NCBI GenBank assembly: GCA_030681835.1
Contig: JAUXRN010000193.1
Location: 13,506-77,505 of the forward strand
Source: Actinomycetota bacterium
Lineage (GTDB): Bacteria; Actinomycetota; Actinomycetes; S36-B12
DNA length: 64,000 nucleotides
Reading direction: 5' to 3'
In this document: piece by piece, positions 1 through 64,000 of the stretch
How the letters are laid out: the number at the start of each line of letters is the position of its first letter
Numbering within the stretch: position 1 is the stretch's first letter
The notes under the pieces: model-generated
The model's database searches: none
What the model was told of the DNA's origin: nothing
Seen by the model: only the letters and a program-made list of their open reading frames with translations
Program-made: the position numbers and the translations under genes

Positions 1-1
1 C

Positions 2-970
2 GAGCTCAGGGACATCCCGGAGCCGGTCGCCGGCCCCGGTCAGGTGCTCGTGCGGGTGCACGCCACATCCGTGCACGCCGACGTCTGGCACGCCGTCCAC
101 GGGATCCCTTATGCCTTCCGCCTGTTCGGGTCGGGTCTGCGTCGCCCGAGGCTGGGAATCCCCGGCACGGACCTCGCGGGTGAGGTGGTCGCTGTCGGCG
201 ACGGTGCGACCCGGTTCAGGCCGGGGGATCGCGTGTACGGCGAGGTCACCCGGGGCGTGAACCTGTGGGCCAACGCCGGTACGTTCGCTGAGTTCGCCGC
301 GGTCGACGAGACCCTGCTCGCGGCGATCCCCGACCACCTGTCGTTTGTGGAGGCGGCGGCCGTCCCGACCGCCGCTCTCATCGCCCTCACGAACCTGCGC
401 GACGAGGGCCGCGTGCAGGCGGGGCAACGGGTGCTGGTGAACGGCGCCGGTGGTTCGGTCGGGGTCTGGGCGGTCCAGCTCGCCACGGCCTTCGGCGCGC
501 ACGTGACGGCCGTCGACGGTCCGGCGAAGCTGGACCTGCTCCGTGACCTCGGCGCCGACGAGGTCGTCGACTACACCCAGCAGGACTTCACGCAGGCGGG
601 CATCCGGTACGACATCGTGTTCGACATCGTGTCGCAGGCGCCGTTCCGGCAGGTGCGTCGCGCTCTCGAACCCGACGGCACGTTCGTACTGATCGGCCAC
701 GACCAGTACGGGCGGTCGCGTCACCGCGTGCTGGGCAGCCTCACCCGGATGCTTCCGCTGCTCGCGATCTCGCCCGTCGTCAAGCAGCTTCCGGGGATCC
801 GGTCGGGACCGCCGCGCGAGGAAAACCTCGCCACCATCACCGATCTGCTGGCGGCCCACCGGATCCGTCCCGTGGTCGATGACCGGACCTTCCCGCTCGA
901 TCAGGCCGTGGCAGCCATGGACCACCTGACGACCGGTGCCGCGAAGGGACGCGTGGTGCTCACGGTGTGA
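2..970 (+). CDS. NAD(P)-dependent MDR-family oxidoreductase (quinone-reductase type), 5' end outside window
   Basis: Frame open from window start; GTDLAGEV, VLVNGAGGSVG Rossmann motif, C-terminal KGRVVL. Confidence 0.85.
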   Translation, partial: ELRDIPEPVAGPGQVLVRVHATSVHADVWHAVHGIPYAFRLFGSGLRRPRLGIPGTDLAGEVVAVGDGATRFRPGDRVYGEVTRGVNLWANAGTFAEFAAVDETLLAAIPDHLSFVEAAAVPTAALIALTNLRDEGRVQAGQRVLVNGAGGSVGVWAVQLATAFGAHVTAVDGPAKLDLLRDLGADEVVDYTQQDFTQAGIRYDIVFDIVSQAPFRQVRRALEPDGTFVLIGHDQYGRSRHRVLGSLTRMLPLLAISPVVKQLPGIRSGPPREENLATITDLLAAHRIRPVVDDRTFPLDQAVAAMDHLTTGAAKGRVVLTV

Positions 971-1841
971 GGGTCAGCAGCGTCGCCTCGGGGGGACAGG
1001 CGAAGCGCACCGGCGCGTAGGGCGAGGTGCCCAGGCCGGCGGACACGTGCAGGGCGGACTCTCGGTGGCTGGACAGGCCCTTGGCCCGCTTGCGGTCGAT
1101 GTCGCAGTTGGTGACGAGGGCGCCCACCCCCGGGAGGCACAACTGCCCACCATGCGTGTGCCCGGCCAGGATGAGGTCGGCGCCGTCATCTGCCATGCCG
1201 TCGAGGACGCGGAGGTACGGGGCATGGGTGACGCCCAGGCACAGGTCGGCCTCTGGCTCGAACGGGCCGGCGACCTCCGCATACCGGTCTCGGCTGATGT
1301 GCGGGTCATCGACCCCGCGGACGTCGACCTCGCGCCCGTCCACCTTCATGGTGGCGCGCGCGTTGCTGAGGTCGAGCCATCCGCTGGTGGTCAGCGCGTC
1401 GACGAGGTCGCCCCACGGCAGCATCTCCCGGCGGCTCGGCTCGAGCTGGGAGGGGCCAGCGAGGTATCGCGCTGGGTTGATCGCCATGGGCGCGTAATAG
1501 TCGTTGCTGCCGAGCACGAACGCGCCCGGCAGGTCGAACAGGGGATCGAGGGCGTCGAGGACGTGCGGCACGGCGTCCACGTGCGACATGAAGTCGCCCG
1601 TCACGATCACGAGGTCGGGACGCAGGTCGCGCAGCGACCCGATCCATGCCTGCTTCTTCGACTGGCCCGGGACTAGGTGCATATCGGAAAGGTGCAGCAG
1701 GCGCAGGTCGGGCTGGCCCGCCGGCAGGACGGCCGCAGTGGCCCTTCGCAGCGTGTAATGCTGCGCCTCCCACCGGGCATACGCCAGTCCGGCGGCACCC
1801 GCGGCAAGGGTGCCGAGCACGGCGGCGGTCGAACGGCGCAT
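960..1841 (-). CDS. Metallophosphoesterase (calcineurin-like)
   Basis: HLSDMH, VTGDF, LGSND, LAGHTHGGQ motifs; likely start ATG 1841 (MRRSTAAVLG). Confidence 0.9.
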   Translation of the reverse strand: MRRSTAAVLGTLAAGAAGLAYARWEAQHYTLRRATAAVLPAGQPDLRLLHLSDMHLVPGQSKKQAWIGSLRDLRPDLVIVTGDFMSHVDAVPHVLDALDPLFDLPGAFVLGSNDYYAPMAINPARYLAGPSQLEPSRREMLPWGDLVDALTTSGWLDLSNARATMKVDGREVDVRGVDDPHISRDRYAEVAGPFEPEADLCLGVTHAPYLRVLDGMADDGADLILAGHTHGGQLCLPGVGALVTNCDIDRKRAKGLSSHRESALHVSAGLGTSPYAPVRFACPPEATLLTLTP

Positions 1842-1877
1842 GCGACCATGGTCGCACGAATGACGAGAGGCGAGTAG

Positions 1878-2342
1878 ATGAGTCCGCTCAAGCAGCAGCT
1901 GCAGGCCGACCTGACCACTGCGATCAAGGCCCGCGACGAGCTCACGTCCGCGACGATCCGCATGGCGCTGACCGCGATCACCAACGAGGAGGTCGCCGGG
2001 AAGGAGCAGCGTGAGCTGAGCGACGACGACGTCCTGACCGTCCTTGGCCGCGAGGCGAAGAAGCGCCGCGAGTCGGCCGAGGCCTATGACGCTGCCGCGC
2101 GCCCCGAGCTGGCCGACCGCGAGCGGGCCGAGCTCGGCGTGCTGGGCAGGTACCTGCCTCAACCGCTGTCCGAGGCCGAGGTGCAGGCCGTGGTCGCTGA
2201 CGCTGTGGCGCAGGTCGCGGCATCGGGCGCGACCGGGGGCCAGGCGATGGGAGCGGTGATGAAGCTGGTCCAGCCGCAGGTCAAGGGCCGGGCCGACGGT
2301 GGCGCCGTGGCCGCGCTGGTCAAGTCCGCGCTGGGGATGTAG
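1878..2342 (+). CDS. GatB/YqeY domain protein
   Basis: KARDE...KKRRESAEAY...MGAVMK...GRADG signature. Confidence 0.92.
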   Translation: MSPLKQQLQADLTTAIKARDELTSATIRMALTAITNEEVAGKEQRELSDDDVLTVLGREAKKRRESAEAYDAAARPELADRERAELGVLGRYLPQPLSEAEVQAVVADAVAQVAASGATGGQAMGAVMKLVQPQVKGRADGGAVAALVKSALGM

Positions 2343-2346
2343 TCGG

Positions 2347-4620
2347 TCAGCCCGACGCCGGGGTGCTCGCCCCGGGATCAACCGGTGCAGGCTCGGGCGG
2401 GGCCGGCTCTGCCGACGGCTCGGCGGGCGGCTCGGTCGGCTCCGAGTTGTCGAAGGTGGGCGGGTCGGCTGGGTCCGCTGGGGCCGGATCGTCGGAGGGC
2501 GGCGGTGGCACGTACACGTAGTCGTTTGGGCCGCTCGTGGACCAGCCGTAGCTGCTGCGGATCTCGAAGTCCTCGGGCTCCGTCCCGATGAGGGCCGCTT
2601 CCATGGCGTCGCGCCAGATCGGCCCGGGGATGGTGCCGCCGAACACCTGGGAGTAGTACGTGCCCTTGATGGTCACGGCCTTCATGGGGTACGCGTACCC
2701 GCCGCGCGGGTCGCCGACCCAGACGGCGGCGGCGAGCTGCGGGGTGTAGCCGGCGAACCAGACGGCGGCCGAGTCGTTCGTCGTCCCGGTCTTGCCGGCA
2801 ACCTGGCGCTTCTCCAGTGCCATGGCCTGGCCGGTGCGACCGGAGATGCCGCCGTTGACCACGCCGTTGAGCATGTAGGTCACGTTGTCGGCGACCTCGC
2901 GCTTGATCACGCGCTTGCAGTCCCCGCTCGGGACCGGAAGAGCGTTGCCGTCCCGGTCGCGGATGTCCAGGATGACGACGGGCTTGCAGTAGATGCCATG
3001 CGCAGCGAACGTGGCGTACGCATTGGCCATCATGAGGGGCGTGACCTCCATGGTGCCGAGGGTGAACGAGGGCACCCGCAGCAGGGGGTCGCCGTTGCCG
3101 AGCGTGACGCCCATCGACTCGGCGATCTCCGCGGGCCGGCACAGCCCCACCCGCTCCTCGATCGTCATGAAGTAGGTGTTCGTCGAGTAGGCCGTCGCCT
3201 GGGCCATGTTCAGCGTGCCGGACGTCGTGGAGTTGCGGACCGTGACCGGCTCGAACTTCTCCCCGGTGGTGCAGTTGGTGAAGCCCTCGAAGGTCTTGGG
3301 GCTGTACGCGGAGACGTATTCGTACGGGCTCACTCCCGCCTCGAAGGCGGCAGCCAGCGTGAAGATCTTGAAGATCGACCCCGCCTGCATGCCGATGGTG
3401 CCGCCCTTGTCGCGGCCCACGTTGTAGTTGTACGTCGTCTTGCCGCGCCCGGACGTGCCCCATTCGCGGTTCTGCGTCATCGCGATGACGTTGCCGGTGC
3501 CCGGCTGCACCATTGAGATCGCGGCAGCGCGACGGCTTGCATCGTTGGTGGGGATATAGCTGGTGACGGTCTCGAACGCCGCCTGCTGGGCCTTGGGGTC
3601 AAGGGTTGTGCGGATCGTGTAGCCACCTCGGCGCAGGAAGGCCTCGCGCTCGTCCGGTGTGGCGCCGAACGCCGCCTCGGACCGGATGGTCTGGACGACG
3701 TAGTCGCAGAAGAACGGGGCATAGGAGGAGGTGCAGCCGTTGGTGGCCAGTGTGGGGTTGAGGACCTGCCCCATGGGCAGCAGCGAAGCGCGGTCGGCCT
3801 CCTGGGGGGTCACGAAGCCGAGGTCGGCCATGCGCTTGATCACGATGTTGCGCCGGGTGGTGCTCAGCTCCGGGTTGCGCAGCGGGTCGTAGGCCGTCGG
3901 GCGCTGGACGATGCCGGCCAGGGTCGCGGCCTCAGGCAGGGTGAGATCGGCCGCGGACTTGGAGAAGTAGCGGCGCGCGGCGGCCTCGACGCCATACGCG
4001 CCTGCGCCGAAGTAGGCGATGTTCAGGTATCGCTCGAGGATCTGCTCCTTGGTGAAGATCTTCTCCAGGCCAAGGGCGTAGCGGATCTCTCGGAGTTTGC
4101 GAGTCGCGCTGTCGCCGCGGGCGGCGTCGAGTTCGTCGGCGCTCGTCGCCTGGTTGACGAGGACGTTCTTGACGTACTGCATCGTCAGCGTCGAGCTGCC
4201 CTGCTCGATCCCGCCGGCATCCACGTTGGACACGATCGAGCGAAGGACGCCGCGCAGGTCGACACCGTTGTGGTCCAGGAAGCGGGAGTCCTCGATAGCC
4301 ACGGTGGCCTGCCGCATCAGCGGGGAGATGCTGGTCAGCGGCACCTCGACCCGGTTCTGGTAGTACAGCGTGGCGAGGACGGAGCCGTCCGAGGCCAGGA
4401 TCAAGGAGCGCTGCGGGAGTGGCGGGGTGCTGAGGTCGTCCGGCAGGCTCTCGAAGCTCTGGACGATGTCGCGCGTCACGGTCCCGAAGGCCCCCACGAA
4501 GGGGGTAAGCATGAGGGCGACGAGAACGCCGGCGAGCACGGCAGCGACAGCCATCCCGGCGATCCGGACCAGGATGGCGATCGGCCCGGGACGATGCCCG
4601 GGGGGCGCACTCATGCTCAT
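2347..4620 (-). CDS. Class A penicillin-binding protein (transglycosylase/transpeptidase, PonA2-like)
   Basis: EDSRF, GSSTLTMQYVKN, RKLRE transglycosylase motifs; SIFK, STN, KTG transpeptidase motifs; Pro-rich tail; divergent from whiB4. Confidence 0.93.
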   Translation of the reverse strand: MSMSAPPGHRPGPIAILVRIAGMAVAAVLAGVLVALMLTPFVGAFGTVTRDIVQSFESLPDDLSTPPLPQRSLILASDGSVLATLYYQNRVEVPLTSISPLMRQATVAIEDSRFLDHNGVDLRGVLRSIVSNVDAGGIEQGSSTLTMQYVKNVLVNQATSADELDAARGDSATRKLREIRYALGLEKIFTKEQILERYLNIAYFGAGAYGVEAAARRYFSKSAADLTLPEAATLAGIVQRPTAYDPLRNPELSTTRRNIVIKRMADLGFVTPQEADRASLLPMGQVLNPTLATNGCTSSYAPFFCDYVVQTIRSEAAFGATPDEREAFLRRGGYTIRTTLDPKAQQAAFETVTSYIPTNDASRRAAAISMVQPGTGNVIAMTQNREWGTSGRGKTTYNYNVGRDKGGTIGMQAGSIFKIFTLAAAFEAGVSPYEYVSAYSPKTFEGFTNCTTGEKFEPVTVRNSTTSGTLNMAQATAYSTNTYFMTIEERVGLCRPAEIAESMGVTLGNGDPLLRVPSFTLGTMEVTPLMMANAYATFAAHGIYCKPVVILDIRDRDGNALPVPSGDCKRVIKREVADNVTYMLNGVVNGGISGRTGQAMALEKRQVAGKTGTTNDSAAVWFAGYTPQLAAAVWVGDPRGGYAYPMKAVTIKGTYYSQVFGGTIPGPIWRDAMEAALIGTEPEDFEIRSSYGWSTSGPNDYVYVPPPPSDDPAPADPADPPTFDNSEPTEPPAEPSAEPAPPEPAPVDPGASTPASG

Positions 4621-4778
4621 CAGACGTTCAGGGTAAGCCGCCGGGTTCCGCGAGAAGGCATCGCGCGCGCCGGAACGGTATATGGCTCGAATGGGCTAGT
4701 TAGTTGTAGCCTTTCTGTCACACACGCCGCAGGCGTAACGTCCGCCGACACATGAGCAGATGAGGGGTGCACATACAC

Positions 4779-5093
4779 ATGTCATTGGACTCCGAATGGG
4801 CCAGCCAGGCCGCCTGTCGAACCACCGACCCGGACTCACTGTTCGTGCAGGGGGCAGCCCAGAACCGAGCCAAGGCCATCTGCGTCGCCTGCACCGTGCG
4901 CACCGAGTGCCTCGCTGATGCGCTGGACAACCGGGTCGAGTTCGGGGTCTGGGGCGGCATGACCGAGCGGGAGCGCCGGGCCCTGCTGCGGCGCCGGCCC
5001 AACGTCACCTCGTGGCAGCACCTCCTGCAGACCGCTCACGACGAGTACGATCGCCAGCGCATCCTGACCGGCACCTCCGAGCGGGCCAGCTAG
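4779..5093 (+). CDS. whiB4: WhiB-family Fe-S transcription factor (WhiB4/WblA)
   Basis: Four Cys, GVWGGMTERERR, DPDSLFVQGAAQNRAKAIC; conserved position between PBP and ArsA pair. Confidence 0.93.
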   Translation: MSLDSEWASQAACRTTDPDSLFVQGAAQNRAKAICVACTVRTECLADALDNRVEFGVWGGMTERERRALLRRRPNVTSWQHLLQTAHDEYDRQRILTGTSERAS

Positions 5094-5101
5094 CCGTCCG
5101 G

Positions 5102-6295
5102 CTACCGGCCCAGCGCCAGCAGGTTCCCGATCTCGCGGAGCCCGTCGAGGTCGTGCACGTCCTCCGCGAGTGCCGGAACGGAACTCACCGCGACCCCCGG
5201 GTGCGCCGCCGTGAACCGATCGGCCAGATGCCGTTGCCGGGCGGCGACGTCGGTTCGCTGGGCATGCAGCGCCAGGAGGGCGGCGGTGAGTCGTTGGCTC
5301 TCGGCCTCGGCCGACGTCGACGCGCCGGCGAGTTCGGTGAGGGTCTGGCTGCCGGCGGCGGCCTGCTGGCCGCTGAGGTCGGGGTCGTCGAGCCTCTGCA
5401 CCCGGTTGAGGACCAGCCCGGCCAGCGGCATGCCGTCGGCGCGCAAGCGCTCGACGAAGTAGGCGGCCTCGCGCAGGGCATCGCGTTCGGGTGCGGCGAT
5501 CACGACGAAGGACGTGCCCGAATCCTTCAGGAGGGCATAGGTCTCGTCGGCACGCTCGCGGAAGCCGCCGAAGGTCGTGTCGATGGCCGCGACGAACGAG
5601 CCGACATCAACGAGCACCTGGGCGCCGAGGATCTTGCTCAGGACGCTGGTGAACAGGCCGAAGCCCATGGCCGCGATGCGCCCGATGCCCTTGCCCGCGC
5701 CGCGCGCCGGCGCCGTGAGGATCCGGATGAAGCGGCCGTCCAGGAAGGAACCAAGACGGGCCGGCGCGTCGAGGAAGTCCAGCGCACTTCGCGACGGGGG
5801 GGTATCGACGATGATGAGGTCCCACGTGCCCTCGGCCTCCGCGCGGACCCGCAACTGCCCGAGCTTCTCCATCGCCATGTACTCCTGCGTGCCGGCGAAC
5901 GACGACGAGAGCGTCTGGTAGAAGGGGTTGGCGAGGATCTGCTGCGCCCGGGCCGGGTCCGCGTGACCCTCCACCACCTCGTCGAAGGTGCGCTTCATGT
6001 CCAGCATCATCGCGAAGAGCGCCCCCGACCCATCGGGTGCGCTGACCCCGGGAACCTGGCGTGGCACGTTGTCGAGCGACGACAGCCCCATGGCCTGCGC
6101 GAGCCGCTTCGCCGGATCGATCGTCAGGACGCACACGTTGCGGCCCTGCTCGGCGGCTCGCAGCGCCAGTGCGGCTGCCGTGGTCGTCTTTCCCACTCCG
6201 CCGGCGCCTGTGCACACGATGACGTGCAGGTCCTCGTCGGCGAGGATGTCGTCGATCTCCAGGCTCGGCGCCTGCGCGAACGTCGTGCGGGTCAC
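5102..6295 (-). CDS. ArsA/Get3-family ATPase (Rv3680-like)
   Basis: GAGGVGKTT, TIDPAKRLA, DTPPS motifs. Confidence 0.9.
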   Translation of the reverse strand: MTRTTFAQAPSLEIDDILADEDLHVIVCTGAGGVGKTTTAAALALRAAEQGRNVCVLTIDPAKRLAQAMGLSSLDNVPRQVPGVSAPDGSGALFAMMLDMKRTFDEVVEGHADPARAQQILANPFYQTLSSSFAGTQEYMAMEKLGQLRVRAEAEGTWDLIIVDTPPSRSALDFLDAPARLGSFLDGRFIRILTAPARGAGKGIGRIAAMGFGLFTSVLSKILGAQVLVDVGSFVAAIDTTFGGFRERADETYALLKDSGTSFVVIAAPERDALREAAYFVERLRADGMPLAGLVLNRVQRLDDPDLSGQQAAAGSQTLTELAGASTSAEAESQRLTAALLALHAQRTDVAARQRHLADRFTAAHPGVAVSSVPALAEDVHDLDGLREIGNLLALGR

Positions 6296-7326
6296 GGCGT
6301 GTCCGCCTCGTTGAGCAGGTCGGCCAGCTCGTAGAGGCCACCGAGGTCGACACCGCCGGGCAGCATTGGCAGCACGAAGGTCGGCAGCCCGAGCGCCTCG
6401 ATCCGCTGCATCTCGCGGCGCTCCAGCGCGACGCGCTGGGCATGGTCGGCGGCCTCGGCGAGGAGCGCGGGAAGGATCTCCGTCTCATGGGCGGCCAGAC
6501 CGCATTGGGCCAGGCTGGCGCGAATCCCTTCCCGCGGCAGCGTGTCGTGCTCGGCCATGAGCAACTGGGCGTCGGTCAGCAGCGGCGGCCGCGTCATGTT
6601 GACGAACACTGCTCCGACCGGCAGGCCGTTGGCTGCCAGCTCGGCGAAGCCGTCGATGGTCTCCTGGACGGGCATCTCCTCGAGCAGGGTCACCAGGTGC
6701 ACGGCCGTCCGGGGCGATGCGATGACGCCCATGACGAGGTCCGCGTGCTTGTGGATGGGCCCGGCCTTGGCCAGCCCGGACACCTCGGAGTTGACGTTGA
6801 GGAACTTGGCGATGCGACCCGTCGGCGGCGCATCGATGACGACCGCGTCGTAGACGTCCGACCCCTTCTTCTCCTTGCGCCGCACGACCTCGACTGCCTT
6901 GCCGGTCAGCAGCACGTCGCGCAGCCCGGGCGCGATCGTCGTGACGAAGTCGATGGCTCCCATGCGCCGCAGGGCCGAACCGGCGCGGCGCATGTTGTAG
7001 AAGGACTCGAGGTAGTCGAGCAGGGCCTCCTGCGGGTCGACGGCCAGCGCCCACACTTCGCCGCCGCCGGGCGCGACGGCGACCTTGCGCTCCTCGTAGG
7101 GCAGGGGCGGGGTGTCGAAGAGCTGGGCGATTCCCTGACGTCCCTCGACCTCGAGCAGCAGGGTGCGCCGGCCGTCCCGGGCGAGTGCCAGGGCAAGGGC
7201 CGCCGCGACGGTGGTCTTGCCGGTACCGCCCTTCCCGGACACCACGTGGAGGTCGACGCCGGCCCACCGACTCGCGGCGGTCACGCCCGCATGGCCGGCC
7301 TGAGCCGGAGCGGGGGAGGGGGCCAC
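6292..7326 (-). CDS. ArsA/Get3-family ATPase (Rv3679-like); start uncertain
   Basis: SGKGGTGKTT, DAPPTGR motifs; 4-nt overlap with partner gene. Confidence 0.88.
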   Translation of the reverse strand: MAPSPAPAQAGHAGVTAASRWAGVDLHVVSGKGGTGKTTVAAALALALARDGRRTLLLEVEGRQGIAQLFDTPPLPYEERKVAVAPGGGEVWALAVDPQEALLDYLESFYNMRRAGSALRRMGAIDFVTTIAPGLRDVLLTGKAVEVVRRKEKKGSDVYDAVVIDAPPTGRIAKFLNVNSEVSGLAKAGPIHKHADLVMGVIASPRTAVHLVTLLEEMPVQETIDGFAELAANGLPVGAVFVNMTRPPLLTDAQLLMAEHDTLPREGIRASLAQCGLAAHETEILPALLAEAADHAQRVALERREMQRIEALGLPTFVLPMLPGGVDLGGLYELADLLNEADTP

Positions 7327-7380
7327 CAGTCGAGCCTAATCCGGCTCGGACCAGGTGGCAGGACGGGCTAGGGTCGGGCC

Positions 7381-7542
7381 ATGACGACATGGGAGTACGT
7401 GACCGTCCCGCTGCTGGTGCATGCCACCAAGCAGATCCTCGACACGTGGGGGCAGGACGGCTGGGAGCTCGTCCAGGTCGTGCCCGGGCCGAACTCGGAC
7501 AACCTGGTCGCCTACCTCAAGCGCCCACGGGACAACGGCTGA
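7381..7542 (+). CDS. DUF4177-family small protein (53 aa, absent from ORF track)
   Basis: Read directly: MTTWEYVTVPLLVHATKQILDTWGQDGWELVQVVPGPNSDNLVAYLKRPRDNG; TAGGGT -10 lies 6 nt before the ATG. Confidence 0.88.
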   Translation: MTTWEYVTVPLLVHATKQILDTWGQDGWELVQVVPGPNSDNLVAYLKRPRDNG

Positions 7543-7543
7543 C

Positions 7544-8005
7544 ATGGCAACGGTCGAGGAGCGGCTGGCCGCCCTGGGGCTGACGGTCCACGAGGTCGTT
7601 CCGCCGGTCGCCGCGTACGTGCCCGCCGTCGTCAGCGGCCACTACGTCTACACGTCCGGCCAGCTGCCCTTCGTCGACGGCAAGCTCGAGGCCACCGGCA
7701 AGGTCGGCGCCGACGTCACGCCCGAGCGGGCCACCGAGCTGGCTGCCATCTGCGCACTCAACGCCATCGCCGCCATCAAGTCGGTCGTCCCGCTGGAGTC
7801 GGTCGTCCGCGTGGTCAAGGTGGTCGGCTTCGTGGCCAGTGCACCGGGCTTCACCGGTCAGCCCGGGGTCGTCAACGGGGCAAGCAACCTTCTGCTGGAG
7901 GCGTTCGGCGAGGCCGGTGCCCACGCCCGGTCCGCCGTCGGCGTGGCCGTCCTGCCGCTGGACGCGCCCGTTGAGGTGGAGCTCATCGTCGAGGTGGCAC
8001 CGTAG
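7544..8005 (+). CDS. RidA/YjgF-family protein
   Basis: [34 protein letters not shown]; start ATG 7544. Confidence 0.92.
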   Translation: MATVEERLAALGLTVHEVVPPVAAYVPAVVSGHYVYTSGQLPFVDGKLEATGKVGADVTPERATELAAICALNAIAAIKSVVPLESVVRVVKVVGFVASAPGFTGQPGVVNGASNLLLEAFGEAGAHARSAVGVAVLPLDAPVEVELIVEVAP

Positions 8006-8758
8006 GTGGCACCTCGTGCGGCAGCGACCGTCATCCTGCTGCGTGACGGGGACGGCGGGATGGAGACCTTCCTGCTGCGCCGGGCAACCACCATGGCCTT
8101 CGCGCCGCGCATGCACGTGTTCCCCGGGGGCCGCGTCGACGCAGCGGACTTCGACGCTCAGGTCGACTTCACGGTGCCCGACAGCGCCGTCGCCGCCCTC
8201 GCCGAACGGGCCAGCACCGATGTCGCGGGATTGCGGGCGCTCTATTCGTGCGCGGTCCGCGAGGTGCTGGAGGAGACCGGGATCACGCTGCCGGCCATCA
8301 CCGGCAGCGGAGGCTTCCTCGTCGACCCGGCCGCCCTACCGGTGGCCGATCACTGGGTCACCCCGGACGTCGAGAGCAAGCGCTACGACGTGAGGTTCTT
8401 CATGGCTGCCGTGCCGCCTGGCCAGGACGCGGACCTGCGGACCACGGAGGCGGAGGCGGCCTTCTGGATCTCGCCGCGCGACGCTCTGGCGGGGAGGCGT
8501 GAAGGCACGGTGGCCATGCTGCCGCCGACCGAGGCGACACTGAAGTACCTGTCCGGATTTGCGACCACGAGCGAGGCGCTGGCAGACGGCGCACGGCGCC
8601 CAGTGGTGCCGCTGCTGCCCAAGCGGATCGTTGACGAGGACGGCACCGTGCGCTGGGCGCTGGTCCATGACCGCACGGGCGAGGTGATCGTCGACGACGT
8701 CCAGGCTCCGCACACGCGTGAGACGGACGGACTGTCCTTCCCCGCGCACCTGCTATGA
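8006..8758 (+). CDS. NUDIX hydrolase
   Basis: VFPGGRVD...AVREVLEETG Nudix box; WVTP...RYDVRFF. Confidence 0.88.
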   Translation: MAPRAAATVILLRDGDGGMETFLLRRATTMAFAPRMHVFPGGRVDAADFDAQVDFTVPDSAVAALAERASTDVAGLRALYSCAVREVLEETGITLPAITGSGGFLVDPAALPVADHWVTPDVESKRYDVRFFMAAVPPGQDADLRTTEAEAAFWISPRDALAGRREGTVAMLPPTEATLKYLSGFATTSEALADGARRPVVPLLPKRIVDEDGTVRWALVHDRTGEVIVDDVQAPHTRETDGLSFPAHLL

Positions 8759-9594
8759 GCGGGCACGTCCTGCCGCTCCAGGGCTCCGTCGACCGTTGGG
8801 CCGGCGGAGAGGTCACGGCGTCGGCGCGGTGCGTCCTCGCGCCCAACCCGTCGCCGTGGACCCTCGACGGCACCAATACCTGGCTGCTCGGCCCGCCCGG
8901 CTCGGGCGCCGTCGTCATCGTCGATCCGGGGCCGGACCACCCCGGCCACCTCGCCTCGGTGCGCGCGACGGCCGAGGAGCGCGGCGGGGTTGCCCTGATC
9001 TTGCTCACGCACGGGCATCATGACCACGCCGAGGGGGCCGGGAGGCTCGCTCGGGAGGTAGGTGCCCCGGTGCGTGCGTGGGATCCGCAGCACCGGCTCG
9101 GCGACGAGGGCCTGGCCGACGGCGACGTCATCGACATGGGTGACTGGCGCATCGACGTCGTCGGAACCCCGGGCCACACCAGCGACAGCGTGTGCCTGGT
9201 GCTCCCGCACGACGGCAGCCTGCTCACCGGCGACACCGTCCTGGGGCGGGGGACATCGCTCGTCGCCTGGCCCGACGGCCATCTTGGCGACTACCTCGCC
9301 AGCCTGCGGAGGCTGCGCGATCGACTCGACAGCGGTGCCCATGACGCGGGCAGCATCGACCGCCTGCTGCCGGGTCACGGCCCCGTCCTGGCGGACCCGA
9401 TGGGCGCTATCGATGCGTACCTGGACCATCGCCTGGCCCGGCTGGCCGAGGTCGCCGATGTCGTGGCCCGGGGGGTCACCGATCCGGCGTCCATCGTGGC
9501 GACCGTGTATGCCGATGTGCCCCGCGAGGTCTGGCCGGCCGCGGAGATGAACGTGCGTGCGCAGCTGGAGTACCTGGGCCTTCAACGGGGCTAG
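8755..9594 (+). CDS. MBL-fold metallo-hydrolase
   Basis: THGHHDH, TPGHT, TGDTVLG, PGHG motifs. Confidence 0.9.
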   Translation: MSGHVLPLQGSVDRWAGGEVTASARCVLAPNPSPWTLDGTNTWLLGPPGSGAVVIVDPGPDHPGHLASVRATAEERGGVALILLTHGHHDHAEGAGRLAREVGAPVRAWDPQHRLGDEGLADGDVIDMGDWRIDVVGTPGHTSDSVCLVLPHDGSLLTGDTVLGRGTSLVAWPDGHLGDYLASLRRLRDRLDSGAHDAGSIDRLLPGHGPVLADPMGAIDAYLDHRLARLAEVADVVARGVTDPASIVATVYADVPREVWPAAEMNVRAQLEYLGLQRG

Positions 9595-9610
9595 CTGCGC
9601 TCACTCCTCG

Positions 9611-10285
9611 CTAGCGGGCTCGGCGGCCCAGTCGCTCGACGTCCAGGATCAGCACCTGCCGGGTCTCCAGCCGGATCCAGCCGCGCTGGGCGAAGTCGGC
9701 GAGCGCCTTGTTGACCGTCTCGCGGGAAGCGCCGACGAGCTGGGCCAGCTCCTCCTGCGTCATGTCATGGGTGACCATGAGCCCCTCGGGCGTGACCGTG
9801 CCGAACTTCTCGCCGAGGTCCATGAGGGCCTTCGCGACCCGGCCCGGGACGTCGGAGAAGACCAGGTCGGCCATGGCCTCGTTCGTGCGGCGCAGCCGCC
9901 GGGCCAGTGCCTGGAGCAGCGCTGCCGCGATCTCGGGCCGTCCCGCCAGCCAAGGGCGGAGCTGCTCGTTGCCGATCCCGAGCACGACCGCATCGGTGAG
10001 GGCCGTGGCCGTGGACGTGCGCAATCCCGGGTCGAACAGGCTCAGTTCGCCGAAGTTCTCGCCGGGCCCGAGTACCCCGAGCAGGGTCTCGCGGCCGTCG
10101 GCCGACGTCTGGCCCAGCTTCACCTTGCCGTCGATGATGATGTACATCCGGTCGCCCGGCTCGCCCTCGTTGAACAGGGCCTCGCCCCGGGGCACCAATG
10201 TCTCGCGCAGCGAGGCTCGCAGGGCCGCCGCGTCCTCGGGATCGAGGGCAGCGAACAGCGGTGCCTGCATGAAGACGTCGTCCAT
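9611..10285 (-). CDS. crp: Crp/Fnr-family regulator (Crp/GlxR)
   Basis: FGELSLFDPGLRTSTA cNMP-binding motif; TQEELAQLVGASRETVNKAL HTH; start ATG 10285. Confidence 0.94.
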   Translation of the reverse strand: MDDVFMQAPLFAALDPEDAAALRASLRETLVPRGEALFNEGEPGDRMYIIIDGKVKLGQTSADGRETLLGVLGPGENFGELSLFDPGLRTSTATALTDAVVLGIGNEQLRPWLAGRPEIAAALLQALARRLRRTNEAMADLVFSDVPGRVAKALMDLGEKFGTVTPEGLMVTHDMTQEELAQLVGASRETVNKALADFAQRGWIRLETRQVLILDVERLGRRAR

Positions 10286-10375
10286 GCTGTGCCCCCTCCC
10301 GAAGTGCCGCAATCCTAGTGGGGTGTCGGTCGCCGGCTCGCCGGGAGCATGGGACGTCCCGCATACAGTTGCCGC

Positions 10376-11086
10376 ATGCCCGAAGCGCCCACCGTCGACC
10401 TGGCGACGCGCCGCCGGCGTGCCCGCAAGGTGCTGGGCGTGCTCACGGATACCTACCCCGATGTGCACTGCGAACTCGACTTCACCACCCCCCTCGAGCT
10501 CCTGGTCGCCACCGTCCTGAGCGCCCAGTGCACAGACCAGCGGGTCAATTCGGTGACCCCGGCCCTCTTCACGCGCTACCCAACGGCTGCGGACTATGCG
10601 TCTGCTGACCTGCTTGAGGTGGAGCAACTGATCGCGCCGACCGGGTTCTTCCGGCAGAAGGCCCGCACGCTGGTCGCGATCGGACAGCATCTGTGCGCCC
10701 GGTTCGGCGGCGAGGTGCCGGCCCGGCTGAAGGACCTGGTCACCCTGCCCGGCGTCGGCCGCAAGACCGCCAACGTCGTGCTCGGCGAGGCGTTCGGCAT
10801 CCCCGGCATCACGGTCGACACCCACCTCGGCCGGCTGGCCCGCCGGCTCGGCTGGACCGAGCACGAGGACCCGGAGAAGGTCGAGGCAGAACTGCAGGGC
10901 CTGTTCGCCCGCAAGGACTGGACCCGGATGTCACAGCTGGTCATCTGGCACGGCCGGCGGCGCTGCCATGCCCGCCGCCCGGCGTGCGGTGCCTGCCCGG
11001 TCGCCCGGTGGTGCCCGTCCTTCGGCGAGGGCCCGACCGACCCGGCCGAGGCGTTCCGACTGGTCCGCGACTCCGGACGCGGCTGA
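10376..11086 (+). CDS. nth: Endonuclease III
   Basis: [18 protein letters not shown] HhH, VDTH, C-x6-C-x2-C-x5-C 4Fe-4S motif. Confidence 0.95.
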
Positions 11087-11769
11087 TGACGGAGTGGCGG
11101 CGGATGGGCTCCGTCGACATCAAGGCGCAGGCTCAGTTGCCGGACTGGCTGGCCGGGCTGTCGGGCATGCTCGCCACGACCCGGGCCGAGGACCTGACTC
11201 GCTTCATCCCTCCCCATGGCGAGGGCCGGCACTCGGCCGTCCTGATCCTCTTCGGGGAATCCGAGGCCGGTCCGGACCTCCTCCTGATCCAGCGGTCGAG
11301 CACGATGCGCAGCCATGCCGGGCAGCCGGCGTTTCCCGGGGGTGCCGTCGATGAGGCCGACGAGGATGCGTCGGCCGCCGCTTTGCGCGAGGCACAGGAG
11401 GAGACCGGCCTGGATCCGGCCGGCGTGCTCGTGTTCGGGGCACTTCCGGACCTCTGGGTCCCCGTCACCGGCTTCGTCGTTACGCCCGTGCTCGGCTGGT
11501 GGCGGGAGCCGTCGCCGGTCCGGGCGCAGGACCCGGCCGAGGTGGAGAGCGTCCACCGGGTGCCCTTCGCCGAGCTGATCGACCCGGCAAACCGGTGCCG
11601 GGTGCTGCACCCGTCCGGCTATATCGGTGCGGGGTTCACCGTGGCCGACCTGGTCGTGTGGGGGTTCACCGCCGGGCTGATCGCTGGGCTCCTGGACCGG
11701 CTGGGCTGGGCCGTGCCGTGGGACGAGACCCGCATGATCGCGCTGCCCGAGGAGCTGCTCGAGCCGTGA
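11086..11769 (+). CDS. CoA pyrophosphatase (NUDIX)
   Basis: RSHAGQPAFPGG, ALREAQEETG, VWGFTAG. Confidence 0.9.
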   Translation: MTEWRRMGSVDIKAQAQLPDWLAGLSGMLATTRAEDLTRFIPPHGEGRHSAVLILFGESEAGPDLLLIQRSSTMRSHAGQPAFPGGAVDEADEDASAAALREAQEETGLDPAGVLVFGALPDLWVPVTGFVVTPVLGWWREPSPVRAQDPAEVESVHRVPFAELIDPANRCRVLHPSGYIGAGFTVADLVVWGFTAGLIAGLLDRLGWAVPWDETRMIALPEELLEP

Positions 11770-12959
11770 ACCTCGTCGACTGGATCCTCATCGGCGCCCT
11801 GATCGTCTTCGCGATCGCCGGGTGGCAGCGCGGCTTCGTCTCGGGCGCGCTCTCGTTCGCCGGGTTCCTCGGTGGCGGCATCATCGGGGCATTCATCCTC
11901 CCGCCGATCGTCGCGGCGACCGGGCTGCCCGACCTCGCCCGCGCCCTGATCGTCGCCGGCGGAGTGCTCCTGATGGCCATCGCGGGCCAGGTGCTCGCGT
12001 CGATCGTGGGGCGGATGGTCCGCGGCACCATGACCTGGAAGCCGGTCCGCGTCGTCGACAACGCTGGCGGCGCCGTCCTCAACGTCCTCGCCCTCGCGGT
12101 CGTCACGTGGATCGTGGTGAGCGCGGTCGCCTATCTCCCGTCCTCGCCCGTGTCCCAGCAGTTGACCGCCTCTCGCGTCCTCGTCGCACTCGACTCGGTC
12201 GTCCCGCCTCCGGTGCGCAATGCCTTCGGCAGCCTGCGCGACCTGGTCGGGTCCTCGGACGTGCCCCGCATCTTCTCCGGCTTCGCGCAGGTGACCGGGC
12301 CGGACGTGCCGCCGCCGGACTCCGACACCGAGTCCGGTGCCATCCAGGCCGTGCGAGGTTCGGTCGTGCGGGTCAGCGGCGACACCCCTGAGTGCCGCGA
12401 CGGGGTCACCGGGTCGGGCTTCGTGGTGTCTGCCCACCGCGTCATCACGAACGCGCACGTCGTGGCGGGGGTTCCTGAGCCGGTCGTCCGGGTCCGCCTC
12501 GACAGCCCAGCGCTGCCCGCGACGGTCGTGTACTTCGATGCCGACGTCGACATCGCGATCCTCGATGTGCCGAGGCTTGATGCCGCGGCGATCCCCTTCG
12601 CACTCGAGTCCGCCCAGACAGGCGACTCGGCGGTCATCGCCGGCTTCCCCGGAGGCGGCCCCTACGCGGTCGAGCCAGCCCGGGTGCGCACGACCGTCAC
12701 GGCACGGGGCGACGACATCTACGGCAACGCCGGGGTCGACCGCGAGGTCTACATCGTTCGTGGACTCGTGCGGCCGGGCAACTCCGGCGGCCCGCTCCTC
12801 GACCCGTCCGGTCGGGCCCTCGGCGTGGTGTTCGGCTCCGACGAGGAGGAGCCCGACGTCGGCTACGTCCTGACCGCGGCGCAGGTGGCACCCGCGGTCG
12901 AAGCGGGCCGGTCGGCGACGGACCCGGTCGATACCGGCAGCTGCCGCCTGCGCGACTAG
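11766..12959 (+). CDS. marP: MarP-family membrane serine protease
   Basis: N-terminal TM segments; TNAHVV, DIAIL, GNSGGP catalytic triad motifs. Confidence 0.9.
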   Translation: MNLVDWILIGALIVFAIAGWQRGFVSGALSFAGFLGGGIIGAFILPPIVAATGLPDLARALIVAGGVLLMAIAGQVLASIVGRMVRGTMTWKPVRVVDNAGGAVLNVLALAVVTWIVVSAVAYLPSSPVSQQLTASRVLVALDSVVPPPVRNAFGSLRDLVGSSDVPRIFSGFAQVTGPDVPPPDSDTESGAIQAVRGSVVRVSGDTPECRDGVTGSGFVVSAHRVITNAHVVAGVPEPVVRVRLDSPALPATVVYFDADVDIAILDVPRLDAAAIPFALESAQTGDSAVIAGFPGGGPYAVEPARVRTTVTARGDDIYGNAGVDREVYIVRGLVRPGNSGGPLLDPSGRALGVVFGSDEEEPDVGYVLTAAQVAPAVEAGRSATDPVDTGSCRLRD

Positions 12960-14506
12960 CTCGGGACGAGGGCGGTCGGCCGGGCCTCGGCGGGGTGGGC
13001 GGCGCGGGCGGGCAGCAGGGCAAGGGCGACGATGGCCCCGGCGAACGCGACCGCAGCCGCCACGAGGGAGCCGGCCGACAGTCCGTCGACGAACGCAGCC
13101 TGGGCAGCGGCGGCGACTGCCGGGGCCACGTCAGCGGGCAGCGTCCCGGCGACGCCCAGTCCGGCCGCGACCGACTCCTGCACGGTGGCGAGCACCTCAT
13201 CGGGCAGTCCGAGGTTGCCCAGGGCATCGAGCACCGCCGCTCCGTACACGCTCGCGAACACCGAGCCGACGACCGCGACGCCGAGGGTGCCGCCAAGCTC
13301 GCGGGTGGTGTCGTTGACCGCGGAGCCGACACCGGCCTTGGCCGGCGGCAGCGCGCCCATGATCGACTCGGTCGCAGGCCCGGTCGTCAGCCCTAGGCCG
13401 ACCGCCATCGTCACCATGCTCGAGACGGTCAAGCCGAGGTACGGCGTGTCGACGTCCACGCGCGAGGCCATGACGAAGCCGAGTGCCATCACGGCGAGGC
13501 CCGTTGCCACGACGGACTTCGTGCCGAAGCGGCGGACGGCGACCATCGCCAGCGGCGACGTGACGCCAGTCGCGACAGCGAACGGCAGCGTGCGCAGCCC
13601 AGCCTCCAGCGGCGAGTAGCCCTGGACGAGCTGCAGGTACTGCGTGATCAGGAATATGAAGCCGAAGAGCGCGAAGAAGGCCGTCGTGACGGACAGGCTG
13701 GCCGCCGTGAAGCGCAGGTTGCGGAAGAGCGTGACGTCCAGCAGCGGGTGCGCGTTGCGTCGCTCCCACACGGCGAACGCCGCGAGCATCACCAGCCCCG
13801 TCGTCCCGGCGACGGCAATGGGAGCGGAGGTCCACCCGCGGTGCGGGGCCTCGATGATCGCCCACACGAGCAGGCCGACCCCGGCAGCCGACAGCACGAG
13901 CCCGAGGTGGTCCATCGGACCGCTCTGAGGATCGCGCGAGGTGGGCACCAGGACTGCGCCCAGGCCGAGGGCGATGGCCGCGACCGGGAGGTTGACCAGG
14001 AAGATCGAGCCCCAGGAGAAGTGCTCGAGCAGGTAGCCGCCGGTAACCGGGCCCAGCGCGACAGCAAGCCCCGTGCATGCCGACCAGATCCCGATCGCGG
14101 TGGCCCGTTCGCGCCTGTCCGTGAACACGGTGACGAGGATCGCCAGCGTCGCCGGGAAGATGAACGCGGCCCCGACGCCCATGAGCGCACGCGCACCGAT
14201 GAGCTGCCCAGAGGTGGTGGCGAACGCGGCGAGCAGCGAGGTGGCGGCGAAGAGGACCAGCCCCAGCTGGAGGGCCAGCTTCCGGCCGAACCTGTCGCCG
14301 AAGTGGCCGAACGCCAGGAGCAGGGCGGCGAAGACCAGCGTGTAGGCGTCCACCACCCACTGGAGCTCGGAGATCGAGGCGTCGAGGTCCTCGCTCAGGG
14401 TCGGCAGGGCGACATTCACGATGGTGTTGTCGATGACGACCATGAGCAGGCTGAGGCACAAGACGGCAAGGATCGCCCACCTCCTGCGATGGGTGGTCTC
14501 GTTCAT
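12956..14506 (-). CDS. DHA2 (14-TM) MFS efflux transporter
   Basis: DNTIVNVALP, GDRFGRK, WGSIFLVNLP motifs. Confidence 0.9.
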   Translation of the reverse strand: MNETTHRRRWAILAVLCLSLLMVVIDNTIVNVALPTLSEDLDASISELQWVVDAYTLVFAALLLAFGHFGDRFGRKLALQLGLVLFAATSLLAAFATTSGQLIGARALMGVGAAFIFPATLAILVTVFTDRRERATAIGIWSACTGLAVALGPVTGGYLLEHFSWGSIFLVNLPVAAIALGLGAVLVPTSRDPQSGPMDHLGLVLSAAGVGLLVWAIIEAPHRGWTSAPIAVAGTTGLVMLAAFAVWERRNAHPLLDVTLFRNLRFTAASLSVTTAFFALFGFIFLITQYLQLVQGYSPLEAGLRTLPFAVATGVTSPLAMVAVRRFGTKSVVATGLAVMALGFVMASRVDVDTPYLGLTVSSMVTMAVGLGLTTGPATESIMGALPPAKAGVGSAVNDTTRELGGTLGVAVVGSVFASVYGAAVLDALGNLGLPDEVLATVQESVAAGLGVAGTLPADVAPAVAAAAQAAFVDGLSAGSLVAAAVAFAGAIVALALLPARAAHPAEARPTALVPS

Positions 14507-14521
14507 GCTGGCTCCTCGTTG

Positions 14522-14536
14522 TAGAACAACGTTCTA
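14522..14536. promoter_or_regulatory. Palindromic operator candidate for the adjacent TetR
   Basis: TAGAAC-AAC-GTTCTA between divergent MFS and TetR genes. Confidence 0.6.
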
Positions 14537-14562
14537 GATATGTAGCACGTTATACTAGACAG

Positions 14563-15159
14563 ATGACGAGCGCGCAAGGCCGGCACCGCACCCCGAGCAC
14601 CGATGTCACGGACTCCCTCGTCGCGGCCGCGCTTGAGCTGCTGGAGGAGGAGGGCCCCGACGGGCTCACCGTCCGGGCCGTCGCCGCCCGTGCCGGCGTG
14701 GCACCGATGGGCGTGTATTCGCGCTTCGGCGGGAAGCCGGGCCTCGTCGAGGCGCTCTTCGTGCACGGCTTCGACGAGCTGCATGCCACGATCGCGGCCA
14801 GCCGCGGACGCGACGCGCTTGCCCGCCTGCGCAAGGGCTGCCGCGCCTACCGTTCCTTCGCGGTCGCGCACCCGCACCTGTACCAGCTCATGTTCCAGAA
14901 GATGCTGGAGCTGGACCTGTCCGCCGAGTCGCTCGACACCGCTGCTCAGACGTTCACCCAGCTGGCCGACCGCGTGGCCGACGCCATGGAGGCCGGCCTG
15001 CTCGCGCCTGGCGACCAGGTCGAGGTGGCCCAGCAGGTCTGGAACGGCCTGCATGGAGGCGTCATGCTGGAACTGGCCGGGATCACCTTTGCCGCCGACC
15101 CCGAGCGCACCTTCGGGGCGATGGTCGACTCGTTGCTGCGCGGGCTGGCCACGAAGTAG
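14563..15159 (+). CDS. TetR/AcrR-family regulator
   Basis: LTVRAVAARAGVAPMGVYSRFGGK HTH; TATACT 6 nt upstream of ATG. Confidence 0.92.
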   Translation: MTSAQGRHRTPSTDVTDSLVAAALELLEEEGPDGLTVRAVAARAGVAPMGVYSRFGGKPGLVEALFVHGFDELHATIAASRGRDALARLRKGCRAYRSFAVAHPHLYQLMFQKMLELDLSAESLDTAAQTFTQLADRVADAMEAGLLAPGDQVEVAQQVWNGLHGGVMLELAGITFAADPERTFGAMVDSLLRGLATK

Positions 15160-15177
15160 CCCCGGGAGGCGGTGGCG

Positions 15178-15990
15178 CTAGCAGGTGCCGCCGGCCCCGA
15201 AGTTCTGCGCCCAGTAGGTGCCGTACTCGCTGCCTTCCACGGTGGCGAAGCCCACGCCGAGATGAGTGAACCGTGGTTCGACGATGTTGGTGTAGTGACC
15301 GGCTGAGTCGCGCCACGCCGCCATGACCTCGGCAACGTCGGCCTGCCCCGCAGCGATGTTCTCGCCCCAGGCGCGGGCACCGTCGTAGCCGGCCGCCTCC
15401 ATGCGATCCCCGGGGGTGGAGCCGTCCGGCCCGTGGTGGTCGAAGTGGTTGCGTTCGCCCATGAGCTGGGCATACGCCTGCGCGGAACGGTTCAAGGCCG
15501 CGCACAGGCGCACCGGATCCGCCCCGGCCTTCGCCCGCAGGGCGTTGACGTCGCCCAGCATCTCGCGCTGCCAATCCGACGGATCGGCGACCGGGCCAGC
15601 CCCGGGGCTGGTGACCTGGGTGGTGAAGAACGGGGCAGTGGCGCGTACCCGCGCGGTCACCACGAAGGTGCCGGCATCGCCGTAGGTGTGCGTCCCGGTG
15701 GCAGCGCAGGACTGGGGCCTGGCGGCCGCCCGGGCCGTGGAGCACGTGCTCCGCAGGACGGCCTTGCGGCCTTCGCCCCACCGCACCGTGACCGGCCTGC
15801 CCCGGGAGATTCCCACGACCGCCAGCGTCAGTGTCGTGCCCATCTCGGTCTCCACGACCGTGTTGCTTGACACCGCCGGGTAGCGGGTCGCGGCCGTGGC
15901 GGGGGCAGGGAGCGTGGCACAGGCGAGCGCTGCTGCCGAAACAGCGACGGTCAGGACGAGGCGACCCACGGATGAGCGCACGGCATCCAT
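15178..15990 (-). CDS. Secreted CAP (SCP) domain protein with PKD-like N-terminal domain
   Basis: Signal peptide; WGEG...HTYGDAGTFVVT; GENIAAGQ, SAGHYTNI, YWAQNFG; GAGGAGG RBS before ATG 15990. Confidence 0.82.
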   Translation of the reverse strand: MDAVRSSVGRLVLTVAVSAAALACATLPAPATAATRYPAVSSNTVVETEMGTTLTLAVVGISRGRPVTVRWGEGRKAVLRSTCSTARAAARPQSCAATGTHTYGDAGTFVVTARVRATAPFFTTQVTSPGAGPVADPSDWQREMLGDVNALRAKAGADPVRLCAALNRSAQAYAQLMGERNHFDHHGPDGSTPGDRMEAAGYDGARAWGENIAAGQADVAEVMAAWRDSAGHYTNIVEPRFTHLGVGFATVEGSEYGTYWAQNFGAGGTC

Positions 15991-15998
15991 CCTCCTCC

Positions 15999-16388
15999 TC
16001 ATTCGGCCAGACGCAGGCACGAACGCCGGACGAGGCCCTCGTCGATGCATGGCGGCAGGCTGGCGGCCCCGTCGAGCGTCGCCATCGCCCGCCTGGCCAG
16101 CCGCTGCGCACCGACGCCGTTGCCGCGTGCCTCGTGCGTCAGCGCGGCACCCCATTGCGCCAGTGCGCGCCATGCGTCGCGCTGCGTTCCTTCGGCCAGC
16201 CGCCACCGAAGCTCGAAGACCTCGTGTGCATGGAACGGCAGCCCATGGGACAGGTATCCCATGGCCGCCCGCCAGGCGGCATCGTCGTTGTCCGCATCGC
16301 CCGGAAGCACCGGCGGCACGGCCAATGCGGGATCCCCGCCAGAGGGCAGCGGCCGGCCGAGCCGGTCGCGTGGCCGCTCCGCGGTCAT
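15999..16388 (-). CDS. DUF309-family protein
   Basis: RPRDRLGRPL, PFHAHEVFE, WRALAQ motifs. Confidence 0.8.
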   Translation of the reverse strand: MTAERPRDRLGRPLPSGGDPALAVPPVLPGDADNDDAAWRAAMGYLSHGLPFHAHEVFELRWRLAEGTQRDAWRALAQWGAALTHEARGNGVGAQRLARRAMATLDGAASLPPCIDEGLVRRSCLRLAE

Positions 16389-17305
16389 CCCCTCGTCACG
16401 CCCGGGAGCCAGTCGAGGAGCGCCGCGGTGAACTCGTCCGGCGACTCCTCGTGCGGGAAGTGGCCCGCATCGAGGTCGATCCGCCGGTAGTCGCCGCGGA
16501 CGTACGCATCGCTGCCGTCGACCGAGCCGGGAAGGGTCATCGGGTCGGCCTTGCCGTGCACCTGCAGCACCCGCCGCTGGATGGGGGCTTCCATCAACGA
16601 CATGTAGGAGAGCCCGTCCGGCCGCACGGAGGACCGAGCGGCCCAGCGGTGATACTCGATTGCGGTGTGGGCCGTGGGCCAGCGCAGGAAGGCGGACCGG
16701 TAGACGTCAGCGGTCTGCTCGTCGAGCCATTCGTCGCTCGCGCACCACGAGCGGATGAGGTCGACGACGCGCTGCCCATCGCGTGCCGTGAGCCGGCGTT
16801 CGGGAACGAAGGGAACCTGGAAGCCGAGGGCGTACCCCAGCGCGGCGCGTTGGCGGCCGTTTCGCATCAGCGCACGTCGCAGCTGCCGTGGGTGCGGCAT
16901 CGACACGGGCACGATCGCGCGCACCGTGTCAGGCTCGACGACTGCCGTGGACCACGCCCCGAGTCCGCCCCAGCCATGGCCCACGATGACGGCGTCCTCC
17001 TCGCCCAGGCACCGGATGACGCCGGCCACGTCCGCTGCCAGCGTTCGGGGGTCGTAGCCCTCAGGCGGGTGGTCGGACCCCCCGTACCCGCGCAGGTCCA
17101 TCGCGATTGCCCGGTAGCCGGCGTCGGCGAGTGCGACGATCTGGCTGCGCCACGTCCACCAGAAGGTCGGGAATCCGTGCAGGAAGAGCACGGCTGGTCC
17201 GTCGCCGGATTCGACAATGTGGAACCGGGCCCCGTTGGCGGAGACATCGCGATGGCTCCACGGACCCGCCGCCCGGATCGCCGCGTCGGGGTCGGGCAGG
17301 GTCAC
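16385..17305 (-). CDS. Alpha/beta hydrolase (epoxide-hydrolase-like)
   Basis: LHGFP, DLRGYGGSD, GHGWGG, GHFPHEE. Confidence 0.9.
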   Translation of the reverse strand: MTLPDPDAAIRAAGPWSHRDVSANGARFHIVESGDGPAVLFLHGFPTFWWTWRSQIVALADAGYRAIAMDLRGYGGSDHPPEGYDPRTLAADVAGVIRCLGEEDAVIVGHGWGGLGAWSTAVVEPDTVRAIVPVSMPHPRQLRRALMRNGRQRAALGYALGFQVPFVPERRLTARDGQRVVDLIRSWCASDEWLDEQTADVYRSAFLRWPTAHTAIEYHRWAARSSVRPDGLSYMSLMEAPIQRRVLQVHGKADPMTLPGSVDGSDAYVRGDYRRIDLDAGHFPHEESPDEFTAALLDWLPGVTRG

Positions 17306-17308
17306 GCG

Positions 17309-17752
17309 CTAGGACTCCTGGGGCGACGTAACGGGCATGACGACGGGGTCCGGGGTCATCTCCGGCGCCACCGCCCCCGAGAGCGCCGCCTTGGTCTTCT
17401 CGAACTCGATCATCGTCAGGTTCGGGCCGCTGGCCTTCTCGAACTGCTGGCGGGCCACCAGCGCGGTGATGGTCCCGGCGATGATCAGCAGGACCGCGAC
17501 GATGAGGAAGCCAGCCCACTCCGGCAGGCCCAGGGCAGCGATGCCGAGGGCAAGGGTCACCAGCAGGAACAAGACCGCGAAGATGGCAATGCCGAGGGTG
17601 GCGATGCCCAGGCCTGCGCCTGTGCCGAATCGCTGGCCGGAGGCGCTGATCTCGGTCTTGGCCAGCGCCAGCTGGGCATTGGCGAGCCTCTTGGCATCGT
17701 CGGCGGCCTTGGTGAGCAGGGCCTTCAGGGATGGCTTGGGTTGGGGCGGCAT
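17309..17752 (-). CDS. Actinobacterial phage-holin-family membrane protein (core gene)
   Basis: QLALAKTE followed by two TM helices; conserved position beside nhaA/acs. Confidence 0.75.
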   Translation of the reverse strand: MPPQPKPSLKALLTKAADDAKRLANAQLALAKTEISASGQRFGTGAGLGIATLGIAIFAVLFLLVTLALGIAALGLPEWAGFLIVAVLLIIAGTITALVARQQFEKASGPNLTMIEFEKTKAALSGAVAPEMTPDPVVMPVTSPQES

Positions 17753-17782
17753 GACTACCTCCGGCTGGTCAGGTACGTCAGG

Positions 17783-19066
17783 CTATCGGGAGTCAGGCTC
17801 GGCATACACGTCCGGGATTCCATCCCCGTCCTCGTCGGCCTGCTCACGGGCATAGACCTCCGCGTAGTGGCGGTTGCGCGTCCGGAGTGCCCCGGCGGCC
17901 AGGACGGCGGCAATCACGGAGGCGACGAGCACTGCCAGCTTGGCCGATTCGAGCTGGCCGGGGTCGCTCATGTAGGCCAACTCGGCGATCAGCAGGGCGA
18001 CCGTGAAACCGATTCCCGCGACGACCCCCACCGCCCCCACATCTCTCCAGGCCAGGTCCGGGGCGAGCGAGGCACGGGTGAAGCGCGCCGTCAGCCAGGC
18101 ACCGGCGATGATGCCGATCGGCTTGCCCACCACCAGACCGACGATGATGCCGATCGCCACGGGCGAGGACAGCCCCTCGATGAACCCGGTGCTGCGGAAG
18201 TCGACGCCCGCGGCGAAGAAGGCGAAGAGCGGTACGCACACCCCTGCGCTGATCGGGTGGATGAGGTGGGAGAGCCGCTCGGCCGGCGCCTGCGCCTCGC
18301 CAGGATCGGTGCGCACGCGGGTGAGGAAGCCGAACACCACGCCGGCGATGGTGGCGTGGATGCCGCTCTCGTGCGTGAAGTACCAGCCCAGCAGCACGAG
18401 CGGGACGTAGAGGAATGGTGTCGTCATGCGCAGCCGCATCGCCAGCGCGTAGACGCCGAAGGTTGCCAGCGCAGCGAGGAACCACCAGATCGAGAACGCG
18501 TCGGAGTAGAAGATCGCGATGACCGCGATCGCCCCGAGGTCGTCGACGACCGCGAGGGTCAGCAGGAAGGCGCGAAGGGCCACGGGAAGCCGACGGCCGA
18601 TCACCGCGAGCACGGCAAGGGCGAAGGCGATGTCGGTCGCCATGGGGATGCCCCAGCCCACCGTCGACCCGTCGGCCGCCAGGGAGTTCACGGCCAGGAA
18701 GATGATCGCCGGCAGGGCCATTCCTCCGACGGCGGCCGCGACGGGCACGACCGCGCGCGCCGGCTTCGAGAGGGAGCCGAGCACGAGTTCGTGCTTGAGT
18801 TCCAGGCCGACCACGAAGAAGAAGACCGCGAGCAGTCCGTCCGCCGCCCACACGCCGAGGGGCAGGTCCAGGTGCAGCGAGATCGGCCCGACCTGCAGGT
18901 CGACGAGCGCCTCGTATGTCGCGCCCCAGGGCGAGTTGGCCCACACCAGCGCGACCGCCGCGGCTACGAGAAGCAGGATGCCGCCGAAGGTCTCGTCGCG
19001 CAGTTGCTCGACCAGCCAGCCCCGCTGCGGGAGCGTTGGCCGCTGGAGGAACTCCCGGTCGCTCAC
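17783..19066 (-). CDS. nhaA: Na+/H+ antiporter NhaA
   Basis: GLELKHE, ATDIAFAL, LAVVDDLGAI, GIHATIAGV, GIGFTV. Confidence 0.95.
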   Translation of the reverse strand: MSDREFLQRPTLPQRGWLVEQLRDETFGGILLLVAAAVALVWANSPWGATYEALVDLQVGPISLHLDLPLGVWAADGLLAVFFFVVGLELKHELVLGSLSKPARAVVPVAAAVGGMALPAIIFLAVNSLAADGSTVGWGIPMATDIAFALAVLAVIGRRLPVALRAFLLTLAVVDDLGAIAVIAIFYSDAFSIWWFLAALATFGVYALAMRLRMTTPFLYVPLVLLGWYFTHESGIHATIAGVVFGFLTRVRTDPGEAQAPAERLSHLIHPISAGVCVPLFAFFAAGVDFRSTGFIEGLSSPVAIGIIVGLVVGKPIGIIAGAWLTARFTRASLAPDLAWRDVGAVGVVAGIGFTVALLIAELAYMSDPGQLESAKLAVLVASVIAAVLAAGALRTRNRHYAEVYAREQADEDGDGIPDVYAEPDSR

Positions 19067-19102
19067 TCGACCAGCCTAGTTACGCGTTCGAGATGCCGAT
19101 CG

Positions 19103-21064
19103 TCAGTCCTCGGCGGTGGAGGCGGCCAGGCCGCTGGAGATCAGGCCCATGACGGCGGGGTCGGCGAGGGTGGTGGCGTCGCCGAGGCTGCGGTGCTCGG
19201 CGACGTCGCGCAGCAGACGCCGCATGATCTTGCCGGAGCGGGTCTTGGGCAGCTCCGGGACGATCATGACCTGCCGGGGCTTGGCGATGGGGCCGATCTC
19301 GTGGGCGACGTGGTTGCGCAGTTCGGCGACGATCGCTTCGCCGTCGGTCGCATCGACGTCGGCTCGCAGGATGACGAAGGCCACGATCCCTTGGCCGGTG
19401 GTCTCGTCGGCGGCGCCGACGACGGCGGCCTCGGCGACCTTGGGGTGCGAGACGAGCGCCGACTCGACCTCTGTGGTGGAGATGCGGTGGCCGGAGATGT
19501 TCATGACGTCGTCGACCCGGCCGAGCAGCCAGATGGCGCCGTCGTCGTCCCACTTGGCCCCGTCGCCGGCGAAGTAGTACTGCGGCCAGCGGGACCAGTA
19601 GGTGTCGACGTAGCGGTCGTTGTCTCCCCAGATGCCGCGCAGCATGCCGGGCCACGGCTCGGTCAGCACCAGGTAGCCGCCGTGGCCGTTGCCGACGGGC
19701 GTGCCGGCGTCGTCGACGATCGCGGCGCCGATGCCGGGCAGCGGCCGCATGGCCGAGCCGGGCTTGGTCGAGGTGACGCCGGGCAGGGGGGAGATCATGA
19801 TTGCGCCGGTCTCGGTCTGCCACCACGTGTCGACGATGGGGCAGCGGTCGCCGCCGATCGCCCGGCGGTACCACATCCATGCCTCGGGGTTGATCGGCTC
19901 GCCGACCGACCCGAGCAGGCGCAGGCTGGAGAGGTCGTGGCCGGCGGGCAGGTCGTCGCCCCACTTCATGAACGTGCGAATGGCGGTCGGCGCGGTGTAG
20001 AGGATCGTCACCTTGTGCCGCTCGACGATGTCCCACCAACGGTTCTTGCCCGGGGTGTCCGGGGTGCCCTCGTAGACCACCTGGGTCACCCGGTTGGCCA
20101 GCGGCCCGTAGACGATGTACGAGTGGCCGGTGACCCAGCCGATGTCCGCGGTGCACCAGTAGACGTCGCTGTCGGGCTTGAGGTCGAACACGTTGCGGTG
20201 CGTGTACGCGGCCTGGGTCAGGTAGCCCCCCGTGGTGTGCAGGATGCCCTTCGGCTTCCCGGTCGTCCCGGACGTGTACAGGATGAACAGCGGATGCTCG
20301 GAATCGAATGCATCGGGCACGTGCACCGACGGCTGCCGGGCGACGATGTCATGCCACCACACGTCCCGGCCCTCGGCCCACTCCACTTCCGCGCCCGTAC
20401 GGCGCACGACCAGCACGTGCTCGACGGACGGGGTCTCGGCCACCGCCTCGTCCACGGCCGGCTTCAGCGCCATCACCGTGCCCCGCCGGTTCTGGCCGTC
20501 CGCGGTGATCACGAGCCTTGCCTGCGCATCGTCGATCCGGCTGCGCAGCGCCTCCGCTGAGAACCCGGCGAACACCACCGAGTGCACCGCGCCGATCCGG
20601 GCGCACGCCAGCATCGCCACGATCGCCTCGGGGATCATGGGCAGGTAGATCGCCACCCGATCGCCCGCGACGACGCCCAGCTCGGCCAGCGCATGCGCGG
20701 CCTGGCCGACCTCCGCCATCAGCTGCGCGTACGTCACGTCCCGGCGGTCGCCCGGCTCCCCCTCGAACCGGATCGCGACCTGGTCACCGTGACCGGACTC
20801 CACATGACGGTCGACGCAGTTGTAGGCCACGTTCAAGGTGCCGCCGACGAACCACTTCGCGAATGGCGCCCCCGACCAGTCCAGAACCTCCTCGAACGGC
20901 TGCTCCCACGACAGGTACCGGGCCTGGTCGGCCCAGAAGCCGAGCCGGTCCGCCTCCGCATCGGAGTACATCCCAGCCGTGGCGTTGGCCTGCGCGGCGA
21001 AGGCATCCGACGGCGGGAAGACACGGTCCTCGTGCGACAGGTTGTCCAGGGCCTCGTGGCTCAC
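19103..21064 (-). CDS. acs: Acetate--CoA ligase
   Basis: YTSGTTGKPKG, DTWWQTETG, LPKTRSGKIMRR; start GTG 21064. Confidence 0.96.
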   Translation of the reverse strand: MSHEALDNLSHEDRVFPPSDAFAAQANATAGMYSDAEADRLGFWADQARYLSWEQPFEEVLDWSGAPFAKWFVGGTLNVAYNCVDRHVESGHGDQVAIRFEGEPGDRRDVTYAQLMAEVGQAAHALAELGVVAGDRVAIYLPMIPEAIVAMLACARIGAVHSVVFAGFSAEALRSRIDDAQARLVITADGQNRRGTVMALKPAVDEAVAETPSVEHVLVVRRTGAEVEWAEGRDVWWHDIVARQPSVHVPDAFDSEHPLFILYTSGTTGKPKGILHTTGGYLTQAAYTHRNVFDLKPDSDVYWCTADIGWVTGHSYIVYGPLANRVTQVVYEGTPDTPGKNRWWDIVERHKVTILYTAPTAIRTFMKWGDDLPAGHDLSSLRLLGSVGEPINPEAWMWYRRAIGGDRCPIVDTWWQTETGAIMISPLPGVTSTKPGSAMRPLPGIGAAIVDDAGTPVGNGHGGYLVLTEPWPGMLRGIWGDNDRYVDTYWSRWPQYYFAGDGAKWDDDGAIWLLGRVDDVMNISGHRISTTEVESALVSHPKVAEAAVVGAADETTGQGIVAFVILRADVDATDGEAIVAELRNHVAHEIGPIAKPRQVMIVPELPKTRSGKIMRRLLRDVAEHRSLGDATTLADPAVMGLISSGLAASTAED

Positions 21065-21159
21065 GGGCGGTCCTCTCCTCGGCACGGTGACGCTCGTCAG
21101 GCAACCTACCTAAAGGTCCGGCGGTCGCGGGAGGTATCGACGGCCGATACCGTCCCCCC

Positions 21160-21924
21160 GTGCCCGACTCCGACCCGCTGGCCGTGCTGGCGGCGCGCCC
21201 CGAGGTGGCGGCCGCGTCCGCGGCGGCCAGGGCCGAGGTCGACGCGCTGCTCTGGCGACGGGATGTGCGTGCGGCCGCGGCGGAAGTGGCGGTCGCGTCC
21301 GTCGACCGTGGTGGCCGCGACTCCGCCGCGATCGACGGGGCCGATGTCGTCGAACCAGACGACTCCCCGATGGGTCGCGTCCTGGGAGCGGCGCTGCGCC
21401 TGACGGCCGAGGTCCCGCGCCACGTGGACGTCTTCGCCACGGCGCCTCTGCAGGCGCTTGCCCACCTGCATGCGGTCGTGGCCCACGGCTTCCTGCCGGC
21501 CGACGAGCTGGGCCGGCCGCGGGCAGGGATGCAGGCCGACGACCCGCTGCACTTGGGCCCGCCGCCGTCCGCCACGGCCGCCGCCGAGCGGCTGATGGCG
21601 CTCGCGCAGGTGCTGACCCGTCCGACCGAGGCGCCCGCGACGGTGGTGGCCGCGGTGGCCCACGCCGAGCTGGCGTCGGCCCGGCCGTTCGCCTGGGGCT
21701 CGGGACTGCTCGGCCGTGCTTCGACGCGGCTGGTGCTGGCCGGCCGGGGCGTGGACCCGAGCCTGTTCAGCATCCCCGAGCACGGGATGCTCGAACAGGG
21801 CCGTCCGGCGTACGTATCCGCGCTGCGCGGCTACGCGACCGGGACGCCCGACGGGGTGTCGGCCTTCCTGGTCTGGCACGCCACGGCTGTGGCGCTCGGC
21901 GCGCGGGCGGCCACGGTCCCGTAG
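21160..21924 (+). CDS. Fic/Doc-like protein with degenerate motif
   Basis: AVAHAELASARPFAWGSGLLGRA resembles HPFxxGNGRxxR; conserved position after acs. Confidence 0.7.
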   Translation: MPDSDPLAVLAARPEVAAASAAARAEVDALLWRRDVRAAAAEVAVASVDRGGRDSAAIDGADVVEPDDSPMGRVLGAALRLTAEVPRHVDVFATAPLQALAHLHAVVAHGFLPADELGRPRAGMQADDPLHLGPPPSATAAAERLMALAQVLTRPTEAPATVVAAVAHAELASARPFAWGSGLLGRASTRLVLAGRGVDPSLFSIPEHGMLEQGRPAYVSALRGYATGTPDGVSAFLVWHATAVALGARAATVP

Positions 21925-21940
21925 CCGGCGCGGACGCCGT

Positions 21941-22002
21941 CCGCCGAGACCAGCACCTGGCGTCGGTCCCGCGCACCCGGAACGACTCCAACTGCTGGTG
22001 TC
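21941..22002. repeat. Left REP-like palindrome / terminal inverted repeat
   Basis: 62 nt; its reverse complement matches 22990-23051 at 50/62 positions without gaps; folds on itself (GAGACCAGCA...TGCTGGTGTC). Confidence 0.85.
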
Positions 22003-22077
22003 GATCCGGATGGCCCTGCGTCCACAGGGGCGACGTTGGGGCTCGCTGGCCTCGCCGACATGACCGAGGGTGCCGCC

Positions 22078-23004
22078 ATGCCGCGGTACGCCGACCCCGA
22101 TCCGGTCCGAACGCCCCTCCTGATCACCCGGGAATGGGCGCTCGCATCCGGGCTGACGAGGGACCAGATCCGGCAGCGGGTCAGGTCTGGCCGCTGGGAG
22201 GTCGTGGCCCGCGGGATGTACCGGCGCAGCCAGTGGCGGGAGTCGTGCGGGCTGGACGAGCATGCGCTGGCCCGCATCGAGCACGTGCACAAGGTGGCAG
22301 CCGCGGCTCACCGCAACCCGGAGTGTGTCGTCGGCTTCGATAGCGCTGCGTTGCTGCACGGGCTCCCTGTGGCATCGGGGATCCCTCCGTCAGTCACGCT
22401 CATCGCGCCCGACGGCGCGTGGACGGGTCGACGGCCCGGGATCGTGATGCGGCGGCTCACACTCGGCATGGACGATGTCCTAGAGGGTCCACCTCGAGTC
22501 ACCACCCCGGAACGGACCTGGCTCGACCTCGCTCGCGTGAGCCCCCTGGGCGTGGGCCTGGCCGCCGTGGACGCGGGCTTGCGCGATGGCATCCTCGACG
22601 GCAACGCAATGGTGGCCAGGCTCACCGCGCTCGGGACTGCCCGTGGCTGCCGGAAGGCCGCCGAGGCATTGCTGCACGCGAGCCTCCTGCGGGAAAGCGT
22701 CCTGGAGTCGTTGTCGTGGGCGTACTTCGTCGAGCGCAGCGTGCAGCTCCCCGAGATGCAAGTGAAGGTCCGGGACCAGGCGGGTCGGTTCGTCGCCCGC
22801 GTCGACTTCCTCTGGCGGGCGAGACGACTCGTGGGGGAATGCGACGGGCGGATGAAGTACCTATCGGCCGACGATCTCTACCGGGAGAAGCGACGCGAGG
22901 ACGCCCTGCGCGCGCTGGGATTCGGCGTCGTTAGGTGGGGGCTGGGCGACCTCGGCACCGGCACCCTGGCGAGCCGCCTTCCCCGCGCTGACACCAGTGG
23001 GTGA
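22078..23004 (+). CDS. AbiEi-like N-terminal domain fused to Vsr/DUF559-like PD-(D/E)XK nuclease domain (start could be 22060)
   Basis: TREWALASGLTRDQIRQRVRSGRWEVVARGMY; SAALLHGLP; VTTPERTWLDLAR; ESVLES; ARVDFLW...VGECDG...EKRREDALRALGFGVVRW. Confidence 0.8.
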   Translation: MPRYADPDPVRTPLLITREWALASGLTRDQIRQRVRSGRWEVVARGMYRRSQWRESCGLDEHALARIEHVHKVAAAAHRNPECVVGFDSAALLHGLPVASGIPPSVTLIAPDGAWTGRRPGIVMRRLTLGMDDVLEGPPRVTTPERTWLDLARVSPLGVGLAAVDAGLRDGILDGNAMVARLTALGTARGCRKAAEALLHASLLRESVLESLSWAYFVERSVQLPEMQVKVRDQAGRFVARVDFLWRARRLVGECDGRMKYLSADDLYREKRREDALRALGFGVVRWGLGDLGTGTLASRLPRADTSG

Positions 23005-23051
23005 CGTCAATCCCGGTCCTCGGGAGCGACGCCAGGTGCTGGTGTCGGCGG
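22990..23051. repeat. Right REP-like palindrome / terminal inverted repeat
   Basis: Inverted partner of 21941-22002; internal stems GACACCAG/CTGGTGTC and TCCCG/CGGGA; overlaps the stop codon of the enclosed gene. Confidence 0.85.
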
Positions 23052-23057
23052 CGAAGG

Positions 23058-23885
23058 TCAGGTGCGGGCGCCGCGGCGGCGCGCGTACCAGGTCAAGCCA
23101 AGCGCGACGGCGCCGATCGCCACCGCGCTGCCGGCCGCGACAGCTTGTCGACGATCGGCCTGCGCCTTCATCGCCGTCGGCTTGGCGAAGTCCATGATCG
23201 GCCAGTGCCGTTCGGTTGCGATGCGCCGCAACTCGGAATCGGGGTTGACGGCCACCGGATGACCGACCACCTCGAGCATCGGCAGGTCGGTGTGCGAGTC
23301 GCTGTACGAGTAGGACGCGGCGAGGTCGTACCCGCGCTCCTCGGCCAGCGAGCGCATGGCCTCGGCCTTGCCCTCCCCGTAGGCGTAGAACAGGATCTCG
23401 CCCGTGTACTGGCCGTCCTCGACGGCCACCTGCGTGCCGATGGCCAGGTCAGCCCCGAGCCTGGCCCCGATCGGCTCGACGATCTCGGTCCCGGATGACG
23501 AGATGATGATGACGTCCCGGCCGGCAGCCTGGTGGGACCGCATGAGCTCGACGGCCTCCTCGAAGACGATCGGGTCGACGATGTCGTCCAGGGTCTCCCC
23601 GACAATCGCCTGGACCTGGTCGACGTTCCAGCCGTTCACCAGCTCAGACATGTACACGCGCATGGATTCCATCTGGTCGTGGTCCGCCCCCGACATGAGG
23701 TAGACGAACTGCGCGTAGGCGCTGCGGATCACGTCACTGCGCCCGATGAGCCCCTCCTTGTAGAAGGACTTGGCGAACACGAACGAGCTCGACTTGGCCA
23801 GGATCGTCTTGTCGAGATCGAAGAACGCGGCCGCGCGCCCGTCGCTCTCCGGGTGCCCTTCGTTCGCCTGGCCCGCGTCGTTCAC
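23058..23885 (-). CDS. HAD-IB family hydrolase (Rv3661/SsgB-type)
   Basis: AFFDLDKT, YSDSHTDLPML, AVNPD; start GTG 23885 with TACCGT 6 nt upstream. Confidence 0.9.
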   Translation of the reverse strand: MNDAGQANEGHPESDGRAAAFFDLDKTILAKSSSFVFAKSFYKEGLIGRSDVIRSAYAQFVYLMSGADHDQMESMRVYMSELVNGWNVDQVQAIVGETLDDIVDPIVFEEAVELMRSHQAAGRDVIIISSSGTEIVEPIGARLGADLAIGTQVAVEDGQYTGEILFYAYGEGKAEAMRSLAEERGYDLAASYSYSDSHTDLPMLEVVGHPVAVNPDSELRRIATERHWPIMDFAKPTAMKAQADRRQAVAAGSAVAIGAVALGLTWYARRRGART

Positions 23886-24045
23886 ATGGACACGGTAACC
23901 GGCCGAGGTGACCGCATCGGGAAGCCGCGTCGGCATTCGCCATCCACAACGCAGCTCCCGGCGCACTGTCCACAGGAGTGCCGTGCACGGTTCCGCGGCA
24001 GGTAGCCCCACGCGACGCTGGGCCTCACCCTCATGTGGAGCGACG

Positions 24046-25086
24046 ATGAACCGTCCCTTGCTGATCAGCGACGACACCGACCTGGTCGACGACGTCCTGC
24101 GCCTGTCCTCGGCGCACGGGGTCGACCTGCACCTCGCACCCGACCCGGAGTCCGCCCGGGCCAGGTGGCCTGGGGCGCCGATGGTCCTCGTGGGGGCCGA
24201 CGCGGCGGATGCCGTGGTGGCGGCGCGGCTGGCCCGCCGGCGCGACGTCGTCCTGGTCACGCGCGGCGCGTCCGAGCAGGCCTGGCGTGATGCCGTGGCC
24301 CTGGGCGCCGAGCACGTGGCAGCGCTCCCGGAGGCAGAGCGTTGGCTGATCGACCGGCTGGCCGACTGCGACGAGGGGCCGCCCCGGGCCGGCCGCATCG
24401 TCGCCGTGCTCGGCAGCGGTGGAGGGGCAGGGGCGTCCACCTTCGCCGGGACACTCGGGGTCGTCGCCGCGTCCCGCGGTCTGCGCAGCCTGCTGGTCGA
24501 CGCCGATCCGACGGCCGGCGGACTCGATGTCCTCCTGGGCATCGAGGACGTGCCGGGCATCCGATGGCCCGACCTGCTGGAGTCCCGTGGCCGCATCGGG
24601 GCCGAGGCGCTTCGAGACGCCCTGCCGCAATGCCAGGGTGCGTCCGTGCTGTCCTGGGGCCGGCAGGGGCCGGCCAGCATGCCGGCCGCGTCAATCGACG
24701 CCGTGCTCGACGCCGGGTCCCGGGGATTCGACCTCGTCGTTGTCGACCTTGTCCGCCAGATCGACCCCACGGCCGAGTCGGTGCTGGCCCGAGCCCACGA
24801 GGCGGTCATCGTCGCGTCAGGTCACGTGCGCTCGCTGGCCGCGGCCGCCCGGCTGGCGGCGCTGGTCGGAGACCGGGCGGCATCGACGTCGGTCATCCTG
24901 CGCGGCGATGGCCGCCTCGACGACGCCATCCTCGGGGCGCTGGGAGCCCCTGTCCTGGCGCGCCTGCCCGGGCGACCGCGCGCTGCCGCCCACGCGGATG
25001 AGGGCGAGCCGCCGTCGGTGCGCGACGCCTACGCCAAGGCCTGCCTGGCGGTACTGCGCGCCCTGGCGCGGGAGGAGGCGGCATGA
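24046..25086 (+). CDS. ssd: Septum site-determining protein Ssd (CpaE-like)
   Basis: GSGGGAGASTFA, VDADPTAGGLD, GIRWPDL; first gene of the tad cluster. Confidence 0.88.
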   Translation: MNRPLLISDDTDLVDDVLRLSSAHGVDLHLAPDPESARARWPGAPMVLVGADAADAVVAARLARRRDVVLVTRGASEQAWRDAVALGAEHVAALPEAERWLIDRLADCDEGPPRAGRIVAVLGSGGGAGASTFAGTLGVVAASRGLRSLLVDADPTAGGLDVLLGIEDVPGIRWPDLLESRGRIGAEALRDALPQCQGASVLSWGRQGPASMPAASIDAVLDAGSRGFDLVVVDLVRQIDPTAESVLARAHEAVIVASGHVRSLAAAARLAALVGDRAASTSVILRGDGRLDDAILGALGAPVLARLPGRPRAAAHADEGEPPSVRDAYAKACLAVLRALAREEAA

Positions 25087-26231
25087 CCACGGCCCTCGTC
25101 GACCGGGTGCGGTCGCGGCTCGTCGCGCAGCGGGCGGACGCCACCCCGGGCCTCGTCGCCGCCGCCCTGCGCGCCGAGGGATTGGTCCTCGGTGACGATG
25201 CCGTCCTGTCCCTCGTGCGTGAGCTGCGGGACGACCTGGTGGGTGCCGGCCCACTCGAGCCGCTGCTGCGCGACGCAGCCGTCACCGACATCCTCGTGAA
25301 CGGGGCCAGTGACGTGTGGGTGGACCGGGGCCAGGGGCTGGAGCGTTCGGGCATCCGGTTCCCGGGGGAGACCGACGTGCAGCGGCTGGCCCAACGACTC
25401 GCTGCGCAGGTCGGCCGAAGGCTCGACCAGGCCAGCCCGTTCGTCGACGCCCGCCTGCCAAGCGGCGCGCGCCTGCACTGCGTCCTGCCGCCGATTGCCG
25501 TGGCGGGGACGACGATCTCGCTGCGCGTGCCACGCCGGCTGGCCTTCTCCATCGACGACCTCATTCACTGCGGCACGCTCGACGAGCAGGGGGCCACCGT
25601 CCTGCGCGCGATCGTCGCGGCCCGGCTCGGCTTCCTCATCTCGGGCGGTACCGGCACGGGCAAGACGACCGTCCTGTCGACGATGCTCGGCCTCGTCCCC
25701 GGCGACGAGCGGATCGTCATCGTCGAGGACTCCACGGAACTGATGCCCTGCCATGCGCACGCGGTGTCGCTGCAGTCACGGCTGCCGAACCTGGAGGGAG
25801 CGGGCACCGTCACCCTGCGCGACCTCGTCCGACAGGCACTGCGCATGCGCCCCGACCGTGTCGTGGTCGGGGAGGTTCGCGGTGCCGAGGTGGTCGACCT
25901 GCTCACCGCGATGAACACCGGCCACGAAGGCGGGTGCGGCACGGTGCACGCCAACTCGGCCGAGGACGTGCCCGCACGGCTCGAGGCCCTGGGACTGATG
26001 GCGGGACTCGACCGGCTGGCCGTGCACGCCCTGGTTGCGGCCGGCGTCGACGCTGTCGTGCACCTGGACCGCCCGGGCGGTGCGACGCGCCGGCTGGCTT
26101 CCGTCCACGTGCTCGAGCGCGGTGCCCAGGGACTGGTCCGCTGCGTTCCGGCACTCGTCCGTGCCGGTGACCGACTGGCCCGAGGGCACGGGCATGACCG
26201 GCTTGCCCAGCGCTTAGGCGCTCCGCCGTGA
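25083..26231 (+). CDS. tadA: TadA/CpaF secretion ATPase
   Basis: SGGTGTGKTT, ALRMRPDRVVVGEVRG, MNTGHEG. Confidence 0.94.
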   Translation: MTTALVDRVRSRLVAQRADATPGLVAAALRAEGLVLGDDAVLSLVRELRDDLVGAGPLEPLLRDAAVTDILVNGASDVWVDRGQGLERSGIRFPGETDVQRLAQRLAAQVGRRLDQASPFVDARLPSGARLHCVLPPIAVAGTTISLRVPRRLAFSIDDLIHCGTLDEQGATVLRAIVAARLGFLISGGTGTGKTTVLSTMLGLVPGDERIVIVEDSTELMPCHAHAVSLQSRLPNLEGAGTVTLRDLVRQALRMRPDRVVVGEVRGAEVVDLLTAMNTGHEGGCGTVHANSAEDVPARLEALGLMAGLDRLAVHALVAAGVDAVVHLDRPGGATRRLASVHVLERGAQGLVRCVPALVRAGDRLARGHGHDRLAQRLGAPP

Positions 26232-26241
26232 GGTCCCGGCC

Positions 26242-26940
26242 GTGATGCTGCTGGCGGGCTGCCTCCTCGTCGGACTTGCCGCGTGGCTCGCCGTGCCCCC
26301 GGCGGCCGCGGCGCGGCGCGCACGTGTCCTGTCCGTGCCGTCGAAGCCAGCGCGCCGGCACCGAGACCGCGTGCCGCGCGCGCTTCGGGTTGGCCCGGCC
26401 TCCCGTCGGCGGTCCGCGCGCGACCGAGCCAGGACGCTCCAGGCCCTCGGCGCCCTGGCCGCGGAGCTGGCCAGCGGGCAGCCGCCCTCGGCAGCGCTGG
26501 CCGCAGCGGCGGGGGAGCCGGCCGTCTGGCCGGCGGCGCTGGGGGCGTCGGCCTCGGGGCTCGACGTGGCCGCTGCCCTGCGCGAGGACAGCGCGGCCCG
26601 GCCGCCGCTCGCCTACCTCGCTGCGTGCTGGGAAGTGGCCGCCAGTACGGGCATCGGACTTGCCGTGGCGGTCGAGCGTCTCGCCGCGGCGACGCGCGCA
26701 GCGGAGGAGGTGCGCGTCGAGCTCGAGGGACAGCTGGCCGGCCCGCGTTCGACGGCGCGCATGCTGGGGCTGTTGCCCGCCGTCGGCTTGGGGCTGGGCA
26801 CCATGCTCGGGGCCGACGCCGTGGGCTGGCTGCTCGGCACCCCTGCGGGCTGGGCCTGCCTCGTGAGCGGCATCGCCCTGACGGTGCTGGGCCAGGCCTG
26901 GACCGGTCGCATCGCCGCCTCGGTCGAGCGGCTGCTGTGA
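26242..26940 (+). CDS. tadB: TadB-like type II secretion F-domain protein
   Basis: LAAELASG, LAGPRSTARMLGLLP; follows tadA. Confidence 0.82.
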   Translation: MMLLAGCLLVGLAAWLAVPPAAAARRARVLSVPSKPARRHRDRVPRALRVGPASRRRSARDRARTLQALGALAAELASGQPPSAALAAAAGEPAVWPAALGASASGLDVAAALREDSAARPPLAYLAACWEVAASTGIGLAVAVERLAAATRAAEEVRVELEGQLAGPRSTARMLGLLPAVGLGLGTMLGADAVGWLLGTPAGWACLVSGIALTVLGQAWTGRIAASVERLL

Positions 26941-27662
26941 TCCTGCTCGGTGCTGTCCTCGTCGGCGTCGCCGTCGCCCTGGCGTTCCCCGTGGCCTCGG
27001 GATCTCGGCTGGCGGTCATGTTCCCGGGGACGCAGCCAGCGCGGCCGGCCCGACGCCTCTCGCGGCCGGCGCTGGCGCGCCTGTCGGCAGCAGTGGCCGC
27101 CATCAGCGCCTTCCTGCTGCTCGGCGGACATGTCGGCATCGCTGCGGCCCTTGCCCTGTGGCTCGGGGTGCCGCGGCTGGCTGGCCGACTGGAGAGCCGG
27201 GCCAGTCGCGACCGCAAGGCCCGCCTCCTCGCGCAGGCACCGGTGCTGGCCGACCTGCTGGCGGCGACCCTGGCCAGCGGGGCCGCCGTCGACGCTGCGG
27301 TCGGCGCGGTCGCGGGGGCGGTGGGCGAGCCGGCCGCCGGCGCCCTGCGCCCAGTGACCGGGGCCTTGGCCCTCGGCGCCGACCCAGTCCGCGCGTGGTC
27401 AAGCCTCGCCGGGGACCCGGCTCTAGGCGCGGTCGCCGATGCCTTCGCGAGGTCGGCCGCAAGCGGCGCATCGCTCGCGTCCGTCCTTGCCCGGGTTGCC
27501 GACGACGCGCGCCGCGAGCATGCGGCGGCCGTGGAGGTAGCGGCACGATCGGCCGGCGTGCGGGCCGTGCTGCCGCTTGCGGCGTGCTTCCTGCCGGCCT
27601 TCCTGCTGCTCGGGGTCGTCCCGGTGGTGGCGGCACTCGCCACCGGCACCCTCACCGGATGA
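26937..27662 (+). CDS. tadC: TadC-like type II secretion F-domain protein
   Basis: DLLAATLASG, LALGADP, PLAACFLPAFLLLGVVP; GTG overlaps tadB stop. Confidence 0.82.
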   Translation: MILLGAVLVGVAVALAFPVASGSRLAVMFPGTQPARPARRLSRPALARLSAAVAAISAFLLLGGHVGIAAALALWLGVPRLAGRLESRASRDRKARLLAQAPVLADLLAATLASGAAVDAAVGAVAGAVGEPAAGALRPVTGALALGADPVRAWSSLAGDPALGAVADAFARSAASGASLASVLARVADDARREHAAAVEVAARSAGVRAVLPLAACFLPAFLLLGVVPVVAALATGTLTG

Positions 27663-27826
27663 CTGTTGCGGCGGCTTCCACAGCCCACGGTCCGACGGCC
27701 CCGCGCCCCCAGCCGCTCGACGGCCGCTGCCCCGATCGGCGCAGCAGCGCGACAGTCGCCGCACGGCGCTCGCGCCGGTGCCGAAGGTCGGCACGACCGC
27801 CGCGGCGGTCCACGAGAGGGGACACC

Positions 27827-28027
27827 ATGGGCAAGGAACTCGCGAAGCGTCAGGCGCTGGCGCGTCTGGCGAAGAAGGACGACGGGCTGTCGACGGCGGA
27901 GTACGCCGTGGGCACCGTCGCGGTGGCGGGGCTCGGCGGCCTGCTGATCAAGCTGCTCACCAGCCCCGAGGTCCGCGACCTCATCTGGAGCGTGCTGAGC
28001 AAGGCCTTCGCCGGCATGTTCGGATAG
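27827..28027 (+). CDS. DUF4244 Flp-like pilin
   Basis: DDG/LSTAEYAVGTVA prepilin motif; GAGAGGGG RBS. Confidence 0.88.
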   Translation: MGKELAKRQALARLAKKDDGLSTAEYAVGTVAVAGLGGLLIKLLTSPEVRDLIWSVLSKAFAGMFG

Positions 28028-28465
28028 ATGCGTGAACCTGGGCGCGGCGCCAGCACGGCGGTCCGCGCGCGGAGACGGGAGCAGGGACGGCACCACAGTG
28101 CCGTCCCTGCCCGGCAGCCGGGCCCCGGCGACCGGGGCAGCGTGCTCCTCGAGACCGTCCTCGCCATCCCCCTGCTGGTGATGGTGGCCGCAGCCCTCGG
28201 CTGGGCCGTGTCGCTCGGGGCGACGACGGCCGCCGTCGGCGACGTGGCCCGCAATGCTGCACGCTCCATCGCGCGGGGGGATTCGGTCGAGGTGGCCATC
28301 GCAGCAGCGCTCGACGGCGACCTCGCTTTCGTGATCACTGTCGCCGAGTCGGAGCACGCCGTCGAGGTGGCGGTCGAGAAGGCCGTCGCCCCGCCCCTGC
28401 CCTTGTTCGCGGGCCTGGCCATCACGGTGAGCCAGCGGGCCACCGTCCTGCGCGAATGGCCATGA
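28028..28465 (+). CDS. TadE-family minor pilin (true start probably downstream)
   Basis: DRGSVLLETVLAIPLL, AARSIARG. Confidence 0.78.
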   Translation: MREPGRGASTAVRARRREQGRHHSAVPARQPGPGDRGSVLLETVLAIPLLVMVAAALGWAVSLGATTAAVGDVARNAARSIARGDSVEVAIAAALDGDLAFVITVAESEHAVEVAVEKAVAPPLPLFAGLAITVSQRATVLREWP

Positions 28466-28475
28466 GGCGGGTTCG

Positions 28476-28832
28476 GTGAGGGCGTCGGACGACGGTGCCG
28501 CGACGATCTGGGCGGTGGCCCTGCTCGCGGTCTTAGGCCTGGTCGCCACGGCCTCGGGCGGGGTCGCTTCCCTCGCGGTCGCACGCCAGCGGGTGGCCCT
28601 TGCCGCCGACCTCGCCGCCCTTGCTGCGGCAACGTCGTGGTCCGATGCGTGCACCGCGGCCGCGCGATCTGCCGAGGCCAACGGTGCGTTGCTGCTCTCG
28701 TGTGCCCGCGACGGCCCAGACGTGCTGGTCGCGGTTGCCGCCCCTGTGCCACCCCTGGCCGGCCAGGTGTTCACGATGCTCGGACACCCCGTCGAGCAGG
28801 TCACCGCGAGCGCGCGGGCAGGGCCCTCCTAG
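28476..28832 (+). CDS. Rv3654c-family TadE-like protein
   Basis: DDGAATIW, AADLAALAAA, Cys pair, ARAGP C-terminus. Confidence 0.8.
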   Translation: MRASDDGAATIWAVALLAVLGLVATASGGVASLAVARQRVALAADLAALAAATSWSDACTAAARSAEANGALLLSCARDGPDVLVAVAAPVPPLAGQVFTMLGHPVEQVTASARAGPS

Positions 28833-31156
28833 CCGTGGCCGGCGAGCGCACCGAGCACGACGTCGAGCAGCACGACGGCCAGCGACTTGTCGAGCGGCTC
28901 GTTGCCGTTGCCGCACTTGGGCGACTGCACGCACGACGGGCAGCCGGCTTCGCACGTGCAATCCGCGATCGCGCTGCGCGTGGCGCGCAGCCACTCCAGC
29001 GCAACGTGGTAGCCGTGCGCACTGAAGCCGGCTCCACCGGGGTACCCGTCGTAGACGAACACCGTGGGCTGCCCCGTGTCCTGGTGCAGCGCGGTCGAGA
29101 CCCCGCCGAGGTCCCATCGATCGCACGTGGCGAACAACGGAAGCAGGCCGATCGACGCGTGCTCCGCGGCGTGGGCCGCGCCGGGGATGTCGGGCGCGGA
29201 TACTCCGGCCGCGATGACGACCGCCTCCGGCACGGTCCACCACACCGCCTCGGTGCGCAGGTCCTGCACGGGCAGGTCGAGGAGCTGCTCGCCGAGCGAC
29301 TCCCCGGTGGCCCGCCTGCGCTGGAACGAGACCACCTGGGAACTCACGTCGACCGTCCCGCTGCACAGGGCAAGCGGCCCGTGCGTGCGCACGTGCTCGG
29401 TCGCGACGATCCGGATGTCGCTGATGGAGCGGGCCACGGTGGTGTAGTCGACCTCCCGCTCGACCACGGCGGCGACGCCGTCGTCCAGGTCGAGCATGGT
29501 GACGACATGCGTCACGCCTTGATGCACGTAGACGGCTCCCTCATGCACGGTCGAAGCGGCCGCGGCGCGGTCAACAGTGCCGAGGAGCCGGCCGGTCCCG
29601 TCCTCGACCACCCGGACCGGCGGGCCGCCGGACCCGCGCAGGTCGGTGAGGTCGCTCGCTCGCTCCTGCCGCGTCCAGAACCACCCGCCGGGGCGCTGGC
29701 GGAGCAGCCCGTCGGCCACCAGTCCGTCCACGACCGCGCGCGCGGTCGGGCCGAACTGGTCCGTGAGTGCCGGCTCGGCCAGCGGTACCTCGGCCGCCGC
29801 CGCGCACAGGTGCGGGGCCAGCACATACCGATTGGTGGGGTCGAAGACGGTGGCCTCGACCTCGCGGTCGGTGATAGCGCCCGGGTGGTGGACGAGGTAC
29901 GCGTCCAGGGGGTCGTCCCGCGCGACGAAGATCGCGAGCGCGGGCACCCCGGACCGGCCCGCCCGGCCGAACTGCTGCCACAGGCTGGCCCGGGTGCCGG
30001 GCCAGCCGGCGGTGATGACGACGTCGAGGCCGCTGACATCGATGCCCATCTCCAGGGCGCTCGTCGTGGCCAGTGCCCGCAGGCTGCCATCGCGCAGCCT
30101 GCGCTCGAGGTCGCGCCGCTCCTCGGGGAGATAGCCGCCGCGGTACGCCGACACCTGGCCGGGCAGGGCGGGGTCCACGCCGGCGAGCACGTCCTGGGCC
30201 ATGAGCGCCGTCGCCTCCGCGCCGCGCCGGCTGCGGACGAACGCCAGGGCCTGGCGGCCCTCGATGACGCAGTCAGCCAGCAGATCCGCCGTCTCGGCGA
30301 GCGCGGACCTCCGCCCGCCCCCGACTCCCGACGTGCCACCCGCCGCAGGGCGCTGGAGAGGCGGCTCCCAGAAGCCCATGGTCAGGCCCGGCCGGGGCGA
30401 GCCGTCGCGGGTGACCGCGCGCACGGCGTCGCCGATGAGTCGGGCCCCGGCCTCGTCCGCGTTCGCCATCGTTGCCGAGGCGATGAACAGCGGCGGCCGA
30501 CTGCCGTAGTGCTCGCACAACCGCCGCAGCCGGCGAACGACCGCCGAGACATGCGCGCCGAGCACGCCACGGTAGGCGTGCGCCTCGTCGATGACGACCA
30601 GGCGCAGGCGACGCAGGAACGGTGCCCACGAAGCATGCCCGGGCAGCATCGAATGATGCAGGAGGTCGGGGTTGGTGAGCACGTAGTTGGCGTGGTGGCG
30701 CACCCAGGCGCGCTCCTCGGGCACGGTGTCGCCGTCGTAGGTGGCGGCGCGCAGCCAGCCGATTCGCAGGCCCTCCAACGACTGCAACTGGTCGTTGGCC
30801 AGCGCCTTGGTGGGGGACAGGTAGAGGACGGTCGCGCCGCGGCCGTCGGGCGCGTGAGTGCCTGCCGCGATGGCAGCCAGGGCGGCCATGCCGAACGCCA
30901 GGCTCTTGCCGGACGCAGTGCCGGTGGCCAAGGCGACGTGCTCGCCCGCGTGCACCGCCTCGGCCGCCTCCACCTGGTGCGACCACGGGGCCACGATGCC
31001 GGCACGGGCATACGCATCTTCCGCCTCGACGGGCAGCCAGGCCGGCCACGCCTCCACGGCCGCAGGCCGGGACGGCACGTCGTGCACGTGCAGCAGGCGG
31101 TCGGCGCGCCCGTGGGCCAGGCGCGCGAGGAGGTCGCGCGCAGGTTCGGGGGCCAT
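28829..31156 (-). CDS. DEAD/DEAH-box helicase with C-terminal DUF1998 (Rv3649/SftH-like)
   Basis: TGTASGKS, DEAH, SAT, QQFGRAGR, CEAGCPSC; start ATG 31156. Confidence 0.93.
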   Translation of the reverse strand: MAPEPARDLLARLAHGRADRLLHVHDVPSRPAAVEAWPAWLPVEAEDAYARAGIVAPWSHQVEAAEAVHAGEHVALATGTASGKSLAFGMAALAAIAAGTHAPDGRGATVLYLSPTKALANDQLQSLEGLRIGWLRAATYDGDTVPEERAWVRHHANYVLTNPDLLHHSMLPGHASWAPFLRRLRLVVIDEAHAYRGVLGAHVSAVVRRLRRLCEHYGSRPPLFIASATMANADEAGARLIGDAVRAVTRDGSPRPGLTMGFWEPPLQRPAAGGTSGVGGGRRSALAETADLLADCVIEGRQALAFVRSRRGAEATALMAQDVLAGVDPALPGQVSAYRGGYLPEERRDLERRLRDGSLRALATTSALEMGIDVSGLDVVITAGWPGTRASLWQQFGRAGRSGVPALAIFVARDDPLDAYLVHHPGAITDREVEATVFDPTNRYVLAPHLCAAAAEVPLAEPALTDQFGPTARAVVDGLVADGLLRQRPGGWFWTRQERASDLTDLRGSGGPPVRVVEDGTGRLLGTVDRAAAASTVHEGAVYVHQGVTHVVTMLDLDDGVAAVVEREVDYTTVARSISDIRIVATEHVRTHGPLALCSGTVDVSSQVVSFQRRRATGESLGEQLLDLPVQDLRTEAVWWTVPEAVVIAAGVSAPDIPGAAHAAEHASIGLLPLFATCDRWDLGGVSTALHQDTGQPTVFVYDGYPGGAGFSAHGYHVALEWLRATRSAIADCTCEAGCPSCVQSPKCGNGNEPLDKSLAVVLLDVVLGALAGHG

Positions 31157-31204
31157 CCGCACATTGTGGGGCGGCCCGCCGACGGCCTGTGCCACAGTAG
31201 GGAC

Positions 31205-31540
31205 GTGGAGTTCACGGTGGCGACGACCCAGCTTGACGGGATCACCGTGGTCGCCGGGGAGGGAGAGCTCGATGCGCATGCCGCGCCAGGCCTCCAGGCG
31301 GTCCTCGAGCCGCTTTCGCAGCAGAAGGGCATCGAGCTCGTCATCGACCTCAGCCGGGTGGGCTTCATCGATTCCACCGGCTTGGGGGTGCTCGTCGCGG
31401 CCCTCAAGCACGTCCGTGAGTCGTCCGGCCGGCTTGATGTCGTCGTGGTCGCGCCACGGGTCCTGAAGGTATTCAGCCTCACCGGGCTCGATGTGGTCAT
31501 CCCGCTGCACGCGACCCTCGACGAGGCCCTCGCTCGCTAG
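31205..31540 (+). CDS. bldG: STAS anti-sigma-factor antagonist (BldG/RsbV-like)
   Basis: GELDAHAAP, FIDSTGLGVLV phosphorylatable Ser; divergent from the helicase as in other actinomycetes. Confidence 0.85.
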   Translation: MEFTVATTQLDGITVVAGEGELDAHAAPGLQAVLEPLSQQKGIELVIDLSRVGFIDSTGLGVLVAALKHVRESSGRLDVVVVAPRVLKVFSLTGLDVVIPLHATLDEALAR

Positions 31541-31704
31541 CAGCCCCGGCGCCGATTCCATGTACGCGCTTCCAGTGCGGGGGCCGGTTTTCGCCGGGAC
31601 CTGTCGTGCGTAGACTCCCCCCACCGCGGCGCCCGTCTGGACGCCGCGGTTCCATGAGGCGGCTGGTTCGACCGGCCTGAAGCGCGCCCTACTTGAGGAG
31701 TCCC

Positions 31705-34014
31705 ATGATCGAGTTGACCGGGAGCAACCTGACGATCGTCGTCGTGGTTGCCATCATCGGCCTGGCCGCCCTGGGGGTCGCGGCCCTGCTCGTCCGCGAA
31801 GTCCTCGCGGCCAGCGAGGGAACCGAGAAGATGAAGGAGATCGCAGGGGCCATCCAGGAGGGCGCCGCCGCCTACCTGAGCCGGCAGTTCAAGACCCTGT
31901 CGGTGTTCGCGGTCATCGTCTTCTTCGTCCTGTTCCTGCTGCCGGCCGACACGACCAGCGAGCGGATCGGGCGCAGCATCTTCTTCCTGATCGGCGCGGT
32001 CTTCTCCGCGACGACGGGCTACATGGGCATGTGGCTCGCCGTGCGCGGCAACGTGCGCGTGGCTGCCGCGGCCAGGGACTCCAGTGAGCAGAAGGCCATG
32101 AAGATCGCCTTCCGCACGGGCGGCGTCGCCGGCATGTTCACCGTCGGCCTGGGCCTGTTCGGCGCCGCCCTCGTCGTCTTGGTCTACCAGGGTGACGCTC
32201 CCAAGGTTCTCGAAGGCTTCGGCTTCGGTGCTGCCCTGCTCGCCATGTTCATGCGAGTCGGCGGCGGCATCTTCACCAAGGCCGCCGACGTCGGCGCTGA
32301 CCTCGTCGGCAAGGTCGAGCAGGGCATCCCCGAGGACGACCCGCGTAACGCCGCCACCATCGCCGACAACGTCGGCGACAACGTCGGCGACTGCGCGGGC
32401 ATGGCGGCTGACCTCTTCGAGTCCTACGCCGTCACGCTCGTCGCGGCCCTCATCCTCGGCATCGCGGCCTTCGGCTCGCTCGGACTGGTCCTGCCGCTGG
32501 TCATCCCGGCCATCGGCGTGATCACTGCCGTCATCGGCATCTTCGCCGTGGCGCCGCGCGCCAAGGACCGCTCGGGCATGTCGGCCATCAACCGCGGATT
32601 CTTCATTTCGGCAGTCATCAGCGCGGTGCTCGTCGTCATCGCCGTCTTCGTCTGGGTGCCCGGCACCTGGGAGGAGATCGAGTCGATCGGCGGCATCGCC
32701 GCCAGCCAGACCGGCGACTCGCTCAATCCGCGCGTGTTCGTCATCGGCGCTGTCTTCATCGGCATCGTCCTGGCCGCCGTCATCCAGCAGTTGACCGCCT
32801 ACTTCACCGAGACCAACCGCAAGCCGGTCGACGACGTTGCCAAGAGTTCGCTCACCGGCCCGGCGACGGTCATTCTCGCCGGCGTCTCGCTCGGCCTCGA
32901 GTCCGCGGTCTACTCGGCCCTCCTCATCGCAGTCGCCGTCTACGGTGCGTTCCTCCTCGGCGGTGGCGTCGTGCTGCTGTCGCTGTTCGCGATCGCGCTG
33001 GCCGGCACCGGCCTGCTCACCACGGTCGGCGTCATCGTGTCGATGGACACCTTCGGTCCGGTCAGCGACAACGCGCAGGGCATCGCGGAGATGTCCGGCG
33101 ACGTCCAGGGGGAGGGCGCTGCGGTGCTCACCCGCCTCGACGCCGTCGGCAACTCCACCAAGGCCATCACCAAGGGCATCGCGATCGCCACGGCGGTGCT
33201 GGCGGCTACCGCCCTGTTCGGCGCCTTCCGCGACGCGATCATCGGCGCCACGGAGTCGGCGGGCCTCGACCTGGCCGCCGGCATGGGGAACATCGCGGAC
33301 AGCCTGCAGTACCTCGGCATCCTTGACGTCGCCTCGCCGGCGAACCTCGTGGGCCTGATCATCGGCGCGGCGGTGGTGTTCCTCTTCTCGGGGCTGGCCA
33401 TCAATGCGGTGTCGCGGGCGGCCGGCTCGGTCATCTTCGAGGTGCGCCGGCAGTTCCGCGAGCACCCCGGGATCATGGACTACACCGAGAAGCCGGAGTA
33501 CTCCAAGGTCGTCGACATCGTCACGAAGGACTCGCTGCGCGAGCTCGTCACCCCCGGCCTGCTGGCCGTGCTCACGCCCATCGCCGTCGGCTTCGGCCTC
33601 GGCGTCGGTGCCCTGGGTTCCTACCTTGCCGGCACCATCGCCACGGGCGTGCTCATGGCCGTGTTCCTGTCCAACTCCGGTGGGGCCTGGGACAACGCCA
33701 AGAAGTTCGTCGAGGACGGCCACTTCGGTGGCAAGGGCTCGCCGGCGCACGAGGCAACGGTCATCGGGGACACCGTCGGCGACCCGTTCAAGGACACCGC
33801 AGGCCCGGCCATCAACCCCCTGATCAAGGTCATGAACCTGGTCGCGCTGCTCATCGCGCCCGCCGTCGTGGCCTTGTCCATCGGGGAATCCGCGAACACC
33901 GGCCTGCGCTGGGGGATCGCCCTCGTGGCCGTGGCCATCGTCGTGGTGTCGGTCGTGATCACCAAGCGGCGCCCGATCGCGGTGGGAGACGTGCCCGCCT
34001 CAGTCGGGAGCTGA
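31705..34014 (+). CDS. hppA: Membrane-bound ion-translocating pyrophosphatase
   Basis: KAADVGADLVGKVE, DNVGDNVGD, GNSTKA, GGAWDNAKK, GDTVGDPFKDT. Confidence 0.95.
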   Translation: MIELTGSNLTIVVVVAIIGLAALGVAALLVREVLAASEGTEKMKEIAGAIQEGAAAYLSRQFKTLSVFAVIVFFVLFLLPADTTSERIGRSIFFLIGAVFSATTGYMGMWLAVRGNVRVAAAARDSSEQKAMKIAFRTGGVAGMFTVGLGLFGAALVVLVYQGDAPKVLEGFGFGAALLAMFMRVGGGIFTKAADVGADLVGKVEQGIPEDDPRNAATIADNVGDNVGDCAGMAADLFESYAVTLVAALILGIAAFGSLGLVLPLVIPAIGVITAVIGIFAVAPRAKDRSGMSAINRGFFISAVISAVLVVIAVFVWVPGTWEEIESIGGIAASQTGDSLNPRVFVIGAVFIGIVLAAVIQQLTAYFTETNRKPVDDVAKSSLTGPATVILAGVSLGLESAVYSALLIAVAVYGAFLLGGGVVLLSLFAIALAGTGLLTTVGVIVSMDTFGPVSDNAQGIAEMSGDVQGEGAAVLTRLDAVGNSTKAITKGIAIATAVLAATALFGAFRDAIIGATESAGLDLAAGMGNIADSLQYLGILDVASPANLVGLIIGAAVVFLFSGLAINAVSRAAGSVIFEVRRQFREHPGIMDYTEKPEYSKVVDIVTKDSLRELVTPGLLAVLTPIAVGFGLGVGALGSYLAGTIATGVLMAVFLSNSGGAWDNAKKFVEDGHFGGKGSPAHEATVIGDTVGDPFKDTAGPAINPLIKVMNLVALLIAPAVVALSIGESANTGLRWGIALVAVAIVVVSVVITKRRPIAVGDVPASVGS

Positions 34015-34542
34015 CCCAGCGTCATCGATGAGGGACTGGATCATCGCGCCGTAGCGCTCGATGATCCAGTCCCTCTCGGATTCCAGCAGGCCCAGGGCCC
34101 GGACACCGGCAGCGAGCCCGACGAGCATCGATGCCATGAGCTCGGCCGCGGACTCGTGCGCCGGGTCGTCGCCGAGGCGGCGCACGAGCGTGGCGACGTA
34201 GTGGTCCCGGAACTGCCTGCGGGCGTCGGCCGGCCGCGGGGAGTCGAGGACCCCCATGAGCGCCTGCAGCCACGGCTCGGCCGCCTGCCCATCGCGCCGG
34301 TCGACGAGCCGGCGGACGAGCTCGCGACCGACCCGGTCCTGCGGCCAGTCGGGGTCAAGCGGTCGCGGGTCGGGCGGCGTCGCGTCGGCGTACAGCCGCT
34401 GCTTGCTGATGCCGAGCTTCATGACCAGGGCGGGGGATACCCCGGCCTCCGCGGCGATCTGCCGGATGGTCACGCCCGGGTAGCCGCGCTGGGCGAAGAG
34501 CCGGCGGGCGGCGGCGAGGATCGCCTCGCGGGAGTCAGTCAC
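34000..34542 (-). CDS. TetR-family regulator
   Basis: VTIRQIAAEAGVSPALVMK HTH. Confidence 0.88.
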   Translation of the reverse strand: MTDSREAILAAARRLFAQRGYPGVTIRQIAAEAGVSPALVMKLGISKQRLYADATPPDPRPLDPDWPQDRVGRELVRRLVDRRDGQAAEPWLQALMGVLDSPRPADARRQFRDHYVATLVRRLGDDPAHESAAELMASMLVGLAAGVRALGLLESERDWIIERYGAMIQSLIDDAGSAPD

Positions 34543-34561
34543 ACTTTGCCGCCCCTCCTTG

Positions 34562-34581
34562 GGGTGAACAGGCGTTCACCC
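34562..34581. promoter_or_regulatory. Palindromic operator candidate for the TetR at 34000-34542
   Basis: GGGTGAAC-AGGC-GTTCACCC, perfect 8-bp arms, 20 nt upstream of the TetR start. Confidence 0.65.
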
Positions 34582-34715
34582 TGCCACAGCCCTGTGGGCT
34601 TGGGCAATCCCGGGCCTACGGCCCGCCCTCACGGGGGGTGGCCTGCATTTGACACGGACCGCTGTCCTACCGTCAGACTCCGGCCCGACAGTCGGACAAG
34701 GACGGAAGGACGTGC

Positions 34716-37391
<2,676 letters not shown>

Positions 37392-37393
37392 CG

Positions 37394-38020
37394 ATGGACG
37401 GGCCGCGGGGGTTCTTCATCGCCTTCGAGGGCGGCGAGGGGGCGGGCAAGTCCACCCAGGAGTCCAGGCTGGCGCGTGCGCTGGCCGAGGCCGGGCACCG
37501 CGTGGTGCGCACCCGGGAGCCAGGCGGTACGCCGGCGGCCGAGGCCATCCGGCACGTCGTGCTCAGCCCGGAGTTCGACGGCCTCGACCCGCGCGCCGAG
37601 GCGCTGCTGTTCGCGGCGGCCCGCGGGGAGCACGTGGCCCGGATCGTCCGTCCGGCCCTCGAGCGTGGCGACGTCGTCGTCTGTGACCGCTACCTCGATT
37701 CCTCGGTGGCCTACCAGGGCTACGGCCGCGACCTGGGGGCTGAGCACGTGCGCGACCTGAGCCTGTGGGCCACCCGCGGCCTGCTGCCCGACCTGACCGT
37801 CGTCCTCGACGTCGATCCGCAGGTCGGCCTGGCCCGCGTCGACGACCCGGACCGGCTCGAGGCCGAGCCGCTTGCCTACCACCAGGCGGTGCGGGCCGCC
37901 TTCGTGGACATCGCCGCCCAGGATCCGGGCCGCTACCTGGTCCTTGACGCGAACGGGCACGTCGATGCCATCGCATCCGCCATCCTCGACCGCGTGACGA
38001 CCGACCTGGCTGGGCGATGA
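37394..38020 (+). CDS. tmk: Thymidylate kinase
   Basis: FEGGEGAGKST, TREPGG, CDRYLDSSVAYQG. Confidence 0.96.
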   Translation: MDGPRGFFIAFEGGEGAGKSTQESRLARALAEAGHRVVRTREPGGTPAAEAIRHVVLSPEFDGLDPRAEALLFAAARGEHVARIVRPALERGDVVVCDRYLDSSVAYQGYGRDLGAEHVRDLSLWATRGLLPDLTVVLDVDPQVGLARVDDPDRLEAEPLAYHQAVRAAFVDIAAQDPGRYLVLDANGHVDAIASAILDRVTTDLAGR

Positions 38021-39213
38021 CCCCGGTCTGGGAGCGGCTCATCGGCCAGCAGCACGTCGTCGACGACCTCTCCCGCGCCGTAGTCGATGCCGAGCACATC
38101 CGCAGGGGCGAGCCCGGGCCGGCGATGACGCACGCGTGGCTGATCACCGGGCCGCCCGGGTCGGGCCGCTCCACCGCCGCCGGTTGCTTCGCCGCCGCGC
38201 TGGTCTGCCCCGAGGACGGTTGCGGGGTGTGCGACGCCTGCCGCACCGCACCGCTCGGTGGGCACCCCGACGTCGAGATCGTTTCCACCGACCGGCTGTC
38301 GTACGGCGTCGACGATGCCCGCGAACTGGTCCTTCGCGCGTCGATGGCACCGATCTCGAGCCCGTGGCACGTCATCGTCGTGGAAGACGCCGACCGGATG
38401 ACCGAAAAGGCAGGTCCGGTGCTGCTCAAGGCGCTGGAGGAGCCGCCCCCGCACACCGTCTGGGTGCTGTGCGCCCCGAGCGTCGAGGACGTCCTGCCGA
38501 CCATCGCCTCGCGCACCCGGCTCGTCCCGCTCATCACCCCGACGACGGCCGACATCGCGCAGTTGCTCGTGGAGCACCACGGGGTCGACCTCGCCTTGGC
38601 CTCGTTCGCCGCGCGTGCCTCGCAGGGGCACATCGGCCGGGCCCGGGCGCTTGCCAGCGACGAGCACGTGCGCATGCGCCGGCAGGAGGTCATGCGGGTG
38701 CCGTTCGACCTGGCCGACGTGCCGTCATGCTTCGTCGCTGCGGCCAACCTCCTGGCCGCCGCGACCGACGACGCCAAGGCGATCACCGACCCGCTTGACC
38801 AGGCCGAATCCGCCGGGCTGATGGCCCAGTTCGGCGACCTCCTCGACGCGGCCTCCAAGGCACGGGCCAAGCGGCTCACGTCGGCGGCGACCACCGAACT
38901 GGTGAAGAAGCAGAAGACCCGGCGCACGCGCGCGGTGCGCGACCAGGTCGACCGCGAGGTGGTCGACCTCATGGGCCTGTACCGCGATGTCCTGGCCATC
39001 CAATTGGAGGCGCCGGTCGGCTTGGTCAACGAGGAACTGAGGCCGCAACTGACCCAGCTCGCCGAGCGGAGCATGCCCAACGACACCGGCCGCCGGCTGC
39101 AGGCGCTCGCCCACGCCCGCCAGCAACTGGTCGCCGCCGTCGTGCCGTTGCTCGCGCTGGAGTCGCTCATGGTCGAGCTCAAGGATCCGTGGATCCGGCT
39201 GGCTTCCGCCTGA
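38017..39213 (+). CDS. holB: DNA polymerase III subunit delta'
   Basis: HAWLITGPPGSGRS, Zn-finger Cys, LLKALEEPP, LPTIASR. Confidence 0.93.
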   Translation: MTPVWERLIGQQHVVDDLSRAVVDAEHIRRGEPGPAMTHAWLITGPPGSGRSTAAGCFAAALVCPEDGCGVCDACRTAPLGGHPDVEIVSTDRLSYGVDDARELVLRASMAPISSPWHVIVVEDADRMTEKAGPVLLKALEEPPPHTVWVLCAPSVEDVLPTIASRTRLVPLITPTTADIAQLLVEHHGVDLALASFAARASQGHIGRARALASDEHVRMRRQEVMRVPFDLADVPSCFVAAANLLAAATDDAKAITDPLDQAESAGLMAQFGDLLDAASKARAKRLTSAATTELVKKQKTRRTRAVRDQVDREVVDLMGLYRDVLAIQLEAPVGLVNEELRPQLTQLAERSMPNDTGRRLQALAHARQQLVAAVVPLLALESLMVELKDPWIRLASA

Positions 39214-39238
39214 CCGTGCCGGGTCAAGCGGCCCTGGT

Positions 39239-39994
39239 TCAGGCGGGCCCGGCCACCCTGTCGACCAGGGCCAGCACGTGCTTCCAGGCGTCCGCGCTGG
39301 CATCGGCCCACTCGTCGAAGTGCCGGTCGAAGAACGAGTGCGGCGCCCCGTCGTAGACCACCACGGTGACGTCGGCTCCGGCGGCGCGCATGGTGTCGGC
39401 CAGATCGACCTGCGACCGGCAGGTGCTGACCTGGTCGGCGCCCGCGATGAGCATCAGCGTCGGCTTGGCTGCACGCGCGGCCGCCTCGCCCACCGCTGCC
39501 GCCTGGCCGTAGAACCCCACGCACGCGGCCAGGTCGAGCGCCGATGCGGACTGCCGCCACGCGTTGCTCCCCCCGAAGCAGAAGCCGATGGTGATGACGG
39601 GAAGGCCGTCGCGCGTGCGAGCGCGCAGGAAGTCGATGGCCGCTGCCGAGTCCTCGTCGATCTGCGCCGGGGTGGTCTGCTCTCGGTGGGCCTGCCAGGG
39701 GAAGGCGTCGTCGCGCGTGCCGTCGAGGGCCGGGCCCGCCGTGCGCACGTAGAGGTCGATCGCCACCGCCGCCAGGCCGGACTCGGCGAGCCGCTCGGTG
39801 AAGGCCATGTAGTAGGGATGCAGGCCGCGCACGTCAGGCAGGACGACGACGCCGGCCCGCGCCGGGCCGTCGGGAAGGCAGTAGTAGGCGGAGACGGGAG
39901 TGCCGTCGGCCGAGACCACGTCGATGCGGCCTTGCTCGGCGACCGCGCCGACGACGGGGGGTGAGGGTGGCCGGCTTTCATCGCTGTGGCACAT
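39239..39994 (-). CDS. Dienelactone hydrolase family protein
   Basis: PDVRGL, GFCFGG nucleophile elbow, YDGAPHSF. Confidence 0.9.
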   Translation of the reverse strand: MCHSDESRPPSPPVVGAVAEQGRIDVVSADGTPVSAYYCLPDGPARAGVVVLPDVRGLHPYYMAFTERLAESGLAAVAIDLYVRTAGPALDGTRDDAFPWQAHREQTTPAQIDEDSAAAIDFLRARTRDGLPVITIGFCFGGSNAWRQSASALDLAACVGFYGQAAAVGEAAARAAKPTLMLIAGADQVSTCRSQVDLADTMRAAGADVTVVVYDGAPHSFFDRHFDEWADASADAWKHVLALVDRVAGPA

Positions 39995-40033
39995 GGACGC
40001 ACCCTAGACATGCGTCCGGGCGCCCCCGTGGCC

Positions 40034-40882
40034 CTATAGGTCGGCGGCGCGCTGCAGCCCGTGCGCATAGGCCAGCATGGCGTTGACCGCTGGCCCGAGG
40101 ATCGCGGCCGTGCTCCGGTGCGCATCGGGCGCCGCGAGCAACCGCGCCGCTGCGGCCAGCAGCTCGTCGTACGTGTCGCAGCCGTCGGCCAGGCGGCCGC
40201 GCACGACGTCGGCGGAGGCGGACGCCTGCCGGGCCGCCGACGTGCCGGGCAGCTCGCGCTGCAGCTGGTCGAGGACGACGAGCCGCTCCGCGAGGGCGGT
40301 CAGCGGACCGGCCGCCTCGGCATCGGCGCGCCGCAGCTCGTCACCGGCGCCCGGGTACAGCCGGTCCAGTGCGGGCGCCATCGTCATGACCTGGACTCGG
40401 ACGGACGTCAACCGCGAGACCTCCTCGGCACCCATGCGCCCGCGCGGCAGCGATGGCGGCGGAGCGACTGGTTCGACGACATGCGGCTCGGGGCCGATGC
40501 GATGCAGGCGCATGCGGCCCCTGATGGAGACGAACAACCCGAGGCCCGCCGCGCCGAGCCACATCCAGGCCGGGCCGGGTGCGCCACTGCTGGCGGTCAG
40601 CTCCGCGATCACGTCGAACAGCCCGACCGCTCCGCCCACGCCAGCGACCACGGCGCCGCCGGTGACCTGCGACTGAGCGGACTGAATCTTGGCCCGATGC
40701 TTGCGCAGGCTCTTGCGGTTGGCCTCGAGCTCCCTGCGGTGCTGGATGGCCAACGCCTTGACCTGGCCCTTGGGCGCCTTGCCCGTCGCGACGCGCCACG
40801 AGTCCACGAGGTCCAGGCCGCGCGCGACCCCCTGCTCGATGAGGGCGGCCAGCTCGGCTGGGTCGCGGCGGCTCTTGCTCAC
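40034..40882 (-). CDS. Membrane protein, possibly PspM (Rv2743c)-like
   Basis: Two TM helices, Pro-rich linker, helical tail ending LAYAHGL; family call tentative. Confidence 0.55.
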   Translation of the reverse strand: MSKSRRDPAELAALIEQGVARGLDLVDSWRVATGKAPKGQVKALAIQHRRELEANRKSLRKHRAKIQSAQSQVTGGAVVAGVGGAVGLFDVIAELTASSGAPGPAWMWLGAAGLGLFVSIRGRMRLHRIGPEPHVVEPVAPPPSLPRGRMGAEEVSRLTSVRVQVMTMAPALDRLYPGAGDELRRADAEAAGPLTALAERLVVLDQLQRELPGTSAARQASASADVVRGRLADGCDTYDELLAAAARLLAAPDAHRSTAAILGPAVNAMLAYAHGLQRAADL

Positions 40883-40900
40883 CGTATTACGGTACGACCC

Positions 40901-42418
40901 ATGGCCCCTTGGCGTCCGATCGCCGCCCTACTCGCCTCGACTGCGCTCCTGGCCGGGTGCAGCACACTGGCCAGCTTCTCCTACGAGTCGCATCCTCCCG
41001 AGCCTCGCGGACCGCTGCCCACGGCCAGCGGCCCACTCGCGAACTACTACAACCAGGACGTCGACTGGCACAGCTGCGGTGACGCGGACTGCGCCACTCT
41101 CACCGTCCCCATGGACTACGAGGATCCGGCTGGCCGGACCGTCGAGCTGGCGATGCTGCGGGTGCCGGCCACGGGGGAGTCGTACGGGACCCTGTTCGTG
41201 AATCCTGGCGGCCCGGGCGGCAGCGCCGCCGACTACGCGCGTGCGGCGGACTACATCGCCAGCTCATCGATCCGAGAGCACTACGACATCGTCGGCGTGG
41301 ATCCGCGCGGGGTCGCCAACAGCGACCCGGTGCAGTGCCTCACCGGCGAGCAGGTCGACGGCTTCATCGAGGCCGATGGCACCCCGGACTCGGCCGCCGA
41401 GGAGCAGGAGGCGATCGAGACGTCGAGCGAGATCGGGCAACTGTGCGCGGAGGAGGCGGACGAGATCTATGCCCACATGGGCACCGTCGACGCGGCCCGC
41501 GACATGGACATCGCCCGTGCCGCTGTCGGCGACGAGAAGCTCACGTACCTCGGCAAGTCGTACGGGACGATGCTCGGACAGACATACGCGCAGCTCTTCC
41601 CCGGGAACGTGGGGCGGATGGTGCTCGACGGCGCGCTGCCCACGAGCCTCGACATCGTCGAGACGAGCAAGGGGCAGGCGGACGCCTTCGAGGTGGCCCT
41701 GCGTGACTTCGTGAGCTACTGCCTCGGCCAGCAGTACTGCCCGGTCGCCGGGACCGTCGATGAGGCAGTCGCCCAGTTGCGCGACTGGCTGTCAGCGCTG
41801 GACGCGGCCCCGCTCTACGACGGTGACCGCATCATGAACGAGCCGGTGGCGATGTTCGCGATCCTCTCCTACCTGTACTTCCCGCCGTACGACTACCAGG
41901 AACTGATGCCGGCGCTCGCCTCGGCGATGCAGGACGGCGATCCGAAGCCGTTGCTCAACCTGCTCGACGCACGGATCAGCCGCAACCCCGACGGCACGTA
42001 CGCCGACAACTCCACCGACGCCTTCTATGCGGTGTCATGCCTCGACCGGCCGTTCACCGGGACCGTCGAGGACGTGCGCCGGTACGCAGAGGAATGGGCG
42101 GTGAGCTCGCCGACGTTCGGCGAGGGCCTGGCCTGGGGCCTCCTTCCGTGCAAGGACTGGCCCGCGACGGCGGAGGCACTCGCCGACACGAGCGCCGAGG
42201 GGGCGGCGCCGATCCTCGTGGTGTCGACGCGCAATGACCCGGCCACGCCGTACCAGTGGGGCGTGCAGATGGCGGAGGAGTTGCCCGGCGCCGCGCTGCT
42301 GACGTGGGAGGGCTACCAGCACACCGCCTACACGCAGGGCTCGGATTGCATCGACGACGCCGTCGATGCGTACCTGCTCGACGGTACCCTTCCTGCAGAA
42401 GGCACCATCTGCGAGTAG
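40901..42418 (+). CDS. Lipoprotein alpha/beta hydrolase (TAP-like peptidase)
   Basis: LLAGC lipobox, NPGGPGGS, DPRGV, GKSYGT, DPATPY; start ATG 40901. Confidence 0.92.
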   Translation: MAPWRPIAALLASTALLAGCSTLASFSYESHPPEPRGPLPTASGPLANYYNQDVDWHSCGDADCATLTVPMDYEDPAGRTVELAMLRVPATGESYGTLFVNPGGPGGSAADYARAADYIASSSIREHYDIVGVDPRGVANSDPVQCLTGEQVDGFIEADGTPDSAAEEQEAIETSSEIGQLCAEEADEIYAHMGTVDAARDMDIARAAVGDEKLTYLGKSYGTMLGQTYAQLFPGNVGRMVLDGALPTSLDIVETSKGQADAFEVALRDFVSYCLGQQYCPVAGTVDEAVAQLRDWLSALDAAPLYDGDRIMNEPVAMFAILSYLYFPPYDYQELMPALASAMQDGDPKPLLNLLDARISRNPDGTYADNSTDAFYAVSCLDRPFTGTVEDVRRYAEEWAVSSPTFGEGLAWGLLPCKDWPATAEALADTSAEGAAPILVVSTRNDPATPYQWGVQMAEELPGAALLTWEGYQHTAYTQGSDCIDDAVDAYLLDGTLPAEGTICE

Positions 42419-42427
42419 GGGCACACC

Positions 42428-42610
42428 ATGTGGCGGATCAACCTCGCGCTCATCGCAGCGCTGCTCTTCCTGCTGGCGACGATCTTCGGGGTCGTCTCCA
42501 TGGTCACGGGCGACGGCGGCTGGCTGCCGATCGTCTTCCCGGCCATCGCCTGCGTCGCGTTGTTCGTGTACTGGGTGCAGTTGCGCAACCGCGCGTCCCG
42601 CGGCCAGTAG
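42428..42610 (+). CDS. Small two-TM membrane protein
   Basis: 60-aa hydrophobic ORF with host-like codons, directly after the peptidase. Confidence 0.65.
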   Translation: MWRINLALIAALLFLLATIFGVVSMVTGDGGWLPIVFPAIACVALFVYWVQLRNRASRGQ

Positions 42611-42749
42611 GCCGCCATCCCTTAGGGACGTTCATCCGTCAGCGAACAGCCGCGGCGGCTGTTTGCGCGTTCAACTTTCCCGGCACTACGGTTCAGGTGC
42701 GCGTCTAGGTGACCCCGTCCGGCGCGCTTCCCGAGCACAGGAGACCCCC

Positions 42750-44249
42750 GTGACTGCCACCGACCCCGCCGCGACCTCGACCGCCGCCGACGCAGCCCCG
42801 GCTGGGCTCGAGCCGGATCCGCTGCGCTGGAAGGCGCTCATCGTCATCGCGATCGCCCAGCTGATGGTCGTGCTCGACGCGTCGATCGTGAACATTGCGC
42901 TCCCGTCGATCCAGGCCGACCTCGGCATCAGCGACACCGACCGCCAGTGGGCCATCACCGCCTACACGCTGGCGTTCGGCAGCCTGCTGCTGCTCGGCGG
43001 CCGCATCGCGGACTTCGCCGGCCGCAAGCGCGTCTTCATCATCGGACTGATCGGCTTCGCCGGGGCCAGCGCACTCGCGGGCCTGGCCACCACTCAGGGG
43101 CTGCTGTTCGCCGCCCGTGGCCTGCAGGGCGTCTTCGCGGCACTTCTCGCGCCTGCCGCCCTCTCGCTCATCAGCGTCACGTTCACCGACTCCAAGGAGC
43201 GGGCCAAGGCGTTCGGCGTGTACGGCGCCCTCTCCGGCGGCGGGGCTGCCATCGGACTGGTCGTCGGCGGCATCCTGACCCAGTACACGTCGTGGCACTG
43301 GACCATGCTCATCAATGTCCCGATCGCGATCATCGCGGTGCTCCTGGCCATCCCCTACGTGCGGGAGTCCCGTGCGCACGGCAACACCAAGTACGACATC
43401 CCCGGCGCGATCACCGCGACTTTCGGCCTGTTCTGCCTCGTGTTCGGCATCTCCAAGTCGGAGACCGACGGCTGGAACGGCACGACCACGATGACGTTCC
43501 TGGGGATCTCCGTCGTCATGCTTTTCCTCTTCCTGTTCATCGAATACCGCTCGACGCACCCGCTGCTCCCGCTCAAGATCGTGCTCGAGCGCAACCGCGG
43601 CGGCGCCTTCCTCGCCTCGTTCTTCGTCGGCATCGGCATGTTCTCGATGTTCCTGTTCATCTCCTACTTCTTCCAGGCCGTCCTGCTCTACTCCCCGCTC
43701 ACCAGCGGCTTGCTGTTCCTGCCGTTCTCGGCCGGCATCATCGTCAGCGCCGGCATCGCCAGCCAGTTGCTGCCACGGTTCGGGCCCCGCTGGGTGACGT
43801 TCACCGGCTTCATCCTCGCGATCATCGGCATGGCCCTCTACCTGCGCATGACGGCGGAGACGACCTACATCAGCGGGATCCTGCCGTCGATCATCATCAT
43901 GAGCCTGGGCATGGGCCTGATCTTCGTCCCGCTGTCGGCCACCGCGCTGTTCGGCGTCGGAGACCACGATGCGGGCGTTGCCTCGGCGGTGCTCAACACC
44001 AGCCAGCAGATCGGCGGGTCGATCGGCATCGCCTTCCTCAACACCATCGCCGCCGGTGCGACCGCGGCTTTCGTGGTGGCGAACAACCTGCAGGCCCCGA
44101 GCGCCGAGGCCCTCGTGGAGGGCTTCACCACGGCGTTCATGTGGAGCGTGGGGATCATGATCGTCGCGGCGATCGTCTGGGTGACGCTCGTGCGCATGAG
44201 CAAGGACGACATGGCGGCCAACGACGCGGTCCCCGCCGTCGGCCACTAG
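42750..44249 (+). CDS. DHA2 MFS transporter
   Basis: MVVLDASIVNIALP, GGRIADFAGRKR; AGGAG RBS before GTG 42750. Confidence 0.92.
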   Translation: MTATDPAATSTAADAAPAGLEPDPLRWKALIVIAIAQLMVVLDASIVNIALPSIQADLGISDTDRQWAITAYTLAFGSLLLLGGRIADFAGRKRVFIIGLIGFAGASALAGLATTQGLLFAARGLQGVFAALLAPAALSLISVTFTDSKERAKAFGVYGALSGGGAAIGLVVGGILTQYTSWHWTMLINVPIAIIAVLLAIPYVRESRAHGNTKYDIPGAITATFGLFCLVFGISKSETDGWNGTTTMTFLGISVVMLFLFLFIEYRSTHPLLPLKIVLERNRGGAFLASFFVGIGMFSMFLFISYFFQAVLLYSPLTSGLLFLPFSAGIIVSAGIASQLLPRFGPRWVTFTGFILAIIGMALYLRMTAETTYISGILPSIIIMSLGMGLIFVPLSATALFGVGDHDAGVASAVLNTSQQIGGSIGIAFLNTIAAGATAAFVVANNLQAPSAEALVEGFTTAFMWSVGIMIVAAIVWVTLVRMSKDDMAANDAVPAVGH

Positions 44250-45352
44250 GGGCGCAGCGCGGCCCGGGCGAACGGCGCGACGGGCAGCGCGACCACGAGC
44301 GGCGCCTCCTGCCATGCGGTGGTGTCCTCGTCGAGGAACCGCAGGACGCGCGGCGCCCCGACGCTCTTGAACATGCGGCCGAACGCCTCCTCGACGGAGT
44401 CCGGGTCGTGCTCGATGACCCGGAGCAGCACGTCGTCCAGCCACCGGCTTCGGGGACGGGACCGGGCAGCGACCCTCGGGTCGCGGTCCTCGACGAGCGC
44501 CCTCACGATCGCCGCGCTGTGCCGCTGCACCCGGTCGAATGCGTAGCCGGTCGATGGCTTGAGCCGGCCGGCCCGCCGGCCGATCGGGACCACGCGCGGG
44601 GCCGGTCCCTGCAGCATCGGCCGCAGGGGCAGGCGCCCTTCCTCGCGGGCAGTGATGGCGTGCCCAGCAAGGCCAAGGACGTCCGTGCAGTACCGGGCCA
44701 ATCGAGCGGAAGCGTCATTGACCGGCCGCCACGTGATCTCGGCCACCTCCACCAGCGCCTGCCGCGGGCCGAACGGCAGCAGGTAGGCGAAGGCCAGGCG
44801 GCCTGGCTCCGCGACGCGGAAGTCCATGAAGGTCGCAACCGCCGGATCGAAAGCATCGGACTCGGACTCAATGTGCCAGCCCAGGAAGGAGAGCCACGGG
44901 CCGACACCCTCGTCCGGCGGCGGGCGGCTGTCGAAGGCCCACGACGCCGTGTGCTCCCTGCCGTCGACCACCACCGTGGCACGGCCGGGACCTCCCACGA
45001 CGGCCTCCGCATGACCCTCGACCGATGCGAACCCGGCTGCGGCCATCCGAGCGCGGGCGACACGGGCAACCTGCCTGCCCGAGATGCAGTGGTAGGAATA
45101 GGGCGATGTCGGAAGCTCCCGCCTGCGGCCGAGCGCGTGCACGGCCAGCCGGTCCCAGGTGCCCCGCAAGGGGACCCGCCGCCACCGTGGATCGGTGGAC
45201 CAGAACGCCCAGGAGCAATCGGAGATGTCGCGCCTGCCGTCGTCGACGACCAGCACCCGCCGGGACGCCCAGGGACTCGAGGCGAGGCGGTTGGCGAGCG
45301 AGAGCCCGGACAGGCCGGCGCCGACGATGATCGCGTCGTAGTCGCCGGACAC
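44246..45352 (-). CDS. Lycopene cyclase family flavoprotein
   Basis: IVGAGLSG, WAFW, FMDFR, FAYLLP, KPSTGYAF. Confidence 0.82.
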   Translation of the reverse strand: MSGDYDAIIVGAGLSGLSLANRLASSPWASRRVLVVDDGRRDISDCSWAFWSTDPRWRRVPLRGTWDRLAVHALGRRRELPTSPYSYHCISGRQVARVARARMAAAGFASVEGHAEAVVGGPGRATVVVDGREHTASWAFDSRPPPDEGVGPWLSFLGWHIESESDAFDPAVATFMDFRVAEPGRLAFAYLLPFGPRQALVEVAEITWRPVNDASARLARYCTDVLGLAGHAITAREEGRLPLRPMLQGPAPRVVPIGRRAGRLKPSTGYAFDRVQRHSAAIVRALVEDRDPRVAARSRPRSRWLDDVLLRVIEHDPDSVEEAFGRMFKSVGAPRVLRFLDEDTTAWQEAPLVVALPVAPFARAALRP

Positions 45353-45390
45353 GGAAGCACCGTAGCGAGGTGCTGGTCACGTACGCGAGG

Positions 45391-46437
45391 TCAGGCGGGC
45401 GGGCCCCCAGCCGCGAATTCGTCGATCTCCGCGAGGATTCGCGCCTTCGTCCCGGGGGGTGCCAAGGAGGCGAGGACCGACTCGCGGGCCAGGCCGGCCA
45501 GCCCCTCGGCGTCGATGCCGAAGACCTCATGCGCGATCGCGAACTCGCGGACAAGGTCGGTATCGAACATCCCCGGGTCGTCCGTGTTCAGCGTGACCCG
45601 CACCCCCGCGGCCCGCAGGACGGGGAAGGGGTGTTCCGGCAGCGATGCCACGGCACGCGTGCGCACGTTCGAAGTCGGGCATACCTCCAGCACGATGCCT
45701 CGCTCGACCAGCTCTCGTATGAGGGAGGCGTCCTTCGCGGCGGCGATGCCGTGGCCGATGCGCACGGCGCCGAGGGCGTGGATGCTCTCCCGGATGCTCT
45801 CCGGGCCCGTCGTCTCGCCGGCGTGCGGGACGCTGGCCAGGCCGATCTCCCGGGCCCGCCGGAAGTACGGGGCGTAGTCCCGTCGAGGGAGCCCGTCCTC
45901 GGGCCCGCCGATGCCGAACCCGGTGCTGCCGGCCGGCATGAACTGCTCTGCCCAGGCGATGGTGCGCTCCGCCCCGGCGTGGCCGTCCATGCCGTTGATG
46001 TCGTACGTGAACGCGATTTCCACGTCGTGCATCGCGAGCGAGTCGGCCCGTCCACGGGTGAGGGCTTCAGCAAGTGCGTCGGGCTCGATCCCGGCCTGCA
46101 GGTGGCTGTCGACCGTCACCGTGACCTCGGCATAGCGGACGTTTACCCGGGCGAGGTCACGACCGAGCCCGGAAACGAGCGACTGGACGTCGTCCGCCGA
46201 CTTCACCAGCCTGTTCACGTCCATGTAGACGCGGATGAAGTGGTCGAAGTCGGTGAACCGGTAGAACTCGCGCAGCGCGGCGTCATCCGTCGGGATGCCC
46301 TCGTGCGGGTGGCGGCGGGAAAGTTCGAGGATCGTCTCCACCGAAGCCCCGCCTTGCAGGTGCACGTGCAACTCGGCCTTCGGCAGGCCGGCGATGAAGC
46401 CGGCCATGGCGGAGGCACTGGCGGCATGCTCGCTCAT
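45391..46437 (-). CDS. add: Adenosine/adenine deaminase
   Basis: PKAELHVHL, HAGE, RIGHG, CPTSN, NTDDP. Confidence 0.92.
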   Translation of the reverse strand: MSEHAASASAMAGFIAGLPKAELHVHLQGGASVETILELSRRHPHEGIPTDDAALREFYRFTDFDHFIRVYMDVNRLVKSADDVQSLVSGLGRDLARVNVRYAEVTVTVDSHLQAGIEPDALAEALTRGRADSLAMHDVEIAFTYDINGMDGHAGAERTIAWAEQFMPAGSTGFGIGGPEDGLPRRDYAPYFRRAREIGLASVPHAGETTGPESIRESIHALGAVRIGHGIAAAKDASLIRELVERGIVLEVCPTSNVRTRAVASLPEHPFPVLRAAGVRVTLNTDDPGMFDTDLVREFAIAHEVFGIDAEGLAGLARESVLASLAPPGTKARILAEIDEFAAGGPPA

Positions 46438-46455
46438 TCGGCGACCCTATTGCCC

Positions 46456-46516
46456 GCCGACCTTGAGGTTGGCGCCGCTGCGCGGCGCGAAATCGCGCGC
46501 CAAGCTCAAGGTCGGC
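46456..46516. repeat. Solo REP-like palindrome
   Basis: GCCGACCTTGAGGTTGGCGC-N21-GCGCCAAGCTCAAGGTCGGC, 19/20-bp arms, between divergent genes. Confidence 0.8.
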
Positions 46517-46556
46517 CGGCGGGAACCACCGCGCCGCCTCGCCCGTCGGAGGGACC

Positions 46557-47027
46557 ATGAAGCCCTTCCGCGTCCTTGCCCTGGCGATTGCCGCCCTCCT
46601 CGTGCCCGTACTCGCCGCGTGCGGTTCGACGTCGTCGGGCTCGTCCGACGCCGCATCGCCGGACGTCACCATAGGTGCCCAGCCGACCGGTGGGGCTGAC
46701 CTGGCCGGCACCTCATGGGTCCTCGCTGACGGACCCCTCTCGACGCAGGACCTGGCCAGCAAGGGGATCACCATCGAGTTCGCCGACGGCCAGGTCTCCG
46801 GCAACAGCGGAGTGAACACCTACTTCGGGGGCTACACGTCCACCATCGACGGCACCCTGGCGTTCGATCCGCTGGCCAGCACGATGATGGCCGGTGACGA
46901 GGCCGCCATGGCCCTGGAGCAGGAGTACCTCGCCGCACTGCAGTCGGCCTTCGGCTACTCGATCAGCGACGGGACTCTCACCATCTTTGGTGCAGCCGAC
47001 CAGGTCCTCACCTACACGGCGAAGTAG
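46557..47027 (+). CDS. META-domain (HslJ-like) lipoprotein
   Basis: LAAC lipobox; LAGTSW, VSGNSGVNTY, LASTMMA. Confidence 0.85.
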   Translation: MKPFRVLALAIAALLVPVLAACGSTSSGSSDAASPDVTIGAQPTGGADLAGTSWVLADGPLSTQDLASKGITIEFADGQVSGNSGVNTYFGGYTSTIDGTLAFDPLASTMMAGDEAAMALEQEYLAALQSAFGYSISDGTLTIFGAADQVLTYTAK

Positions 47028-47135
47028 AACGCGTCGCACTCTGGCGGCGCTTCAGGGCGGTTCGGATCGCCTGGTGAGGCCTTGTACCATTGGCAGGCTT
47101 CCGGCGAAGGCCGCAAGGAACCACGCGGGAAGCAC

Positions 47136-47210
47136 GCCGCCTTAGCTCAGTGGTAGAGCAACGCACTCGTAATGCGTAGGTCCGGGGTTCAAGTCCCCGA
47201 GGCGGCTCCA
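47136..47210 (+). tRNA. tRNA-Thr(CGT)
   Basis: Cloverleaf: GCCGCCT/AGGCGGC acceptor, GCTC/GAGC D-arm, ACGCA-CT-CGT-AA-TGCGT anticodon arm, CGGGG-TTCAAGT-CCCCG T-arm, encoded CCA. Confidence 0.98.
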
Positions 47211-47212
47211 CG

Positions 47213-47241
47213 CGAAAGTTGTTGGTATTAAACAACTTTCG
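47213..47241 (+). terminator. AT-rich hairpin directly after the tRNA (terminator-like or att-associated)
   Basis: CGAAAGTTGTT-GGTATTA-AACAACTTTCG, perfect 11-bp arms; no U-tract. Confidence 0.5.
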
Positions 47242-47278
47242 GGGTTCTGAGGTCAAGTTGGCGGAGCGCAATATCTGC

Positions 47279-47388
47279 CTTTCGCCCTTTCTTTCGCCCT
47301 TTCTTTTCTGACCGGGCACCCTTTCGCCCTTTCGGGTAAGGGCGGTGATTCGGCGTGTCCTGGCCGAAAGGGCGAGGTTAGGGCGAAG
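47279..47388. repeat. Integrase arm-type site candidates
   Basis: CTTTCGCCCTTT at 47279, 47291 and 47321; inverted partial copies at 47338, 47366 and 47380. Confidence 0.75.
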
Positions 47389-47504
47389 CCGTGGTCCTTG
47401 ACGCGCTGCCGAAGGATCATGGCCAGCGATGGCTGAAAGGCGTGCATCACTCAGTTGGGTGCCGGGGTCTTCACCCTGAGGGTGCGTGCGCTCGTTCGGT
47501 GGTG

Positions 47505-48830
47505 TCAGTCGAACAGGTGGCGTGACTCGTCGGGGTAGGCGAGGGACCATGCCGTCCATAGTGCGTCGATTCGTTCTGCCAGCGTGAGGTTGTGGTTCAC
47601 ACGCAGGGCTGCGCGAGCGGGATCCTGGCTCTTCTCTGACTGCGCCCTTGCGTAGTAGCGGTTGGTCGTTTGCACGTCGGCGTGGCGAAGGAGGGCGGCG
47701 GCTTCGTAGGGGGTGCCGCCGCTGTCGACGACGACGCTGGCGGCATAGGCGCGCAGATCCTTGATCTTGATAGCCCGGCGGCGGGGGTCCAGGGTCGGGG
47801 CGTTCGGATCGCCGTCGAGCCCGGCGGCCTTCCGGGCGGGCTGCCAGACTCGTTGGGTCCAGTTCGTGTGGTCGATCGTCATCGTGGGCTTGCGGCCGTG
47901 CCCGAACCTTGTGGGCGTGAACAGCAGGTCGCCACCGATGCGATCCTCGATGATGCGGTCCTCGGCCAGGTCGAGCAGCGCCGACCACAGAGGAGTGGGG
48001 AGCGGGACGACATCCGCGTTGCCGCCCTTGACTTCCTCGACGACCCACGCGCCATCGCTCATGCTCCAGGTGAACACTCGGCGCACGCTCAGGCGCTGCC
48101 GGTTTGGCCACACGTCGCCGACGGCCAGGCTGATGGCCTCGCTCCAGCGCAGCCCGGCCCAGGCCATGAGCAGGATCAGGAGCCGGTCCTCGCGTCGCTC
48201 GGGGTGGGACGCGAGCAGGGCCAGCTCCTGCCAGGAGGGCAGCAGCACGGGGTCGACGGTTGCGCGCCGACCTCTGCCTGACTTGGTGGATACGCGGCGA
48301 ACTTCGCGGGCGGGGTTGAAGGCCAGCCGGCCTTGCCGGACCTCCCAGGCGAGGGCGGCCCGGACGAGGGCGTAGGCCTTGGTGACACGGGGGTGGGAGT
48401 GCCCGAGGCGATGCAGGTCGCGGAGCCAGGCGTCGAGGAGTGGGCTGTCGATGTCCTTCACGGGGCGCAGGCCGAGGTTGTCCGGACCCTTGCCGATTAC
48501 ATTCTTGAGCAGTTCGGTGTAGTCGCGGATGGTGTTGACCGCGATGGGGTCGAGCCCGTCGTTGGCGCGGTCGGTCGTGTACTCGGTGATGAGCTGGGCG
48601 AGGCGCCGCACGGGTCCCCTGTTGGCGGGAGCGGGCTTGGTTGATCGTCCTCTGTCGAGGTCCGCGATGGTCTCGTTGAGAGCGCGGCGTGCTTCCGTGG
48701 CGGACGGGAAGCTGCCCTTGATGGCCCGTCGTGCGGGGTCGAGCCGTGCGGGAAGTCGGGCTCGCCACGACCCGGATCCCTTGGGATCCTCGCGGACCGA
48801 GCCCTCGGTGCCTCCCTGGCGTCGTCCCAT
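47505..48830 (-). CDS. Tyrosine recombinase/integrase
   Basis: N-terminal arm-binding-like segment (GSV...WRAR), AGLRWSE, KDLRAYAAS, LLRHADVQTTNRYY; GGAAAG RBS before ATG 48830. Confidence 0.92.
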   Translation of the reverse strand: MGRRQGGTEGSVREDPKGSGSWRARLPARLDPARRAIKGSFPSATEARRALNETIADLDRGRSTKPAPANRGPVRRLAQLITEYTTDRANDGLDPIAVNTIRDYTELLKNVIGKGPDNLGLRPVKDIDSPLLDAWLRDLHRLGHSHPRVTKAYALVRAALAWEVRQGRLAFNPAREVRRVSTKSGRGRRATVDPVLLPSWQELALLASHPERREDRLLILLMAWAGLRWSEAISLAVGDVWPNRQRLSVRRVFTWSMSDGAWVVEEVKGGNADVVPLPTPLWSALLDLAEDRIIEDRIGGDLLFTPTRFGHGRKPTMTIDHTNWTQRVWQPARKAAGLDGDPNAPTLDPRRRAIKIKDLRAYAASVVVDSGGTPYEAAALLRHADVQTTNRYYARAQSEKSQDPARAALRVNHNLTLAERIDALWTAWSLAYPDESRHLFD

Positions 48831-48938
48831 GGTGCTTTCCTTTCGGTTGCTTCGAGGTGTCAAGCACACGCCCACGAGAGCTCTCTGAGGCGTCTGGTGC
48901 GGGATCTGTGGACGGCCGGCCAGGTCGTGTGGATGGCG

Positions 48939-49166
48939 CTAGCCGGACTCACCGCGCTCGGATCCGGCGAAGGCAGTGATGTCGGCGTGCGTGTACCGGA
49001 CGAGCCGGCCGATGCGCCGGCAACGCAGGTCTCCGGTCGAGGTCAACTGGCGCACGAGGGTCGGCGAGATCGCCAGGCAGCGGGCCACTTCCTCCGCAGT
49101 GAACAGCACGCGTGGAAGCGTGACCGGGAGTGCATCGTGATCGGGTGACACTGCGGTGCCGGACAT
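48939..49166 (-). CDS. Excisionase-family HTH protein
   Basis: LFTAEEVARCLAISPTLVRQLTSTGDLRCRRIGRLVRY; immediately upstream of the integrase. Confidence 0.85.
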   Translation of the reverse strand: MSGTAVSPDHDALPVTLPRVLFTAEEVARCLAISPTLVRQLTSTGDLRCRRIGRLVRYTHADITAFAGSERGESG

Positions 49167-49168
49167 CG

Positions 49169-49975
49169 CTACACCGCGATCCGCTGGCCGGCGTCGATGC
49201 CGTCGATGCCCGGCGTCGGGTGGTGCCCGGCGTGGGGGGCGTGCTCGACGGCGCGGGTGCGGGCGTGGTCGAGGTGGGCGAGGGCGTGGGTGTGCTGGCG
49301 GGCGGCGTGGCCCATCGCGGCGACGGCGGCCTTCAGGTAGTCGATGCGGGCGTCGAGCATGCCGGACTGGGGCGGGTCGGCGTCCATGCGGTCCAGCCAG
49401 CCGGCCACGTGCGCCATCGGGGAGTTGGACATCACCCGGGGCGGCAGGCCGGCGTCGTTGCCGATGACTGGCTGCCCGCCGGGGCTGGCTGCCGCGGCGA
49501 TGTGGTGCGCGTGGGCGCGCACGGCGTGGCGGGTGGGGGTGATGCCGGCGGCGAGCAGGGCGTGGATGCAGGTGGTGACCTGGGCCTGCTCGAGGGTGAA
49601 GTCCACGCGCAGCCCGGACGCGGCGAGGCGGGTGGCGGCGATGGCCTCGGTCGCGGCGATGCGGCGCAGCAGCCGGGCGGCGTCGGGTTCGGGGATGCCG
49701 CGGGTGGCGGCGAGCTGCGCGGGGCTGGGGAACGGGTGGCCGGGGGGCACGGCGTCGGCGACGGGCCAGCGCAGCACCTCGTGCAGGAGGGCGTCGCCGT
49801 GGGCGATGACCTCGGGGTGGGGGTGGGCGGCGGTGCGGTCGGCGGCGCCGGCGAGGGTGCGGGCCAGGGCGTCGAGCAGGTGCGGGTCGTGGTCGGCGTA
49901 GATCGCGGCGGCGAGGAGGTCGGGGTCGGCGTGGCGCAGCGCGGTGAGGATGTCGGTGATGTCCAGGGGGTGCAT
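49169..49975 (-). CDS. Hypothetical protein with possible degenerate GntR-like wHTH
   Basis: AGGAG RBS, host-like codons; PPGHPFPSPAQLAATRGIPEPDAARLLRRI. Confidence 0.6.
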   Translation of the reverse strand: MHPLDITDILTALRHADPDLLAAAIYADHDPHLLDALARTLAGAADRTAAHPHPEVIAHGDALLHEVLRWPVADAVPPGHPFPSPAQLAATRGIPEPDAARLLRRIAATEAIAATRLAASGLRVDFTLEQAQVTTCIHALLAAGITPTRHAVRAHAHHIAAAASPGGQPVIGNDAGLPPRVMSNSPMAHVAGWLDRMDADPPQSGMLDARIDYLKAAVAAMGHAARQHTHALAHLDHARTRAVEHAPHAGHHPTPGIDGIDAGQRIAV

Positions 49976-50003
49976 GGCGGCTCCTGACGAAAGTGCTCCT
50001 GTC

Positions 50004-50039
50004 AGGTCAACGCGATTGCCCGCTCACTGTGACGCATTC
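50004..50039 (-). promoter_or_regulatory. Shared bipartite promoter-like motif, copy 1
   Basis: Minus strand GAATGCGTC-N14-ATCGCGTTGACCT upstream of 49975. Confidence 0.6.
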
Positions 50040-50076
50040 ACCGCCCCCGCCTCACGCAGAAGCCATCCCGGCAGGG

Positions 50077-50952
50077 TCAGGAGCCGACCGGGCTGAGCCC
50101 GGCCGCCGCGGCCCTCGCCGCGGCGACGACCGGCTGCTGGACCGGCTGCGGGGTGGGCTGGGGGGTGGGGTGGTCGGGGCGGCGGGGCTGCGCGGCGGCG
50201 CGGATGGTGTCGGCGTCGGTGAGCTGGTCGGGGTCCCAGCGCATGCGACGGGCGATGTCGATCATGCGGCGTTCCTGCCGCGGTGGTGGGGGGACGGGGA
50301 TCTTGGGCTTGGGCGCGATGTGGGAGGCCGTGGTGGTGATGAACACGATGGCCTCGTCCGACCAGCCCCACTCGACCAGCACGGGCACCAGGACGGGCCA
50401 GGCGGCCGGGCCGGTCAGGTCCAGGCGCTGCAGCTCGCTGGGGGTGGGGCAGCCGGGGCAGCGCACGGTGATGCCGTAGCAGCGGGCGAGCTTGTCCAGT
50501 GCGGCCTCGATGCCGGGATGGATCGAGCGGCCGGGCTGGCGGCGGGGGATGACCAGGGCCTCGAAGTGACGGGTCCGCCAGCCCAGGTCGTGCAGCAGGT
50601 CCAGCAGCCCGATGGTCGGGGAGAACGGGGAGGGGTGCGGCTCGACGGTCAGCAGGTCCCCGTCCACGGTCAGGGGGATGGCGCGCTTGTGGGTGCCCGC
50701 GGCCCGGCGGGCCTGGTGGGCGGCGTTGCGGGCGGCGATCTGCAGCATCGCCCCGGGGTTGGCGTGGCTGGCCAGCCGGGCGGCGATCATCCCGCCGGGC
50801 GCGAGGCGCTCGGTGAGCAGCAGGACGACGTCGCCGGCGATGTCAGGGTCGTGCGGGGAGACCCTGCGGGACAGCTCGATCAGCGCCCGGGCGGCGGCCG
50901 GGCTCGCGAGGGACGGGTCGGCGATGATCGCGTCCAGGTAGGTGTCGTGCAT
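50077..50952 (-). CDS. Hypothetical protein, possible divergent sigma-70/ECF-like factor
   Basis: GAGG RBS before ATG 50952; DIAGDVVLLLTERL...GAMLQIAARNAAHQARR resembles sigma region 2; CPGC; function tentative. Confidence 0.55.
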   Translation of the reverse strand: MHDTYLDAIIADPSLASPAAARALIELSRRVSPHDPDIAGDVVLLLTERLAPGGMIAARLASHANPGAMLQIAARNAAHQARRAAGTHKRAIPLTVDGDLLTVEPHPSPFSPTIGLLDLLHDLGWRTRHFEALVIPRRQPGRSIHPGIEAALDKLARCYGITVRCPGCPTPSELQRLDLTGPAAWPVLVPVLVEWGWSDEAIVFITTTASHIAPKPKIPVPPPPRQERRMIDIARRMRWDPDQLTDADTIRAAAQPRRPDHPTPQPTPQPVQQPVVAAARAAAAGLSPVGS

Positions 50953-51195
50953 CGTGGGCCTCGTCGCTTCTCTCGGGGCACCCCAGCGGGCTGCCAAGTG
51001 TCAGGATCGGTTTTCCTCCGGGGGCGCGCAAGCCCCAAACTTCGATCTGTGGACGGGCGGGTCAGCGTCCGCCGGGGGTAATCTGTAGGCATCCGGGGCC
51101 GGCATGCCCGGGATGGATGCGGGCGACGGGGATGCCGGGGTCGGGGATGCCGACGTCCTGGGCGCAGGTGTCGTGGCTGGGGGGATGGGGGCGCG

Positions 51196-51684
51196 GTGGC
51201 GGCGGTGCGGGACCCGGAATGGTTCGGCCAGGTCGTGCGCCATGCCGGTTCCCTGGCGGGCCACTCGACGCAGGCCGGGCTTGCCGAGGCCGCCGGGCTG
51301 AGCCTGAACACCGTGGTGAACGTGGTGACCGGGGCGCGGGGCTCCTACCGGCCCGCGACCCTGGCCAGCCTCGCGAACGGGCTCGGCATCGATCCGGGGC
51401 GGCTGCTGGCATGCGCGACCACCGGCACCGGCAACCGCCCACGCGGCATGGGGGCGGCTGCCCCGGGAGGGGCAGGGTCGTGGGTGGGGGTGGCGGCGGT
51501 GGATGCGGCGGCGCGCCTGGCCACGCCCGCCGGCCTCGAGGACGTGCCGGGGTCGGGGGCGGTGTTCGTGGTGAGCGTGCAGGGGGTCGACGCATCGGTG
51601 GTGGAGCAGGCCCTCGCGGCGACCCTGGCCCGCCTGGGCACCCGGCACCCGCACGCCCGGTCCACGGTGCGGCCGCTGGCCTGA
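51196..51684 (+). CDS. XRE-family HTH regulator
   Basis: TQAGLAEAAGLSLNTVVNVVTGARGSYRPATLASLANGLGID. Confidence 0.75.
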   Translation: MAAVRDPEWFGQVVRHAGSLAGHSTQAGLAEAAGLSLNTVVNVVTGARGSYRPATLASLANGLGIDPGRLLACATTGTGNRPRGMGAAAPGGAGSWVGVAAVDAAARLATPAGLEDVPGSGAVFVVSVQGVDASVVEQALAATLARLGTRHPHARSTVRPLA

Positions 51685-51724
51685 CCGCCGGAATGGGCGG
51701 CGGTGCGGGGCGGGGGGTCATGGC

Positions 51725-52537
51725 TCAGGCCCAGGAGATCGACGGCGGGGACACCGAGCTGAACGGGGCGCTGGGGTCCAGGCCGGCGGTGCGGGCGTGC
51801 TCGAGGGCGGGCTCGATCTGCTGGCTGTAGGCATCCAGGCCCATGCCGTCGGCGACGTGGGCCAGGGCCTGGCCGGTGGACCAGTGGACCGCGTTGCGGC
51901 CGTGGAACACCGCGACCGCGGCCCCCGCCGCACCGGACAGCCTCGTACCGGTCAGGTCGGCACCCGCGAGGACCGCGTCGTGCAGGTCGGCGTCCGCGGC
52001 ATTCGCACCGGCCAGGCCGGCCCGCGCCAGGTCCGCGCCGCGCAGGTCCGCGCCGGTCAGGTCGGCGCGCGCGAGCTCGGCCCCGGCCAGGCTCGCCCCC
52101 TGCAGCCGCGCCCCGGTCAGGTCCGCGTCGGCCAGGTCCGACCCGTCCAGTCGCGCGGCGGTCAGGTCCGCGCCCGCGAAGCTCGCCCCGGCCGCGGTCG
52201 CGTGCCGGGCGTCGGTGAACAGCATCGACGCAGCGTCGAACCGCGCGCCGGTCAGGTCGGCGCGGTCCAGCACGGCGCCGTCCAGGACCGCGCGGGTGAA
52301 GTCCGCCCCGCGCAGGTCGGCGCCGGTGAAGTCGGCGCCGTCGAGCCGGGACCCGGCGAACGACGCCCCGGCCAGGTCCGCTCGCACGAACACCGCGTCC
52401 GGCAGGTCCCGGCCCGAGTGATCCACCCGGGGCGCCGCGGGCGCCGTCATGCCGGCCGCGGGGGCAGGGTCGACATGGGGGCCGTCGTGGTCCGGGCGGT
52501 GGTAGTCCGGGCGGTCGTGGTCCGTGCGGTCGGGCAT
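51725..52537 (-). CDS. Pentapeptide-repeat protein
   Basis: Long run of A(D/R)(L/F)xG pentads; GGAGG RBS; three 15-nt tandem repeats near the start. Confidence 0.9.
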   Translation of the reverse strand: MPDRTDHDRPDYHRPDHDGPHVDPAPAAGMTAPAAPRVDHSGRDLPDAVFVRADLAGASFAGSRLDGADFTGADLRGADFTRAVLDGAVLDRADLTGARFDAASMLFTDARHATAAGASFAGADLTAARLDGSDLADADLTGARLQGASLAGAELARADLTGADLRGADLARAGLAGANAADADLHDAVLAGADLTGTRLSGAAGAAVAVFHGRNAVHWSTGQALAHVADGMGLDAYSQQIEPALEHARTAGLDPSAPFSSVSPPSISWA

Positions 52538-52611
52538 CAGGTGTCCTCCAGGCAGGTCGACGCCGGCCGGCCACGCTGGAGGCGCGACCGGAGGCGAATG
52601 GGCGTCCTACT

Positions 52612-52648
52612 AGGTCAACGCGATCGGCGGGGGGCCTGGCACGCATTC
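52612..52648 (-). promoter_or_regulatory. Shared bipartite promoter-like motif, copy 2
   Basis: Minus strand GAATGCGTG-N15-ATCGCGTTGACCT upstream of 52537. Confidence 0.6.
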
Positions 52649-52748
52649 GACCGGTCGCAGCCCAGCGGCCCCGCCCGGAACCCGGGCGAGCCGGCTGACG
52701 ATCGGGCCACTGGATGGGCTAGATCCGGCCGGGGGAGGTTCCCGCGGG

Positions 52749-54074
52749 TCAGGTGAGGGTGGGTCCGATGCGGGGGAAGCCGGTGGGCGCGGGTGGCGCG
52801 GGCCGGGCGGCGTGCCCGGGCCGGTGCAGGTCGGGCAGGTAGGGACGGCGGGGCTTGGCAGGGACCCACGCATCCGTGCTGGCGGTCATGAGTCGGTCGG
52901 CTACCGCGGAGCAGGCGTCCAGGGTGGGCAGTCCCGCGTGGATGGCGGCGAGCAGGCAGCGCCGGTCGACCTGGTTCGTGGTGGCCGCGGGGTGGGCGAT
53001 CGCCAGGAGCCGTTCGACGTCGCCGCGGATGACCCGGTCGGCGGGCTGGGCGCTGCGCAGGGGCTCCAGGTGCGCGGCCAGCACCTGCCACCGATGCGTC
53101 ACCTCGCTCACCCTTGTCTCCGTGGGCGCACGCAGGGTAGGCGGGTCGGGGTCGTGCCGGGTGCTGGTGGCCAGGACGTGGCTGGTGACCAGGCCCAGGG
53201 TGGCGAGGTCGTGCAGGGTGCGGGCACTGATCCGCCCGCGGGACCCGTGCGCGCGCAGCCGGGTCGCGATGCGGTCCAGCCGGGTCGCCCATTCGGCCGC
53301 CGGGCTGCTCGTATCCGGCCGGGCGTTGTGCGAGGCGAGGGGTGCGACGGCGCTGGAGGGGAACCCGATCGCGGCGGCCAGGTCCCAGCAGGCCGCGGTG
53401 ACCGGGTCGCCCAGCGGCAGGGCGTCGTCGATGGTCGTGCGGGGCAGTCCGGCCTGCCGGCAGCGCAGGGCCAGCGGCTCGACCGGGCCGACCATCGCGG
53501 CCAGGCGTGCCGGCGCCGCCAGCACGCCCAAGATATCCGCGCTGCCCAGGGCCGGTGACCCGGTGGGGCGCAGGGTCCCGTCGGGGTCGCGGTGGGTGGC
53601 GACCAGGTCGCTCGCCGCCGCCACCAGCACACAGGCCCGTTGCAGATCGACCGCAGCGAGCGCGCGCCCGGACTCCGCCGTGGCCGGCGAGGTGGAAGCC
53701 GGGGTGGACGCCGGTGGTTGGCCGGCAGCGGCGGTGAGGGTGTCGAGCCAGGCCAACGCACTGCGCATGCGCGGGTCGCGGTCGTCGGTCCCGCGCCGCG
53801 GCGGGGCGCCATCCCGCCAGGCACGCACGAGCGAGTCCCCGAGGATGGCCTGGGCGTGGTGGGCGATCTGGCCCAGCAGCCGGGCCCGGGCCGCCAGCAC
53901 GTCGCCCGCCGCGTCCGGGCCGCCGAGTGCGGTGCCGGCGATCGCGTGCTGGGCGTGCGCGCCGTGCCGGCGGGCGGCATCCATCAGCTCCCCGTACGTC
54001 ACCGGCCACGGCGACCCGAGCCCCGGTTCGTCATCCGGCTCGACGTCGGCGATCGCGTCGGGTGGCGTGGTCAT
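52749..54074 (-). CDS. Hypothetical protein (441 aa, Ala-rich, helical)
   Basis: Long ORF, ATGA overlap with the upstream gene. Confidence 0.7.
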   Translation of the reverse strand: MTTPPDAIADVEPDDEPGLGSPWPVTYGELMDAARRHGAHAQHAIAGTALGGPDAAGDVLAARARLLGQIAHHAQAILGDSLVRAWRDGAPPRRGTDDRDPRMRSALAWLDTLTAAAGQPPASTPASTSPATAESGRALAAVDLQRACVLVAAASDLVATHRDPDGTLRPTGSPALGSADILGVLAAPARLAAMVGPVEPLALRCRQAGLPRTTIDDALPLGDPVTAACWDLAAAIGFPSSAVAPLASHNARPDTSSPAAEWATRLDRIATRLRAHGSRGRISARTLHDLATLGLVTSHVLATSTRHDPDPPTLRAPTETRVSEVTHRWQVLAAHLEPLRSAQPADRVIRGDVERLLAIAHPAATTNQVDRRCLLAAIHAGLPTLDACSAVADRLMTASTDAWVPAKPRRPYLPDLHRPGHAARPAPPAPTGFPRIGPTLT

Positions 54075-54481
54075 GGCAAGGTGCCGGCGTAGGCGTGGTG
54101 GGCGATCGCGGCGCGGCGGGCGGCGTACCCGCAGGCCTCGACCAGGCCGGCCGGCATCCGCGGGTCATCGACCGCGGTCGCGTCGAGCAGGCGGCGCAGC
54201 GCGGGCGCGATGAGCGACCGGATGCCGGCGTCCGGGACGTCCGGCAGGTCCGGAGGGTGGGTGTGGGCGCCGGCGTCGGCGAGGTCGTCCATCGCCCACG
54301 CCATCTGCGGGGCGACCCACACCGCGTCGGTCGTCGTCCCCGGCGGGGCGGCCTGCAGGTCGCGCTGCGCCAGGGTGCGGATTGCCCAGCACCACGCCCA
54401 CGCCCGATCGGCCGACGACGCGCGGGCCGCGACCTGCGCGTCGACCACAGCGAGCCATGCGGCAACATCCATCAGGCTCAT
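54071..54481 (-). CDS. Hypothetical protein (136 aa)
   Basis: GAAGGG RBS; translationally coupled to 52749-54074. Confidence 0.65.
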   Translation of the reverse strand: MSLMDVAAWLAVVDAQVAARASSADRAWAWCWAIRTLAQRDLQAAPPGTTTDAVWVAPQMAWAMDDLADAGAHTHPPDLPDVPDAGIRSLIAPALRRLLDATAVDDPRMPAGLVEACGYAARRAAIAHHAYAGTLP

Positions 54482-54653
54482 CCCTTCATCGGTGGCGGCA
54501 GCAGGCTCGTCGAGCTCGCCCGGCCTGTTCGGGTTCTCCCCGGCGCGGGGCGGGGGTGTTCACCATCCGCGGCCGGGCGTGCGTCGCGCGAGGCGAGCCG
54601 GGCTTGGTGTGGACGGGCAGGAGAGGGCTGTGGACGGAAGCCGCTCGACGCGG

Positions 54654-55844
54654 CTAGCTGGCCAGCCCGGGCGACGGACCGAGCACCGCGGAGGCGACCG
54701 GAGGATGCGCAACTGCGGGTGCTTGCCGCGCCGGTGCGGGCGATGGTGCGGTCGGCTGGTGGGTGCCGTGCCGGCAGGTGTCCCGGTCCAGGCCACCCAG
54801 GGACGCGGCCCATGTGCTCGGCGGCAGGCCGGAGCGCAGGGCGGCGCCGACCAGGTGGGCCAGGGAGTAGTCGGGGTCGTCGGCGGCGGCGCGGTCCAGG
54901 GCGACGTTGGCGCGGGCGCCGTCGCCGGAGGTCCACTGCGTGATCGCCAGCACGGTGGCTGCGGGGGCGACCAGGCCGGGCGGGGCGCAGCGGACCAGGT
55001 CCGCCAGCCGCGACGCGAATGCCCGGGTGTCGGTGCCCGGCTGGGCCGCATCCCACAGGAACGTATCCCGCACCCGCACGTCCGCCAGGCCCTGCAGCGC
55101 CAACGCCGCATCCTCCGGGCCGATAGGGGCACCGCTGGTGCGGGTCAGTGCGGCGAGATGCTCAACAGCGCGGTCCCGCCACCCCTCCAGGCCGCGCGTG
55201 CCGCGGCGGGGCGCTGCCGCGTCGGCGACCAGTGTCGCGATCGAGTTGACCCGGGCGGGGTCGGGGGCGATCTCCTCGGTGAGGGCGGCGCGGGACGGGG
55301 CCATCGCCGCGCCGACGCCGGCGAACTCCGCCGCCACCAGGGTCCGCGTTGCCTCCGGGATGAGCCGTCCCTGGGGCGGGCAGCAGCCCGGGTCGTCGCA
55401 GCCATAGGACCACCGCGACGTCCCGTCGGTGAACAACGCGTCACGCACCCCCAGCCCGGCGTCGTCGACGGCGGCCAGCAAGTCGTCCACCAGCGCGGCG
55501 GACGGCAGGCCGGCGCCGGGGGACGGGGCCGCGCCGAACACGGCGACGATCACCTCCGTCGACCCCGAGCGGGCCATCGGGACGACCGCGGACCGCGCGA
55601 TCGACACCACCTCTCGCGCGGGGGCATCCGGCCGGGGCGTGTCGAACCGCTGGACCAGGCGCACCATGGCACCCACGTCTCGCCGGTCGTCCGGGTTGGG
55701 GCCGAGGCCCACCAGCACCACCGAGTCCTGGCAGTCGAACCCCAGCAGGTGAGGCACCGAAGCCAAGAGCGCATCCGGGCCTGACAGCACCAGCCTGTCC
55801 ACCGTCCGGCCCACCGCGCCCGCCTGAGGAATCACCGTCATCAC
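54654..55844 (-). CDS. DUF4192-domain protein
   Basis: LSGPDALLASVPHLLGF...SVVLVGL, RWSYGCDDPGCCPPQG, DVRVRD, GDGARANVALDRA...DPDYSLAHL. Confidence 0.85.
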   Translation of the reverse strand: MMTVIPQAGAVGRTVDRLVLSGPDALLASVPHLLGFDCQDSVVLVGLGPNPDDRRDVGAMVRLVQRFDTPRPDAPAREVVSIARSAVVPMARSGSTEVIVAVFGAAPSPGAGLPSAALVDDLLAAVDDAGLGVRDALFTDGTSRWSYGCDDPGCCPPQGRLIPEATRTLVAAEFAGVGAAMAPSRAALTEEIAPDPARVNSIATLVADAAAPRRGTRGLEGWRDRAVEHLAALTRTSGAPIGPEDAALALQGLADVRVRDTFLWDAAQPGTDTRAFASRLADLVRCAPPGLVAPAATVLAITQWTSGDGARANVALDRAAADDPDYSLAHLVGAALRSGLPPSTWAASLGGLDRDTCRHGTHQPTAPSPAPARQAPAVAHPPVASAVLGPSPGLAS

Positions 55845-55892
55845 GCACCGCCCTCGCCATGGGCCACGCCGATCGCGGCCCCTACTTACCTG

Positions 55893-55920
55893 ACGCGATA
55901 CGACCCGACGTATGACACAA
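55893..55920 (-). promoter_or_regulatory. Shared bipartite promoter-like motif, copy 3
   Basis: Minus strand TTGTGTC-N14-ATCGCGT upstream of the DUF4192 gene. Confidence 0.5.
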
Positions 55921-56190
55921 GCAGGCGCGCGTCATCTGGCAGGAGGGAGGAAGAAGAACGGCCCGCAGTTCGTGTCCGGATTGTCGGCCACGCGGGATTT
56001 TGGGCGAGTGTCGACGTAACTGTTCAGTTTGTATGCGCCGTCGACACATTCGGCAGTAGCGGCTGGATCCGCTAGTTGATTCACTCGTAAGGAGTGTCGT
56101 GACTGCGCGTAGCGCCCCGATTCCGCAGGGCATGACTCGCTACGTAAGCAGCTCAGGTTGGTTGTCGGAGATGTTCCCTACGCTTGCTGG

Positions 56191-57438
56191 ATGAAGTTCA
56201 CAGCACTCCACCGCATCGTCGGTATCGGGCCAGGGCCACTCACGGACGAGCTCCTCGATGCGGCCGTCGCTGTCGGCGGTGTGGAAACGAGTGACTTGGA
56301 TTGGAAATCCGAGCTTCCCCCTATGAATGGACTTCCGCAGACAGACTTCCCCAAGGACGTCGCCGCCATGGCGAACAGTGGCGGTGGGTTGATCGTCTTT
56401 GGCGTGCGCGAAGTCCAATCCGCCGCGACGGCCCGGGTTGACGTCGGTGAGCTAGCCGAGGTCTACGAGCGGGCCCTGCGTAGCGCAGCGATCACAGCCA
56501 TCTCGCCGCCCGTCTTCGGTCTAGGCGTGCACCGCCTGGGCGAGGAAGGCAGCCGGGCAGTGGTTGTCCACGTTCCGGCGAGCATCGATGGGCCGCACTT
56601 CATATACCGAGGTGAGTACTTCGGTGCGCCTGTGCGAAACGGCGCAGACACGGTTTGGATGAAGGAGCGGCAGATCGCGGCGATGTACCGCGCCCGATTC
56701 GATGAGCGCAGTCACTCGACTGAGGTACTGAATGCGTTGTTCGAGGAAGCATCCAGCGGCCGCAACACCAACGAACGTGCGTGGCTCGTCGCGGTCGCCC
56801 ACCCTCGAATTCCTCGCTTGGGAGATCGTCTAACCCGCGAAGGAGCTCGGGCTGTGCTTTCGGCAGCCGTCCCGCTGGCACTTGGCTATGCGGGCCGCGA
56901 GGGTATCCACCCGATCGAGAGTGTGGACCGGGCCAACCCCCGACCGGGATTACGCCGTTGGGTCGCCGCGAACTCGGCAACCAATGACCGCTCGAAGTGG
57001 AAGGAGGCGTGGGTGGCCATTCACCATGATGGCTCGGTCACTCTCACTGCCGCAGTCGGCGGCCACCGCCGTAACGGCGGCGAGAACTTCGAGGGCTGGC
57101 AAGTCATGTCAACTGCTCTCGAGTGCGCCGTCGCGGACGTCATGGCGTTGATCCGGTCCACCGGGGAAGCAACAGACAACCAGGAGTACGAGGTACGCAT
57201 CGGAATCAACTGGGCAGGTCTGCAGCCGCTAACAATCCTGACGCGGGACAACTCCGGTGACGTCTACGACGGTGTCTCGACTCCACTCCATCACTACTCG
57301 CCAATTGAGGTAACGGTCAATGCTGCCGATTCTCCGAATGAGTACTTCTGGTGCGTTCACGACGTTGCCGAGGACTGCGTGAACCAAGGGGGCATTTCGA
57401 ACGTGTTGATGATCCTTCCCCCGGCACGCGAAACATAG
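56191..57438 (+). CDS. Schlafen/AlbA_2-domain protein
   Basis: ETSDLDWKSEL, KDVAAMANSGGGLIVFGVRE; likely start ATG 56191; more A/T-ending codons than the host genes. Confidence 0.85.
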   Translation: MKFTALHRIVGIGPGPLTDELLDAAVAVGGVETSDLDWKSELPPMNGLPQTDFPKDVAAMANSGGGLIVFGVREVQSAATARVDVGELAEVYERALRSAAITAISPPVFGLGVHRLGEEGSRAVVVHVPASIDGPHFIYRGEYFGAPVRNGADTVWMKERQIAAMYRARFDERSHSTEVLNALFEEASSGRNTNERAWLVAVAHPRIPRLGDRLTREGARAVLSAAVPLALGYAGREGIHPIESVDRANPRPGLRRWVAANSATNDRSKWKEAWVAIHHDGSVTLTAAVGGHRRNGGENFEGWQVMSTALECAVADVMALIRSTGEATDNQEYEVRIGINWAGLQPLTILTRDNSGDVYDGVSTPLHHYSPIEVTVNAADSPNEYFWCVHDVAEDCVNQGGISNVLMILPPARET

Positions 57439-57902
57439 GCTCAAGCAGCCTGGCGTAGTTTTGTGGAACGTGTCACCTGCTATCTCTGCGTCTGCCAAAG
57501 CCCGCTGGATAGCATCACCCCACCAATCTGGCGTCGTCGGCGTGCCTCACCTGTGCCAAGTGCCCAAACATCGGACCGCGCCGCCCTTTGGTGACTTGTG
57601 CCTCATCCGTGCATGACCTGAGCGCACGAGGCCTATCGCCGGGCAGCCATAGGACATTGTGTGATCGCAACTCATTGCGGGACAACGCGTTTGGACGTTG
57701 AAAGGTAAGGGTGTGGAGCGGGTCGGGTTCGAGCCGCCAGACAGTTCTGTAGCAGGTTCTGACGGCGTGCGGTGATCCTACCCAGCACTGGAAGTGATCT
57801 ACTTCTACAAGGATCCCGCTATCCAGAACGCTGACCTAGCGACTTCGTCATGAGGCTCAGGACAAGCGCTCAGTTTGTGAAGACGAACATGAGTCCCTTT
57901 GA

Positions 57903-58337
57903 CTAACTGACGACGCTGCCGTCCGCGTTGACCTTGCCCATTGCCACGAGAACTCCCTTCAAGCTTTCAAGTTCCTCTCGACGTCGCGCCAACGCATCTG
58001 CCATGACGTCGCATTCATCGCGCCATTCGCGGTAAGTGTCGGTGTCGAGCGATACAACCACCGTCTGCTTCTTCTCATCTGTCGGCAGACGCCTATAGAA
58101 GACCAAGCTGCCCTGTCCCACCAGATAACCAATGCCGAAGGCTGATGGTAGAAATGCGATCGGCAAACCCGGCCAGTAGTTGATTTCGCCGAAGTTCTCG
58201 AACGATACGTAGCTAACCCAGAAGAATATGAACATGGCCGGAATAAGGCAGGCCACCCATGCAGCGATCGTGCGCCGCCAGTCGAATACCGTGACGTAGC
58301 CAAGACCATCCTTGTCATACGTGACCTCGCGAGACAT
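57903..58337 (-). CDS. Hypothetical two-TM protein with C-terminal coiled coil
   Basis: GAGG RBS; hydrophobic segments, then ADALARRREELESLKGVL; lower-GC tract. Confidence 0.65.
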   Translation of the reverse strand: MSREVTYDKDGLGYVTVFDWRRTIAAWVACLIPAMFIFFWVSYVSFENFGEINYWPGLPIAFLPSAFGIGYLVGQGSLVFYRRLPTDEKKQTVVVSLDTDTYREWRDECDVMADALARRREELESLKGVLVAMGKVNADGSVVS

Positions 58338-58853
58338 GGCCTCAATTTAGGCGATCATCGATGGGACCGTCATGGCCGTACCGCGGGTCCGGCATCACGC
58401 GCTTGTCCTACGCGACCGGCCACTTCCGATGTCAGGCACCGATCGACAACTGGCGGTCTTCCCGGTGTGGCGAACGCGGGCAGGTTCTCCGGCCCGGCCG
58501 GGATGCCCGCGTCCGTTCCGGCTGCACGCGGGTTGAGCGCGAGGTTCCGGTTGCCTGCGTCGGCAGCCGCGCGGGGGGCAGCGTGCTCTGATGCTTCCCC
58601 GGACCGCTCGCCGAGGCGCGTGCCTGTGGAGCATTCCGATGACTGATCTCATCGGGGCCCGCGCTGTCCGACAGCCCGGTTCGACGGGCAGGGTCCGGCG
58701 CCACGGACCCGGAGACTGCCTCATCGTGTGAGCGACGCCACAGGCATGCGTTGACGGTTCATCCTGAATAGTCCACTGTGCCCCGGGATATCCGCTTCTA
58801 TCGTCGCCAGCATGGCACCCGCGCGGGAGCTGCTGCGACGACCGGGGGACGCG

Positions 58854-58970
58854 ATGCCGCACGGCCAGCCACGACCGCCACACGAGCGCGACCCCTGGCA
58901 CCTCGTCATCGCCGGTGTGGCGTTCCTGCTCGCCGCCGGCATCCTGGTCCTGTGGATTGCCCTGGCCTAG
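58854..58970 (+). CDS. Small single-TM protein (38 aa, absent from ORF track)
   Basis: MPHGQPRPPHERDPWHLVIAGVAFLLAAGILVLWIALA; GGGGA upstream. Confidence 0.45.
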   Translation: MPHGQPRPPHERDPWHLVIAGVAFLLAAGILVLWIALA

Positions 58971-59214
58971 GCACGGCAGCAATGCAGGGCCGCGGTGACT
59001 GTGCGGTCGTGCCCCGTTCAGTCCTGGTCCGCGCCGCCCGTGAGCAGTCCCCGTCGACGGGGTGGCACGTTGCCCAGCCGAGCCGCCCGCTGGGTGGCCC
59101 GGACAGATTTGCTCGTGCGGCGGGGGCCCATCAATCTCCAGCGCCGGTGACCGTGAGGCGTTCGAGGTGCTCGAGCGCACTCCGTGACCGGGGTGATGGC
59201 GCTACCGTGGCCGC

Positions 59215-59502
59215 ATGCGACGACTGCTGGCAGTCCTGGTGATGTCGTGCGTGGTGGCGGTCGGCATGCCGGTGATGGCTCCGGCCAGTGCGGCGCCGGC
59301 CAGTGCGGCGACGACGCGGTTCACGAGCTGCGACGCGATGCACGAGGTGTACCGGTACGGGATCGCGATGAGCCGGGCGGCCGCGACCCGTGCGGTCAGT
59401 GACGGGATGTACCGGCCGCGCGTGAAGCCGCAGGTGTACGCCGACTCCTACAAGACCCTGGACCGGGACAAGGACGGGGTGATGTGCGAGGTCCCGCGCT
59501 GA
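59215..59502 (+). CDS. Secreted Excalibur calcium-binding domain protein
   Basis: Signal peptide; FTSC...LDRDKDGVMCE (DxDxDGxxCE); perfect 15-nt tandem duplication at 59281-59310. Confidence 0.85.
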   Translation: MRRLLAVLVMSCVVAVGMPVMAPASAAPASAATTRFTSCDAMHEVYRYGIAMSRAAATRAVSDGMYRPRVKPQVYADSYKTLDRDKDGVMCEVPR

Positions 59503-60137
59503 CCTCGCGCGGCCTGGCCGCGGCGCTGGTCGCGGTCCTGGCCATCGCGATCGCCCCGCCCGCCACGGCCGCGCCCGACGGGGTGGACGCTGTCGAGCAG
59601 ATGCTCGAGGCGTTGGCCGTGCAGCCGGAACGCAACCGGGGCTACTCCCGTGACCGGTTCGACGACTGGCACTCCTATGACGGCTGCGACACCCGCGAGA
59701 TCGTGCTGATCCGGGAGGCCCGCGGCGGCACGCGCCGCGGCTGCGTGATGGCCCGGGCAACGTGGTGGTCCTACCTCGACGGGGACACGACCAGGAACCC
59801 GTCCCGCTTCGATATCGACCACACCGTGGCACTGGCCGAGGCGTGGGGCTCGGGGGCGAAGGGGTGGACCCGCGCCCGGCGGGACGCGTTCGCCAACGAC
59901 CTTGGCTACCGGGACTCCCTGATCGCCGTGTCCGCGTCGAGCAACCGCTCGAAAGGCGAGCGGGACCCGGCCGAGTGGATGCCCCCACGAGCAGCCGCTG
60001 ACTGCCGGCTCGTGCAGGCGTGGATCGCGGTGAAGTGGCGCTGGGGACTGTCCATCGACGCCTCCGAGAAGCGAGCCCTGGAGCGTGAACTGGCGGACTG
60101 CGACCGGCTCGTGGTGCCCATCCCGGCGAAGGCGTAG
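59484..60137 (+). CDS. Secreted HNH nuclease (DUF1524-type)
   Basis: Signal peptide; GYSRDRF, CDTREIVL, DIDHTVALAEAW, FANDL, SNRSKG. Confidence 0.88.
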   Translation: MRGPALTSRGLAAALVAVLAIAIAPPATAAPDGVDAVEQMLEALAVQPERNRGYSRDRFDDWHSYDGCDTREIVLIREARGGTRRGCVMARATWWSYLDGDTTRNPSRFDIDHTVALAEAWGSGAKGWTRARRDAFANDLGYRDSLIAVSASSNRSKGERDPAEWMPPRAAADCRLVQAWIAVKWRWGLSIDASEKRALERELADCDRLVVPIPAKA

Positions 60138-60285
60138 CCGCCGGCAGTCACGCGGCCGAACCGGACGACCAGCTGCGTCGCGCATCGCCCGCGACAACCA
60201 ACGCTCCATCGCGCCGGGGTGCAACCGACCCGCGGGTTCACCCGGCCCAGCACCGGCAGGCAGGGAGCGGCAGCGGCTGCCTGCT

Positions 60286-60510
60286 CTACATGGCCCCGAG
60301 CCGTCGGCGGACGGCGCGCAGGCGGAGGTGGCGCAGGACGACGGCGGGTGCGTGGAGCAGGGCGGCGGGGTCGTCGAGGAGTTCGTCGAGGAGCTGGTAG
60401 TAGCGGGCGGGCTCGAGGCCGAAGTGCTCGCGGATGGCCGTGTCCTTGCACTGCAGGTAGGTCCAGGGCCGCCGTTCGAAGTCGAGGATGGCCTGCTGGA
60501 CCCTGGTCAC
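60286..60510 (-). CDS. DUF3263-family protein
   Basis: AILDFERR...KDTAIREHFGLEPARYYQLL...LLDDPAAL. Confidence 0.82.
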   Translation of the reverse strand: MTRVQQAILDFERRPWTYLQCKDTAIREHFGLEPARYYQLLDELLDDPAALLHAPAVVLRHLRLRAVRRRLGAM

Positions 60511-60755
60511 TGGTGCTATCCCTGCTCTCGGTGGCGTCGTCGTGGTGGGATGAGGGCGGGCTGGACCCTCGCGCGCGTTGGGGTGCGGCGAGGACCCAGC
60601 CTCATGGGTTCGGGAGCCGGAGTTGTGCCCGCGTGACGCCCGAACGTCGAACGTATGGCCCCCAGGAAGGCACGGGAATACCTACTGGCCAGTTGTGATG
60701 CACGTCGCATGCAAGTTGCATGACGGCGTTGCATGCCGTGGATACGGTCCGTCGA

Positions 60756-60938
60756 ATGGAGCCGCGGCAGACCCTGGAGTGGGACGTCCTGGAGCACGCT
60801 GACTTCACCTCGTGGCTGGACGGGCTGCGGGCGCAAGGCTGGTACCGGGTGGCTGGGGTGTCCGGGGTGAAGACCTCGCGAGGGACGATCGGATACCTGT
60901 TCCAGTACCTGGAGCCTGCCGTCCAGCGGGGGGCGTGA
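60756..60938 (+). CDS. Small hypothetical protein (EWDVLE paralog 1)
   Basis: TACGGT 7 nt before ATG 60756; similar to 61503-61796. Confidence 0.7.
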   Translation: MEPRQTLEWDVLEHADFTSWLDGLRAQGWYRVAGVSGVKTSRGTIGYLFQYLEPAVQRGA

Positions 60939-60940
60939 GG

Positions 60941-61249
60941 GTGCCGGACAGCGTGACGATCGTCGTGGGTGCGCCGTTCGCGGCCGCGGGGGATGCGGTT
61001 CGGGAGTGGCTGCCGGGGGCGCAGCAGCGCCGCCGGTCGGCGGACCTGGTGGAGTTCTACCGCCCGGGCCGGATCGTGTCCGCGTACTCGGTGGGCGAGA
61101 GCACGCATGTGCACGTGTGGGACCACGAGGGCAGCGACGGGGCGGCGAAGGGCTTGTTGGGGTTCCTCGGGGCGCGCAACTTGGCGGCAGTCCACGAGGA
61201 CGAGGCCGCGCCGGCGGGCGCCGTCGACCTCGACCGGCCGATGGGATGA
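60941..61249 (+). CDS. Hypothetical protein (102 aa)
   Basis: GTG 2 nt after the previous stop; host-like codons. Confidence 0.6.
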   Translation: MPDSVTIVVGAPFAAAGDAVREWLPGAQQRRRSADLVEFYRPGRIVSAYSVGESTHVHVWDHEGSDGAAKGLLGFLGARNLAAVHEDEAAPAGAVDLDRPMG

Positions 61250-61252
61250 CGG

Positions 61253-61366
61253 TTGGGCGGCCGAAAGAGCGGGGGCGAGTGGCTCGTCATCATCATGGGG
61301 GCAGTCGCGCTCATCGGGGTGGTCGCGTTGGCGGTTTACCTCACGGTCGAGCTGGTCATCACGTAG
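61253..61366 (+). CDS. Small single-TM protein (37 aa, absent from ORF track)
   Basis: TTG start, same frame as the previous gene: MGGRKSGGEWLVIIMGAVALIGVVALAVYLTVELVIT. Confidence 0.45.
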   Translation: MGGRKSGGEWLVIIMGAVALIGVVALAVYLTVELVIT

Positions 61367-61502
61367 CCGTGCGCGCGCACCCTGACCGCGGGATCCAGCA
61401 TGCGCAGAACCGGTTGTTACTGGCTAGTTGTGGCGGGTCTCACTTGTCGCAGTCGCGTCGCAGGCCTGTTCGGTTGCCATGCGCGGCGATACGGTGCCGC
61501 GC

Positions 61503-61796
61503 GTGATGCTGCGGCGGTCCTTCGAGTGGGACGTCCTGGAGTGTCCGAGCCCGAACGCCTGGCTTGACGACCTGCGTGACCAGGGCTGGACCAGGGTTCC
61601 CGGCGTGCCTGGGGTCACCACCGACCATGGGACCGTCATCTACGATTTCCGGCACCAGGGCCCCGCCGGCGCAATCGAGCCTGAGCCGGGGACGGCCAGT
61701 CTTCGGTCCCTTGGCTTGCTCCTCGCGGCATGCGCCTTGACCGTCGCGGTCATCGTGGCGGCCGACCTCATCGTCATGGCAATCGTCCAGTCCTGA
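61503..61796 (+). CDS. Small hypothetical protein with C-terminal TM (EWDVLE paralog 2)
   Basis: TACGGT 7 nt before GTG 61503; similar to 60756-60938. Confidence 0.7.
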   Translation: MMLRRSFEWDVLECPSPNAWLDDLRDQGWTRVPGVPGVTTDHGTVIYDFRHQGPAGAIEPEPGTASLRSLGLLLAACALTVAVIVAADLIVMAIVQS

Positions 61797-61942
61797 AGCC
61801 AGCGTGGGCGGACCAGCTCGGGGACAGGAGCGTGCAAGAGCCTCCGAGGGCTCCGTCGCGCGTTCGTCGGATCGCTTGCCCGCAACCGCCGTAGCCTTCG
61901 CGTAGAGGTAGTTGAGCGTCGAACCACTGAGGAGGGACGGGT

Positions 61943-62818
61943 ATGGCTGACGAGCTGCCGGACGGCATTCATCACTTCCCGTCCGACGAATTCCCCCGGG
62001 CGTTGCCGAAGGTGCCGCTCCCTTTCGCGCTCCTGGGCCTGTACCTGTCGCTTTCCGTGCTGTGGATCCTGGTGTCCGATCGAGTGGCGACGGCGGTGTT
62101 CGACGACCACGCGGCAGAGTCCTGGGTCCAGACGGTAAAGGGCATCGGGTTCGTCGTCGTCACCGCGACCGTCATGACACTGGCTGTGGCCACTTACGTC
62201 AGGCGATCAAACGCGGACCGGCAAGCCTTGGAGGACGCCTGGGACGAGACGATCCTGGGATGGGCGCTGGCGATGGATGCCCGGGAGTCGAACCTGGCGC
62301 TGCACTCGCAGCGCGGCGCGGACCTCACGCTGCTGCTGGCCCGGCGCATGAACGTCCCCGACAGGCAGCTGCGCGACCTGTACCGGGGGGCGCTGCTGCA
62401 CGACATCGGGAAGTTCGCGGTCCCCGAGGAGGTCCTGAACTTCCCGGGGCCGTTGAATGACGAGCAGTGGGCGTTGATCCGGCAGCACCCGGACCGCGCC
62501 GTGAGGTTGCTCGCGCCGATCGAGTTCTTACGCGCTGCTATTGATATCCCGCAGAGCCATCACGAGAAGTGGGACGGCAGTGGGTACCCACGTGGGCTGT
62601 CGGGCACGGATATCCCGCTGTGGGCCCGGATCTTCGCGGTTGTCGACGTGTACGACGCGATCACCAGCAAGCGGAGCTATCACGATGGCGCGTCCCACGA
62701 GCGCGCAATGGAGATCATCCGGGCGGACTCCGGCACGCACTTCGACCCCGTCGTCGTCGCCGTCTTCGAGGAACTCATGTCACGCGGCAATCCGCTCGAC
62801 CGCGACGCGATCGGCTGA
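61943..62818 (+). CDS. Membrane-anchored HD-GYP phosphodiesterase
   Basis: Two N-terminal TM; HSQR, LLHDIGK, HHEKWDGSGYP, VDVYDAITS; GGAGG RBS. Confidence 0.92.
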   Translation: MADELPDGIHHFPSDEFPRALPKVPLPFALLGLYLSLSVLWILVSDRVATAVFDDHAAESWVQTVKGIGFVVVTATVMTLAVATYVRRSNADRQALEDAWDETILGWALAMDARESNLALHSQRGADLTLLLARRMNVPDRQLRDLYRGALLHDIGKFAVPEEVLNFPGPLNDEQWALIRQHPDRAVRLLAPIEFLRAAIDIPQSHHEKWDGSGYPRGLSGTDIPLWARIFAVVDVYDAITSKRSYHDGASHERAMEIIRADSGTHFDPVVVAVFEELMSRGNPLDRDAIG

Positions 62819-63072
62819 CCTCCCGTCAGGACCCCCCCGCCAGGACCTCCCGCCGGGACACGATGACGGCCCGCGAGGCGCCAACGGTCCCCGGCCCGGG
62901 TCCGCCACGCCGGCCTGCCATGCGCAGCGGTGCCGACCGCCAGTCACGACGCAGCGCGGGCACGCCGGGCACCGTCACCTCGGGGCAGCTGCGCCCGTTC
63001 GGCGTCCTTACGCGGTCGACGCGGCGGAATTTCGCCGCCCGCCTGCGGCTCGACGCGAATGGCGAGCGCTGT

Positions 63073-63321
63073 TCAGGGCGCCGCCGCGCCGCCGTGGCGA
63101 TCGGAGGCGTGCAGGCAGGTTGCCTCGGCGGGCCATCCCCGGGTCACCAGGTCGATGAACGCGGCGTCCGGATCCGACGCCGACTCCGGCTCCGGCTGGG
63201 CCTGCGTCGTCGGGCCGCGACGCGCCCTGACGACGGCCACCGCGATCATGACGGGGATCCCGATGACCACCCCGATCAGGCCACCGAGCAGCAGTGCTGC
63301 GAGGCCGACGATGATGAGCAT
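63073..63321 (-). CDS. Small membrane protein
   Basis: GGAGGG RBS; hydrophobic N-terminus. Confidence 0.5.
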   Translation of the reverse strand: MLIIVGLAALLLGGLIGVVIGIPVMIAVAVVRARRGPTTQAQPEPESASDPDAAFIDLVTRGWPAEATCLHASDRHGGAAAP

Positions 63322-63382
63322 TGGCTGCCCTCCTTCCCGTCGGGCAGCACCATACCCACAAAATACCTAAATCTGTCAAGGG

Positions 63383-64000
63383 CTAGGCGGGGACGACCTG
63401 GGCGACCTTCGGTGCGTCCTTGACCCATTGGGTGCCGTCGTCGGTGTAGCCGGTGGGCGGGGCGTCCTTCCGGGTCCAGGTGGTGCCGGTGTCGGTGTAC
63501 CCGGCAGGGGTCGCGTCCTTCACGTTGCGAATCCCGGTCGCGGTGTACGCGTCCTGCCGGGTCTGCTCGCAGTGCGGGTTGACCGAGCCGAGGACGGGGT
63601 CGGTGTCCCAGGCGGGGCTCCACCCGGGCGCGCAGGTGGGGCCGGGGCCGCTCTCGCCCGTGCGCACGACGTACGGCGCACCGTACGCGGTGTAGGCGTA
63701 GGACTCCGGGTGATAGGTGTACGCCTTGATGTCGAACGTGTACTGCGTGACGGTCCGGCACAGCTCCCCGTGCGGGGTGCTGCCCGCGGGGCATACGTAG
63801 ATCGTCTTCGTCGCCGGCGCCACCGGTCCAGGCGCGGAGACGGGAGCCGGTGCGGGCGTGGGCGCCGGCGGTGGCGCGGGTGCGGGCGGGCTCGGTGCAG
63901 GGACGACCGGTGGCTCAGGCGCCGTGGGGCCGGCGATGTCGGCGAGGGTGCGGCTCATCGCCGCGGTGCTGGCCCGCCCGGTGCTGGCGGCGTTGCGGGG
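63383..64000 (-). CDS. Pro-rich, Cys-containing protein with short repeats; 5' end probably outside window
   Basis: Frame open to window end; (PA)n linker, YVCPAG, KDAxPxGYTDxGTxW twice. Confidence 0.65.
   Translation of the reverse strand, partial: PRNAASTGRASTAAMSRTLADIAGPTAPEPPVVPAPSPPAPAPPPAPTPAPAPVSAPGPVAPATKTIYVCPAGSTPHGELCRTVTQYTFDIKAYTYHPESYAYTAYGAPYVVRTGESGPGPTCAPGWSPAWDTDPVLGSVNPHCEQTRQDAYTATGIRNVKDATPAGYTDTGTTWTRKDAPPTGYTDDGTQWVKDAPKVAQVVPA

Follow-up and report, generated by a model that had tools for sequence, protein, structure and literature searches.

Judged by analogy, the closest known case to the system described here is the split sigma factor Sig7-Sig8 of Tn916. According to the accessible part of the report by Gomberg and Grossman (bioRxiv 10.64898/2026.10.01.756105), Tn916 encodes its own sigma activity, which consists of Sig7 and Sig8, drives the main promoter Psig7 and is needed for excision as well as conjugation. 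Further minimal or split sigma-like factors named in that part of the report are T4 gp55/gp33, SPO1 gp33/gp34, B. subtilis SigO-RsoA and SigN of pBS32. In Streptomyces, the promoter motifs given in the accessible parts of two papers are CGTAAC-N16-CGTTGA for BldN (PMC2375139) and CGTAAC-N16-CGATGA for sigma-ShbA (PMC12019637). For relaxase/type-IV-secretion-type integrative elements in Actinomycetota, no description of their regulation was found in the literature searched. SetCD of SXT/R391 is said to be an activator that works with a host sigma factor on ICE operons.

The DNA analysed here (the window) is a stretch of 64,000 nucleotides from an Actinomycetota bacterium (assembly GCA_030681835.1, contig JAUXRN010000193.1, positions 13,506 to 77,505). 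An earlier, sequence-only reading of it had proposed that a private bipartite promoter motif joins three transcription units of an island in one regulon. This interpretation was partly supported by the present analysis.

Results

The integrative element

A tyrosine integrase gene and an excisionase-type gene adjoin a tRNA-Thr gene, which marks the locus as an integrative element. A TrwC relaxase domain was found at the contig end, about 3 kb past the window (L024 5052-6851). The contig, which ends within the relaxase gene, showed no second attachment site in the form of a repeated 3' half of the tRNA. The paralogous element on contig C11 carries NlpC/P60, EccE-like and weak AAA_10 genes. The features of the element in the window are as follows.

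47136..47210 (+), tRNA-Thr (CGT), where the element is integrated and has its left end
47505..48875 (-), tyrosine integrase gene
48939..49166 (-), excisionase-type gene (HTH_17)
49169..49975 (-), 268-aa gene (P0003), first after site S1
50077..50952 (-), P0001, candidate specificity factor, 291 aa
50953..51195, control region separating the divergent XRE gene and P0001, without the family motif
51196..51684 (+), helix-turn-helix gene of the XRE/Cro type, oriented divergently to P0001
51725..52537 (-), pentapeptide-repeat protein gene, downstream of site S2
52749..54074 (-), 441-aa gene, S3 unit, overlapping the 136-aa gene by 4 nt
54071..54481 (-), 136-aa gene, S3 unit
54654..55844 (-), DUF4192 gene, first after site S3

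The product of the XRE gene matched HTH_31 (E 2e-4) and HTH_3 (E 5e-3) in Pfam, both below the curated cut-offs, and transcriptional regulators and repressors in PHROG (best E 6.5e-7). By these matches it is likely to be the repressor of the switch. The control region contains blocks conserved across subtypes, among them repeats of the CTGACA type and, directed towards the XRE gene, a -10 of the TANNNT type; these blocks may have a regulatory role.

Sites S1 to S3

The sequence-only reading had reported three minus-strand sites. All three were present, intergenic and directed into the gene downstream, and each contained a third box in addition to the two that had been described.

49996..50039 (-), S1, upstream of the 268-aa, xis and int genes; orthologous sites in 13 related loci
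50039-50031 (-), S1 box A, GAATGCGTC
50016-50004 (-), S1 box B, ATCGCGTTGACCT, 14 nt between boxes A and B
50003-49996 (-), S1 box C, GACAGGAG
52604..52648 (-), S2, upstream of the pentapeptide-repeat gene
52648-52640 (-), S2 box A, GAATGCGTG
52624-52612 (-), S2 box B, ATCGCGTTGACCT, 15 nt between boxes A and B
52611-52604 (-), S2 box C, AGTAGGAC
55879..55920 (-), S3, the weakest copy, upstream of the DUF4192, 136-aa and 441-aa genes
55920-55914 (-), S3 box A, TTGTGTC
55899-55889 (-), S3 box B, ATCGCGTCAGG, 14 nt between boxes A and B
55885-55879 (-), S3 box C, GTAGGGG

S1 leads to the ATG of the 268-aa gene at 49975, S2 to the ATG of the pentapeptide gene at 52537, and S3 to the GTG of the DUF4192 gene at 55844. 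From the position of the blocks, transcription is predicted to start at about A50000, A52608 and A55883, respectively.

The boxes were kept beside unrelated spacers, as had been claimed. The 13-mer of box B was identical in S1 and S2, which were its only two occurrences in the window (three in the 3.27-Mb genome), and the related element L001 kept all three S3 blocks before its DUF4192 gene with a different spacer. The S2 ortholog in L001 was located at position 5347. The 9-mer GAATGCGTS was exact at S1 and S2 only; with one mismatch allowed it gave 24 matches, without enrichment over shuffled sequences (mean 32.7). The loose pattern TG[CT]GT[CG]-N13-16-ATCGCGT matched six times genome-wide, compared with 3.05 times on average over 20 triplet shuffles. 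Three of these matches were in this 5.9-kb stretch, one was a paralogous site on contig C164, and the remaining two fell within apparent coding stretches. With the family-wide matrix S1 scored 17.3 bits, within the range of the shuffles, and S3 scored below 12 bits. S2, at 21.3 bits, was the top match on its 81.8-kb contig when the matrix had been built exclusively from sites of other genomes.

The resemblance to ECF promoters that the earlier reading had pointed out was confirmed, and the BldN motif that it gave agreed with the published one in the accessible part of the source. In all three sites two blocks were 16-17 nt apart and the downstream block contained CGT. Read in this way, S1 is CGTCAC-N16-CGTTGA, S2 is CGTGCC-N17-CGTTGA and S3 is TGTCAT-N16-CGTCAG. 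The pattern YGTNAC-N16-17-CGTTGA matched seven times in the genome; two of the matches were element sites, and the other five were coding-like, as judged by eye from the flanks, not from gene calls.

Other promoter types were rejected by eye. TTGACC as a housekeeping -35 was not followed by TANNNT 16-18 nt on, GGCAC in box A had no TTGC 5 nt downstream as for sigma-54, and with GGGTA as a SigB/SigF-type -10 the block 14-16 nt upstream was not conserved.

The family motif and its distribution

Alignment of 24 sites, taken from the window and from 10 related loci, gave a motif of three blocks, TGCG, 20-21 nt, CGT(T/C)(G/A), 7 nt, (G/A)(T/C)AG(G). The description as bipartite had thus missed the block (G/A)(T/C)AGG, 7 nt after CGT(T/C)(G/A). 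The G of TGCG and the GT of CGT were invariant in the 24 sites, and the C of CGT was conserved in at least 90% of them. Counted from the T of TGCG, the C of CGT lay 24 nt away in 14 of the 21 training sites and 25 nt away in the other 7.

The motif was found in this genome and in 9 of the 60 relatives searched, before the same genes, and copies also precede homologues of these genes in the paralogous island on C11. In relatives and on other contigs it precedes xis-int, integrase, TrwC relaxase, NlpC/P60 cell-wall hydrolase and secretion-type genes. It does link the excision unit, the pentapeptide gene and the DUF4192 operon, as proposed, but the set is larger than these three units: a fourth site was located just outside the window, before a small HTH gene adjoining the relaxase gene.

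Neither is the motif private to the island. At least 12 further strong sites were detected on six other contigs of the genome, in addition to those in other genomes. The scan, again with a matrix trained only on sites of other genomes, gave 12 matches of at least 24 bits, on C11, C85, C119, C132, C164 and C204, while three shuffled genomes reached 22.6 at best. Mobile-element genes were seen on five of the six contigs (C11, C85, C132, C164 and C204). In the comparison with the host chromosome no copy was seen upstream of core host genes. The motif is a mark of a tRNA-Thr-integrating element family in uncultured Actinomycetota.

The stricter pattern TGCGNGGYAC-N12-15-CCGTTGA gave 47 matches in 10 of 61 genomes, and its reversed control gave one. 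Seven of the 10 genomes with a P0001 homologue accounted for 43 matches, and 3 of the 51 without a homologue for the other four, with one or two matches each; one of these three genomes was 53% complete. The pattern, which covers only two of the four subtypes of the motif, was not found in the other three genomes with a homologue. An element with six sites on contig C1 of genome G003 had no P0001 homologue on that contig, for which ORFs and sites only were listed.

The four subtypes correspond to four well-supported clades of P0001 (11 rows); the factor encoded in the window is of type I and that on contig C11 of type II. In each of three genomes two elements of different subtype were co-resident, and some relaxase modules (contig C164) carry tandem predicted promoters of two subtypes. 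As all genes of an element co-vary with its motif subtype, the match between subtypes and clades does not single out P0001.

The candidate factor P0001

The sequence-only reading had singled out the gene at 50077-50952, and its product P0001 is the best candidate for the factor. The N-terminal domain (about residues 1-93) may be sigma region-2-like. The C-terminal part has invariant residues H145, C158, C165 and C168.

Searches at the level of sequence gave little. In Pfam nothing was obtained for P0001 at E <= 10 beyond one chance-level match, and Sigma70_r2 was not reported. None of 40 aligned relatives matched a sigma family, and Sigma70_r4 matched neither P0001 nor its aligned relatives. 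A PF04542 scan of the genome returned nine other genes and not P0001, and hhalign of P0001 against seven host sigma-70-family proteins gave an E value of 0.18 and a probability of 0.3. The PDB sequence profile gave one match at chance level, and a profile search of 1.84 billion proteins found no remote relatives. PHROGs had nothing for P0001, DUF4192 or the 268-aa, 441-aa and 136-aa proteins.

The single-sequence fold of P0001 was poor (pLDDT 44.6), and neither PDB nor BFVD yielded a Foldseek match at E <= 0.001. In the ESM Atlas, whole P0001 matched only actinobacterial clusters without a name and, as a single weak lead, a cluster (score 0.89) in which 27% of the members have Sigma70_r2; residues 105-265 gave no usable match. 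The predicted complex of P0001 with host RpoC scored 0.79, 0.80 and 0.79, compared with 0.00 for the best of three controls. The predicted interface comprises the coiled-coil tip of RpoC and P0001 residues 15-25 and 36-51. By prediction only, the region-2-like domain of P0001 would dock on the beta-prime clamp helices, and the good score of the model may be due to its resemblance to sigma complexes that have been solved. The P0001 gene had no copy of the family motif before it.

Discussion

From the blocks and their spacing we infer that S1 to S3 are promoters of a three-block type, in which block A would be a -35-like TGCG core inside GAATGCGTS, block B a -10-like CGT(T/C)(G/A), and block C a start-site block (G/A)(T/C)AGG 7 nt on. 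They would belong to integrative elements, mobilizable or conjugative, of a family that inserts at tRNA-Thr, and would be read by host RNA polymerase carrying, or directed by, P0001, with its region-2-like domain sitting on the beta-prime clamp helices. The XRE-type repressor would hold P0001 off. Once made, P0001 would fire S3 (DUF4192, 136-aa and 441-aa genes) and also S2 (pentapeptide gene), S1 (268-aa, xis and int genes) and the fourth site near the relaxase gene; since it would fire all four, the functions for excision and transfer would be switched on together. We regard as the most likely reading, and give an even chance to, this model, in which a repressor controls a sigma-like factor of the element and this factor a private regulon of excision and transfer.

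In a bolder version, which is possible but doubtful, P0001 would found a new class of sigma factors with a region-2-like head docking on the clamp helices and a zinc-binding C-terminal module in place of region 4, and the clades would have diverged into insulated codes. A 95-aa region-4-like HTH protein encoded beside the relaxase gene would possibly help P0001. Co-resident elements would each read their own promoter subtype, and the relaxase module on C164 could listen to both.

Alternatively, the blocks could be bound by an activator of the element's own, be it P0001, the 268-aa protein or another, which brings in the housekeeping holoenzyme of the host. At about 48 bp the motif is longer than a minimal ECF promoter, and box A is longer than a hexamer (GAATGCGAGGCACC in most relatives). 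No region 4 was recognised in P0001, its conserved His/Cys cluster could be a zinc DNA-binding module, and for ICE operons driven by an activator the SetCD regulon of SXT/R391 offers a precedent. Nevertheless, this explanation is unlikely. At or after the sites there was no TANNNT-type -10 or sigma-70-type promoter (none found in 47000-56400, 0.2 expected), the invariant positions correspond to an ECF -10 (CGT), with a constant distance of 16-17 nt to the block upstream, and the best structural and docking likeness of P0001 is to sigma region 2 and not to an activator fold, as far as the models go.

It is quite improbable that the sites are read by a host ECF sigma factor of the BldN or ShbA kind, so that the element taps a stress or developmental signal of the host and P0001 has a different role. 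The host genome has nine sigma-70-family genes. S1 agrees with the BldN motif at 11 of 12 hexamer positions, and a site on contig C36, CGTAAC-N16-CGATGA, is identical to the sigma-ShbA motif (PMC12019637), both as given in the accessible parts of the sources. The core TGCG...CGT...GTAG is common to all subtypes, and one host factor could therefore in principle read them all. However, the subtypes differ between co-resident elements in the three genomes and track the P0001 clade, comparable sites were not seen upstream of core host genes when the flanks were judged by eye, and five of the six contigs with the 12 strong matrix matches were seen with mobile-element genes.

That the repeats do not signal transcription, but are 5'-leader RNA structures, recombination or transfer-origin sites, or products of chance, is hardly credible: short GC-rich palindromes were noted by eye in some spacers and an inverted repeat lies across box B and the start region of S1 (50006-49983) and its orthologues, but RNA structure was rejected since RNAalifold gave no consensus pair for the 24 aligned sites and no Rfam family was found there, each element carries several copies, all intergenic and directed into a gene, and exact 13-mer and 9-mer identity beside unrelated spacers cannot be chance.

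If the model of an element-encoded sigma-like factor holds, excision and transfer would be timed by a compact switch of a repressor, a private sigma-like factor and dispersed promoters, in a lineage known only from metagenomes. P0001 would stand for a protein family outside the known kinds, and this family may widen the range of sigma architectures. Four related promoter-factor pairs would naturally co-exist in single genomes, as potential orthogonal parts for transcription and as an example of competing mobile elements that are insulated from, or eavesdrop on, one another.

Comparison with known systems

The Streptomyces ECF promoters, as given in the accessible parts of the sources, share with the sites two blocks, a spacer of 16-17 nt and a CGT-containing -10. 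For BldN the block CGTTGA is identical in S1 and S2, and the corresponding -35 block in S1 is CGTCAC. In contrast, the upstream consensus of the family is TGCG(A/C)GGCACC and not CGTAAC, and a third block GTAG(G/A)(A/G)G at the presumed start is present in the element family and not in the Streptomyces motifs as given there. The motif described here was seen only on mobile elements, and no canonical ECF sigma gene was linked to it.

With the sigma-like factors of phages and plasmids, as described in the accessible part of the source, the model has in common that mobile DNA uses a minimal or split sigma factor to redirect host RNA polymerase; proteins of the gp55 type, which have region 2 only, recognise a -10-like element. 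P0001 shows no sequence relation to these factors, and its His/Cys-bearing C-terminal part had no counterpart among those that could be tested.

The likeness to SetCD would consist of one regulator of the element, a shared upstream box and several dispersed operons for excision and transfer. Unlike there, a housekeeping -10 is absent here and the blocks are at the -35 and -10 positions.

With Tn916, compared by description and not by sequence, and only as far as the accessible part of the report goes, the likeness is that of an integrative element with its own sigma activity, for which P0001 is the candidate here. Tn916 is a Firmicute element, and its factor is made up of two small subunits, which switch on their own promoter. 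The candidate factor described here is one 291-aa protein in which at most a region-2-like domain is recognisable; its gene, without the motif before it, lies next to a divergent XRE gene, and the predicted promoters are several and dispersed over the element.

Motif sites in the window

When the three minus-strand sites proposed by the sequence-only reading were re-read, their sequences were identical to those claimed:

50039-50004, minus: S1, GAATGCGTC-N14-ATCGCGTTGACCT, 28 nt to the ATG of a 268-aa gene
52648-52612, minus: S2, GAATGCGTG-N15-ATCGCGTTGACCT, pentapeptide-repeat gene downstream
55920-55889, minus: S3, TTGTGTC-N14-ATCGCGTCAGG, DUF4192 gene downstream

The 268-aa gene downstream of S1 was followed by an excisionase-type gene and a tyrosine integrase gene, and the DUF4192 gene by a 136-aa gene and a 441-aa gene. 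Exact copies of the 13-mer ATCGCGTTGACCT were present in the window at S1 and S2 only, and three times in the full 3.27-Mb assembly. The 9-mer of box A matched exactly only at S1 and S2. A loose pattern spanning S1-S3 gave six matches in the genome, against an average of 3.05 for 20 triplet shuffles of it; three of the six lay within 5.9 kb, all in the same orientation and all intergenic. A third block, (G/A)(T/C)AGG, which the earlier reading had not listed, was located 7 nt past CGT(T/C)(G/A) in all three sites. S3 is a weaker copy than S1 and S2. The three blocks of S3 were kept before the DUF4192 gene of a related element (L001), where the spacer was different.

Nature of the signal

The blocks of S1-S3 were spaced at promoter distances and could be read in ECF-like form as CGTCAC-N16-CGTTGA (S1), CGTGCC-N17-CGTTGA (S2) and TGTCAT-N16-CGTCAG (S3). 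By analogy with ECF promoters, starts are predicted about 7 nt past the -10 block, at the A of (G/A)(T/C)AGG, window positions 50000, 52608 and 55883. The ECF-like geometry suggested earlier was borne out by S1 in comparison with the published BldN motif CGTAAC-N16-CGTTGA (PMC2375139); the sigma-ShbA motif is CGTAAC-N16-CGATGA (PMC12019637). No housekeeping-type promoter was detected across 47000-56400, and TTGACC in box B was rejected as a housekeeping -35 that had no -10 partner. RNAalifold found no consensus pair in 24 sites and no Rfam family lay at the sites, which makes an RNA structure unlikely. S1-S3 are likely promoters.

A single CGTAAC-N16-CGATGA, identical to the sigma-ShbA-dependent hrdB promoter motif of Streptomyces, was observed elsewhere in the assembly at C36:36928 (minus strand). 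At S1, an inverted repeat CCTGAC-N12-GTCAGG (49983-50006, minus) lay over box B, the predicted start and the ribosome-binding site. S1 orthologues in other subtypes had different palindromes in the same place, the letters changing and the symmetry being kept, which suggests a putative extra operator on the excision unit.

A family of elements carrying the motif

A paralogous island with identical gene order and 38-63% protein identity was present on contig C11 of the same assembly. Its own version of the motif preceded not only the homologues of the DUF4192, pentapeptide and 268-aa genes but also a 473-aa gene and one for an NlpC/P60 hydrolase. Proteins related to the 291-aa protein (product of 50077-50952, minus) were encoded at 17 loci in other public genomes. 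A site of the same build stood directly before the 268-aa homologue at all 13 loci that reach that position, and additional sites stood before other genes. In 24 aligned sites the G of TGCG and the GT of CGT were invariant; the C of CGT lay 24 nt from the T of TGCG in 14 sites out of 21 and 25 nt from it in the other 7.

To score sites genome-wide, a position matrix was trained on 21 sites of other genomes, leaving out locus L013, whose sites are identical letter for letter to those of C11 in the printed stretches. Twelve matches of at least 24 bits were obtained in this assembly, on C11 (5), C132 (2), C164 (2), C85, C204 and C119, while the best score in three shuffled genomes was 22.6 bits. 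The eleven outside C119 preceded xis, integrase, relaxase, small HTH or the island genes listed above for C11. With this family-wide matrix S2 scored 21.3 and S1 17.3 bits, the top two on their 81.8-kb contig, and S3 less than 12; because of these low scores the window sites are regarded as a divergent subtype. A pattern covering the two commonest subtypes was run on 61 genomes of the group and gave 47 matches in 10 of them, compared with 1 for the reversed control. Forty-three of these were in 7 of the 10 genomes with a relative of the 291-aa protein, and the remaining 4 fell in 3 of the 51 genomes that lack one.

Matrix and ECF-like pattern scans of this assembly found no similar sites before core host genes. 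The comparative evidence supports the proposed element-specific regulon, although the motif is common to an element family and the regulon is wider than the three units first named.

Several arrangements of sites were observed in addition. Two sites 66 nt apart, one C11-like and one window-like, preceded a single TrwC relaxase gene at C164:1164-1290 (L018), and a third was at 4660 before a xis gene; this module may answer to two factors. Loci L006 and L013, with overlapping ranges on one public contig, represented two elements of different subtype with about 13.5 kb between the factor genes, which points to tandem integration. In another genome, a further subtype, AACTTGCGAGGTACC ... CCGTTGA ... 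GGGTATGCC, was represented at G003 C1:86624-138030 (L036-L038) by six sites spread over 50 kb, all in one orientation. No relative of the 291-aa protein was found on that contig, and the sites could belong to a larger element whose factor is more distant, or be served in trans.

The 291-aa protein as candidate factor

The 291-aa protein and its relatives (11 rows) fell into four well-supported clades, and the four motif subtypes coincided with these. Two elements of different subtype were present together in this assembly, in the genome with L001 and L004, and on the contig with L006 and L013. As such subtypes would not be needed under a single host factor, the element itself probably encodes what determines specificity, and of its products the 291-aa protein is the best candidate.

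The protein had no sequence match in Pfam, PHROG or PDB, and no remote relatives were found among 1.84 billion representatives. The predicted complex of residues 1-100 with the host beta-prime clamp-helix segment scored 0.79, 0.80 and 0.79, compared with 0.00 for the best of three controls; since sigma-polymerase complexes are already solved, this docking score is a measure of likeness to region 2 and not proof of binding. Of 157 solved pairs, 116 attained the mark for this score, as did 2 of 215 mismatched ones. At least 54% of contacts were common to the runs, the partner pLDDT was at least 80, and the contacts were at the coiled-coil tip. Profile comparison with seven host sigma-70-family proteins placed residues 24-99 on region 2 in the expected register at a non-significant E of 0.18. 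The C-terminal 190 residues contained invariant H145, C158, C165 and C168. The chances that the protein is a sigma-like factor reading S1-S3 appear about even.

The family motif was not found before the factor gene itself, which is divergent to an XRE-type gene. The product of the latter matched HTH_31 and HTH_3 below the Pfam cut-offs and PHROG repressor families with a best E of 6.5e-7. The region between the two genes (50953-51195) had blocks kept across subtypes: a TANNNT-type -10 facing the XRE gene (TAATCT/TAAAAT-type, XRE strand), CGAAGTTT-like and GGGGAAAACC-like blocks, and CTGACA-type repeats. As no terminator-like site was seen between the pentapeptide gene and the factor gene, transcripts from S2 could reach the factor gene, antisense across the XRE gene; speculatively, such read-through would provide positive feedback.

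The element and its surroundings

A tRNA-Thr(CGT) gene (47136-47210) was followed by the integrase gene, so the island begins at the tRNA. A second copy of the tRNA 3' half was not found on the window's contig. Past the window the contig (C219) carried genes for a TetR protein, a 95-aa protein and, truncated where the contig ends, a TrwC relaxase. This gives the element a length of at least 21 kb and places it among the relaxase-bearing integrative elements.

C219:79672-79959 of this assembly (G000) = L024 4672-4959, minus, just past the window: 95-aa protein gene

A fourth site of the same geometry, also on the minus strand, preceded this gene; in window numbering it would lie at 66541. The 95-aa protein had a weak C-terminal HTH (HTH_23, E 1e-3; Sigma70_r4_2, E 1.5e-3; both below cut-off) and 53% identity to a 136-aa protein encoded beside the relaxase on C132. 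Possible roles for the 95-aa protein are as an accessory protein of the relaxosome or as a region-4-like partner for the candidate 291-aa factor.

A low-GC stretch was observed at 56158-62818 (GC 0.61 at 56-58 kb):

56158-57438: Schlafen/AlbA_2-domain gene
59403-60137: GmrSD_C endonuclease-domain gene
61943-62818: HD_5 gene

This stretch probably represents element cargo and may hold defence genes.

Partial tRNA-Thr 3' halves were observed on three further contigs of the assembly, where aragorn found no full tRNA:

C132:19238-19290
C204:143-194 and 4082-4124
C78:25591 and 28541-28592

They resemble the attachment-site scars that further elements using the same tRNA would leave, perhaps in tandem arrays fragmented in the assembly.

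Comparison with known systems

A full-text search for DUF4192 returned a single paper, on an unrelated subject, and a search on integrative elements, sigma factors and Actinobacteria brought up no such system; as far as these searches reach, it is not in print. Tn916, with its split sigma factor Sig7-Sig8, is the nearest described case; the Discussion of the preprint on it names phage and plasmid sigma-like factors as further precedents (bioRxiv 10.64898/2026.10.01.756105). The present case differs from Tn916 in lineage, protein family and architecture, has no self-activating promoter, and comprises a set of co-existing subtypes.
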